DNA of 37,423 nt, taken from IMG/VR virus record IMGVR_UViG_3300045988_123575, positions 1 to 37,423 of that record. One strand, given 5' to 3'. The notes under the pieces are model-generated. The model was given only the letters and a program-made list of their open reading frames with translations. It searched no databases and had not been told where the DNA came from. Both the position numbers and the translations under genes were made by a program. Source of the DNA: a virus. Shown piece after piece: positions 1 through 37,423 of the stretch; the stretch's first letter is position 1; each line of letters opens with the position of its first letter.

Positions 1-98
1 TTTTTTTTGAAAAAAAACCTCAAAACGTTTGGTTAATTAAAAAATAGTGCTTACATTTGTAGTGTTGAAACAATAAAAACATTGAAGCCATGAAAAAT
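1..98 (+). promoter_or_regulatory. Promoter/leader cassette copy A: T8-G-A8 tract, -33 TTTG (28-31), -7 TAcaTTTG (52-59), AT-rich leader, ATGAAAAAT start at 90
   Basis: TTTG and TAnnTTTG are separated by 20 nt, matching the Bacteroidota primary-sigma promoter consensus. The 98 nt are identical to 25536-25633 and 37326-37423. Confidence 0.8.
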
Positions 99-332
99 CT
101 AGTTACAATCGTTGAGTTAGTAAATTCCTTAGATGGGAAGGTGTTTATCGTATATACTCAAAAAGAGTATAAAAACGTCAGGACATTTATGCAGGCTGCC
201 AAGCGGGCAATAAGATCCCGGGCGACAAATGATAAGTTTTATTTCTACACCAAGCGTAATCCGTTTAAAATGGATATTAACGAATTAGGCCAATATCTAG
301 ACCAACGTAAAGAAATAATAGTTAAATTTTAA
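90..332 (+). CDS. Hypothetical protein (80 aa), first gene after the promoter cassette
   Basis: The ATG lies inside the conserved cassette. The ORF is intact with a TAA stop. Confidence 0.65.
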   Translation: MKNLVTIVELVNSLDGKVFIVYTQKEYKNVRTFMQAAKRAIRSRATNDKFYFYTKRNPFKMDINELGQYLDQRKEIIVKF

Positions 333-386
333 AGGGGTAGTTCACGATCCGGACTGCCCATGTAATAACAAATAAAAAAACAGAAC

Positions 387-845
387 ATGAAAAGAGAAGA
401 TTTAATAAATACCAAAGTGTATGTTGACGGCCGGAGTGCCGAAATCCAAGAGAAATTATTTAGATTAGGTTTCTCGTGGTTTGAAAACAAGAAAAAAGTT
501 AAACATACAGAAGCTCCATTTTTATTTATGAGGAAAGATAATGCCGGTAACATGATAATAACATATTTGACTAGTATGGAGGATTTTAAGAAATCTACCC
601 ATCGAGAAATCACGGTAGAGGATATTTTAAATACTCCCGTTGAACCGGAATTTAAACCATATCAGAAAATTCTTGGTCGTGATAAAAATACGGAAGTATG
701 GAAGTGTGATTTATTTGGATGTTATGATAGTAGCCGACCTTTTCATCCTTATACATGTGTAGGAAAGATATACAAAAAAATAATTCCATACGAAGGCAAC
801 GAACATTTATTAAATACAACCGATGACCCCGATATCGATAGATGA
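387..845 (+). CDS. Hypothetical protein (152 aa)
   Basis: Intact ORF in the co-directional array. No recognisable motif. Confidence 0.6.
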   Translation: MKREDLINTKVYVDGRSAEIQEKLFRLGFSWFENKKKVKHTEAPFLFMRKDNAGNMIITYLTSMEDFKKSTHREITVEDILNTPVEPEFKPYQKILGRDKNTEVWKCDLFGCYDSSRPFHPYTCVGKIYKKIIPYEGNEHLLNTTDDPDIDR

Positions 846-1119
846 AATTTGTGATGATGAAAGCCTGATAAAAGATTGTCAGGCTTTTTATGCTCCTATC
901 GCTAAACTAGATGCTTTCGGAAATTGGAGTAACGAAAACACTTTTAAGTTTTTGTTCGGCCCGGAAGAGGGAGCGCGGCTATGGAGGTGTTTTGTTATAG
1001 ATGCCAAGCGAAATATCTACCGTCTTTTTTTTGATTTCTTGATAGAAGAGCAACAATTCATTATGGCCGCAAACATACTTAGAATCGAAAATTTAAAGTT
1101 TACAACATGGAAAGGTTAA
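823..1119 (+). CDS. Hypothetical protein (98 aa)
   Basis: ATG-started ORF that overlaps the upstream gene by 23 nt. Confidence 0.5.
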   Translation: MTPISIDEICDDESLIKDCQAFYAPIAKLDAFGNWSNENTFKFLFGPEEGARLWRCFVIDAKRNIYRLFFDFLIEEQQFIMAANILRIENLKFTTWKG

Positions 1120-1328
1120 CCAAAAAAGAACAAGAATGGATTGCAGACCTTGAAAAGGTCATTGATAGGATGCCTAAAAATCTGATGATCTTTGCAGACG
1201 GACAGATGTATATATTGAAGCCTCTTAAAGGGGGCGATCCTAATTGTATGCTCACCGGGGGATATGGTCATGATAAAAATTGCATAGTTCATACTATCGT
1301 ATGTGATTGCGATGGAGGGTCTTTTTAA
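1107..1328 (+). CDS. Hypothetical protein (73 aa)
   Basis: Intact ORF with a short overlap onto the upstream gene. Confidence 0.5.
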   Translation: MERLTKKEQEWIADLEKVIDRMPKNLMIFADGQMYILKPLKGGDPNCMLTGGYGHDKNCIVHTIVCDCDGGSF

Positions 1329-1349
1329 TTAAGATTTAAATTTAACGTC

Positions 1350-1538
1350 ATGAATGCAATAGAAGAAATAAAATCCTTAAGAGATGATTTTGTAAGCTTA
1401 GAAGAATTTGTATCCGACCTTAGTCCGGAGAAATTTGCATTGTTAAAGAATACACTTATAGCACAAATAGAGAGGTCTATAAAGTACATAGACAAATATC
1501 TGCTTCTTGAAGAATCCCATGAAAATGTAATTAATTAA
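1350..1538 (+). CDS. Hypothetical protein (62 aa)
   Basis: Intact ORF. Confidence 0.45.
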   Translation: MNAIEEIKSLRDDFVSLEEFVSDLSPEKFALLKNTLIAQIERSIKYIDKYLLLEESHENVIN

Positions 1539-1550
1539 AATTTAACATCT

Positions 1551-2177
1551 ATGCAAAAGATAATGTTCGATGATTTATATAACTTAACACAAGCTGTAGT
1601 TAAAGGCAGGAAGACAGTAACAAGAAGAATAATTCCGGAAGATTTCTTTACATTAAACTGGGATCGACGAGGCGACACCTTGGTTTATGAAAATGCCAAT
1701 GGTGAATTTATCGATATCCGGGATTCAAAATATTGCAAATACAAAGTAGGCGAAGAGGTGGCCATTGCCCAAAGCTATAACAATATCTTCAACGAAATGA
1801 TGAAGGATGGCTCCGATTGGGATTTGTACGAAGATTTTAGATGTTGTGCAATGGGATTTGAACAAGCAGGGAATAAAAATAAAATGTTTGTCCGGCCCGA
1901 ATTGATGCCCCATCGCATAAAAATAACCAACATCCGAGTAGAAAGGCTACAAGATATCGACCTAGAAGATTGTTTGAAAGAAGGGGTAGTATACACATGT
2001 TCAATGCTTAAGTTTTTTCAGTTCGCTATATATAGAAAAGGTAAGATAACCCCCATAGAGTTTCGGTTTGCCCAAGATGCTTTCGCCTATCTGATCGATC
2101 ATACGGGCGGAAATGGTAAAGGCACTTGGAAAGATAATCCTTGGGTATTCGTGTATGAATTTAAACTACTGCATTGA
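1551..2177 (+). CDS. ASCH-domain protein (YqfB-like fold with an insertion)
   Basis: The N-terminal 'VVKGRKTVTRRI' resembles the ASCH 'GxKTxTxR' motif. The C-terminal 'WVFVYEFKLL' resembles the YqfB C-terminal strand 'FYVIEFKCL'. Confidence 0.55.
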   Translation: MQKIMFDDLYNLTQAVVKGRKTVTRRIIPEDFFTLNWDRRGDTLVYENANGEFIDIRDSKYCKYKVGEEVAIAQSYNNIFNEMMKDGSDWDLYEDFRCCAMGFEQAGNKNKMFVRPELMPHRIKITNIRVERLQDIDLEDCLKEGVVYTCSMLKFFQFAIYRKGKITPIEFRFAQDAFAYLIDHTGGNGKGTWKDNPWVFVYEFKLLH

Positions 2178-2178
2178 T

Positions 2179-2289
2179 ATGTTAGCAAAATGGATTAATA
2201 AACAATTGCCTATATATATTCATTTTAAGGATATGAAACGGCATAATTCTCCTAGTTCTAAAGGAAAAACATTAGATATTATAGTGTAA
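2179..2289 (+). CDS. Small hypothetical ORF (36 aa), apparently translationally coupled on both sides
   Basis: Its ATG is 1 nt after the upstream TGA. Its TAA overlaps the next ATG (TAATG). It is below the length cut-off of the ORF track. Confidence 0.35.
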   Translation: MLAKWINKQLPIYIHFKDMKRHNSPSSKGKTLDIIV

Positions 2290-3014
2290 TGGAAATAAAA
2301 GGTAAAGTTCATCTATTCTTTGAGCAATCGGCTACTTTTCGTGACGAGTTTAGGAAACTTGGATATGAAGCCTTCGACTACGACATTCAAAATAATTTTG
2401 GAGAAACAGACTATCAAATAGACTTGTTTGCGGAGATTGAAAAAGCGTATGACGGTAAAGGAAGCGTGTTTGATAGTATTACGAAAGACGATTTGATAAT
2501 GGCTTTCTTCCCGTGCATTTACTTTTCTGCATTAAGTCAAATGGCATTTAGTTTCGGATGCATAAATTATTGCAGGATGTCACAAAAGCAGAAAACGGAT
2601 GAAATATTGAAAAGGAGTGCAAACAGAGAAAAATTCTTCTCGCTTGCGGTAAAGATGGTTTCCGTGTCAATTATGAGGGGTATTCCAATGATTATGGAAA
2701 ATCCCTGGGCAGAACAGACGTTCCTCAAAGCAAATTTCGTGCAGGCTCCAACTATTATTGACAAAGATAGACGGAGGCGTGGCGATTATTTCATGAAGCC
2801 GACAGCCTATTGGTTCTTCAACTGTGAGCCGACAAGCGGAAAAAGTTTCCAAAAGCAGAAAGAAACTAAGATTGTTAGCAATTGCAAGAAAGGTAAAGAA
2901 GCTGGTATTTGTTCAGAAGAACGCTCCATGATTTCACCCGATTACGCACGAAATTTTATACATGATTTCATTCTCGGTAAACCACAGAAACATACACAAC
3001 TTGAATTATTTTAG
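2289..3014 (+). CDS. DNA C5-cytosine-methyltransferase-like protein (divergent, short)
   Basis: 'FFPCIYFS' resembles motif IV (PCQxFS). 'IMENPW' resembles motif VI (ENV). 'RRRRGDYF' is motif VIII-like and 'ISPDYARNF' is motif IX-like. Motif I lacks the usual FxGxG glycines ('LFFEQSATF'). Confidence 0.35.
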   Translation: MEIKGKVHLFFEQSATFRDEFRKLGYEAFDYDIQNNFGETDYQIDLFAEIEKAYDGKGSVFDSITKDDLIMAFFPCIYFSALSQMAFSFGCINYCRMSQKQKTDEILKRSANREKFFSLAVKMVSVSIMRGIPMIMENPWAEQTFLKANFVQAPTIIDKDRRRRGDYFMKPTAYWFFNCEPTSGKSFQKQKETKIVSNCKKGKEAGICSEERSMISPDYARNFIHDFILGKPQKHTQLELF

Positions 3015-3057
3015 AAGATGTGCACAACGTTGAATTTATAGAATCGATTTTATAACT

Positions 3058-3144
3058 ATGGATGAAATAACGATAAAAAGATTTCTAACATTAAGAGAAA
3101 TCGAAGACAAATTACGTAACCTATCGGAAGAGGTCGACGTATAA
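3058..3144 (+). CDS. Small ORF (28 aa), in frame with the next small ORF across a TAA
   Basis: ATG at 3058 and TAA at 3142-3144. The sequence looks like a coiled coil. Confidence 0.3.
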   Translation: MDEITIKRFLTLREIEDKLRNLSEEVDV

Positions 3145-3153
3145 ACCAATAAA

Positions 3154-3285
3154 ATGTTGATGGATATTGATAACAGTGAAGCATTAGAAGATATCGCCGA
3201 AGAGGTGAACAGGTTAAATATTACTTTAAACGAAACGATAGACCAGTACAAGAAGATTATTAAAAGAATGATTGTTGATTTGTAG
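3154..3285 (+). CDS. Small ORF (43 aa), same frame as 3058-3144
   Basis: ATG at 3154 and TAG at 3283-3285. The sequence looks like a coiled coil. Confidence 0.3.
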   Translation: MLMDIDNSEALEDIAEEVNRLNITLNETIDQYKKIIKRMIVDL

Positions 3286-3294
3286 AATAAAAAT

Positions 3295-3302
3295 TATATT
3301 TG
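3295..3302 (+). promoter_or_regulatory. Candidate -7 box TAtaTTTG ahead of the structural block
   Basis: Perfect TAnnTTTG about 20 nt upstream of the ATG at 3323. There is no well-spaced -33 TTTG; the nearest is only 12 nt upstream. Confidence 0.3.
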
Positions 3303-3322
3303 TAACATTAAAAACAGAAGAC

Positions 3323-4128
3323 ATGAAATTAACCACGAAAACAGGAATAGAGTTGATCCGCGCCGGAGAAAACGAAATTCAGATCGAAAAAGTATTATTG
3401 TCGGTATTCGGAGCAGAGCGCAAAGAACAATTAACGCTTTCGGAAATTCACGAAATGAACGAGTTGTTTTTGGAGTATTGCCGCAATATGCAATCTCCTA
3501 AAAACATCGACGATGTTAAGCTACAGTTTAACGTGAAGATCGAAGGAGTTGAGCACGCGGTTATATTGTCCCGTTTTTTTGATATAGACCTGAACGTTCA
3601 TACCGAAATCCTGTTGTCGGAATTTAACCCGGATGAATTTGATCGAATTACAATATTCGTTGCGGCCATGTACGCGCCGTTGATTCAACGAATGTTTGAC
3701 ATTAAATGGGATATCAGCCGGGTTGCTTTGGCTGTGTCGGAAGCCTTAGAAGAATGTCCGTTCGAGGATGTGTATTCAGTTTATGCTTTTTTTTTAAGTT
3801 GGAAAAAAGACTTATCTACGAACTCCGGACTTTCCATGAAACAGTTTTTAAAAACTTACCGACGAAGACAGAAGGAGCAAAAAAGAGCGAAGGCTACTTT
3901 AAAACTGCAATCGACAGCCTTTCTACTCAGGTCCGGTCGACGTATGACCGTTGGCAGACGATTAAATTTCTTTGTAAATACATTCCTGATAAAGACAAAG
4001 CTATTCTTCTGCAATATGATGAAGCGATAGCCGCTATGGTGGCCGACTTCGCTTCTGAATATTCCGCCCGATGGATGGCAAAAGAACAGGAAAATATAGC
4101 CAAAAAAGCTAAAAAAAGGAAAAGATGA
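3323..4128 (+). CDS. Hypothetical protein at the head of the structural block; needs a -1 frame change between about 3787 and 3854 to be read end to end
   Basis: Frame A (ATG 3323) reads plausibly to about 3850 and then turns R/K/F-rich until its stop at 4030. Frame B reads poorly before about 3800 and plausibly afterwards. Frame B ends in a TGA that overlaps the next ATG at 4125. Confidence 0.55.
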
Positions 4129-4568
4129 ATATCGACGACATCTTAGACATAGTAACTGAGAATGCAGTAATAACTTTTAAGAACAGTTATGTTGCGCAGG
4201 GGTATGTTCCTAGGGGAGCCGTCTATGACAGCATACGACGAAATAAACATTCGGTTGAGGCATCTATTGCTGTGGCCACCTTGATCTATGGCCGTCGTCC
4301 CGGGAAATATCCCCCTTGGGGCTATGAGCAGAAAAGTAATAACCGGACGGCCTTAATGAAGTGGGCACAGGATAAATTAGGGGTCGATGAAAAAGCAGCT
4401 AAGAGTATTTCTTTTCTTATTGCCCGGAAGCTGAAATTATACGGAAATGATGTTTACCGGAAATTAAAAGCCCCTATCGATACAACCCCCGCTCGGGAAG
4501 TGGCTATACAGACGATGCAAGAATTAATTTTGAATAACCATAAACAGTTGATAAACAATGGAAAATAG
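4125..4568 (+). CDS. Hypothetical protein (147 aa)
   Basis: Intact ORF with an ATGA overlap upstream. Its TAG stop overlaps the next gene. Confidence 0.65.
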   Translation: MNIDDILDIVTENAVITFKNSYVAQGYVPRGAVYDSIRRNKHSVEASIAVATLIYGRRPGKYPPWGYEQKSNNRTALMKWAQDKLGVDEKAAKSISFLIARKLKLYGNDVYRKLKAPIDTTPAREVAIQTMQELILNNHKQLINNGK

Positions 4569-5388
4569 ATTCTCAGAACAGAAAAACACGACTTCCGATT
4601 TAAACGAATTAAAAGGAAAATATATTGCTGAAAGGGTATGCAAAAAATGGACAGAAGATTTTGTCGACCCTGAATCGGATGAGGTGGTAACAGTTGAAAG
4701 AAGGGAAATCCTTTTTGAAAGAGGAACCGAAATCACACCGGACGTCTTGTCGGAAATTAATTTTTATTTGTCGGCGGGTGACATAGAGAGTATTCCTTAC
4801 TCTAATCAATGCCGAACCGCTTCGGAGTTAGCTGCAAATTATAAGCATCCTATATATTTTACAATAACCATTGGTAAAACTAAGAAGAAAATAATTGCCT
4901 ATGGAGATTCGATAAGGGGAGCATTAGCGGCTGTTGTCGATTGGTTAGAACTAAATTCTAAGGATAGCTTCGGTATTGAAAGTGCTAAAATTATGAAAGC
5001 CATGACGATAATTAAATCTACGATTAAAAGGCCGGAAGATTTAGCACAGGAAGAGGCAAACGAAAAAGAATTTGAAGAAAATGATGGTGAAGAGATTGGA
5101 TTAAAAAAATATCTCTTAACTTTGGATATGTTTGTTGCAGATAAATTGACTGCGGGGGAAGACTATTTGGTTGAAGGGACAGACATTGAAACCGCTAAAT
5201 TTAATGTCGAACAATATTTATACAAGTCTTTGATTGATAAATTAGAGGGAGACGATGTGAAGATAGAAGCATTTAAAAAAAGTTGGCAGGATCGGACAGT
5301 AAAGATTATTGCTGCTAAAGAATTTAAATACGACTTTATTATCGATCCCGAATTTTGTAAAGCATATGACGGATACGGATTTGAATAA
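4558..5388 (+). CDS. Hypothetical protein (276 aa), acidic central region
   Basis: Intact ORF. No secure motif. Confidence 0.7.
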   Translation: MENRFSEQKNTTSDLNELKGKYIAERVCKKWTEDFVDPESDEVVTVERREILFERGTEITPDVLSEINFYLSAGDIESIPYSNQCRTASELAANYKHPIYFTITIGKTKKKIIAYGDSIRGALAAVVDWLELNSKDSFGIESAKIMKAMTIIKSTIKRPEDLAQEEANEKEFEENDGEEIGLKKYLLTLDMFVADKLTAGEDYLVEGTDIETAKFNVEQYLYKSLIDKLEGDDVKIEAFKKSWQDRTVKIIAAKEFKYDFIIDPEFCKAYDGYGFE

Positions 5389-5869
5389 CATAGTAGCGAT
5401 CTTCTTACCGCAGGTTAAAGCGGCAAAAGAAGGGTATTTATGGGCTCAGTATGGCATTGGTGGAATAGAGGGTGTACACTCTCTATTTTACTGTGCTAAT
5501 GCGGAAATAGCCTACGAAGTAATAACAAACCAAATAAAACCTTTTATCCAAAGAGATGAAGGTTATTTTGTTATTTTCCCTATGTCCGATCGGTCGGAGA
5601 TCAACACCACGAATCCCCATCTTACGACTTCTTTTTCTGTGATCCACTTCGGTGCATACGACACCCCTAAAGCACAAGCAATTGCCCGGACCCACACGGT
5701 ACAGCTTTTGGAAATGTTTTGGAGGACGCAGCGCCGATATATTTCTAATATTGTGCTGGGTAGTTCTGACTTCCAAAAATGGAGCGATGATAATTCCGTA
5801 TTGCAACAATATACTAGCTATGTAAGTGTAAATTATGTTCAATCCTATTTGATTGGAAGGCCATGTTAA
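5366..5869 (+). CDS. Hypothetical protein (about 167 aa)
   Basis: The track ORF starts at a TTG at 5309 inside the upstream gene. The first ATG at 5366 is the more likely start. Confidence 0.6.
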   Translation: MTDTDLNNIVAIFLPQVKAAKEGYLWAQYGIGGIEGVHSLFYCANAEIAYEVITNQIKPFIQRDEGYFVIFPMSDRSEINTTNPHLTTSFSVIHFGAYDTPKAQAIARTHTVQLLEMFWRTQRRYISNIVLGSSDFQKWSDDNSVLQQYTSYVSVNYVQSYLIGRPC

Positions 5870-8121
5870 AAATTTATCAGACCCCTATATTCAGAAAAAA
5901 ATACATCGATTCAGACGGTTCGACTAAAGAATTTGTTTATAGAACCGTAGCAACTTTAAATAATATTTCGGTTGTGTTTGAATCCGTACAAATCCCGGTT
6001 AACAAGATCGGGAATAATGGAACAGACGACATCTTTATTCAGGTCGAAGGCGATTATACGACACAGATTTTGCAAGTGCAGAATGAAGTAGGGGCCGATA
6101 ATTTTAATGTGTATCTGTTTGATCCGGTTGATGATGGGTATAATTACTCAGCTTTATACCGAATTTACAACATTATCTACAATGATGGGAAGACACAATT
6201 TTATTTAAAAAATATAGATAATAACGCCGCCGCATTTTTTGGAGATAAGTATTTCGAAAATAGTCAGGCTCAGATCGTATATAAATACCTGAATAATATT
6301 CAGTATGATATATACGATGCGACATTGGTCGGCGATGAACGAGTAGGTAAACTTTTGCTAACTACTAATCAGCCACAACAGGCGAACGGATTATCGGTTT
6401 TAAATGTGTCCGAAATAGTCAGGGGGATAATGGAGGTAGAAGGCTGTAAATCGGTTTACATCGTTGCTACTGAAAAAGACTATTTCGGGAACACTTCCAC
6501 GATTACAAGTTCTATCCTGAACTTTATAAATGGCTACATGATAGGGGGAAATTACCTAAACTATGTACTATATAACCCGTTCGATTTAGGTAAACTTTTA
6601 CCGAACACTCAGGATCGGATTTACTACGATTCTAATATGGTCATGCCCTTTTGGGTAAATTTTATTTTACAGGATATCGGATACGATACCGCGCAAATAT
6701 TCGGAAGAATACGATTTAATTTGTATATAGATGGGAAGATATCTAATATATATCAGGAAGATATAGAATTGATAGAGGGATTGAATACCATAAATATTTG
6801 CGACATATCTCAGCTATGCTCTACAATTATAAGTGTTAAACCCGATACAATCGGCGTAATCGTTACCTATGTGAATAGGTATGAAAAAGAATTTACTGAG
6901 CAATTTACTGATGAATTTCATATCGGAAATACCGAAACGCCAAAGGCATCGCAGGAATATTTTATACCCTGTGAGCAATATACTTTAAACAATAGACGCG
7001 ATTTTTATTTTAGGTATAACAACAGCTACGGCGGTTATTCTACAATGCTGTGCAAATTGTATAAACCGAGTACTGATAATGAAATCGTGTCGCTTCGAAA
7101 TCAGTACGATATTTCTAACGTCGTAGCCCGGCAGACTGAAACAGTAAAATTGCAATGGAAGCAATTAGATATCGATGCCTTGCAACACTTGTTTGGGTAT
7201 GATATCGACGCAATATTTAAACAGAACGGAATTTTCGAAAGCAAGGAGATTGTACAGATTTCAGCAGAACTAGAAGAACGAACCTTCATCATGAAATCCG
7301 TTTCGTACGGCTACCAAAACGGGGACATCTTCCACGATATCGAGTTTGATTTATATCGTCCTCTTAACGCCGGATTTGAAAAACATGGAGGGATAAAGTT
7401 AGATTTAACCTACATACAAAATAACATTGAAAATGCCATAACCCTCTCAAATTCCGAACAACAAATTATAGTAGCATCTAGCACAAATGCCTATAACTCA
7501 ATGTTAATATTAAGTGTACCTATTGCTCAGATTCAAAATTCAACGGTATCATGGTTTATAGGAGAATTAAAATGTACTGGGAAAAATTATGAATTATTTA
7601 CTTTAAGGTGTTTGTATTCAGATGCCAATGGTGTGACTATCGATGGAAGAGTACAAACACAAAAAGTAGGCAAAAATATAACCGGAAATCAACCAATGCC
7701 TGCCCCCCCGGAGAATGCAGTACATTTTAGAGTTTATATTTATGCGGGTGAATTAGGGAAAACACAGGGACAGGGCGCCATAATACAAAATATCATGGTC
7801 GCTTGGGGAAATCCGAATAATCTTTACTATCATCCTACTCCGGCCGAAATAAAAAGTAGTGGGATGGATACGATATTAGCGCATTTATCCTATCAAATTT
7901 TAACCAAGAACACTTATCAGAATGGTTATGGTGTAGCATACCGATCCGGTGCCACTTACAATGAAGTGTTGTTGGAAGATGAAAATACCGAAGCGGATAT
8001 TATTGTCCCCATCCTAGCCGATAAAACGAAAGTAGGCACAATTCAGGGGTTCGTGAACACCAACTACGGCCAACATAAAAGCAATAAATTAAATGTAACC
8101 TATACGGGAGAGGAGTTATGA
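5863..8121 (+). CDS. Large virion (tail or baseplate) protein, 752 aa
   Basis: Its size, and its position directly upstream of a second large protein and the tape measure. The C-terminal third has a beta-sandwich, carbohydrate-binding-like character, judged by eye only. Confidence 0.6.
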   Translation: MLKIYQTPIFRKKYIDSDGSTKEFVYRTVATLNNISVVFESVQIPVNKIGNNGTDDIFIQVEGDYTTQILQVQNEVGADNFNVYLFDPVDDGYNYSALYRIYNIIYNDGKTQFYLKNIDNNAAAFFGDKYFENSQAQIVYKYLNNIQYDIYDATLVGDERVGKLLLTTNQPQQANGLSVLNVSEIVRGIMEVEGCKSVYIVATEKDYFGNTSTITSSILNFINGYMIGGNYLNYVLYNPFDLGKLLPNTQDRIYYDSNMVMPFWVNFILQDIGYDTAQIFGRIRFNLYIDGKISNIYQEDIELIEGLNTINICDISQLCSTIISVKPDTIGVIVTYVNRYEKEFTEQFTDEFHIGNTETPKASQEYFIPCEQYTLNNRRDFYFRYNNSYGGYSTMLCKLYKPSTDNEIVSLRNQYDISNVVARQTETVKLQWKQLDIDALQHLFGYDIDAIFKQNGIFESKEIVQISAELEERTFIMKSVSYGYQNGDIFHDIEFDLYRPLNAGFEKHGGIKLDLTYIQNNIENAITLSNSEQQIIVASSTNAYNSMLILSVPIAQIQNSTVSWFIGELKCTGKNYELFTLRCLYSDANGVTIDGRVQTQKVGKNITGNQPMPAPPENAVHFRVYIYAGELGKTQGQGAIIQNIMVAWGNPNNLYYHPTPAEIKSSGMDTILAHLSYQILTKNTYQNGYGVAYRSGATYNEVLLEDENTEADIIVPILADKTKVGTIQGFVNTNYGQHKSNKLNVTYTGEEL

Positions 8122-10889
8122 GAATAAAGCTAGACATTATTATAAACGGTGACATTCATCTGTATTTGCCTGCCGAAGGGATTAACATTCAGGTTCAGCG
8201 GAACGAGTATAATTTATTAACGACAGATCGAGCACAAGCGCGCCCCCTTTATATAACGCAGACATTTAATTTACCCTTGGATGGGAATTTACAAATATTC
8301 CAAAATTTAGAAGGAGTAGAAAAAAAATGCCAACTACTTTACAATGACGTGATTGTGATTTATGGCAATTTGGTAGAATACTCTATCGACAATCAGCAAC
8401 GGGTTATAACTGTTTCGATCGTGTCTGCTTTTAAAGATATGGTCGATTACATGGGAGACAATGTTTTGTATTTGGATAAGATCGATTTGGAAGAATACAA
8501 CTACATTGTCCCGGAAGAGTTTAACGCCAGTTTGGATACAGATATGTTGTCTTTTGGATATTATAACCCTATGGACACGAATACTGGTCAGCTTCAATTT
8601 TCTCAGTCGAATATAAACGACTTCTGCAAGCCCTCTCTGAATATCTTAAACTACTTCAAAAAGATTTTTCAGCTAAACAAATGGGATGCCGACTGGGATT
8701 CGCTTCCGGAAGGATTCAAAAATTTACGATTACTTCCTACAGAACCCTACCGATGTGCTAGTTTTGTCTTGGGAGAAAACAACGCAGAGTATATTATACA
8801 GCCCGGAGAGCGTCTGTATATGAATTTAGGTGCCGACAATTGCCTTTTTAATTCAGTGAAAAATGGAGTAAAAGCTATAGATTATCCGGGGACTCCATCG
8901 ATGGGTTTGGTCGGAGAAATGTATTTGACCGACGTAATCATGAATGCTACGGTTAGTAGAACGGAATTGATAGGATTAGGGCAGGAAGATGCTATAGCGG
9001 CAGGATACGGAGTTTTTACAGATTCTCAGGCTTTGGAGGTTTTGAACGCTAATAAAAATAAAACCCTTCTACTAAAAGGGAAATTTAAACCAAGTCAAGC
9101 CGGAGGAATAAGCTTCGGGTTTTACGTAACGGATTATGATGAAGGAGTTTTTGGGGGGAGTGTTTTATTAGATGGGGGTGTATGGAATGATGTAGAAATA
9201 GAGATAGAATTTACACCGACCGTAAGTTCTATTACTAGTTATGGCCCTGTTATATTTTTAGAGCCAAACATAAATACTGCCACTTTGGAATATAAAGAAA
9301 TAGGTTTATACGATCCGGCTACCGCTAAAAGTAGTACACCTATTCCGATGAATGATGAGGAAATAACCGCCGTACAAATACGTCAGCCTAATCGATTACA
9401 AAGTTTCAAACTGAAAGCTTTATATGAATGTCCCGATCCGGTGGTATTTGGCATCGAGGAACAGGGGCAACCTGATCTCCTTTTAAATGTTTTGTCTCTA
9501 GGGGATAGTGTAATTAATCAGGTTACGGATTCGATTAATACCAAGGAGGGGTTGAACCCGCTTTCGGTATTCTTGGAAAATCCAAACAATTATCCGATAT
9601 CGGTAAAAATAGAAAAATGGAGGTTCTACAATCTTTTTAATATCTACGAAACCAATCAGGACGAATATATCACCCCGGTTGATTTCATGTATCCGGTAGT
9701 GGATAATTACCCTAATATCACGCCGTTGGAATTATACCGCGAATTATTAATCTTATTCCAAATCGCCCAGCATTCCGACGATGTGATTAAAAAGGTTAGC
9801 TTCTACGAAATCAACAGGGTATTGAGAAAACAACAACAATTCGTTGAAATCGATAGATACATTCAATGGAACGGATACGAAACGATCGGAACCCCGGAGG
9901 GATTAAATAAACTAAACCTGATCCGGTATAAAGACGATGTAAAGCGGCAGCAGTATTTTAAAATAAAATTGCCTCAGCTTCCGGCCAACGGTATATATTT
10001 CGAAAGCATATTTTCACACTGTGAACTAAATAACCCATGGAGCGCCTTGACTTTGCCTGCTTTAAAATATAAGGTCAAAAAAGTAGACGATGTTTCAGTA
10101 GAATATTTGGAATGGAGTGATATAAATCCGGCGATCGGGATGTATAATCCAAACGGAGTGAATATAATAAAGCCTTCTTTAATACAGCCTCAATCCGGGA
10201 TTAAATTAACTGTAAATAATTACGAATATAAGGCGGAGGCTAATAATTTACATAATGCAGGTATCTTCTTAAATTACGAAATATGGCTAAATGAAGGGAA
10301 GCCAAATTTTGTATTTAGTTATAAAATAAAATATGAATCGGGTGACCTACTAAATTTGGGTGGACATTTCTTGGGGACAATCTCTAAATGGTATTTTGAT
10401 GGGGTATTACAAACCAATACTTATCAGAATACGATACCGTTCCCCCAAGATCATGAATGGCATGATGTTATAATTTACGTTAGTTCATTCCCGACTAATC
10501 CTTCCTTAAATCGAAATCTGTATATACAAGGAAATAGAGCAACAGTTGAGAAGAAAAACTTCGTTTTTAGTGTAAAAAACATAAAAATAACGATGGGCGA
10601 TGTACTATATCCGTGGTCTCCTTACGGTGTTAATGGTATGCAGTTTAACAATTTGGTGATGACTAACGTAGTAAAAAAATACTGGAATAACATTTTGACT
10701 TTCTTATCCAGTAATCAGCTACAGAATCCGAACGTATTCAAGGCTACCCTACGAATGTCCTACTACCAGTATTACAATTTAATGAAGCAAAGTAATTTGT
10801 TTTTCTATAATGGTGACGCGGTGCTGATTGACGGTGAGTATGATGTATTAAATCAGACATTTGTAGGTACCTTTATAAATTTGAAATAA
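8118..10889 (+). CDS. Large virion (tail, baseplate or host-recognition) protein, 923 aa
   Basis: ATGA overlap with the upstream gene, and it ends 1 nt before the tape-measure ATG. The C-terminal region 'WHDVIIYV...LYIQGN' is lectin/LamG-like by eye. Confidence 0.6.
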   Translation: MRIKLDIIINGDIHLYLPAEGINIQVQRNEYNLLTTDRAQARPLYITQTFNLPLDGNLQIFQNLEGVEKKCQLLYNDVIVIYGNLVEYSIDNQQRVITVSIVSAFKDMVDYMGDNVLYLDKIDLEEYNYIVPEEFNASLDTDMLSFGYYNPMDTNTGQLQFSQSNINDFCKPSLNILNYFKKIFQLNKWDADWDSLPEGFKNLRLLPTEPYRCASFVLGENNAEYIIQPGERLYMNLGADNCLFNSVKNGVKAIDYPGTPSMGLVGEMYLTDVIMNATVSRTELIGLGQEDAIAAGYGVFTDSQALEVLNANKNKTLLLKGKFKPSQAGGISFGFYVTDYDEGVFGGSVLLDGGVWNDVEIEIEFTPTVSSITSYGPVIFLEPNINTATLEYKEIGLYDPATAKSSTPIPMNDEEITAVQIRQPNRLQSFKLKALYECPDPVVFGIEEQGQPDLLLNVLSLGDSVINQVTDSINTKEGLNPLSVFLENPNNYPISVKIEKWRFYNLFNIYETNQDEYITPVDFMYPVVDNYPNITPLELYRELLILFQIAQHSDDVIKKVSFYEINRVLRKQQQFVEIDRYIQWNGYETIGTPEGLNKLNLIRYKDDVKRQQYFKIKLPQLPANGIYFESIFSHCELNNPWSALTLPALKYKVKKVDDVSVEYLEWSDINPAIGMYNPNGVNIIKPSLIQPQSGIKLTVNNYEYKAEANNLHNAGIFLNYEIWLNEGKPNFVFSYKIKYESGDLLNLGGHFLGTISKWYFDGVLQTNTYQNTIPFPQDHEWHDVIIYVSSFPTNPSLNRNLYIQGNRATVEKKNFVFSVKNIKITMGDVLYPWSPYGVNGMQFNNLVMTNVVKKYWNNILTFLSSNQLQNPNVFKATLRMSYYQYYNLMKQSNLFFYNGDAVLIDGEYDVLNQTFVGTFINLK

Positions 10890-10890
10890 G

Positions 10891-13800
10891 ATGGAAACGG
10901 AAAGCAAGATAGTAACCCTTTTTGAATTTACGCAGCGCGGTTATGAAGAGACACAACAGCAATTAGAAAAGCTAATCGATACGCAAAAAAAGTTGGTGTC
11001 TGAGCAAAGCACTTTGCAGAAGGTTTTAGAGGACAGCGATAAGGAATTAAGCAAGCTTTCTAAGACCTATTCAAATTTCAACAAGACCTTAACTGCTGCA
11101 TCCGGGAAGGAGGCCCGTGAAGCTTTCGAGGCTACTAAAAAACAGATTGTAGACCTAGAAGCGGCTACCAAGAAGTACGAAAAGGAATTAAATAGCCTGT
11201 CTCAGCAGCAGGCCAAAACTACTAAGCAAATAAAAGATACGGAGGATGTTGCAGCTAATTACAAGAAAGTAATGGCTGAACTTTCGAAAGGCATGGATAA
11301 TGCAAAAACTAGTATGCAGAATTTATCATCCGCCCAAAAATATTTGCAAGACCAGTTAAATAAGACAGAACTCGGTACGCCAAAATATACTAAACTATCG
11401 CAAGAATTGGCGAAGGTTTCTACTACTATTAACACCTTACGTAGGAATCAGCGCCAACAGGCCAAAGAGATGGAAGCGGAAGCCGGATCGGTAGAAGCCC
11501 TCCGGCTAAAAGTGTCTAGCCTTAAAAACGAATGGAAAAGTCTAAACCAAAACAGCCCCGAATTTGCGAAAGTCCGCGATGAACTAAAGGCCACCACCGA
11601 GGAATTAAATAAGGCTGAACAAGCAGTCGGAATATTTAGCCGGAATGTGGGAAATTACGCATCGGCATTCGAAGGACTGGAGGGCAATTTGAGCGCATTA
11701 TCCCCCGGCTTATCCGGTGCTGTAAGTGGATTCAAGCAGTTGTTGTCGGCCGCGAAAGCTTTTATTGCCACTCCTATCGGAATAGTCCTGACGGGTATTG
11801 TTGTCGCCTTCAAAGCCTTAAAAGCCGCCTTTACATCTAGCGCCGAGGGGCAGGAAAAATATAATAAACTACTGGGAACGCTAAACGGTATCGTTACGGT
11901 CTTAAAAGACACCTTCGCTGAGTTTGGAGAATACCTAATTTCTATCTTCGAAGAACCCCAAGAAGCCTACAAGAAGTTTAAAAAATATGTCCTTGATCCT
12001 CTTACCTTCCAGTTTAAAGTATTGTACAACGGTGCTATGGGAGTGGGGCACGCGATTGCGGGTATTTTTTCCGAAGAATCCCGGGAAAAAAGCAAAGAAT
12101 ACTTTAACCAAATCAAGCAGGATTTTAACGACTTAAAGCAAACCGCTCTAGACGTATGGGATGGGATAACATCTAAGGTCGAACAGGCCCGGCAGAAGGC
12201 CCGGGAAGGCTTAGATATTGCTAATATGGAAAACGAGTTAGTCCGGAAAAGATTGGCTACTACCCAAGAACTAGCAGAAAACGAAATAAAAATATCTAGT
12301 CTAAGAAGCAAGGCCGAAGAAAGAGATAGAAAAAGTATAGAGCAGCAGCTAAAAGCCATAGATCAGCTACAGGAAGCCCAAAAATTAATAGAGCGAAATG
12401 CCCAAATCCGCGTGGATTTAGCCACCCGGGAGTATGAAATACAGAAGGCCAAGAATGCCCTTGGCAAATCTACTCAGGAAGATTTACAAAAAGAGGCTGA
12501 CCTAAGGGCCGCAATGGTGCAAGTACAACGGGAGGCAGTCGAACAACAAAAAGAAATATTAGCCCAAATCGTAGAAATTAAGACATCTAACCAAGATGCC
12601 TACAAAACCTTGTTAACGGAGGTTATCGCCGGAGAAAAAAATATCGCTTCCACCCGGGCACAGATCAGAGACCTAGAAAACAAGAAGGCAGAGCAGGCAG
12701 AAATCGAAGTAGCGCAAAGATCGTTAGCTGCATACGAAGCCAATCTACAGGCCAAACAAGACCTGTTAAAAAAATACACGGATGCTAATGTTAAGTTGTC
12801 CCAAAAGGAACAGGATGATATCGAGTTGGCCCAGTTGATCGGAGCCAAAGAGATCGAAGATATCCGAAAAGCTGCGAACGAAACAGCGATAGCCACCTAC
12901 AACAACTTGGTGAATAATGTCCGGGCGGCTCAGCAGAAAATTATTGACGCACAGAAAAAGGGAGATGAAGAGGCAATTAACCTATATACCCAGTTACTCG
13001 AAGTCCGGAAGGCAAAGTTGGATCAATTCAACACCGAACAATTAGAATACAATCAGGAACAGGAAGAGGAACGCCGTCAGGCTGAGTTGGAATACTGGAC
13101 GCAACAGGAAGAGGCCTATGTTGCATCTAGGCAAAAATTGTACGAGTTAACAGTACAGTACAACAACGAAGAAAACATCGCACAGAAGGCCAAATTAGCG
13201 GAACAAATCCGGAATGAACGGGAAGCCCTGTCTTCCATTACGCAAATAGTAGAAGCCCACGGGACCAATATTGAGGAATTGTGGGAACGGGAGAAAATAT
13301 ACGTCGAAGATGCTAGCGAGTTTACCGCCGATCGTATCGCACAGGCCATCGACCAAATGAAGGAATTAGGCGATTCCACAGCTAATATTTTCTTGAAGTC
13401 TAGTAAAAGCATCGTAAAAAGCGTAGGGAAGGTATTAGATTTTAAGAAATTGCTGAAAGATGGGCAATTATCCCTAAGCCAGTTTAAGCAGCAAGTAACG
13501 GAAGTAGCATTGCAAACCGTTTCCGAGGGTATTGACATGGCTACGACCTTAATTTCTACCAGTCTGCAAAGACAAAAGGAAGCGATAGAAGAATTTGCCG
13601 CCTTCGAACAAGAACAGGCAGAACGCCGTTATAACAACCGCCTTGAAGCGCTAAACAAAAGTTTACAGCAGGGAGAGATAACCGAAGCCCGCTACCGGAT
13701 CGAGCAGATAAAAGCCCAAGACGAACAAGCAGATAAAGAAAAGGAGATCGAACGTCAGAAGGCAAATCAGCTTTATTCCATTGAAATGAAGCAATTCCGA

Positions 13801-16212
13801 ATGGAAAAAGCGGCCGATCTTGCTAAAGCTGGGATTAACATTGCTTTGGGAATAACCGCCGCCTTATCAACTGGTTTGCCCGGTATCGTTGTGGTCCCGG
13901 TGATATCAGCTTTGGGGGCCGCTCAGATCGCCGCGATATCTGCCCGAAAAGGACCTGAAAAACCAAAATATGAAAAAGGTGGTATTGTTCCCTTTATGGA
14001 AATCCAAGGCCCAAGCCACAAAGAAGGCGGGGTTCCAGTATCTATTGGAGGACATGAAGTAGCAGAAGTTGAAGGTGGGGAAGGTGCTTTAATCATCTCC
14101 AAGAAGGCGATGAAAAATAAACAAATCCGGACGTTGCTAGCTATGTTAAAAGGAGCCAACGAAGAGATTAGCGGTACATCAGAAGGCCCCGAGTTTGAAG
14201 ATGGTGGTTATCTGACCTATGACGATTTCTTTGAAAAAGCTAAAGCAAGCCTACAGATTAAACGTAAAAGACGTAAATTGTGGGTAAATGGTAAAAAGTA
14301 CAAGCTTCCTAACAAAGGCCGGGGAATCGCACAGGACCAAATCGTGAATGATGTGGCCGAGGAAATAGCTACTAAAGAATTTGAAGCCTACCGGAAAGCT
14401 GAGTTGGCTAAATTGGAAGCTAAGGAGGCCCAAATGATGGCTGCCCAAAATGCAAAGGTCCGGGATAACGAAATCCTCCGGGAGATGGGGATATCGGATT
14501 TTGCCCAGTTTACCGCTACCCAAACCGAAAAGGAACAGCGTGCACAGGAATTGCAGACGATGATTAGCGCCTATAAAGAACTAGCCGATGCCCGGTTAGA
14601 GGATTTAAAGGACCGCATGCAGTATGACGAAAAGATCAACGAATTTAAAGAGAGATCGGCCGCAATCGACGAAGAACTGGAAACAACTACCCTGAATTTC
14701 AACAAGAAGATTTTGGATGAAATGTTGGAAGCCGGGGAGATTTCCGCAGAAGAGCACGCCAGTTATATCGATCAGATAACCCACGGTTACGGAGCCAGTA
14801 CGCAGGAAATTATTAACCTGAAAAAGAAACAGGTAGAAGCTACTAAAGCCCTGATCGAACAGGAACGGGAAGCGGAATTAGCCGCCGCGCAGGAAGTAGC
14901 AGATTTCCGGACGCAGGCCCTAGAGCAATTACGCGAAGAATGGACAGAAAATTATCAGGCCACAACGGAGGAAATATTATCCGACCTGAGTAGTGCAAAT
15001 AAAGCAGCTTCGGAGTTAACCGGGGCTGACTTGGAACGCTTTCAGGAAATGGTAAAAATGTCCAACCGGGTGAAGGAGATCGAAGAGGAAAAGTTAGCTA
15101 TAAACGAAAAATCCGCTAAGCTGACCCAAAAGTATGCCGATCTTGAACTGGAGTTAAACGATGGTATAATCCTGAGCCGGGAGGAACAATTAGCACTACA
15201 GGAAGAGCAAAAAAGAATCCAAGAAGAACAAGCCCGTTTGGAAGAGGAATTAAAAGCGAAGGAAGAGGAACGGGCAGCCCAAGAGGAGGCGATTGAAAGT
15301 GCTAAAGATGCTTTTCAGGAACAGCGCGAAAACTCTATGGAAGAGGCGTTGAAAGCCTACGAAATGAATAATTTCGACGATCTTCTAGCCAAAATAAAAG
15401 AGTTAGGCGCTCAGCTACAGGAAGAGGAGGCCAACAATTGGACCTTAGAAAAGCAGTTAAGCAAAGAACTGGATGAACAGCTAAAAGCAATAAACCAAAC
15501 CTACGACGATCAGATAGCCGCACAAGATGCGATAATCGAAGGCTATAACAAAGAACTTGAACAGGCCGAATTACTGCATGACAAAAAAGCTGCATACCTA
15601 GCCGAGGAACAAACCGCATGGGAGGAAAATTTTGAAAAGCAAAAAGCGATAATTGAAGAGGAATATAATAATACAGTGGCAGGTCTGAATAAAGAGTTAG
15701 CCGACTTAAATTCCATCTTGGCAAATCTAAAAGTAGCCGGGGTTCAGATTGGCGCCGATGCATTCCAAAACGCCATCGATGAACTGACGCAGCAAGTAGA
15801 AAGCTTACCCCAAAAATATGCAACAGGTGGTGTGATTGCCACAGGCGAAGGTGTATATACTGCAACCGGGGCATCTCATGCCAATGGTGGTATCCCGGTT
15901 ACTGTTGGAGGTACGCCGATCGCAGAAATAGAAGGAGGAGAAAAACTTTTCGCAGTGAATAAATTTGCGTCCTCTGATCCTAGGGTATTAGATGCTTTAA
16001 GGGAAATTTCTACAGTAAATGCAAGTTATTCCGGCGTCCCCCTGATTGGAGACGTCCCAAGTACGCCGTTTGAAATTGATTATCAGACCTTAGCATATTA
16101 TATAGGTCAGGAAATTAATAACAGGCCATTACACACATTTATAACAGATAATGAAATATCTTTAGTTGGAAAAATAGAAGCTGCAAAAAAAACTGCTTCT
16201 ATGATGAAATAA
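10891..16212 (+). CDS. Tail tape-measure protein (1773 aa)
   Basis: Very long, with E/K/Q/A-rich coiled-coil sequence. It has Gly/Ala-rich hydrophobic segments at about 11757-11830 and 13825-13945, which is typical of tape-measure proteins. Confidence 0.75.
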   Translation: METESKIVTLFEFTQRGYEETQQQLEKLIDTQKKLVSEQSTLQKVLEDSDKELSKLSKTYSNFNKTLTAASGKEAREAFEATKKQIVDLEAATKKYEKELNSLSQQQAKTTKQIKDTEDVAANYKKVMAELSKGMDNAKTSMQNLSSAQKYLQDQLNKTELGTPKYTKLSQELAKVSTTINTLRRNQRQQAKEMEAEAGSVEALRLKVSSLKNEWKSLNQNSPEFAKVRDELKATTEELNKAEQAVGIFSRNVGNYASAFEGLEGNLSALSPGLSGAVSGFKQLLSAAKAFIATPIGIVLTGIVVAFKALKAAFTSSAEGQEKYNKLLGTLNGIVTVLKDTFAEFGEYLISIFEEPQEAYKKFKKYVLDPLTFQFKVLYNGAMGVGHAIAGIFSEESREKSKEYFNQIKQDFNDLKQTALDVWDGITSKVEQARQKAREGLDIANMENELVRKRLATTQELAENEIKISSLRSKAEERDRKSIEQQLKAIDQLQEAQKLIERNAQIRVDLATREYEIQKAKNALGKSTQEDLQKEADLRAAMVQVQREAVEQQKEILAQIVEIKTSNQDAYKTLLTEVIAGEKNIASTRAQIRDLENKKAEQAEIEVAQRSLAAYEANLQAKQDLLKKYTDANVKLSQKEQDDIELAQLIGAKEIEDIRKAANETAIATYNNLVNNVRAAQQKIIDAQKKGDEEAINLYTQLLEVRKAKLDQFNTEQLEYNQEQEEERRQAELEYWTQQEEAYVASRQKLYELTVQYNNEENIAQKAKLAEQIRNEREALSSITQIVEAHGTNIEELWEREKIYVEDASEFTADRIAQAIDQMKELGDSTANIFLKSSKSIVKSVGKVLDFKKLLKDGQLSLSQFKQQVTEVALQTVSEGIDMATTLISTSLQRQKEAIEEFAAFEQEQAERRYNNRLEALNKSLQQGEITEARYRIEQIKAQDEQADKEKEIERQKANQLYSIEMKQFRMEKAADLAKAGINIALGITAALSTGLPGIVVVPVISALGAAQIAAISARKGPEKPKYEKGGIVPFMEIQGPSHKEGGVPVSIGGHEVAEVEGGEGALIISKKAMKNKQIRTLLAMLKGANEEISGTSEGPEFEDGGYLTYDDFFEKAKASLQIKRKRRKLWVNGKKYKLPNKGRGIAQDQIVNDVAEEIATKEFEAYRKAELAKLEAKEAQMMAAQNAKVRDNEILREMGISDFAQFTATQTEKEQRAQELQTMISAYKELADARLEDLKDRMQYDEKINEFKERSAAIDEELETTTLNFNKKILDEMLEAGEISAEEHASYIDQITHGYGASTQEIINLKKKQVEATKALIEQEREAELAAAQEVADFRTQALEQLREEWTENYQATTEEILSDLSSANKAASELTGADLERFQEMVKMSNRVKEIEEEKLAINEKSAKLTQKYADLELELNDGIILSREEQLALQEEQKRIQEEQARLEEELKAKEEERAAQEEAIESAKDAFQEQRENSMEEALKAYEMNNFDDLLAKIKELGAQLQEEEANNWTLEKQLSKELDEQLKAINQTYDDQIAAQDAIIEGYNKELEQAELLHDKKAAYLAEEQTAWEENFEKQKAIIEEEYNNTVAGLNKELADLNSILANLKVAGVQIGADAFQNAIDELTQQVESLPQKYATGGVIATGEGVYTATGASHANGGIPVTVGGTPIAEIEGGEKLFAVNKFASSDPRVLDALREISTVNASYSGVPLIGDVPSTPFEIDYQTLAYYIGQEINNRPLHTFITDNEISLVGKIEAAKKTASMMK

Positions 16213-16249
16213 TTTATATATAGTTTGTAACTTTGTAAAAACTAGAATT

Positions 16250-17707
16250 ATGGCTAATTTATACGCAACACCTAACCAATCCGGCGTAGACGCGCAAAAT
16301 AACATTAAGGTACCCGTAAACTATTCGCAAGAAAGCGGATTAGGTTTATTTTTAAGTCAGTTAAATGTGACACATACGGTGCCCGTGGTGAGAACGGTAA
16401 CGGCGGCTCAATTTATTTCAGGAAGTTATTCTATGTCTTTACCTAATGGCTATACTCCTGAGCCTTACAAGCTGCCGATGATCGAGCCTAGAAATGTAAT
16501 TGTAAATGGGGATACGGTTGTCTCTTATCTCCCGGTTAACGTGTATATAATTGGATCAAATTCTGATGTGGTTAATGTAAGTTCAAAAAAAATTCCTATT
16601 AAATTTAATACTCAGAATATATCGATTGGTGGTCAGTCATTTAATGCAATGGTAGGTAGTGCTGAGTATTATGTTATAATGTATGTAGCCCAAGGGAATA
16701 CAATAGACTGGAACAATTCGGATTTTATCGGAAAAGACAAATATACAGATCAGTATTTGCAAAGTGAATCGATTTGGATGATTAAATTCGATTTAGTAGG
16801 TGGGAATATACAACTAATCGATATCAACAATAACAATTTTTACCGAAACAACATTAAGAACTTAAAAACCCAAAAGAAAGACCTGTTAGTAAATGTGTTG
16901 AATGAAATTTATGACCTAGCTAATTCGGGAGCGGTAGGTCCGGCTGGAGGGGATTTAACGGGTACTTACCCTAATCCATCGATTGGAGATGGTAAAGTTG
17001 TAACTGCTAAAATAGCTGATCAAGCAGTAACAGAAGACAAAATAGCTACAGAGGCCATTACAGCGGGGAAACTTTATAGTGGTTCAGTTCTTACTTCTAA
17101 AATAGGTAACGGAGCGGTTACTACACAAAAAATAGGAGACGGGCAAGTAACAAATGAAAAAATGGCTAGCAATAGTGTAGCTACAGGGAATATTATAGAT
17201 GGGAATGTTACAAGCGCTAAATTAGCCACCGGGTCCGTAACGACATTAAAAATAGCTCCCAAAGCCGTAGCTTCCGGCAATATAGGCGATTTTGCCATCA
17301 CTAAAACTAAAATAGGCTCCGAGGCAGTTACGGAGGAAAAAATAGCTGTGGGAGCCGTTACCATTACTAAAATTGCGGAGTCTTCAATAAACCTTAGCAA
17401 ACTTCAAGGAACTCTATATAAAGGGAATGTTTATAGATTTATGACTGCAATAGTAGATGTTGTGAATAAAGAAATTACTACATCGGAAGATGGAGTATTA
17501 GGAAATGCTAGTTATGTTACTGATGGGGTAAATATAGGTTTACGTACTAGCCCCTCAAATATAGTAGGGGTATTAGCGAGCATTTTCGAACTAGCGGGAT
17601 TAGGAACTGATCCACATTATATTTATGCATCAAATGGAACAAACTTTATTCATGTTGGTTATAAAAATGTATCCAAATTTATAATTTTAATTCAAGTAAA
17701 AAATTAA
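16250..17707 (+). CDS. Tail fibre or receptor-binding protein with about 14 decapeptide repeats
   Basis: It carries a 'GDLTGTYPNPSI' motif followed by about 14 units of (V/I)T-x-x-K(I/L)-x-x-x-(A/S). It lies immediately after the tape measure. Confidence 0.65.
   Translation: MANLYATPNQSGVDAQNNIKVPVNYSQESGLGLFLSQLNVTHTVPVVRTVTAAQFISGSYSMSLPNGYTPEPYKLPMIEPRNVIVNGDTVVSYLPVNVYIIGSNSDVVNVSSKKIPIKFNTQNISIGGQSFNAMVGSAEYYVIMYVAQGNTIDWNNSDFIGKDKYTDQYLQSESIWMIKFDLVGGNIQLIDINNNNFYRNNIKNLKTQKKDLLVNVLNEIYDLANSGAVGPAGGDLTGTYPNPSIGDGKVVTAKIADQAVTEDKIATEAITAGKLYSGSVLTSKIGNGAVTTQKIGDGQVTNEKMASNSVATGNIIDGNVTSAKLATGSVTTLKIAPKAVASGNIGDFAITKTKIGSEAVTEEKIAVGAVTITKIAESSINLSKLQGTLYKGNVYRFMTAIVDVVNKEITTSEDGVLGNASYVTDGVNIGLRTSPSNIVGVLASIFELAGLGTDPHYIYASNGTNFIHVGYKNVSKFIILIQVKN
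16997..17412 (+). repeat. In-frame 30-nt (decapeptide) periodic repeat inside the tail fibre gene
   Basis: The reading is VVTAKIADQA / VTEDKIATEA / ITAGKLYSGS / VLTSKIGNGA / VTTQKIGDGQ and so on. The repeat also creates a spurious antisense ORF at 17074-17400. Confidence 0.75.
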
Positions 17708-17709
17708 TT

Positions 17710-18933
17710 ATGATCCATCAAATTTTTATAAAAGATGAAATAAAGCCGGAAACCGCGGTAGAAATAACCGGGCAGTTGGCCGGAATGAGTTTTGAAGCCG
17801 GAGACGAAGTAGATTTCTATTTCGATTCGGAAGGTGGGTACATTGAACCTGCTTTTGTCATTGCACATTGTATCGACACATTAATAGAGGAAGGAGTTGT
17901 AACTCGGGGCATTGTTACGGGACGTTGTAACAGTTCAGCGATTATCCCGTTTTTATCCTGCCTTATCCGTGAGTGCACCGAAGGCGCTAGCTTCCTGATC
18001 CATCCGGTAACGGTAAATGTAGACGAAGCCGGAGATATTAACGCGAAAGAGGCTAACGATATTGCTTCTAGCATTTGGGATATTACGTACGGTATTGAAA
18101 ATCACTACCGGAGTAAAGGTGTAAAAGAAGAGGCTATTAAATTCCTCTATGGGGAAGATGAATTAAACATTACTTCGGCTTTGTTGGCCAAGGGGTACGG
18201 TTTGCTTACCGAATTGGAGCCTGTTTCGGCCCCTATGAACATGAAGCGCGGCTTTTTAAAGGACTTGTTTTCTAACAGAAAAACAGGGATATATAAATTA
18301 ACTAGAAATTATAAACAATTCAAAAATGATTTCGGTATGGACATTGACGAAAAAATTACGAACATGAAAAATGAGATTCTTGCGGAAGTTAAGAATGCCA
18401 TTCAAGAAGCCCTCAAGCCAGAAGGTAAAAAAAATGAGGACGAAAAAGAAGACAAAAAAAATGAAGGTGAAGCATTGACCGAGGAAGAGGCAAAAAGCAT
18501 GGCGCCTCACTTCCGGAAAACTCCCGTAACTGTAGAAGGTCAGGAAGATATTAAGTATATCGCCCACCCGGGAAAAGATGTAGAAAAAGACCACTTTGTA
18601 ATTCCGATCGACAAAGACGGAAAAGCAAAAATGTTGCCCGAAGGTGACTACAAAGTGAATGACGGAGACGACGAGTTTTTGTTGCATTCCACTGGTACAA
18701 CTGCCTATATCCACGGTCGCGGTGAAGAGGGAAAGAAAAACGAAACCGAAGAGGAAACTAAGCCGGAGGATAAGAAAAACGAAACCGAAGAAATCACTAA
18801 ACACGAAGTTGTAACTAAGGCTCCCGTAAACCGTGGAACGTCCGGATCAAAATTCAGCAAGGTAGAACGCGAGTATTACTTAGCGCAAAAATACTGCGGC
18901 CGGGGCGCTGTAGGTGCGATGATTGAAAAATAA
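17710..18933 (+). CDS. ClpP-like (S14) prohead protease with a K/E-rich, scaffold-like C-terminal extension
   Basis: 'FDSEGGYIEPAFVIAHCI', 'GRCNSSAIIPFL' and 'FLIHPV' resemble the ClpP Gly-Gly, Ser and His motifs. It lies directly upstream of the capsid gene. Confidence 0.65.
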   Translation: MIHQIFIKDEIKPETAVEITGQLAGMSFEAGDEVDFYFDSEGGYIEPAFVIAHCIDTLIEEGVVTRGIVTGRCNSSAIIPFLSCLIRECTEGASFLIHPVTVNVDEAGDINAKEANDIASSIWDITYGIENHYRSKGVKEEAIKFLYGEDELNITSALLAKGYGLLTELEPVSAPMNMKRGFLKDLFSNRKTGIYKLTRNYKQFKNDFGMDIDEKITNMKNEILAEVKNAIQEALKPEGKKNEDEKEDKKNEGEALTEEEAKSMAPHFRKTPVTVEGQEDIKYIAHPGKDVEKDHFVIPIDKDGKAKMLPEGDYKVNDGDDEFLLHSTGTTAYIHGRGEEGKKNETEEETKPEDKKNETEEITKHEVVTKAPVNRGTSGSKFSKVEREYYLAQKYCGRGAVGAMIEK

Positions 18934-18952
18934 ACTCTAAATTTAAATTACT

Positions 18953-20077
18953 ATGGCAATATCAGCAGATCAGATCAGTAAGGCGATGATGGACAAGCCA
19001 GTCCAACCGCTTTTCAATACCATCTACAAAGTGGTATTAGGGGCCGGAATCCCCGTAATTGTTACCAATACTAACGTTGGTTTGGTGACTAGTGTAAAGG
19101 CAACCATTGGCAGTCAGCCGCAATGCACCACATTAACTGCGGCAATGTTGTCCGGCTCTACAACTACCGTAGAAACAGTAGGGTATGAGTTGGCTAAAAA
19201 CAAATACTTCTCTCAATTGGATTTGGAATGTGCTATCGTAACCGTTCCGAACGAAATGAGAACCGATGCATCCGGTTTAACCGAAGCTACTATTTACGAA
19301 GTTTTAGATACCATTGGCCGGAAAATGAGTGAGCAGTTGTTAACCAACTTCTTTACTGGCCTGCCTGCTCAGTTTACAGCATTGTTGCCCGAAGCTAACA
19401 TCGTATACGCACAGCGGGGTAAAATTGAATGGGACCCGACCAAAACCGCAGCAGAAGGAAGTACGAATATTTCGGCTATCCTGTCTTCCATTAACGCAAG
19501 CTTGCCCATTCAAATGCTTCCCGGTGGTAGCGCATCCCGGATCGTAGTTACTTGGGTATCCGCTCAGGACTTTTTGGTGATGAAAAATGGTGTAGCATCC
19601 GCTTACCAATATCAGAATGCCGGAGGTTTGCAAACCACCTACTTCCAGTACGTGAAAGAAGCTTCCACTCCGGAAGAGGAAAGAAACAAATTCGAGTTTG
19701 AAAAGATCGTATTTGGTAACATGCTTATCCTTCCGTTAAATGGACTGGCAAAAGACACCATCATCACGACCTATCAGGAAGGAATCGACCGGGGACGGGT
19801 GTTCTACGATAAAGTGCCTGCAAACCTGATGAATAACCTTTACTTGGTTATCGAAGGTGCTTTCACCCGTAACGACGAATTAACCGTCGATGTGGCTAAC
19901 CGTTCACGTGGATTTTTCGATCTTCCCTATCAGATCGGAGAATTGTTCGCAATCAACAAAGTAGAAACCGCACAGTTGAAATACAACGTGATTGCTTCGT
20001 TGAACCACTCTATTCTGTTCCGTGAACCGGATAAGGTGTTTGTTTATTTGCCAGGCGCTAAACCGTCTCAGGGATAA
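18953..20077 (+). CDS. Major capsid protein (probable)
   Basis: A 374-aa ORF immediately after the prohead protease. The call rests on position and size. Confidence 0.6.
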   Translation: MAISADQISKAMMDKPVQPLFNTIYKVVLGAGIPVIVTNTNVGLVTSVKATIGSQPQCTTLTAAMLSGSTTTVETVGYELAKNKYFSQLDLECAIVTVPNEMRTDASGLTEATIYEVLDTIGRKMSEQLLTNFFTGLPAQFTALLPEANIVYAQRGKIEWDPTKTAAEGSTNISAILSSINASLPIQMLPGGSASRIVVTWVSAQDFLVMKNGVASAYQYQNAGGLQTTYFQYVKEASTPEEERNKFEFEKIVFGNMLILPLNGLAKDTIITTYQEGIDRGRVFYDKVPANLMNNLYLVIEGAFTRNDELTVDVANRSRGFFDLPYQIGELFAINKVETAQLKYNVIASLNHSILFREPDKVFVYLPGAKPSQG

Positions 20078-20101
20078 TATTAACCTAAAAAAATTAGAAT
20101 T

Positions 20102-20818
20102 ATGGCAGTAAAAACTTGTAGACCTAACGATATCGATCACAACGGTTGGTGTTTGAAGGACCTATTTTCTTATGGTGAGGGCTTTGACTTAATTGCCATT
20201 CCTTCAACCGTATGGAATCAGTTAAAAGGTGTTTGGTTGAACCTGAATAATGGTGCCTCCGAATCGCCTAAAAAGGTGTTGGTAGCGGAAGAGGGATCAC
20301 CCCTAGTAAGCTATCAGTATAACGCTCCGCAGAGTTTAACAACTCTTTTCCCGGAGGGTTTCCCGACCGACGTAGCATTGTATTTCAAGGGTAACGCTTT
20401 GATTTTCAACCCTACTGTTGGCAATGCGATCGAGGCTAATGGTGTACCTTATCAACAGTCAACTATCAGTATTCCAATCGGTTCAGACATGTACTACGAC
20501 ATGTTTGCCCAGTTCATGCAGAGTAAGTCTTGGGTTTTCCTGAAACTGAGTTACGACAATCAGGTTTTGCATGTTTACGGTGGTCCCCGTGGTTACTTCC
20601 CGGTAGCCGACGAAATCGCCGAGATGATGTATTCCGGTAACAACGATGCTAAGGGAGAAACTCAACTCTCCTTTACTCAGGAAAAGGCCGCATATACAAT
20701 TGAGTACATCAAGAACGCAGAAGATTCTACGGACTCCGAAGCGCTTCCAAAACTGTTTGCCGAAATTCAAACGGCCATTTGTATTCCGACCACTCCCACA
20801 ACTTCACCGGGAACCTAA
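20102..20818 (+). CDS. Structural protein, short paralogue (238 aa); possibly a decoration or tail-tube protein
   Basis: Residues about 15-185 are near-identical to 22823-23965. It follows the capsid gene and shares an 'agaattATGGC' start context with the tail fibre gene. Confidence 0.7.
   Translation: MAVKTCRPNDIDHNGWCLKDLFSYGEGFDLIAIPSTVWNQLKGVWLNLNNGASESPKKVLVAEEGSPLVSYQYNAPQSLTTLFPEGFPTDVALYFKGNALIFNPTVGNAIEANGVPYQQSTISIPIGSDMYYDMFAQFMQSKSWVFLKLSYDNQVLHVYGGPRGYFPVADEIAEMMYSGNNDAKGETQLSFTQEKAAYTIEYIKNAEDSTDSEALPKLFAEIQTAICIPTTPTTSPGT
20140..20650 (+). repeat. Direct repeat arm 1 (about 510 nt), paralogous to 22860-23370
   Basis: The arms align at an offset of 2720 nt. There is a 123-nt perfect run (20180-20302 = 22900-23022). 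Most differences elsewhere are synonymous. Confidence 0.85.
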
Positions 20819-20832
20819 CTATTTGTTTGATC

Positions 20833-20864
20833 TATCCGTCCGGGCCTTGCATCCCGGGCGGATA
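20833..20864 (+). promoter_or_regulatory. GC-rich 12-bp stem-loop between the short paralogue and the portal gene, with no U-tract
   Basis: tatccgtccggg / ccttgcat / cccgggcggata. The stem has one G-U pair. The following sequence is A-rich. Confidence 0.5.
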
Positions 20865-20878
20865 TAAACTAAAAATCG

Positions 20879-22126
20879 ATGAAACTATATGACAGAATTA
20901 TAGCGGGTGTTGTTTGGTTGCAGAAGTTTACCCCTTTTTCTCCGAATAACCTAGAGGAACAAGCCACGTTCGAAAAGAATTTAGTACAGTGGGGGAATTT
21001 TTCGATAGGTTATAACATGTACCCGAATCTGTTTAACATTTTCGTTAAATATGCTCCTACTGCAACAAGCCTTATTCGAAAGAAGGTGAATTTAATAGTC
21101 GGGAATGTCCCGCAAGAAATAAAGGTCCAAAGAACTACCTTCGAAAGTTCTTATACAAACACCGTAGAAAATCTTCTGCAAAATATATGCAGAGATTACG
21201 TAATGTTCGACAAATCCTTTGCCCTGTGGGTAGGCTACGACGAAAACGGCAAAGTGAACGAATTTAAGCGTCTATCGTTGGATAACGTCCGTTATGTTAT
21301 CCGGGATGAAGAAACCTACACCCAAACCCGCGATCGGTACATGATCGCCTTAATGAACGAAGAAAATAGAATAGGCCAAATATATTACCCCTACGATCCT
21401 ACTAGGGTTTTAGATCAGATAAAAGAAGAGACCGAAAGAACCGGAGAGGAATTTCCGGGACAAATTTTGTTCTACAACAGTGCTGACGATCAGGACTACC
21501 CGGATTGTATTTTCAATGCTATGGTTCCGATCTTGCTGGCCGATGGTGGATCGGACACGATGATAATGAGTTACCTCGGTAACGCGGATATCTGTAAAAC
21601 ATACAAAAAGAAACAAGGCGCTACCGGGACCGATACGGTTAACTCCTTACTAGGATGGACTAATCTCAACCGGATTTGGGGACGTGAGGGAGACGGAAGA
21701 GGCATCGATTCTATCGCAAGCACCGGAAGTGACTTTTATAATACAGGTGTGAAAGCGGCTGGAGAAACGGAGTATTTGAATATCGGTACCGATGAACCGA
21801 TAGAGAATTACGTAAAGGTGGCTGATATGCCTAAATTTATCGACGAAATAAATAAGATCGACGATAGGACGGCAAGGAAAATATGTGTAGCTTTACAATT
21901 GCCATATGAGTACATTTACAAGATGGAAAGCGGCGTTATAAATCAGGAAAATAGAGCCACCATGATGGCAGAAATAAACGCTAATTTAGAAGATGATCGC
22001 CGAACCATCGAGCGCGTAATTAACAAGATTTTGGAAAATTCAATCTTCGATTGGCGATTGACAATCTTAGCCGCCGGAGAGGGTAAAGAGGACGTAAAAG
22101 AAGCTACGGAAAATTTAACTGAATAA
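20879..22126 (+). CDS. Portal protein (probable)
   Basis: A 415-aa ORF in the head module. Its size and helical C-terminal region are consistent with HK97/SPP1-type portals. No search was possible. Confidence 0.5.
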   Translation: MKLYDRIIAGVVWLQKFTPFSPNNLEEQATFEKNLVQWGNFSIGYNMYPNLFNIFVKYAPTATSLIRKKVNLIVGNVPQEIKVQRTTFESSYTNTVENLLQNICRDYVMFDKSFALWVGYDENGKVNEFKRLSLDNVRYVIRDEETYTQTRDRYMIALMNEENRIGQIYYPYDPTRVLDQIKEETERTGEEFPGQILFYNSADDQDYPDCIFNAMVPILLADGGSDTMIMSYLGNADICKTYKKKQGATGTDTVNSLLGWTNLNRIWGREGDGRGIDSIASTGSDFYNTGVKAAGETEYLNIGTDEPIENYVKVADMPKFIDEINKIDDRTARKICVALQLPYEYIYKMESGVINQENRATMMAEINANLEDDRRTIERVINKILENSIFDWRLTILAAGEGKEDVKEATENLTE

Positions 22127-22129
22127 GCT

Positions 22130-22747
22130 ATGATAATAACTGCTTACGATGTATACCGATATTCGATAGCCTTAAAAAATTCCGGCATTACGCAGGAAAA
22201 TATCGACGTATTGGAACGCCAGTTTTTACTGTTGGTATTCGGTAAGGAAGGCGCTAAACGGCTGATCGAATACATTAACGCAAACAAAATGCCTATTACG
22301 TTGCCGACATCTAATTTGCCGGAGGATTATGAATTTGGGGGGAATCCGGTAGAGCAGCCCCGGCGATGGGATTTCGGAGAGATAAACGAATTGATCTACG
22401 GAGATAATATACTGTTCTCCGGGTTAATTGCATTGCTGAGCGTAGCTATTGCGCTAAACTTAGAAAGCCAAGGCCGATTACAGATCGCCCGGCAAAATGC
22501 CACCAAACAACCCGTTAATTCCCGCATAATAACTAGGCGCGAAGAAAACGAAGTTACGCAGGCCTTAGCATTTCAGGCCCGTAATATTTTGTTTGCGCTG
22601 CATGACTATTTAGGCCAAGAAGGGAAAAACCCGCTTAAATTGGAAGTTTACCGCTATGTAGAACCGACCCGGTATTCTACCAATACATCCGGTAAAATGG
22701 GGACCAACTTAGGCTTCCTCGGGATTTATGGCGGTGGTTGGTATTAA
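22130..22747 (+). CDS. Hypothetical virion-module protein (205 aa)
   Basis: Intact ORF 3 nt after the portal gene. Confidence 0.6.
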   Translation: MIITAYDVYRYSIALKNSGITQENIDVLERQFLLLVFGKEGAKRLIEYINANKMPITLPTSNLPEDYEFGGNPVEQPRRWDFGEINELIYGDNILFSGLIALLSVAIALNLESQGRLQIARQNATKQPVNSRIITRREENEVTQALAFQARNILFALHDYLGQEGKNPLKLEVYRYVEPTRYSTNTSGKMGTNLGFLGIYGGGWY

Positions 22748-22757
22748 TTAATTTTTA

Positions 22758-22822
22758 GCGGAAAAATTATATACAAAAAACGCTGAAAATTATATACAAA
22801 AAACGCTGAAAATTATATAACC
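22758..22822 (+). repeat. Three tandem copies of a 23-bp unit (cgctgaaaattatatacaaaaaa) ending at the ATG of the long paralogue
   Basis: Copies at 22758-22780 (imperfect), 22781-22803 and 22804-22822 (truncated by the start codon). Confidence 0.85.
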
Positions 22823-23965
22823 ATGAAATTAACTCCGTGTCGCCCGAATACTTTAGATCGAAATGAATGGTGTTTGAAAGACCTATTTTCTTACGGGGAA
22901 GGCTTTGACTTAATTGCCATTCCTTCAACCGTATGGAATCAGTTAAAAGGTGTTTGGTTGAACCTGAATAATGGTGCCTCCGAATCGCCTAAAAAGGTGT
23001 TGGTAGCGGAAGAGGGATCACCACTGGTAAGTTACCAGTATAACGCTCCGGAAACTTTGTCTACTCTTTTCCCGGAAGGTTTTCCGACCGACGTAGCGTT
23101 GTATTTCAAGGGTAACGCTTTGATTTTCAACCCTACTGTGGGCAATGCAATTGAGGCCAACGGTGTGCCTTATCAGCAGTCAACTATCAGCATTCCAATT
23201 GGTTCAGACATGTACTACGACATGTTCGCCCAGTTTATGCAGAGTAAGTCTTGGGTTTTCTTGAAACTGAGTTACGACAACCAAATTTTGCACGTTTACG
23301 GTGGTCCTCGTGGTTACTTCCCGGTAGCCGACGAAATCGCCGAGATGATGTATTCCGGCAACAATGACAGTAAAGGAATGACTACTTTATCCTTCTCTCA
23401 GCCGAAAGCCCAGTTTACAATCGAATATATAGAGAATGCGAATAACATAGATAGCCCGAACGCTCTCCCCGACTTATTTAAAGCCATCCAAGCTAATATA
23501 TGTAAACCTACAGCTACCAACAATAATATGCAGGGCTTAGTAGGAGAATTGAAGTTTAGCACTGTGATAAATGGAGGCAAAATAAATGGGAAAAATATTA
23601 TCTTTGACCCTGTAGAAGAGGCAGGAGTAACGTCTATACAAATTTATGGGGAATATTCAGATCAATCCCAAATCGACATCTTAAATGCACATAAAGGAGA
23701 AAATCTGTTTTTAAATGGAGAAATAGAATTAAATGTACAAGCTATTCCGACTTGTGCTATAGCGTTCTATTTAAACGAATTAGACGATAACCCTTACACA
23801 ACTCAGTTTGAGCCTTTAAACCAAGGTAAACATACATTTACAATTGCTATCGATCCGCTCCCGGATGTAGAAATTAAAAAATTTGGTATTGCTTTGGTAT
23901 CTCAAACCGAAACAAACGGAACGGTTATATCGTATACAAATTTTGTTTTAGAGACTAAAATGTAG
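22823..23965 (+). CDS. Structural protein, long paralogue (380 aa) with an extra C-terminal domain of about 150 aa
   Basis: The N-terminal ~185 aa are near-identical to 20102-20818. The C-terminal extension looks like a beta-sandwich. Confidence 0.7.
   Translation: MKLTPCRPNTLDRNEWCLKDLFSYGEGFDLIAIPSTVWNQLKGVWLNLNNGASESPKKVLVAEEGSPLVSYQYNAPETLSTLFPEGFPTDVALYFKGNALIFNPTVGNAIEANGVPYQQSTISIPIGSDMYYDMFAQFMQSKSWVFLKLSYDNQILHVYGGPRGYFPVADEIAEMMYSGNNDSKGMTTLSFSQPKAQFTIEYIENANNIDSPNALPDLFKAIQANICKPTATNNNMQGLVGELKFSTVINGGKINGKNIIFDPVEEAGVTSIQIYGEYSDQSQIDILNAHKGENLFLNGEIELNVQAIPTCAIAFYLNELDDNPYTTQFEPLNQGKHTFTIAIDPLPDVEIKKFGIALVSQTETNGTVISYTNFVLETKM
22860..23370 (+). repeat. Direct repeat arm 2 (about 510 nt), paralogous to 20140-20650
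   Basis: Same evidence as for arm 1. Confidence 0.85.
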
Positions 23966-23969
23966 CATC

Positions 23970-24365
23970 ATGAATATATTTCAGAACATAGCAATCAGCA
24001 ATTTACGACTTCGGCCATTCTATCGCAGAAGACATCAACAGGATGCGTCGGATGATATTATCGTAGATGTACAAAAATGGTTCGGCGCTGATCCGGTATT
24101 TAATCAGTACGAACCTTTTCGATTAGGGTATGATATAGAGTTTAGTATTGCTTCTAAAACCGACCTGTTGAAGTGGATAGAGAACGATTACATGTTCGAA
24201 GTATTCAGCGACGAAAATAACCTACAATTAGGAGACAGCGCAGGATTTAAAATTACATCTGTTACCCCTCCCGCGTCTCCGGATGTATGTTTATATAGTT
24301 ATACTTTTAAGAGTGTGAAACCAAATAAAGAACCATTTAAAACCATTAACGATGAAAAAAAGTGA
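23970..24365 (+). CDS. Hypothetical virion-module protein (131 aa)
   Basis: Intact ORF 4 nt after the upstream stop. Confidence 0.6.
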   Translation: MNIFQNIAISNLRLRPFYRRRHQQDASDDIIVDVQKWFGADPVFNQYEPFRLGYDIEFSIASKTDLLKWIENDYMFEVFSDENNLQLGDSAGFKITSVTPPASPDVCLYSYTFKSVKPNKEPFKTINDEKK

Positions 24366-25014
24366 ACAATTAACCCTGCTTTTGGCGTTTTACGATAATC
24401 AACATCGGTTAAGTATGCAGCGGCTTATCCCGGACTTTTTATTGAAATTGAAAAAGACTGGGCAATACGGTATCCAATTAATTCAGAGCAGGCCTCAGTT
24501 ACTCGATGTTATATCCGATTCTAAAGCGCTAATTATGGAAATATCCCGGGCTATGGGAGAGCGCGCAGATATCGACGTGAATTATCGATATTTCTTAGGC
24601 CTAGCCTCAAAAATGCTTCCGGATATAGAACGTGTGGTAACCGAAAAGTACGCATTAACTAAAGCCCATGCGCTCTATCATTTTGGCTATTTCCCCGAGG
24701 ATGCTACACAATATAACATTGTGCGGGTTCTGATGGAAGAGAGGGCAAAAGCCGAAAGCGAAGAGGCCGAAAGCGAAAAGGCCCAAGCCGAAAGCGAAGA
24801 GGCCGAAAGCGAAAAGGCCCAAGCCGAAAGCGAAGAGGCCGAAAGCGAAAAGGCCCAAGCCGAAAGCGAAGAGGTACAAGAAGAACAGCCGGAAGAACAG
24901 CCGGAGACGGACGCTGACCCTAATTTCCAAGCCCCATCGTCGGAAATGACTTCCGAATTTGCCCAAGAAAAACAAGTAAAAAAAGGACATCCAAAGAAGG
25001 TAAAAGATGAATGA
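24352..25014 (+). CDS. Hypothetical protein (220 aa) with an acidic AESEEAESEKAQ tandem repeat
   Basis: Intact ORF that contains the 36-bp tandem repeat. Confidence 0.6.
   Translation: MKKSEQLTLLLAFYDNQHRLSMQRLIPDFLLKLKKTGQYGIQLIQSRPQLLDVISDSKALIMEISRAMGERADIDVNYRYFLGLASKMLPDIERVVTEKYALTKAHALYHFGYFPEDATQYNIVRVLMEERAKAESEEAESEKAQAESEEAESEKAQAESEEAESEKAQAESEEVQEEQPEEQPETDADPNFQAPSSEMTSEFAQEKQVKKGHPKKVKDE
24751..24874 (+). repeat. Perfect 36-bp tandem repeat, 3.4 copies, in frame
   Basis: gccgaaagcgaagaggccgaaagcgaaaaggcccaa at 24751, 24787 and 24823, with a partial copy at 24859-24874. Confidence 0.9.
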
Positions 25015-25477
25015 CGTATATTATAACATAAAGAGTGTAAGCGCTTCGGCCTTGTTGACGGTGATATCGTTTTTAAATCCGATACACATGGATATCCTCG
25101 TGATCTGTATTATGATTGTAGGGAATTTCTTTTTCGGATGGTGGGAGAGCGTAAAGGTGAAGGAAGAGCGATTCAAGATCGATAAATTCACCAAGGCAAT
25201 GAGTGAGGGTTTAGTATACGTGATCCTAGTAATAGGCGTATACATAGTGTTAAAAATGAAAGGGATCGAAGATAAAGCGATATACTGTACAAGTGTTATA
25301 AGTTATGCGGTTATTTATTTCTTGGGGTTAAATATCCTTCGAAATTTAAAAAGCCTTTACCCGGATAGCCGGGTCTTGGCTTTTTTATATTTTTGTGGTA
25401 GCTTGGAATTTACTAAAACACTGCCCCTACTAAAAAAATTTCTAAGCTACGAAAGCGAGCAGCAGACAAAGAAATGA
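25007..25477 (+). CDS. Multi-pass membrane protein, candidate holin
   Basis: It has 3-4 hydrophobic segments and a charged C-terminus. It is the last gene before a strong intrinsic terminator. Confidence 0.4.
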   Translation: MNDVYYNIKSVSASALLTVISFLNPIHMDILVICIMIVGNFFFGWWESVKVKEERFKIDKFTKAMSEGLVYVILVIGVYIVLKMKGIEDKAIYCTSVISYAVIYFLGLNILRNLKSLYPDSRVLAFLYFCGSLEFTKTLPLLKKFLSYESEQQTKK

Positions 25478-25510
25478 TTTGTGTGGATTATAATTTGGTG
25501 TATACCCCGA

Positions 25511-25543
25511 TCCCCCTTCTACATGGAGGGGGAATTTTTTTTT
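25511..25543 (+). terminator. Intrinsic terminator
   Basis: tcccccttc / tacat / ggaggggga hairpin followed by a T9 run. The T-run is also the 5' end of promoter cassette B. Confidence 0.8.
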
Positions 25544-25633
25544 GAAAAAAAACCTCAAAACGTTTGGTTAATTAAAAAATAGTGCTTACATTTGTAGTGT
25601 TGAAACAATAAAAACATTGAAGCCATGAAAAAT
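25535..25633 (+). promoter_or_regulatory. Promoter/leader cassette copy B (-33 at 25563-25566, -7 at 25587-25594, ATG at 25625)
   Basis: Positions 25536-25633 are identical to 1-98. Confidence 0.8.
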
Positions 25634-26263
25634 TACATTACAGTAGACGGAAAAAAATCGATCAACTTACCGGAAGAATATAAGGATATGCACGATGTTG
25701 TGCGTGGTACCATTTCTTGGCAGGTATGGGAAAAAGGAAATAAGAAAAGAGTATACGGTAAAGTATATTGCGGTGGGAAAGTAATAGAAGTTGGATACGT
25801 GGATTTGGTGAGCGGCCAAATGGTATTATCTAGCAATCCTCGCGCTATTGCTAAATCACTCTCCTACGATATCGAAATCGTAGAAATACCCGAAGAACCG
25901 GAAGAAATGGAAGAAATGGAAGAATCCCCGATCGAAGAACCCAAAAAAGATGTTGAGGGGAATGTTTTCAACTATGGAAGAAAAGAAGTGTTGTTGGTAG
26001 CTTGGGGTTATTTCCGGCGCCATTATTTCTCCACATTTGCCGAATCTTTACGGGTAGCTTGGGGAGAGTTCAAAGCCGGGAAAAAATGTTTCCTGATCGA
26101 ATTAAGAGATCGGATTAAGGCTAAAAGAAAGCCGATCGTAGAAAAGATGGTAGATTCCGGCATAAATACATTCAAAAATTTACCCGGTTCTTATAAAATG
26201 CGTATTGATTATTCGGCTGATTGGTTTGCCCCCAAATATCAGGCTCTATTTAATATCTTATAA
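25625..26263 (+). CDS. Hypothetical early protein (212 aa)
   Basis: The ATG lies inside the cassette. Intact ORF. Confidence 0.65.
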   Translation: MKNYITVDGKKSINLPEEYKDMHDVVRGTISWQVWEKGNKKRVYGKVYCGGKVIEVGYVDLVSGQMVLSSNPRAIAKSLSYDIEIVEIPEEPEEMEEMEESPIEEPKKDVEGNVFNYGRKEVLLVAWGYFRRHYFSTFAESLRVAWGEFKAGKKCFLIELRDRIKAKRKPIVEKMVDSGINTFKNLPGSYKMRIDYSADWFAPKYQALFNIL

Positions 26264-26264
26264 A

Positions 26265-26522
26265 ATGAGGTATGCACTTAGAAATATAGAGAAAATCCGG
26301 TCCTATTTCGAACCGTACGGAGATGAAATAATAGACCGGATATTAAAAAGCCTAGAGGATTATTTTGCCACGACCACCGGCATAGAAAAAGACATTGTTC
26401 AGGATGTTCGCCCGGTATTGTCGATTAACGACCTAGGGCATTCCTTCGGCCTGATTGAATTTTATATAATAAAGAAAACCTACGACGTCTATATATTGGC
26501 GTTTAAAAGATTCGTAAACTGA
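26265..26522 (+). CDS. Hypothetical protein (85 aa)
   Basis: The ATG at 26265 is 1 nt after the upstream TAA. The track start at 26205 is a TTG inside the upstream gene. Confidence 0.55.
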   Translation: MRYALRNIEKIRSYFEPYGDEIIDRILKSLEDYFATTTGIEKDIVQDVRPVLSINDLGHSFGLIEFYIIKKTYDVYILAFKRFVN

Positions 26523-26926
26523 TGACAGCACACGAAAAACTAATAGCAGACCTAGATAAATGGTTTAGTATATATATCCGCCTCCGAGATGCGAATGAGG
26601 CCGGATTTATAACCTGCATATCTTGCGGCCGGAAAGTATATTGGAAAGACGCGGACGCCGGGCATTACATTCCCCGGAAACACATGGCCACACGATTTAA
26701 CGAGGTAAACGTAAACTCACAGTGCATCGACTGTAACCGATATATGCGCGGAAATATTGACGCCTATCGTGAGGGAATAATTGCCTTACATGGCAGTGAG
26801 ATGTATGAAAAACTGGAAGCGATGAAATTTCAGACTTTTAAGCTATCAGACGCCGAATTAAAGGAGATGCGAACACAGGTAAAAGAAGAGATAAAAAGAT
26901 TGAAAGAAGAAAAGAAATTGAAATGA
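26522..26926 (+). CDS. ninG: NinG/Rap-family recombination endonuclease
   Basis: 'CISCG...DAGHYIPR...RFNEVNVNSQCIDCN...GN..AY' follows the pattern of the lambda NinG C-terminal domain. Confidence 0.8.
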   Translation: MTAHEKLIADLDKWFSIYIRLRDANEAGFITCISCGRKVYWKDADAGHYIPRKHMATRFNEVNVNSQCIDCNRYMRGNIDAYREGIIALHGSEMYEKLEAMKFQTFKLSDAELKEMRTQVKEEIKRLKEEKKLK

Positions 26927-27285
26927 ATCAGGATTATAAATTTGTAGTAAAGGATAGTATTCTAATAAGAGGGATATTAGACAGTTTGCATTATCGTCCG
27001 ATCGATGTATATAAAAGATTAACCGGGGAATTATATATATTCCCGGCTGATAGAGTAATTACAACGAATCGTACAATTTCCGAAAAATGGTCCGGTGAAC
27101 TAGTCGATCTAGGGAATAATATTGACCTATTCAATGAAATATTGGTTCAAAATAAAGGGTATATTTTTAAAGAAAATATATATAAAATAGCCAACATATA
27201 TTGTAAAAAAAGCTGTGGTACATGTCCCTTGGCTCACAAACATTCGTGTAAGGATAGGATAGAGTTTATCGAAAAGTTTTTTTGA
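26923..27285 (+). CDS. Hypothetical protein (120 aa), Cys-rich C-terminus
   Basis: Intact ORF. Its TGA stop lies inside the T-run of cassette C. Confidence 0.55.
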   Translation: MNQDYKFVVKDSILIRGILDSLHYRPIDVYKRLTGELYIFPADRVITTNRTISEKWSGELVDLGNNIDLFNEILVQNKGYIFKENIYKIANIYCKKSCGTCPLAHKHSCKDRIEFIEKFF

Positions 27286-27374
27286 AAAAAAATTGGTAAA
27301 ACGTTTGGTTAATTAAAAAATAGTGCTTACATTTGTAGTGTTAAAACAATAAAAACATTGAAGCCATGAAAAAA
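27277..27374 (+). promoter_or_regulatory. Promoter/leader cassette copy C (-33 at 27304-27307, -7 at 27328-27335); the cassette ATG at 27366 opens only a 10-codon uORF
   Basis: Same cassette with a few substitutions. The uORF at 27366-27398 (MKKVEINVIF) precedes the erf ATG at 27411. Confidence 0.75.
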
Positions 27375-27410
27375 GTAGAAATTAATGTAATATTTTAAAT
27401 CCAAAAAAAT

Positions 27411-28073
27411 ATGAAAGCAACAGAAACAACAAAAAAAACAGAAAGTTACGGTGAAGGGAATATTTATGTTCGAGTAGCCAAGATCGCCAACGAAATCGGG
27501 GCAATTGAAAAAAATATGGTAGTAGGTTCCGGTGTGTCTGCCTACGAAGCTTTGGCGGATGTGGATGTGATTCTAAAAGTGAAAGAGGCCGAACAAAAAT
27601 ACGGAGTGGTATCGGTTCCGGTAAAAATGGAAATCGTAGAAAGCAAGGAAATAAAGACCTTAAATTCGAATAATTCCGAGGATGTCTATTTCGTAGACGT
27701 CGTAAAAATGATATGGGAATTTGTAAATCTAGATCGTCCGTCCGACAAAATAGTCGTAGAATCGGCCGGAAGGGGGATCGACTACGGAGATAAAGGATTG
27801 AATAAGGCTATTACTTACGCCCGAAAAAATGCTTTGCGTAATGCCTATAAAATCGGGGCATCAGCAAAGGAGGACCCCGAGGCAACGAAATCCGAAAAGA
27901 AAACAGTTAAAAAGACTGAGGATATGCGTATAGCAATTACAAATTACTTTGCTGATAAACCGGAGGAGCTGCCCAAGGTTTTGAAATCTTTCGCTGCGGA
28001 AAATTTAGCGGAGATCACCGATAAAGACATAAAGACGATATACAATACCTACCACAAAAAAGGATTGTTATGA
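27411..28073 (+). CDS. erf: ERF-family single-strand annealing protein
   Basis: 'GDKGLNKAITYARKNALRNAYKIG' resembles the conserved ERF core. It is followed by an exonuclease gene with an ATGA overlap. Confidence 0.6.
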   Translation: MKATETTKKTESYGEGNIYVRVAKIANEIGAIEKNMVVGSGVSAYEALADVDVILKVKEAEQKYGVVSVPVKMEIVESKEIKTLNSNNSEDVYFVDVVKMIWEFVNLDRPSDKIVVESAGRGIDYGDKGLNKAITYARKNALRNAYKIGASAKEDPEATKSEKKTVKKTEDMRIAITNYFADKPEELPKVLKSFAAENLAEITDKDIKTIYNTYHKKGLL

Positions 28074-28681
28074 TAGAGAGTATGTATATTGGCTCCGGGG
28101 ACGTCGCCGCGCTTCTGATGGGGAAGAATACCAAAACGCATCAGGCCTTGCTTAAACGTTTTGTTTCCGGTGTTATTCCCTACTATAACGCTTTGGCTTC
28201 TCCCATCGATCAGTTAAGGACCGGGGCGATCTTAGAGGAACGAATGTTACTTCAATTGCCGGACGATTATTTCGCACAGTACAAAATAGTCTGCCAAGAA
28301 ATGGACGTATTCAAGGCCTCGTTAGATTTCGCTAAAATATCGGAGGGGCAGATAGTCGAATTTATAGAGATGAAAACTATTTGGTGGGAAGAATTTGGAG
28401 AGTTAAAGAAAAAAATAGATGAAGGCAATCCCCTAGAGTACATCTTAAAAAAACGGAAACACGAATATAATCAGGTTCAGGAACAGTTATTATGCACGGG
28501 ATTAAGCAAGGGGAAAATACGTTATACCTCGGTCTCTACCTACGACGATTCCGAAAATTGGCTGCGGTTCTTTGCTCCCTCTGATTATGTCGATGTCGAA
28601 ATCGATCGGGACGAAAAGGTCATCGATCTAATAAAAGAGCGAGGTAAGGTGTTTCAACTGATTAAAGATGCCTATGAATAA
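28070..28681 (+). CDS. YqaJ/lambda-Exo-like PD-(D/E)XK recombination exonuclease
   Basis: It has 'IGSGDVAALLMG' at the N-terminus, a D...E-x-K pattern ('SLDFAKI...VEFIEMKT') and 'YNQVQEQLLCTG'. All three are typical of YqaJ-type exonucleases. Confidence 0.6.
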   Translation: MIESMYIGSGDVAALLMGKNTKTHQALLKRFVSGVIPYYNALASPIDQLRTGAILEERMLLQLPDDYFAQYKIVCQEMDVFKASLDFAKISEGQIVEFIEMKTIWWEEFGELKKKIDEGNPLEYILKKRKHEYNQVQEQLLCTGLSKGKIRYTSVSTYDDSENWLRFFAPSDYVDVEIDRDEKVIDLIKERGKVFQLIKDAYE

Positions 28682-29255
28682 AGTGAAAATTGTAATCGGG
28701 TTAATAGCCATCCTTTCTATAGGATGGCTAACCTTTGAAAATAAGCATCTGCGAAAAGAGGTGCAAATAAAGCGAAATAACGAAGCTTCGTTACTGGATG
28801 GTGTATCTTACTACAAAACGAAAGATAGTTTAAATGTAGCCCGGATAGGGGTGCTAGAACTAAAAAAGAAAGAGATCGAAGAACATATCCCTGAATTGAA
28901 GAAAGAAATAGAGCGCTTAAATATAAAACTGAAACGTGTAGAAAGCATTGGATTTTATCCTACTCAGATTATCGGGAGGGTAGATAGTAGGCTAAAAGAC
29001 ACAATTATTTTTGCAAATCCAGTAAAAAGTTTTACCTTTGACGATGGATATTTAAAGCAATCCGGTATAATCACTCGGGACAGTTTAAAAAGTAGTTATA
29101 CATACACCGACACGATTATTCCTGTTATTGAGAAAATACCGCATAGATTTCTGTTTATTCGCTACGGAGTGAAAGCCTATCGGCTTGAAATCTTTTCTAA
29201 GAACCACAAGGCGCATATCATTTGCCCTAAACAAATCTCCGTCCGGCGAAAGTAA
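28668..29255 (+). CDS. N-terminally membrane-anchored coiled-coil protein (195 aa)
   Basis: The TM segment 'VKIVIGLIAILSIGWL' is followed by a coiled coil. Function unknown; a spanin-like role is speculative. Confidence 0.55.
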   Translation: MPMNKVKIVIGLIAILSIGWLTFENKHLRKEVQIKRNNEASLLDGVSYYKTKDSLNVARIGVLELKKKEIEEHIPELKKEIERLNIKLKRVESIGFYPTQIIGRVDSRLKDTIIFANPVKSFTFDDGYLKQSGIITRDSLKSSYTYTDTIIPVIEKIPHRFLFIRYGVKAYRLEIFSKNHKAHIICPKQISVRRK

Positions 29256-29287
29256 CATGATTCTGTTTTTTATATGTTTCAACACCC

Positions 29288-29313
29288 GTCCCTCCGAAGA
29301 GGGACATTTTTTT
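29288..29313 (+). terminator. Intrinsic terminator
   Basis: gtccctc / cgaa / gagggac hairpin followed by a T7 run that is shared with cassette D. Confidence 0.75.
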
Positions 29314-29402
29314 GAAAAAAAACCTCAAAACGTTTGGTTAATTAAAAAATAGTACTTACATTTGTAGTGTTGAAACAATAAAAACATTGAAGTCATGAAA
29401 AC
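29307..29402 (+). promoter_or_regulatory. Promoter/leader cassette copy D (-33 at 29333-29336, -7 at 29357-29364, ATG at 29395)
   Basis: Differs from copy A at two positions. Confidence 0.8.
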
Positions 29403-29901
29403 AATTTATTATCAGTTATTCGATGAAAATTTTGATTTGTTGGTGAATGGAAATGAAAATCCGGCAAATATAGCAGACAACACCAATTTGGCCACTGCTA
29501 AAAAGCAGGCTAAAGAATGGATGAAAAAAAATAGAGTGGCCAACGCCATTCTCCAAATTAACGCCTCTTATGATGATGGACGCGATGAAATAGTGGATAG
29601 TAGAAATTTGGAGGTAGATAAATCGGAATTTGTAGAAGTTAAAAGGACAGCCGAAGAGTTGTTAAGTTTAACCGGTGAAGAATACAATAAGTTGTCCGCG
29701 ATAGATCGTTTAAGGTGGCACATGGCATATTTAAAAAACATCTTGAGGAATGAGAAGGACCCGGAATATATTCATTATATACGGGTACAAATTATACTAA
29801 ATTGCAATCTTATCCGGCAGGGCCATGTTGATAATTACTTATTTTGGAGCATGGTTCGCGAGCAGTTAGGGTTAAAATATTTTACTCCATCCCATGTTTA
29901 A
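29395..29901 (+). CDS. Hypothetical early protein (168 aa)
   Basis: The ATG lies inside the cassette. Intact ORF. Confidence 0.65.
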   Translation: MKTIYYQLFDENFDLLVNGNENPANIADNTNLATAKKQAKEWMKKNRVANAILQINASYDDGRDEIVDSRNLEVDKSEFVEVKRTAEELLSLTGEEYNKLSAIDRLRWHMAYLKNILRNEKDPEYIHYIRVQIILNCNLIRQGHVDNYLFWSMVREQLGLKYFTPSHV

Positions 29902-30175
29902 GGTTAGTAAAAAAATGTTGACTTCTGCCCAAAAACAAGAAGTCAGCACCTTATTAGAGGATATGACCGGGCTTCCCTACTATAAAAAGGGAGAGGTGTT
30001 AGGCAAGCTAGGGTATCGCCTAAATTATGTCCCTAATCCTATTACCCCGGGAGCCATCCCCATCACGGGGAAGGCCGGACAGATTTGGTTAAGGAAAGGT
30101 AAATTATTCTTAGAAATAGGGGAAGGCCGACTTTGGTATGAAGAAATCGCCATTGTACCATTAAAGAGGCAATAA
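29894..30175 (+). CDS. Hypothetical protein (93 aa)
   Basis: Intact ORF with an 8-nt overlap upstream. Confidence 0.55.
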   Translation: MFKVSKKMLTSAQKQEVSTLLEDMTGLPYYKKGEVLGKLGYRLNYVPNPITPGAIPITGKAGQIWLRKGKLFLEIGEGRLWYEEIAIVPLKRQ

Positions 30176-30199
30176 AGTTTAAAACAAAAAAATAGAATC

Positions 30200-30835
30200 A
30201 TGAAAAATTTTGAGGAATTTAAAAATGAAATACGACGAAGGGCAATCTTACATGGAGCATGCGCTGAGCAATATATACGGTTTTGGAAGAAAACAGATTT
30301 TGCGGGATTGTGCGAAGTTATTCGCAACAACTTTATTTGGTGTTGTAATAACATATTTGACAAAGAATTGTTTGAAGTATATGGAGATATCTTGGGCCAA
30401 TACGCTATTAACTATAATAAGAATGTAAATTCGGGATGTTTGATGGTGGACGGTCGTAATAGTGTGAAAGTCGGTGGAAATGTGACGGTCTATGCTAAAG
30501 ATGAAGCCTATATTGTGTCGGACAGTTATTCGCACATCATCGCCCGGGATAACACCATTGTACACGCATACAGGTATGAAAACATAGAAGCTAGTGATAA
30601 TGCAGAGGTAGATGCTTACCGAGGGGCATATGTTATTGCATTTGACGATGCTAGGCTAGAATTGAGTGGCGGTTGTATGGCCAAGATGTACGATAATACT
30701 ACCGCTATAGTAAACGATCTAGTAGTAGTAGTAGGGTTGAATGATAATCACATCATCACTCAGAAAGAATTTAAAGGCGCAATTATTTATCAGGACAAAA
30801 ACCATAAATTTTATCTCCATGAAACGAATAGGTAA
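30200..30835 (+). CDS. Hypothetical protein (211 aa); conserved 'NFxWCC' N-domain plus a repetitive beta-strand region; paralogue of 35492-35896
   Basis: Both proteins share F.EFK...A...C..Y...F..LC.VI..NF.WCC, followed by alternating short strand-like repeats. Confidence 0.65.
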   Translation: MKNFEEFKNEIRRRAILHGACAEQYIRFWKKTDFAGLCEVIRNNFIWCCNNIFDKELFEVYGDILGQYAINYNKNVNSGCLMVDGRNSVKVGGNVTVYAKDEAYIVSDSYSHIIARDNTIVHAYRYENIEASDNAEVDAYRGAYVIAFDDARLELSGGCMAKMYDNTTAIVNDLVVVVGLNDNHIITQKEFKGAIIYQDKNHKFYLHETNR

Positions 30836-31019
30836 CGGTATTTGGCTAATGTATTATTACGGATGTACCATCGTAATAAACGAAGGATTCAAGGAAATCA
30901 CTGTAGGAACACCTAAATCACAGGTGATAAAGTATCAATTTGAAGATACGCCTACAATCGAAGATTTAGAACAGATACAAGGATTAATATTAGAAGCTTA
31001 TGGACCTCAAGCTGCATAA
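30819..31019 (+). CDS. Hypothetical protein (66 aa)
   Basis: The ATG at 30819 overlaps the end of the upstream gene. The track start at 30741 is internal to that gene. Confidence 0.45.
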   Translation: MKRIGNGIWLMYYYGCTIVINEGFKEITVGTPKSQVIKYQFEDTPTIEDLEQIQGLILEAYGPQAA

Positions 31020-31434
31020 CACCATATACGGGCTAATCCCCGTATATGATGAAGATTACGACGAAAAGTTAAAGTTGAAGTTAGGGGAAACCTACACCGC
31101 CAAGATAAAGTTAACCCGGAATTTGGCGTTTCACCGGAAATATTTTGCAATGCTCCGGTGTGCATGGGATTTGCAAAGTGAGGCAGTACAAAATCATTTC
31201 CGCAATAACTTTACTCAATTCCGCAAGACAGTTCAGATCGCCGCCGGGATATCGGAGCCTGTGTACGTAATTAGCCGTAAAGAATTTGTCGAGCAGGCTA
31301 AAAGTATAAGCTTCGAAAGCATGAGCGAAGAGGAATTTATTGATCTGTATAAGAGCGTAAAAAATGTTCTATTCGATGTGTTTCTGAAAAATGTGAGTGA
31401 AAGCGATTTTATGCATATGTTAACTAATTACTGA
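31000..31434 (+). CDS. DUF1367-like phage protein
   Basis: 'TRNLAFHRKYFAMLRCAW' resembles the 'RNxxFHRKFFALL' signature of DUF1367 proteins. Confidence 0.6.
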   Translation: MDLKLHNTIYGLIPVYDEDYDEKLKLKLGETYTAKIKLTRNLAFHRKYFAMLRCAWDLQSEAVQNHFRNNFTQFRKTVQIAAGISEPVYVISRKEFVEQAKSISFESMSEEEFIDLYKSVKNVLFDVFLKNVSESDFMHMLTNY

Positions 31435-31668
31435 TGGAAGATTTTGAAGAAATGAAAGCCCGCAAGAATAGTTACCGGGTCGATTTGGCAGTCCGCATGT
31501 TGGCTAATAAAGGTTACACTCCGGTAGTTGTGGGGAGATAAGGAGGTAAATTTTATTCTGAATGGGCATGTAATAAAATATTTCCCTTATAGAGGATGGT
31601 TTCAGGGCAAAGGATTAAAAGCAGGTAGAGGAATAAAGAATTTAATTAAACAATTGGATGAATTTTAA
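31434..31668 (+). CDS. Small conserved-looking protein split by a +1 frame change near 31528-31541
   Basis: Frame 0 reads MEDFEEMKARKNSYRVDLAVRMLANKGYTPVVVGR*. The +1 frame continues (D)KEVNFILNGHVIKYFPYRGWFQGKGLKAGRGIKNLIKQLDEF* and has no in-frame ATG. A TTG at 31528 is the only start candidate. Confidence 0.5.
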
Positions 31669-31669
31669 T

Positions 31670-31945
31670 ATGGGAAAGATAAAAAACGGTATATTACGGA
31701 AATGTGATAATTGTGGAAAAGAATATATTGCCGACCCAAGAAACCTAAAACGTGGTTAGGGACGTTGTTGTAGTAAGATTTGCGCTGCGAAGAAAAGAGA
31801 AAAATCTAAGCCCGGATATAATCCTATCCGTGTTGCTATCAATAATAGGCGAAGAGTGGAATGGAATATCCCTAAATATCCATTTAACTATGATGGCGCA
31901 GACGATGATCAATGGGGAGATTGTGAATTTGGAATACATGATTAA
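31670..31945 (+). CDS. Zinc-ribbon protein (91 codons) interrupted by an in-frame TAG at 31757-31759
   Basis: It reads MGKIKNGILRKCDNCGKEYIADPRNLKRG[TAG]GRCCSKICAAKKREKSK... The CxxC...CSxxC motif spans the stop. There is no start codon after the TAG. Confidence 0.55.
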
Positions 31946-31961
31946 TTAAGCAATTTTGAAT

Positions 31962-32240
31962 ATGGAAATAGAAGAGTTGAAAGAATGGTTGAATCGAAAT
32001 GGATTTGAAGAGGTAGATAAAAGTGGAGAATGGGAAAAAAATGTATGGGGAAAAGATAATTATCGAATCCTGATCCATCCGGAATCGAACGATTTTTCTC
32101 TGATTGAAAAGATAGAGGACGAATGGATGTGGGCCCGAAGAGCCTTACCGGGTTTTACCATCCTTAAACTGAAAAAGTTGTTTGTTGATGTTCATAGTGA
32201 ATTAGGAGCAAGAATTATTAGTAAATTCAGTTGGACATGA
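31962..32240 (+). CDS. Hypothetical protein (92 aa)
   Basis: The first ATG is at 31962. The track start at 31956 is a TTG. Confidence 0.55.
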   Translation: MEIEELKEWLNRNGFEEVDKSGEWEKNVWGKDNYRILIHPESNDFSLIEKIEDEWMWARRALPGFTILKLKKLFVDVHSELGARIISKFSWT

Positions 32241-32413
32241 GAAAACGCCTCCCTGATAAGCTACCTAAGAAAAAACCGTCTGATTGCCTACAGTGTGAGC
32301 ACTGTAAAGAACTAACATGGTTTAATCGCATTGTGTGTGATCGAGCCGTGGTGCCTATAGAAAATTGTTTAACCCGAAAAATAGAATGTGTAAAATGGAA
32401 GCAAAAGAAATAG
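32231..32413 (+). CDS. Hypothetical Cys-rich protein (60 aa)
   Basis: Intact ORF that ends in TAG. Confidence 0.45.
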   Translation: MDMRKRLPDKLPKKKPSDCLQCEHCKELTWFNRIVCDRAVVPIENCLTRKIECVKWKQKK

Positions 32414-32628
32414 TACATGAAATAATAACCGATCTCCGGGCTACCTGCATGCGTAAGGGGATATCTCCTAATCGCGTACTGGGTTATATGGGTGCGTACG
32501 ATTGCCGTATATATTATCCCAAAGCTATTACACCCGATATTACATTATTAGCAAAGCTTTCCGGCCAAGGGAAAAGGTACGAAAAAATACCCGGTAGCAA
32601 GTCGAATATACTGAAAATTTATTTCTAA
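32395..32628 (+). CDS. Hypothetical protein (about 77 aa)
   Basis: The start is an ATG at 32395, or alternatively 32386. It overlaps the upstream gene. Confidence 0.5.
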   Translation: MEAKEIVHEIITDLRATCMRKGISPNRVLGYMGAYDCRIYYPKAITPDITLLAKLSGQGKRYEKIPGSKSNILKIYF

Positions 32629-32641
32629 ATAAATCCATATC

Positions 32642-32714
32642 TTTTTGGAAGATTAAAGAGTAATTCGTATATTTGTAGAGTTGAAATAAGAATAGGATTA
32701 TAATTTAAACCATG
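32642..32714 (+). promoter_or_regulatory. Degenerate promoter cassette (-33 TTTG at 32644-32647, -7 TAtaTTTG at 32668-32675, ATG at 32712)
   Basis: 20-nt spacer. 'atttgtagagttgaaataa' resembles the 'atttgtagtgttgaaacaa' of the main cassette. Confidence 0.6.
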
Positions 32715-33233
32715 ATCAAAAGCATTTTAGAGATAGAATTTAAAAAGACTGGGGAGCGTTATTACTTCACCAGTTATCTAGGCATCTTTGCCAACTTTAC
32801 CCCGGAAGAGGTAGGCACCACCATGCGTCAAATTTACTTCTTGCCCAAAAACGAGTTAGGGGAGCGTGAGACGTCGACGATCTATATTCGGAACGTCCTC
32901 TTAGGTGGTAAAGCCGATATTATCCGTCGTAACCGCGATGCAGAACCTAAATATAGTTACGCGCAAATTATGCAGCTTCGTCCGAAAAGACGGTATGTAT
33001 CTCCGGCTGATGGCTTAACCTACGGCCTGAATGAATTGGCCAAGCTGAATCCCTGTGAGGGATCGCCTCTAATCGGGTATGAGGGAGACGTATTAGTATA
33101 TTTGGTAGATATCCCCACCTTATGTGAAAGGGGATTGAGGAAAGCCATTGCGCAGCGCATGATCAATTTAGGATGGAGATTCGAATACATCTCCGGCAAA
33201 ATCGAAGCATATTTCAGTTATGAACTAAAATAA
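32712..33233 (+). CDS. Hypothetical protein (173 aa)
   Basis: Intact ORF downstream of a promoter-like element. Confidence 0.65.
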   Translation: MIKSILEIEFKKTGERYYFTSYLGIFANFTPEEVGTTMRQIYFLPKNELGERETSTIYIRNVLLGGKADIIRRNRDAEPKYSYAQIMQLRPKRRYVSPADGLTYGLNELAKLNPCEGSPLIGYEGDVLVYLVDIPTLCERGLRKAIAQRMINLGWRFEYISGKIEAYFSYELK

Positions 33234-33247
33234 AAAAAGACAGAATC

Positions 33248-33433
33248 ATGAAAGAGAATGAATTTAACACTTTAGCTAGTAAGCTGTACATTTCGAAGTT
33301 AGAAGCTTATTAGAATGGGTTTAAGAAATCCCTGATCGTAGATAAGGAAAAGCTTGCCGACGAAGCGATCGAGGAAGCGAACATCTTCCTACGGGCTATC
33401 CGTAAATATGAGGACACCTGTAGTCAGGTGTAA
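33248..33433 (+). CDS. Small helical protein (61 codons) interrupted by an in-frame TAG at 33311-33313
   Basis: It reads MKENEFNTLASKLYISKLEAY[TAG]NGFKKSLIVDKEKLADEAIEEANIFLRAIRKYEDTCSQV*. There is no in-frame start after the TAG. Confidence 0.45.
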
Positions 33434-33444
33434 AGTGAAAGCAT

Positions 33445-33669
33445 ATGGACAATAATTGCAAGCTAAAGCTAGGAAAGCAGGTCAGGAATTTGAAGGAATC
33501 ACTTTATCGGATACAAGAAATAAAGAGTAACATTCAATATCAACTGCATCAGGAAAACGGCTTAAATTCATCAGAAAGTAGCGAAAATGATCGATTAAGG
33601 GCAGAAATAAGACAAATAGAGGAAGGTCTAGTCCATTTAACCAAAGCGATCTACTTAATAATAGTCTAA
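33445..33669 (+). CDS. Hypothetical protein (74 aa)
   Basis: Intact ORF. Confidence 0.5.
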   Translation: MDNNCKLKLGKQVRNLKESLYRIQEIKSNIQYQLHQENGLNSSESSENDRLRAEIRQIEEGLVHLTKAIYLIIV

Positions 33670-33681
33670 CCAAAAATCCTT

Positions 33682-34167
33682 ATGAAGTACACGCAAAAAA
33701 TACGAAATGAAATATACAAACTTATTCGTTCAGACACCTATACGGTGGATGAGATATGTCAGTTGGTCGGGATTTCCCGATCGACTTTTTTTGGATGGAA
33801 AAAGACAAAATTGGACTTTTTGGACTTGATTAAAAAGGCTGACGAAGAACGAAATGAAATCATTCTGATGGAGGCAAAGCGATCCCTGCTAAAGAGAATA
33901 CGGGGTTACGATGTATTGGAAACCAAAATCACCTACGACAAAAAGCTGAATGAAAAAGGAGAGCCAGTTGTAAAAGAACGGGTTGAAACCAAGAAGCATG
34001 TACCGGGAGATACAACAGCTATAATCTTTGCTCTTACTAATCGTGATCCGGAGAACTGGAAGCGCAACGTAAATAGCGAAGGTGAAGAGATCGAAGACAT
34101 GCAGAAGTTGGAAGTAACAATGCGAGTATTAACTAAAGACAAACAAGATGAAATTGAATCGAATTAA
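33682..34167 (+). CDS. terS: Terminase small subunit (HTH type)
   Basis: It has an N-terminal HTH ('YTVDEICQLVGISRSTFFGWKK') and 'AIIFALTNRDPENW', which is typical of gp3/P27-type small terminases. Confidence 0.65.
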   Translation: MKYTQKIRNEIYKLIRSDTYTVDEICQLVGISRSTFFGWKKTKLDFLDLIKKADEERNEIILMEAKRSLLKRIRGYDVLETKITYDKKLNEKGEPVVKERVETKKHVPGDTTAIIFALTNRDPENWKRNVNSEGEEIEDMQKLEVTMRVLTKDKQDEIESN

Positions 34168-34486
34168 AGCCAGTGATTTTCACGAGCGCCGGATGTTGAT
34201 TACGAAAGTGGACTATAAAGTAATCTTCAATTCGCTAGCCACTAGTGCTCTAGAACAGGGAGGTAGTTGGCTAGAAATAGCAAAAGATGAAGAAAATAAC
34301 CTGTACATCAAGGTACACTCTAAATTTCACGATGATTTTTTCAAATTGAATCGGAGTGGAAGTAGTTTTTACCTAGGTAAATTTAATCCGATCTATCTAA
34401 ATTTCGAGCCAAAGGATAAAATCGTAATAGGAGAACCGGACGAAAATGGATTCCGAAAGCTTACAAGATTGGATGAAAATGCCTAG
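34148..34486 (+). CDS. Hypothetical protein (112 aa)
   Basis: Intact ORF that ends in TAG. Confidence 0.55.
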   Translation: MKLNRIKASDFHERRMLITKVDYKVIFNSLATSALEQGGSWLEIAKDEENNLYIKVHSKFHDDFFKLNRSGSSFYLGKFNPIYLNFEPKDKIVIGEPDENGFRKLTRLDENA

Positions 34487-34517
34487 TTTGTCTCAAAAAT
34501 TCCCGGGGTGAGACAAA
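34487..34517 (+). promoter_or_regulatory. Stem-loop (8-9 bp stem: tttgtctc ... gagacaaa) with no U-tract
   Basis: A perfect inverted repeat immediately after the TAG stop. Its role is unknown. Confidence 0.3.
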
Positions 34518-34550
34518 AATAAACCCTGCGAATAGTACAATATTGGAAAA

Positions 34551-34853
34551 ATGAAGAAAAAGAACTTACACAGCTTAGTGGTTAGATTCGATAAAGAAAT
34601 CAACCCAGTAACATTAAAGCAAAAAATTTGGGAAGCGGTACGCGGAGGATGGGGAGAAATTAATATCTTTATCGATGGCTACCCGGAACAAAAGTTTACC
34701 TCTCTCCGGTTAAAGGTGATTGAGGATATGATTGAAGAAATGGCCATTAAATCGGCCGACAAAATAAATCAGAAGTTGAAAAATGACACCGAAGGTTTTG
34801 GAGCGGATAAAACAGATAATCCGGGAAGAACATTCTCACGGCCGGAATGCTGA
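34551..34853 (+). CDS. Hypothetical protein (100 aa); the C-terminal ~23 codons overlap the next ORF and read poorly
   Basis: ORF from the track. See the finding on the possible +1 junction at the A5 run, 34780-34784. Confidence 0.5.
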   Translation: MKKKNLHSLVVRFDKEINPVTLKQKIWEAVRGGWGEINIFIDGYPEQKFTSLRLKVIEDMIEEMAIKSADKINQKLKNDTEGFGADKTDNPGRTFSRPEC

Positions 34854-34965
34854 CGAAATAACGAAATGTATACTGATTGTATTTTGCCCCGGAGAACTGC
34901 CGCAGTGGAACGCCCGGGGTAAAATAAAAAAAATAGTCGTCGAAGAACTGAGTAAAATGCAATGA
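34783..34965 (+). CDS. Hypothetical protein (60 aa), or the C-terminal part of 34551 through a +1 shift
   Basis: The ATG at 34783 sits immediately after an A5 run. Its stop falls 1 nt before the amidase ATG at 34967. Confidence 0.45.
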   Translation: MTPKVLERIKQIIREEHSHGRNADEITKCILIVFCPGELPQWNARGKIKKIVVEELSKMQ

Positions 34966-34966
34966 T

Positions 34967-35413
34967 ATGGAAGTAAAGTATATTGCAATACATTGTAGCG
35001 CCACCAAAGAAGGCAAAGATTATCACGCAGCCGATATAGATAAATGGCACCGGGAACGGGGATTTAAAAAGATCGGCTATCATTACGTTATAACGCTAGA
35101 CGGCATTATCGAGCAGGGGAGAAAACTGGATGAAGTTGGAGCGCATGTACAAGGGTATAACAGCGTTTCCCTTGGTGTATGCTATATTGGTGGCCTAGAC
35201 GAAAATGGAAAGCCTAAAGATACCCGTACGGAGGCACAGAAGCAAACCTTAATAGATTTGCTTACTATCCTTAGAGGAGAATACCCTGACGCTATTATTC
35301 AGGGGCATCGTGACTTTTCACCGGATGTTAACGGAGACGGTATTATAACGCCGGATGAATTTATAAAAGATTGTCCCTGCTTCGATGCAAAAAAAGAATA
35401 CGCCAAAATTTAA
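34967..35413 (+). CDS. N-acetylmuramoyl-L-alanine amidase (Amidase_2 / T7-lysozyme-like endolysin) with an EF-hand-like insertion
   Basis: 'IAIHCSAT', 'GYHYVI', 'QGHRDF' and 'CPCFD' match the Zn-ligand and catalytic pattern of Amidase_2. 'DVNGDGIITPDE' is inserted between the His and Cys ligands. Confidence 0.85.
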   Translation: MEVKYIAIHCSATKEGKDYHAADIDKWHRERGFKKIGYHYVITLDGIIEQGRKLDEVGAHVQGYNSVSLGVCYIGGLDENGKPKDTRTEAQKQTLIDLLTILRGEYPDAIIQGHRDFSPDVNGDGIITPDEFIKDCPCFDAKKEYAKI

Positions 35414-35494
35414 AAAAAAACCTCAAAACGCTTGTTTCATTCAAAAAAACAATATCTATATTTGCATCGTTGAACAATAAAAATAGAAGTCATG
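35403..35494 (+). promoter_or_regulatory. Degenerate promoter cassette copy E (-7 TAtaTTTG at 35447-35454, ATG at 35492)
   Basis: It shares 'aaaaaaaacctcaaaacg' and 'gttgaacaataaaaa..gaagtcATGgaa' with the main cassette. The -33 is degenerate. Confidence 0.6.
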
Positions 35495-35896
35495 GAAGAA
35501 AAAGAACAAAGATTTAAAGAATTTAAAGCAAGGGTTTTGGAGGCCGCTCATGAAGCAAAGGCATGCATTCTGTCTTACCGGGATGCGTATAACACTGAAA
35601 GATTCGAGAATTTATGCGATGTGATAAAAGATAATTTTTGGTGGTGCTGTAGAAGGGGTGTCGTAATAGCGATAGACTCTGCCATCGTGAAAGCGCACGG
35701 ATGGTCGAGCGTGTACGCGTTCGAATTGTCGACTGTAATAGGTTATGGATCGGTCGTAATAGAGGCTTACGGGCAGTCTACTGTAAAATGCAGCATTGAA
35801 ACCACGTGTAACGTATATGATGATGCAATTGTTTATCGGTGGGATGAAAAATTCATAGAAACCGTATCCCCGGATATTGAGTTATCAAGAAATTAA
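35492..35896 (+). CDS. Hypothetical protein (134 aa), paralogue of 30200-30835
   Basis: It shares the 'LCDVIKDNFWWCC' N-domain and the repetitive strand region. Confidence 0.65.
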   Translation: MEEKEQRFKEFKARVLEAAHEAKACILSYRDAYNTERFENLCDVIKDNFWWCCRRGVVIAIDSAIVKAHGWSSVYAFELSTVIGYGSVVIEAYGQSTVKCSIETTCNVYDDAIVYRWDEKFIETVSPDIELSRN

Positions 35897-37325
35897 TACT
35901 GTGAAGCTTGCATTAAATTTTACATCTGATAATCAGCGAAAAGCTTTTGAGGTAGCATTGTCCGGCGTATACCGGACTTTGTTAATTCAAGGGGGAAGCG
36001 GTTCCGGGAAAACATATATTTCCCACATAATCGCTTTAATGCGGGCTTTGCAATATGAGAACAGCGAACATTTTTTAATCAAGACGGATTTAAAAGTTAT
36101 CCGGTCGAGTTTTGAAAAGAGTGTATTAAAACTACTCCGGCAGAATAATGTACCGGAAAGCAAGTATAAGCGCCGGATGACGGGCCTATATTACTACGAC
36201 GATTCGAAAAGTACATTAACCCTGCGGAACGGTAGTAAAATTTATCTCCGGGCCGTTAAATCGTCAAGTCCAAAAAACGAAACCGATTCTGATCTTTTGG
36301 GTATGGAGGGAGAAACCATTTATGTGGACGAAGCTACTACCCTAAAATACGACTGGTACGAATTTTTCGAAACAAGATGCCGATCCGCCGTGGGATGTCC
36401 ACCGTTATTGCTTCTTACCGAAAATCCGGACCCTCGCGCATGGAGTTACCAGTATTTTAATAAACGTGTGCATCCTATAACCTTAGAGCCTCTCCCGGAG
36501 GTTCAGAAAAAAAAATCTACCTGTTTGCGTATCGAGGCATGGGATAACGTATTGCAGGATGAAACCTATTTGGAAATCCTAAAAAGTGGGGGAAACGCGA
36601 CCCGGTTTTACTTCGGTGTTGCCTCGGACGAAATCGATTATAACCAAATCTATCAATATGAAATTTCAGACTTTCCCATGAGGATGTTTAATATATACGC
36701 GATTGATCCCGGCTTTTCATCGCCGACTGGTGCCGTGCAAATCGGCTTCGGTGGCAACCATCAGATAAATGTTCGTGAACTATGTTACGATCGGGGAATG
36801 GGAAACGATAAGTATTTCGATTTAGTGGAAAAAATAATCGAACAACATCAGCGCTATTTATCCCAGCTTTTGGCCTTGCTTCCCTATGCGACCCGGGGGC
36901 AAGTAACACGTTTCCATCTCACCCCCTTTATAATCGTCGATTCAGCCCGTACCGACCTGATAAAAGACATCGACATACATTTCAACTACGAAACCACTAA
37001 GGAAGGCGCAGTTGTCCCAAAACGGACAAAAGTAGTAGAAGTGTTAGGAGCCAATAAAAGCGGCCCGAAGGAATTGTCGGTTAAAGCAGCTAAGAAATTA
37101 AAAATAATCGTCGACCCGCAATCTAAATTTTTCCTGAACGAAATAAGGAAATACTACTACCTCGAAGGCGAGCGACTGCCGGACGGCGATGACCACCTTT
37201 TGGATGCTACCCTTTACGGAATGCGGTATATACTGGAGGAGGTATTTGATAAAAACCGTAGAACCCTAATCTACGATCCTATCTATAAATTCATAGAGCA
37301 GACATTGCAGAATATAAAACCATGA
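35877..37325 (+). CDS. terL: Terminase large subunit
   Basis: Walker A 'GGSGSGKT', Walker B-like 'IYVDEA', and a C-terminal nuclease-like region containing 'AIDPG' and 'DGDDHLLDA'. The start is uncertain: TTG at 35877 or GTG at 35901, with no early ATG. Confidence 0.85.
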   Translation: MSYQEINTVKLALNFTSDNQRKAFEVALSGVYRTLLIQGGSGSGKTYISHIIALMRALQYENSEHFLIKTDLKVIRSSFEKSVLKLLRQNNVPESKYKRRMTGLYYYDDSKSTLTLRNGSKIYLRAVKSSSPKNETDSDLLGMEGETIYVDEATTLKYDWYEFFETRCRSAVGCPPLLLLTENPDPRAWSYQYFNKRVHPITLEPLPEVQKKKSTCLRIEAWDNVLQDETYLEILKSGGNATRFYFGVASDEIDYNQIYQYEISDFPMRMFNIYAIDPGFSSPTGAVQIGFGGNHQINVRELCYDRGMGNDKYFDLVEKIIEQHQRYLSQLLALLPYATRGQVTRFHLTPFIIVDSARTDLIKDIDIHFNYETTKEGAVVPKRTKVVEVLGANKSGPKELSVKAAKKLKIIVDPQSKFFLNEIRKYYYLEGERLPDGDDHLLDATLYGMRYILEEVFDKNRRTLIYDPIYKFIEQTLQNIKP

Positions 37326-37423
37326 TTTTTTTTGAAAAAAAACCTCAAAACGTTTGGTTAATTAAAAAATAGTGCTTACATTTGTAGTGTTGAAACAATA
37401 AAAACATTGAAGCCATGAAAAAT
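37326..37423 (+). promoter_or_regulatory. Promoter/leader cassette copy F, the same locus as copy A because of the terminal overlap of a circular assembly
   Basis: 98 nt identical to 1-98. The terL TGA stop abuts the T8 run. Confidence 0.8.

Follow-up and report, generated by a model that had tools for sequence, protein, structure and literature searches.

The circular genome of about 37.3 kb of an uncultured human-gut virus, analysed here as one stretch of 37,423 nt (the window), carries four full copies of a cassette of about 98 nt, which start four gene blocks. These cassettes are probably expression-start units which are homogenised by gene conversion and which double as exchange sites. 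The cassettes are real, but they are not a new kind of element, and similar families are found in relatives and in the Bacteroides fragilis phage B40-8. Each cassette is composed of a T8-G-A8 tract, a -33 TTTG, a 20-nt spacer, a -7 TACATTTG box, a leader of about 26 nt and ATGAAA, with 30 nt between the -7 box and the ATG. The leader is A-rich, unstructured and devoid of a Shine-Dalgarno sequence. Every gene in the window is on the + strand. The cassettes and their neighbours are as follows, with predicted start sites placed by the G-5 rule of PMC6847099.

25511..25533, + strand: GC-rich hairpin (9-bp stem, 5-nt loop), which closes the 25-kb structural block
25535..25633, + strand: cassette A; T9-G-A8 at 25535-25552, its T9 run (25535-25543) being the U-tract of the preceding hairpin, a predicted intrinsic terminator in the terminator scan; -33 TTTG at 25563-25566; -7 TACATTTG at 25587-25594; predicted start G25599; 26-nt leader at 25599-25624; ATG at 25625 opens a 212-aa ORFan
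27277..27374, + strand: cassette B, without hairpin; -7 box at 27328-27335; ATG at 27366; the 120-aa gene upstream ends (stop at 27283-27285) inside its T7-G-A8 tract; differs from the other copies by 5 nt after the A-run (TTGGT for CCTC) and by G>A at predicted +4
27366..27398, + strand: upstream ORF of cassette B, 10 codons, MKKVEINVIF then stop
29288..29305, + strand: GC hairpin with a 7-bp stem, downstream of the DUF6549 gene; it and the T-run of cassette C make up a predicted intrinsic terminator
29306..29403, + strand: cassette C; -33 TTTG at 29333-29336; -7 TACATTTG at 29357-29364; ATG at 29395 opens a 168-aa ORFan; variants are a spacer A at 29354 and T at -3 from the ATG (GAAGTCATG)
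32620..32717, + strand: candidate most diverged member; -33 TTTG at 32644-32647; -7 TATATTTG at 32668-32675, then TAGAGTTGAAAT; ATG at 32712 opens a 173-aa gene
35403..35497, + strand: diverged member; A-run; CTTG at -33; -7 TATATTTG at 35457-35464; ATG at 35492 opens a 134-aa gene upstream of TerL
37326..37423 (= 1-98), + strand: cassette D, directly after the TerL stop codon (37323-37325), without hairpin; in 1-98 coordinates, T8-G-A8 at 1-17, -33 TTTG at 28-31, -7 TACATTTG at 52-59, predicted start site G64; ATG at 90 opens an 80-aa ORFan (90-332)

The repeat search gave 98-nt copies in the window at 1-98, 25536-25633 (100%) and 37326-37423 (100%), a copy at 29306-29403 with 95% identity, and a copy at 27277-27374 with 91% identity ungapped or 95% when a 1-nt shift was allowed. 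The two terminal copies are one physical copy (D), which represents the assembly overlap of a circular genome. They were counted once because TerL is followed by a single cassette and then by the 80-aa gene in L057 and ten other assemblies (L063-L072), in which this junction is internal. An earlier note on this DNA had listed these sites, and all of them are present, but the full copies number four rather than five, and its three exact 98-nt copies are reduced to two in the genome, the terminal pair being one. The degenerate copies which it had placed at 35403 and 32642 held up. The profile built from the full copies finds 35410-35497 at E=4e-8, and the 35403 member is 69-78% identical to the full copies. 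The 32642 site was missed by this profile at E<0.01; it has the same layout, TTTG-N20-TATATTTG-TAGAGTTGAAAT...ATG, with 63-66% identity to the cassettes, and 32620-32717 is either the most diverged member of the family or a separate promoter of like design.

It could be argued that the repeats, or their exact identity, are an assembly artefact. The ends of the window fall exactly at the limits of the identity between copies A and D, position 88 of copy D is C as in copy A (GAAGCCATG) and T in 11 of 11 other genomes (GAAGTCATG), and some assemblies break at the repeats of this genome. However, 20 independent assemblies from different studies and assemblers contain copies A, B and C internally, between unique flanks, and copy D is internal in 11. 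An artefact is extremely unlikely, and for the repeats as a whole it is ruled out by these internal copies. Copy D of the window was either converted by copy A in this strain, or its bases were borrowed from A by the assembler.

The analysis showed directly the anatomy of the cassette, its match to the host consensus and a leader without structure. The published Bacteroidota -33/-7 consensus is TTTG/TAHHTTTG, in which T-12, A-11, T-8, T-7, T-6 and G-5 are near-invariant (PMC6847099), and TTTG-N20-TACATTTG fits this consensus with a -33/-7 spacing inside the range of 19-21 nt. The six cassette sites hold the sole intergenic TAHHTTTG boxes in the window; TACATTTG or TATATTTG is the -7 box in all six, and TTTG with a 20-nt spacer is present in five (the 35403 copy has CTTG). 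The pattern TTTG-N17-23-TAnnTTTG had 8 matches against 2.0 expected, and none of 100 shuffles reached 8. Every sub-element described beforehand, namely the T7-9/G/A8 tract, the -33 TTTG, the 20-nt spacer, the -7 box and ATGAAAA, was found. The cassettes resemble the sigma-ABfr promoters and translation starts of the hosts in the -33 TTTG, the -7 TAHHTTTG, the spacing, the AT-rich spacer, the A-rich stretch at -11 to -15 and the low degree of structure around the start codon (PMC6847099). They differ in that host promoters are individually diverged and often have a weak -33, whereas here the full consensus is copied near base-for-base, and in that the purine at -3 is G instead of the A favoured in hosts (PMC6847099). 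The start context of 40 window genes, with A at -11 to -13 in 28-33 of them, no Shine-Dalgarno sequence, and AAA as second codon in 10 of 40 (5.5% of all codons), agrees with the anatomy claimed earlier of a leader without Shine-Dalgarno sequence and a start codon, as do the leader fold data given below.

Each cassette would be a self-contained unit for starting expression, recognised by the host primary RNA polymerase of the sigma-ABfr type. The T8-G-A8 tract, at about -64 to -48, is probably a UP-like element rich in AT; the core promoter would consist of TTTG (-33) and TACATTTG (-7); transcription is expected to start about 5 nt past the -7 G; and the open leader of about 26 nt with ATG-AAA would provide a good Bacteroidota translation initiation region. 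These roles, including promoter and terminator activity, the start-site position and the UP-like function, are predicted from the sequence.

The hairpins at 25511-25533 and 29288-29305 abut the T-runs of cassettes A and C, in agreement with the claim that the T-run is the U-tract of a terminator behind two GC-rich hairpins. The hairpin and T-run at 25511-25543 (T9) and at 29288-29313 (A-T7) have the sequence of an intrinsic terminator, in these two copies only, and the 25511-25533 hairpin appears in the minimum-free-energy fold. Both hairpins are located upstream of the promoter, and copies B and D have none. The T-run would complete the upstream block's terminator at the copies with a hairpin (A, C). 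It is also kept in the hairpin-less copies, where the coding sequences of TerL and the 120-aa gene end next to it or within it. The cassettes had been said to divide the genome into modules, which is supported insofar as they are operon starts but not insofar as terminators are present at only two of them. With terminators at just two cassettes, transcripts that start at C probably continue through the 32642 and 35403 copies and D into the 25-kb structural block.

The identity of 93-100% over 98 nt is best explained by concerted evolution rather than by selection on each base. Our results show that gene conversion between copies keeps the cassettes uniform, and that the unit was copied to several operon starts. 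Gene conversion is preferred because the paralogous copies share polymorphisms, SNPs are not reduced in the cassettes, and the cassettes change in concert by lineage. A survey of spacer variants across 20 genomes covering copies A-C found five combinations of G or A at the equivalent position (order A, B, C), namely GGG in 13 genomes, GGA in three, and AAA, GAG and AAG in one genome each. Copy D of L057 has the A7 spacer variant, which elsewhere was seen in copy B. The SNP density was 7/294 in the cassettes and 50/6112 outside, and the cassettes were not depleted. This weakens the cause favoured in the earlier note, namely that the leader and first codons are under selection; the recombinational homogenisation which it named as an alternative agrees better with the shared polymorphisms and the uniformity within each lineage. 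The shared variants could partly reflect short-read mis-phasing in a 98-nt repeat, or recurrent mutation.

The same pattern was seen on a larger scale in the related genome L027, which is of a 35.3-kb type and was compared over 21 kb. Cassette identity inside one genome was 93-100% in the window, 79-94% in L027 and 72-78% in L034, and the cassettes of the window and L027 are 49-65% identical to each other, the tested pair (56%) lying about 1 SD above the shuffle mean. The TerL of L027 is 73% identical to that of the window, and the 300 nt of TerL which adjoin the cassette are also 73% identical. The whole cassette, including the leader, has changed between lineages and is uniform inside each. 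The phage Erf, NinB and NinG recombination genes may drive the conversion. We infer that cassette B, including its ATG, was pasted ahead of an existing gene start, because this ATG opens a 10-codon ORF before the real start of the Erf-like gene at 27411, 12 nt past that ORF.

The insertion of cassette B before an existing start codon and the several near-identical copies would also fit a small non-autonomous MITE-like element which transposes within or between phage genomes. Against this, the copies have a single orientation and each ATG opens an ORF (of only 10 codons in copy B); there is no inverted copy, there are no terminal inverted repeats beyond the low-complexity T/A runs, no target-site duplication was seen, no transposase was recognised among the window proteins, and the positions are fixed in 20 genomes for A-C and in 11 for D. 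Such an element is highly improbable, and as a candidate it was ruled out by the fixed orientation and positions and the absence of terminal inverted repeats and target duplications.

The earlier note had also considered that the leader might be an RNA-level regulator or stability element. On such a reading, a structured RNA (riboswitch-like, a stability element or a small RNA) which requires the exact sequence would be formed by the leader together with the first codons. The conservation does extend beyond the promoter as far as ATGAAAA, and TTGAAGYCATGAAA, a motif from the 3' part of the leader, is also present in L034 and L036. However, the leader of copy A had a z-score of +1.64, with 199 of 200 shuffles folding at least as well, and the leaders of L027, L034 and B40-8 were likewise unstructured (z +0.4 to +1.8). 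The Rfam search gave no family at its gathering score, the best hit being 23.5 bits against 46 and lying on the terminator hairpin. The L027 leader is longer (45 nt) and unrelated in sequence to that of the window, and the A-richness and ATGAAA are already explained by the genome-wide start context. A structured cis-regulatory RNA or sRNA is ruled out by a fold worse than that of shuffles and by the lack of an Rfam family, and the reading that the exact sequence is kept for an RNA element is very unlikely.

An improbable but more serious alternative is that a long site in each cassette, such as the T8-G-A8 palindrome or the spacer, is bound by a phage protein and that selection keeps its identity. 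Such a protein could be a repressor, an activator or a sigma-appropriating factor, and the cassettes would then be co-regulated promoters specific to each lineage, comparable to stoperators or to phage-specific classes of promoters. The cassette sequence is indeed private to each lineage, and the T-run/A-run persists in hairpin-less copies and in L027 and L034. The non-consensus -7 box TACCTTTA, with A for the near-invariant G at -5, is common to the four copies of L027; this is odd for a strong promoter read purely by the host and leaves room for a phage factor. However, no DNA-binding regulator was recognised among the window proteins, the core of the cassette is the exact host consensus, the cassettes accept SNPs no less readily than coding DNA, and for several copies to change together conversion is needed anyway. 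Gene conversion of expression-start units is retained as the preferred reading.

The first genes after the cassettes had been described as uncharacterised. This applies to the 80-, 212- and 168-aa proteins behind D, A and C, ORFans for which no Pfam or PHROG match was found. The ATG of cassette B opens only the 10-codon ORF. The host-takeover or anti-defence functions proposed earlier for the downstream genes are conjecture. The 212-aa protein is confined to this phage species, and no homologues were found in other phage backgrounds.

Some differences in gene content between lineages adjoin cassettes. Between the window and L027, the genes after equivalent cassettes (post-TerL and post-DUF6549) are unrelated, and the genes upstream are conserved. 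Cassettes bound the NinG block in both genomes, but its place differs: in the window it precedes the Erf block, and in L027 it follows the NinB block. The right-hand ends of these replacements have no cassette. Comparison of relatives at the cassette boundaries, as had been proposed, thus showed different genes and a moved NinG block in L027, but no such change in the close population. The block order around the cassettes is fixed in the 20 genomes covering A-C of this population (about 99.7-99.8% identical), and no cassette-located indel was found among those mapped in L001-L009, which comprise a coding tandem repeat, a PAPS reductase insert at 32392 and a 124-nt deletion at 35529-35652. Since the cassettes fill nearly all sizeable intergenic gaps in their part of the genome, all rearrangements which respect operons would look cassette-bounded. 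The repeats may, as a by-product, serve as sites of homologous exchange at which blocks and ORFans are replaced or moved, as in the PeSLs of T4, and a causal role of the cassettes in block shuffling is a putative one, suggested by these comparisons.

We consider doubtful the bolder reading that the cassettes are active recombination joints, at which Erf/NinB/NinG excises ORFan blocks as one-cassette circles and reinserts them elsewhere. If it were true, reinsertion would occur at other cassettes within the genome or between co-infecting phages, the lineage-private cassette sequence would set the exchange partners and possibly a promoter-reading phage factor, and the system would be a Bacteroidales-phage counterpart of the PeSL mini-circles in one of the most prevalent human-gut phages.

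The PeSL cassettes of T4-like phages were described by Arbiol et al. 2010 (PMC2839356) and Comeau et al. 2014 (PMC4122927). Both systems consist of repeated intergenic units which begin at the stop codon of the preceding gene, include AT-rich sequence and a host-consensus promoter, extend to the translation signal and start codon of the next gene, and lie mostly before ORFans. PeSLs have a terminator hairpin, which in the window is predicted at two copies, and gene replacements and block moves between relatives are known at PeSLs and are seen next to cassettes when the window is compared with L027. In the window, the stop-to-start span before ORFans and a promoter of the host primary-sigma consensus, preceded by an AT-rich region, are both present, and two of the four L027 copies carry an identical hairpin. 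On the other hand, the promoter here is of the Bacteroidota -33/-7 type and not sigma-70, and a Shine-Dalgarno sequence is missing; the hairpin is placed upstream in two of four copies instead of within or overlapping the promoter; there are 4-6 copies, against about 50 per PeSL-bearing genome, and they are much more similar to each other (93-100%); and the indels of the close population are not at the cassettes. The genome is that of a 37-kb phage which is not a T4-like myovirus, the best GenBank phage match of its TerL being at most 24% identical (Listeria phages). The resemblance to PeSLs suggested earlier holds functionally, as judged from the anatomy and the synteny differences to L027, and by this analogy the cassettes are treated as a PeSL analogue and not as strict PeSLs.

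The statement that nothing of this kind was known in Bacteroidota phages was too strong. B40-8 (ATCC 51477-B1, NC_011222) has at least four copies of a unit of about 100 nt with a TTATATTTG -7 box and an unstructured, A-rich leader with ATG, on the coding strand and at block starts, and the start-site region TTTG-YAGTGTYRAAA is common to both phages. The sequences and lineages are unrelated (no TerL or DNA match), and the B40-8 copies are 70-75% alike save a reported perfect pair and lack the T8-G-A8 tract. Hawkins et al. 2008 (PMC2535602) described a "96 bp perfect repeat" in B40-8 along with four putative promoters, and drew no link between repeat and promoters and no cassette family. A text search of the literature for the B40-8 promoter sequence matched no paper. 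Synthetic biology uses P_BfP1E6, a constitutive promoter of very high strength which comes from a B. fragilis phage and includes its own translation start region (PMC11554821; bioRxiv 10.1101/2025.03.18.644028). Its likeness to the cassette is one of description. Whitaker and colleagues reportedly defined P_BfP1E6 in 2017 from several similar promoters of one phage. Short repeats at gene starts or block junctions are also found as the stoperators of Cluster A mycobacteriophages, the start-associated sequences of Cluster K and the "boundary sequences" of lambdoid phages, and some of these repeats serve as recombination joints. Those motifs are protein- or ribosome-binding sites of 13-17 bp or short junction homologies, not promoter-leader units of about 100 nt.

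The phage appears to be widespread in human-gut assemblies, and the index of the public assembly collection has its exact Erf-like protein in 527 blocks. Searches for close and remote DNA matches among GenBank phages, using either the complete window or just the cassette, gave chance matches only (E=0.3), and the phage was not found by the pattern and TerL searches of IMG/VR that were tried. The exact 36-nt leader had no match in IMG/VR, and the -7/leader pattern scan gave 0 matches. A loose leader pattern gave five matches, four of which were chance matches inside genes, and the fifth (L041) was a lone promoter without a repeat family; the 7-A-variant pattern gave 17 unrelated generic Bacteroidota promoters (L010-L026). 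A scan of a genome collection gave one match, L036, a 36-kb contig in a Bacteroidales MAG with its own two-copy cassette, and no protein-level similarity to the window was found in the 8 kb compared. The metagenome scan with a TerL alignment gave six loci, one of them useful (L057), and the single-protein TerL locus search found nothing. Gene callers start TerL at a later ATG, 54 codons downstream of a TTG.

Comparable multi-copy promoter-leader families are present in L034, L036, L043/L046 and B40-8, and B40-8 together with three other lineages suggests a general design rule for phages of this phylum which rely on the host RNA polymerase. The cassettes also offer a clean, small-scale example of viral concerted evolution, in which paralogous promoters share polymorphisms and the cassette sequence is lineage-specific, and they extend the PeSL idea of regulatory repeats as joints of modular exchange past T4-like phages to small gut Bacteroidales phages. 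As a compact expression unit with a UP-like tract, -33/-7 elements, an open leader and ATG-AAA, the cassette may serve as a strong part for Bacteroides engineering. Several assemblies break at the repeats of this genome. These repeats of 98 nt are break points of short-read assemblies, which bears on how contig ends and "terminal repeats" are read.

The repeated cassettes (T-run, promoter, leader and ATGAAAA) of the earlier note are real and were well described there. A repeat search of the window returned 98-nt copies at 1-98, 25536-25633, 27277-27374, 29306-29403 and 37326-37423, and a profile of these full copies detected a diverged one at 35410-35497 (E=4e-8); a further site near 32642 has the layout alone in common with them. 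The window represents, as a circular assembly, a phage genome of about 37.3 kb with all genes on the + strand; related assemblies are 37.0-38.2 kb long and their break points differ. In 11 of them the large terminase gene (TerL), a single cassette and the 80-aa gene are read straight through, so window 1-98 and 37326-37423 are one copy, D, and the full cassettes number four per genome, D, A (25536), B (27277) and C (29306). The three exact copies reported earlier are thus really two, one of which needs caution. Copy D carries GAAGTCATG in 11/11 other genomes, the window has GAAGCCATG there, the same as copy A, and the window ends are exactly the limits of the A/D identity; either gene conversion by copy A gave this strain its copy-D bases, or they were taken over from copy A during assembly.

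Genes recognised in the window
26522-26926, +, NinG (recombination set)
27411-28073, +, Erf-like protein (recombination set)
31000-31434, +, NinB (recombination set)
33682-34167, +, small terminase
34967-35413, +, amidase endolysin
35877-37325, +, TerL, TTG start, Walker A upstream of the gene-caller ATG
+, tape-measure-like protein of 1773 aa
+, tail fibre protein
+, ClpP-like protease
+, portal-like protein
+, methyltransferase

Public gene calls begin TerL at the later ATG, so that the product is 428 aa long and lacks Walker A (GGSGSGKT); the TTG from which the full ORF runs overlaps the end of the preceding gene, and one relative (L069) has a 489-aa TerL call. Neither an integrase nor a repressor was recognised among the window genes, and no tRNA gene or Rfam family was found in the window. 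The phage has no DNA relatives among GenBank phages, where TerL identity is at most 24%, and its IMG/VR relatives are found only at 47% TerL identity. It is apparently widespread in human-gut assemblies, the exact Erf-like protein occurring in 527 blocks of an assembly collection and the 80-aa protein in 403.

The reading of the cassette as promoter, terminator and leader has good sequence support from the consensus match, the hairpin with T-run and the start context.

Cassette anatomy (copy-D coordinates, + strand)
1-17, T8-G-A8 tract
28-31, -33 TTTG
32-51, AT-rich spacer of 20 nt
52-59, -7 box TACATTTG
90, ATG

The pattern TTTG-N17-23-TAnnTTTG has 8 matches in the window against 2.0 expected, a number reached in 0/100 shuffles, and six of the eight are cassettes, namely five full-copy sites (both copy-D ends counted) and the 32642 copy. 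Intergenic TAHHTTTG is confined to the six cassette sites in the window. In the Bacteroidota promoter consensus T-12, A-11, T-8, T-7, T-6 and G-5 are nearly invariant (PMC6847099), which predicts a start site at about G64 and a leader of 26 nt. GC hairpins at 25511-25533 and 29288-29305 have the cassette T-run directly 3' of each; copies B and D are without a hairpin, and there the upstream stop codon lies inside or adjoins the T-run. The ATG of copy B opens a 10-codon ORF (27366-27398) ahead of the Erf-like gene start at 27411, and this copy looks like a cassette pasted ahead of an existing start codon.

An RNA-level regulatory role, proposed earlier for the leader, found no support, as the leader is unstructured (MFE -0.4 kcal/mol, z=+1.64; 199/200 shuffles fold at least equally well) and no Rfam family matched. 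In the start context of 40 window genes, A dominates -11 to -13 (28-33 genes), a Shine-Dalgarno sequence is absent, and 25% have AAA as second codon as compared to 5.5% of codons overall. The leader with ATGAAA is therefore a good example of how translation starts in this phage generally and no special signal.

The near-identity of the copies had been ascribed mainly to selection on the leader and first codons, with homogenisation by recombination as the alternative. In an alignment of 25000-31400 from 20 genomes (mean difference 0.2%), 57 of 6406 columns were SNPs, and seven of these lay among the 294 positions of the cassettes (Fisher p=0.015), which are thus not protected and, if anything, SNP-enriched. 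Three of the seven columns are one equivalent spacer position (25584, 27325 and 29354), with G/A states of GGG in 13 genomes, GGA in 3, and AAA, GAG and AAG in 1 each. The copy-B A7 spacer variant is also present in copy D of L057, an assembly with copy D internal. Such variants common to paralogues are a gene-conversion signature, with short-read mis-phasing and recurrent mutation as caveats. L027, a relative whose TerL has 73% identity, carries a family of its own with four copies in the 21 kb examined (2352-2465, 4265-4378, 5182-5295 and 11419-11532), at sites equivalent to those of the window, after DUF6549, after TerL and on both flanks of the NinG block. Its layout is a T/A-run, TTTG, a 19-nt spacer, TACCTTTA, a 45-nt leader and ATGAAA; in 4/4 copies TACCTTTA has A at -5, where the Bacteroidota -7 box has a nearly invariant G, a change that may bear on promoter strength or on reliance on a phage factor.

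Identity of cassettes within and between genomes
Within the window: 93-100%
Within L027: 79-94%
Within L034, another relative: 72-78%
Window vs L027: 49-65% (tested pair 56%)
Shuffle baseline, window vs L027 cassettes: 46 +/- 10%
Adjoining 300 nt of TerL, window vs L027: 73%
Window vs L034 (TerL 45%): 66-77%

By these identities, the cassettes evolve in concert within each genome, and their relationships depart from the TerL tree. The design is what the lineages keep in common, with its -7 box, start region YAGTGTYRAAA, open A-rich leader and ATGAAA. From one lineage to another the leader is free to diverge, evidence against selection on each of its bases, and since paralogues share variants and the cassettes are not SNP-depleted, recombination that homogenises the copies accounts best for their near-identity.

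Terminators are predicted before copies A and C only. Two transcription domains are likely, one from A through B (25536-29305) with recombination genes, and a second that begins at C, passes both diverged copies and then D, and runs on into the 25-kb structural block. Between the window and L027 there is conservation of the genes before the cassettes (DUF6549, TerL), each with its cassette next, but the first genes after it are unrelated, being 168, 86 and 211 aa vs 116 aa after DUF6549, and 80 aa with a 3-kb methyltransferase block vs 78 aa after TerL; homology restarts further on, at a point without a cassette. The NinG block has cassettes on both sides in both genomes, and precedes the Erf block in the window, follows the NinB block in L027 and takes a third order in L034. 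These differences are what recombination at the repeats would be expected to leave, and equally any operon-respecting rearrangement, because the cassettes fill nearly all large intergenic gaps in the region. Block order around copies A-C was identical in 20/20 assemblies, and none of the indels mapped in the close-population genomes L001-L009 lies at a cassette. The analogy drawn earlier with the promoter-early stem-loops (PeSLs) of T4-like phages is reasonable, given the unrelated genes and the moved NinG block, but a block-shuffling role is only partly shown.

PeSLs are repeated units made up of the upstream stop codon, AT-rich region, sigma-70 promoter, stem-loop, Shine-Dalgarno and start codon, lie mostly ahead of ORFans, bound indels and form mini-circles (PMC2839356, PMC4122927). 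The window cassette would work like a PeSL in most respects, but it differs in promoter type, in having no Shine-Dalgarno sequence, in where the hairpin lies and how constantly it is present, in copy number and copy identity, and in phage lineage. The nearest Bacteroides example found is Bacteroides fragilis phage B40-8 (NC_011222), with at least four promoter-leader copies of about 100 nt (23-122, 16722-16821, 18932-19031 and 32498-32597) and partial copies at 16445, 20939 and 29419. Its genome paper mentions a '96 bp perfect repeat' and, unconnected to it, four promoters (PMC2535602). Several copies end in an ATG without an annotated gene (~119, 19028 and 32594), so the record may lack some small ORFs. 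The relatives L043 and L046 (TerL 47%) and a contig of a Bacteroidales MAG (L036) also have their own cassette families; the relatives L031, L033 and L035 have none. The cassettes of L046 lie on both strands, and L043, a distant relative from IMG/VR, has ~38 tandem 8-nt units in ~300 nt (7467-7770). A strong 'phage promoter' of synthetic biology, P_BfP1E6, is said to originate from a B. fragilis phage (PMC11554821; bioRxiv 10.1101/2025.03.18.644028).

Other variation and repeats were seen in the window. A 124-nt deletion (35529-35652) in L005, L006 and L009 shortens gene 35492-35896, the first one behind the 35403 cassette, from 134 to 59 aa, so this gene is probably dispensable. A ~0.9-kb insert at 32392-32396 (L002 16772-17681), some 250 nt ahead of the 32642 promoter, is polymorphic, being present in L002, L047, L050 and L057, and encodes a PAPS-reductase-family protein of 295-313 aa. 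Three further intergenic GC-rich hairpins, after the 238-aa gene (20819-20878), before the 100-aa gene (34487-34550) and before the amidase gene (34854-34966), have no cassette or clear T-run and could be attenuators or RNA-processing/stability sites inside the long transcription unit. A ~570-nt internal duplication of 87-89% identity (20147-20718 and 22868-23439; core 20085-20384 / 22806-23105) brings most of the 238-aa gene (20102-20818) back in the 380-aa gene (22823-23965), where it forms the N-terminal half; the duplication is a break point in several related assemblies, and the 380-aa gene is missing in L056. The gap just before that gene is filled by a perfect 23-nt tandem repeat (22763-22819; AAAATTATATACAAAAAACGCTG, 2.5 copies), which has no TAHHTTTG box and may serve as a regulatory or late-promoter-like site. 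In gene 24352-25014 a 36-nt unit is repeated in tandem and in frame (24749-24874, 3.5 perfect copies) and varies in copy number among related genomes, with products of 196, 203, 207, 208 and 220 aa.

Follow-up and report, generated by a model that had tools for sequence, protein, structure and literature searches.

An amber codon in the zinc-ribbon gene of an uncultured gut phage: most likely a common loss-of-function allele

We analysed a viral DNA stretch of 37,423 nucleotides (IMG/VR record IMGVR_UViG_3300045988_123575, hereafter the window), in which a small zinc-ribbon gene is interrupted by an in-frame TAG. A single G>A change at position 31758 has turned an invariant Trp codon, TGG, into this amber codon. 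We consider, with a probability of about 0.9, that translation plainly terminates at this nonsense codon in a dispensable gene and that the amber is a common loss-of-function allele. The initial annotation had offered three explanations, namely amber readthrough, partial recoding of TAG, and a recent nonsense mutation. The third of these is supported by sibling genomes carrying TGG and by Trp in at least 90 % of the homologues, and recoding is contradicted by the absence of tRNA genes, by genes that end in TAG, and by Trp and Ser rather than Gln at the interrupted positions. The word recent, however, does not hold, since the allele is common (214 versus ∼420 contigs) and lies on diverse haplotypes. 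As a textbook nonsense allele in a dispensable gene it carries small biological weight.

Translation would most likely stop at the TAG and leave a fragment of 33 aa, or 29 aa from the alternative start. This fragment would keep the CxxC knuckle and lose the CCxxxC half-site, the helices and the acidic C-terminal motif. Because of these losses, the allele is presumably a loss-of-function one.

The amber codon and its reading frame

The reading frame was confirmed as it had been reported: it opens at ATG 31670, meets the TAG (in the window, AAA CGT GGT TAG GGA CGT TGT TGT AGT AAG ATT TGC), and continues for 61 further codons to a TAA at 31943-31945. The gene callers used for sibling genomes start instead at ATG 31658 (MNFNMGK...), which gives a protein of 95 aa, while the intact form from ATG 31670 has 91 aa; the TAG is thus codon 34 from the first start and codon 30 from the second. 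Either start is possible, and distant homologues mostly begin near MGK/MKRK. The TAG falls between the CxxC and the CCxxxC half-sites. The downstream half had been described as lacking a start codon, which is right for ATG and TTG but overlooks an in-frame GTG at 31856, 29 codons before the stop. The features discussed here are collected in Table 1.

Table 1 Interrupted genes, nonsense codons and independent lesions in the window and its siblings.
Feature	Position in the window	Strand	Change or product	Basis
Zinc-ribbon gene with amber allele	31658..31945	+		Full-length homologues; invariant Cys and W34
Amber codon W34>TAG	31757..31759	+	31758 G>A; followed by G (TAG-G)	TGG or TAG in sibling loci; counts of the 33-aa product
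ORF of predicted truncated product	31658..31759	+	33 aa, CxxC half-site only	Product in public contigs
Zinc-ribbon gene, insertion	after 31810		+C; 54-aa product	L015, L016
Zinc-ribbon gene, 5-bp deletion	31857-61		70-aa product	∼10 contigs (L044-L047)
Zinc-ribbon gene, 14-bp deletion	31852-65		67 aa	L048
Zinc-ribbon gene, 5-bp deletion on amber background	31889-93			L018
77-aa gene (phrog_28096)	31434..31668	+	+G in the G-run 31531-31534	Intact in siblings
61-aa gene, S22>TAG	33248..33433	+	TCG>TAG, 33312 C>A; codon 33311-33313	Rare allele
75-aa gene, Q29>TAA	3058..3285	+	CAA>TAA, 3142 C>T; ochre 3142-3144	Rare allele
Gene with altered C-terminus	23970..24365	+	1-base deletion in an A-run at 24338; 131 versus 126 aa	Sibling comparison

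A zinc-ribbon protein conserved across the amber site

Using the read-through protein as the query, we found 54 relatives of 86-95 aa, nearly all of them uninterrupted. These homologues cross the position of the TAG unbroken, which confirms the proposal that the two halves form one protein and rules out a chance pattern. None of them ends at that position. In their alignment, Trp fills the column of the TAG in at least 90 % of the 54 sequences and in all 40 of the full-length ones, so the change is a TGG>TAG substitution produced by a single G>A transition.

Five cysteines, C16, C19, C37, C38 and C42, are invariant in 40 homologues with the spacing C16-x2-C19-x17-C37-C38-x3-C42, and the candidate Cys ligands are C16, C19, C37/C38 and C42. 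The downstream half contributes further invariant residues (K40, A43, R47, E48, Y54, V59, N62, N63 and R66), and the C-terminal motif YDGADxDQWGDCEFGIHD is largely conserved. With residues conserved in both halves, the two form one protein, and everything beyond residue 33 matters to the family. In an AlphaFold model of the intact protein, of moderate quality (pLDDT 69.6 overall, 81-86 over residues 11-60), a beta hairpin at residues 12-25 is followed by helices. The two conserved Cys pairs and the modelled knuckle/hairpin fold are those of a four-Cys zinc ribbon, for which metal binding is predicted.

The initial annotation had likened this arrangement to the N-terminus of lambda NinG. This likeness was not borne out: the intact protein (P0056) matched no Pfam family even at E≤1, NinG (PF05766) included. 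A sequence search of the PDB returned no match, and a Foldseek search with the model gave nothing significant, the best hits at E∼1 being YacG and an FCS finger. The PHROG matches were all weak and concerned zinc-ribbon termini, those of an HNH endonuclease family and those of unknown proteins. The protein shares its Cys pattern, and a knuckle followed by a helix, with the small phage CxxC...C(C)xxxC zinc ribbons (FCS/TRASH-like, modules at the ends of HNH endonucleases, YacG-like fingers). Unlike them, it has no Pfam, PDB-sequence or significant fold match, and it carries a conserved acidic C-terminal motif of its own, YDGADDDQWGDCEFGIHD. Its relatives in reference genomes come mostly from Dysgonomonas, Tannerellaceae and Bacteroidia MAGs.

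The amber is a common allele of the phage population

Whether the allele is real was judged by comparison across independent assemblies. Contigs encoding an intact protein 98 % identical to the read-through form (P0001) are ∼99.7 % identical to the window over 8-18 kb. Over the 8 kb that they have in common, the window deviates at a few positions from a base on which the four relatives are unanimous; among these are A instead of G at 31758, one additional G at 31532 and A instead of C at 33312. Among the sibling loci, positions 31757-31759 read TGG in 15 and TAG in 13. The exact 33-aa truncated product was found in 214 public contigs and is indexed in 376 blocks; the contigs inspected stem from a large number of independent human-gut studies, were built with different assemblers and reach coverages of 20x and 52x. 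For the intact 95-aa protein the count is 408 contigs, or ∼420 with a few minor variants. These are exact-sequence counts of contigs rather than of independent samples, in which 33-aa ORFs may be under-called. The amber is a true common allele, present in about one third of the roughly 660 public contigs of this phage. A scan of JGI metagenomes with the variable base masked returned one contig, the amber carrier L027, which yields no unbiased allele frequency, and a pattern scan of IMG/VR for the locus gave no match.

An assembly error had been named as a case that would overturn the observation. Two of the window's differences, at 31532 and 24338, are changes of homopolymer length and might raise the suspicion that this one contig was misread or misassembled, or is a false consensus of mixed phages. 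The TAG, the +G and the 1-base deletion nevertheless all recur in dozens to hundreds of independent assemblies, which reach 20-52x coverage. Both TGG and TAG are found in other assemblies, as expected of a true polymorphism. The second amber, S22>TAG, likewise recurs in L005 and L023, and fragments of the ochre allele occur in 11 contigs. This recurrence in independent assemblies refutes the error reading of the amber, to which we assign practically no probability. A shared mutational signature was also considered and dropped; besides several G>A, the private changes include C>A, T>G, A>C and T>C, and they share no sequence context.

We then aligned 2.9 kb around the site from 28 genomes, 13 with TAG and 15 with TGG. 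Mean pairwise differences per 2.9 kb were 8.05 among carriers, 7.86 among non-carriers and 10.5 between the groups, and no sweep-like loss of diversity was seen in the carriers. The allele sits on several recombinant backgrounds, some of which hold an extra PAPS-reductase gene (L017, L020, L026); with backgrounds so diverse, it is not a recent singleton.

No evidence that TAG is recoded

A partial or genome-wide reading of TAG as Gln (code 15) is known from some gut phages, including Bacteroidales crAss-like phages (PMC9523058). ARAGORN found no tRNA gene in the window, nor in any of 23 related loci, which include both carriers and non-carriers. The 44 intact genes end in TAA (26), TGA (13) or TAG (5), and each of the five genes ending in TAG is closely followed or overlapped by the next gene. 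These 44 genes, with every large structural gene among them, span 11,388 codons and contain no in-frame stop; in-frame TAGs occur in the genome just twice, each time in a small accessory gene. ORFs on the plus strand cover 91-95 % of the window in the standard code, and the gain is ∼2 points if TAG is read as sense and ∼1 point if TGA is, whereas recoded phages are recognized by a gain in coding density of more than 10 % on contigs of 5-100 kb (Borges et al., bioRxiv 10.1101/2021.08.26.457843). In short, the window showed none of the marks of code 15, that is, a density gain, many TAGs in late genes, depletion of TAG as a terminator, a phage tRNA-CUA or alignment of TAG with Gln.

One observation did point toward recoding. 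A protein with Gln at the amber position (P0058) is listed for 20 contigs by exact count, or 39 index blocks, all of them short; a public gene caller had rendered the amber as Q there. In the ten loci inspected (L028-L037), however, the DNA reads TAG in 10 of 10 and the protein cannot be obtained by translation with table 11, so the Q is an artefact. On contigs of ∼1 kb, a single nonsense allele led the caller to choose a table with TAG as Gln, and thus a W34Q protein absent from the DNA was deposited. For the same reason we rejected the idea that P0058 is a TAG>CAG pseudo-revertant. We therefore advise caution in annotation: one amber allele was enough to produce a non-existent protein in public data, and an isolated in-frame TAG in a Bacteroidota-type phage gives no ground for calling recoding unless genome-wide signatures accompany it.

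The second in-frame TAG reported at 33311 is real, but relatives read TCG (Ser) there, not Trp or Gln. Among the loci, S22>TAG is limited to the window, L005 and L023, and the intact 61-aa protein occurs in 725 contigs. The ochre codon in the 75-aa gene is also rare: eight loci have CAA, the intact protein occurs in 466 contigs, and the fragments P0104 and P0105 occur in 2 and 9 contigs. The interruptions of the window are thus mixed, comprising two TAG, one TAA and two indels, and the substitutions replace W, S and Q. Such a mixture of lesion kinds speaks for mutation and not for a reassigned codon. Codon usage predicts that TAG would make up 34-38 % of random nonsense substitutions in this genome, so two TAGs among three nonsense changes are unremarkable.

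The window does resemble the TAG>Gln gut phages (code 15; crAss-like, Lak and others) in its human-gut origin, in having an in-frame TAG in a conserved gene, and in a host that is probably a member of the Bacteroidota. It differs from them in that its only two TAGs are polymorphic against Trp and Ser, that TAG terminates genes, that the phage has no suppressor tRNA, that its density is already 91-95 % and that the genes hit are small accessory ones, not late or lysis genes. Taken together, we regard recoding as having close to zero probability, and the nonsense mutation remains the preferred explanation.

Linked and independent lesions in the accessory genes

The gene directly upstream, whose end overlaps the start of the zinc-ribbon gene, is itself broken in the window. 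The inserted G makes its frame-3 ORF end at TAA 31539-31541, with the remainder in frame 1. This broken gene yields a 35-aa product found in 282 contigs, versus ∼440 with the intact gene. The frameshift lies 226 bp upstream of the amber and is present in 12 of 13 carriers versus 1 of 15 non-carriers. Two genomes separate the lesions: L012 has the frameshift with TGG, and L020 has the TAG with an intact upstream gene. They may be intermediate or recombinant forms, and the order of the lesions is one that we infer. The frameshift would stop translation 117 nt before the zinc-ribbon start; translational coupling may thereby have been lost and selection on the zinc-ribbon gene relaxed. For the 77-aa gene we also considered programmed +1 frameshifting at its G-run (GGG AGA TAA) and rejected it, since the one point in its favour is that the wild-type protein is recovered wherever in the run the shift occurs. 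The 1-base deletion at 24338 is also common, with 226 contigs, and co-occurs with the amber haplotype in most loci. The sub-lineage of the window has in addition gained the second amber (Ser>TAG at 33312) and the ochre (Gln>TAA at 3142) in other small genes.

The zinc-ribbon gene, only 288 bp long, is broken at least five times in the population, the W34 amber included (Table 1). Judged from these sequences, the gene is dispensable in nature. The deletion in L018 arose on the amber background, and it is the one direct hint that the downstream half may decay freely in carriers. In the other 12 of the 13 carriers the 61 codons past the TAG are unchanged; as the population is only ∼0.3 % divergent, there has been little time for decay, and this comparison has no power as a test of constraint on the downstream half.

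For a nonsense allele one expects a sense codon one substitution away, the same change in independent assemblies and other independent lesions in the gene, and all three were found. Natural nonsense alleles in non-essential phage genes, such as those of the lambda nin region, offer the closest likeness, with a stop created by a single base, polymorphism among near-identical genomes and a location in a block of small genes. Compared with the usual examples, the amber of the window is unusually well sampled and common, and it occurs on multiple recombinant backgrounds. Its frequency of about one third on many backgrounds argues against plain loss, as it exceeds the naive expectation for a deleterious mutation.

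As a separate observation, two genomes homologous to window 30200-32240 (L044 and L047) have a 211-aa gene split into 75 and 130 aa, the 77-aa gene reduced to 30 aa and a 92-aa gene reduced to 32 aa. From these breaks, the whole accessory block appears to tolerate inactivating polymorphisms.

Possible readthrough or adaptive loss

Functional readthrough, by an amber suppressor tRNA of the host or by near-cognate decoding, would supply some full-length protein, possibly depending on the host. The downstream frame that is intact in 12 of 13 carriers is consistent with it, as is an allele that is common and old enough to occur on diverse backgrounds. The probable Bacteroidales host adds to this, since crAss-like phages of that group read TAG as Gln (PMC9523058). 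On the other hand, neither the phage nor its relatives encode a tRNA, and TAG works as the terminator of five genes closely followed or overlapped by the next one. In addition, the overlapping 77-aa gene is frameshifted in 12 of 13 carriers and is beyond rescue by suppression, L018 has a second, frameshifting lesion downstream of the TAG, and other lineages have knocked out the zinc-ribbon gene by indels. The conserved residue is moreover Trp, and natural amber suppressors inserting Trp are unusual. We consider readthrough improbable, as no evidence specific to it was found. A more specific version, in which the amber is host-conditional and the full-length protein would be made with a suppressor tRNA of a Bacteroidales host or one from a co-infecting TAG-recoding phage, seems to us highly improbable; if it were true, the frequency of about one third would stem from selection favouring an accessory function that can be switched.

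Termination at a nonsense codon thus remains the preferred reading, and it can be refined. Loss of the 77-aa and zinc-ribbon genes may be adaptive in some hosts, for instance if one of the proteins triggers host defence, and adaptive loss would account for both the frequency of about one third and the repeated independent knockouts. The two adjacent, overlapping genes are often inactivated together (282 and 214 contigs), at least five independent lesions fall in a gene of 288 bp, and nearly every copy of nearby genes such as those of 61 aa (intact in 725 contigs) and 75 aa (intact in 466) is unbroken. Against this, no sweep signature was seen, with diversity in carriers equal to that in non-carriers; other accessory genes nearby are sporadically broken (L044, L047), as in a dispensable region; and neither protein has an assigned function. 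We hold this refinement to be unlikely, though the high frequency and the repeated knockouts are suggestive. In any case the amber marks the pair as non-essential, and as lost time and again, in an uncultured gut phage of very wide distribution, and its repeated loss offers an entry point to the question of neutral versus host-defence-driven loss.

Genome organization and host

The first 98 bp of the window are repeated exactly and in the same orientation at its end (1-98 = 37326-37423), and one related locus (L001) reads across the junction. Because of this repeat and junction, the window is taken to be a complete genome of ∼37.3 kb that is either circular or circularly permuted. All its genes lie on one strand. 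A megablast search of 5 kb against cultured-phage records gave no match, and tblastn with the terminase reached at best only ∼24 % identity, to Listeria phages, so that neither a cultured relative nor a host was found by that route.

A near-identical intergenic repeat of ∼95 bp occurs four times (1-98/37326-37423, 25536-25633, 27277-27373 and 29307-29401), with a related element at ∼35410-35490, and the terminal 98-bp overlap coincides with one of these copies. The copies carry TTTG-N20-TACATTTG, which fits the -33/-7 promoter consensus of Bacteroidota. At the end of every copy stands an ATGAAAA start, and two of the copies (at 25510 and 29280) are preceded by a G+C-rich hairpin and a T-run. 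The repeats are probably promoter and 5'-leader cassettes heading successive operons. Based on these promoter-like repeats and on the relatives of the zinc-ribbon protein, the host is probably a Bacteroidales bacterium.

Small ORFs surround the zinc-ribbon gene in the region that separates a NinG/Rap homologue (26522..26926) from the packaging genes, and a NinB/Orf homologue (31000..31434) lies upstream of it. In lambda, the nin region is a block of non-essential genes marked by NinB/Orf and NinG, and by analogy the layout of this neighbourhood resembles it. The NinG/Rap homologue, of 134 aa, matches positions 72-193 of the 193 in Pfam NinG and lacks the N-terminal part of lambda NinG.

An accessory swap in the nin-like region was also seen. 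Some near-identical genomes carry a PAPS-reductase-family gene (PF01507) of 289-313 aa (L017 10749-11690, L020 9167-10108, L026 5100-5969), which together with a 77-aa gene replaces the 80-aa gene of the window; the insertion corresponds to about window 32410-32630.

Several minor observations concern the rest of the genome. The gene at 24352..25014 contains a perfect 36-bp tandem repeat of 3.5 copies (24749-24874) encoding an Ala/Glu/Lys-rich stretch, and its relatives have 196, 208 or 220 aa, a copy-number variation in 12-aa steps. A 133-bp segment at 20511-20643 is ∼93 % identical to 23232-23364, which hints at a domain duplication involving two genes for tail or structural proteins (20102..20818 and 22823..23965). 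A 140-aa ATG ORF at 3706..4128 overlaps the 235-aa gene at 3323..4030 by ∼320 nt in another frame and is uncalled in relatives; it is probably spurious. Finally, the ORFs 4558..5388 and 5309..5869 overlap by 80 nt immediately upstream of a 752-aa ORF (5863..8121) that may encode the tape measure. This pair recalls the frameshift layout of tail-assembly chaperones, but its downstream frame is at +1 (or -2), and a TTTAAAT at 5323 is out of register for a canonical -1 slip.
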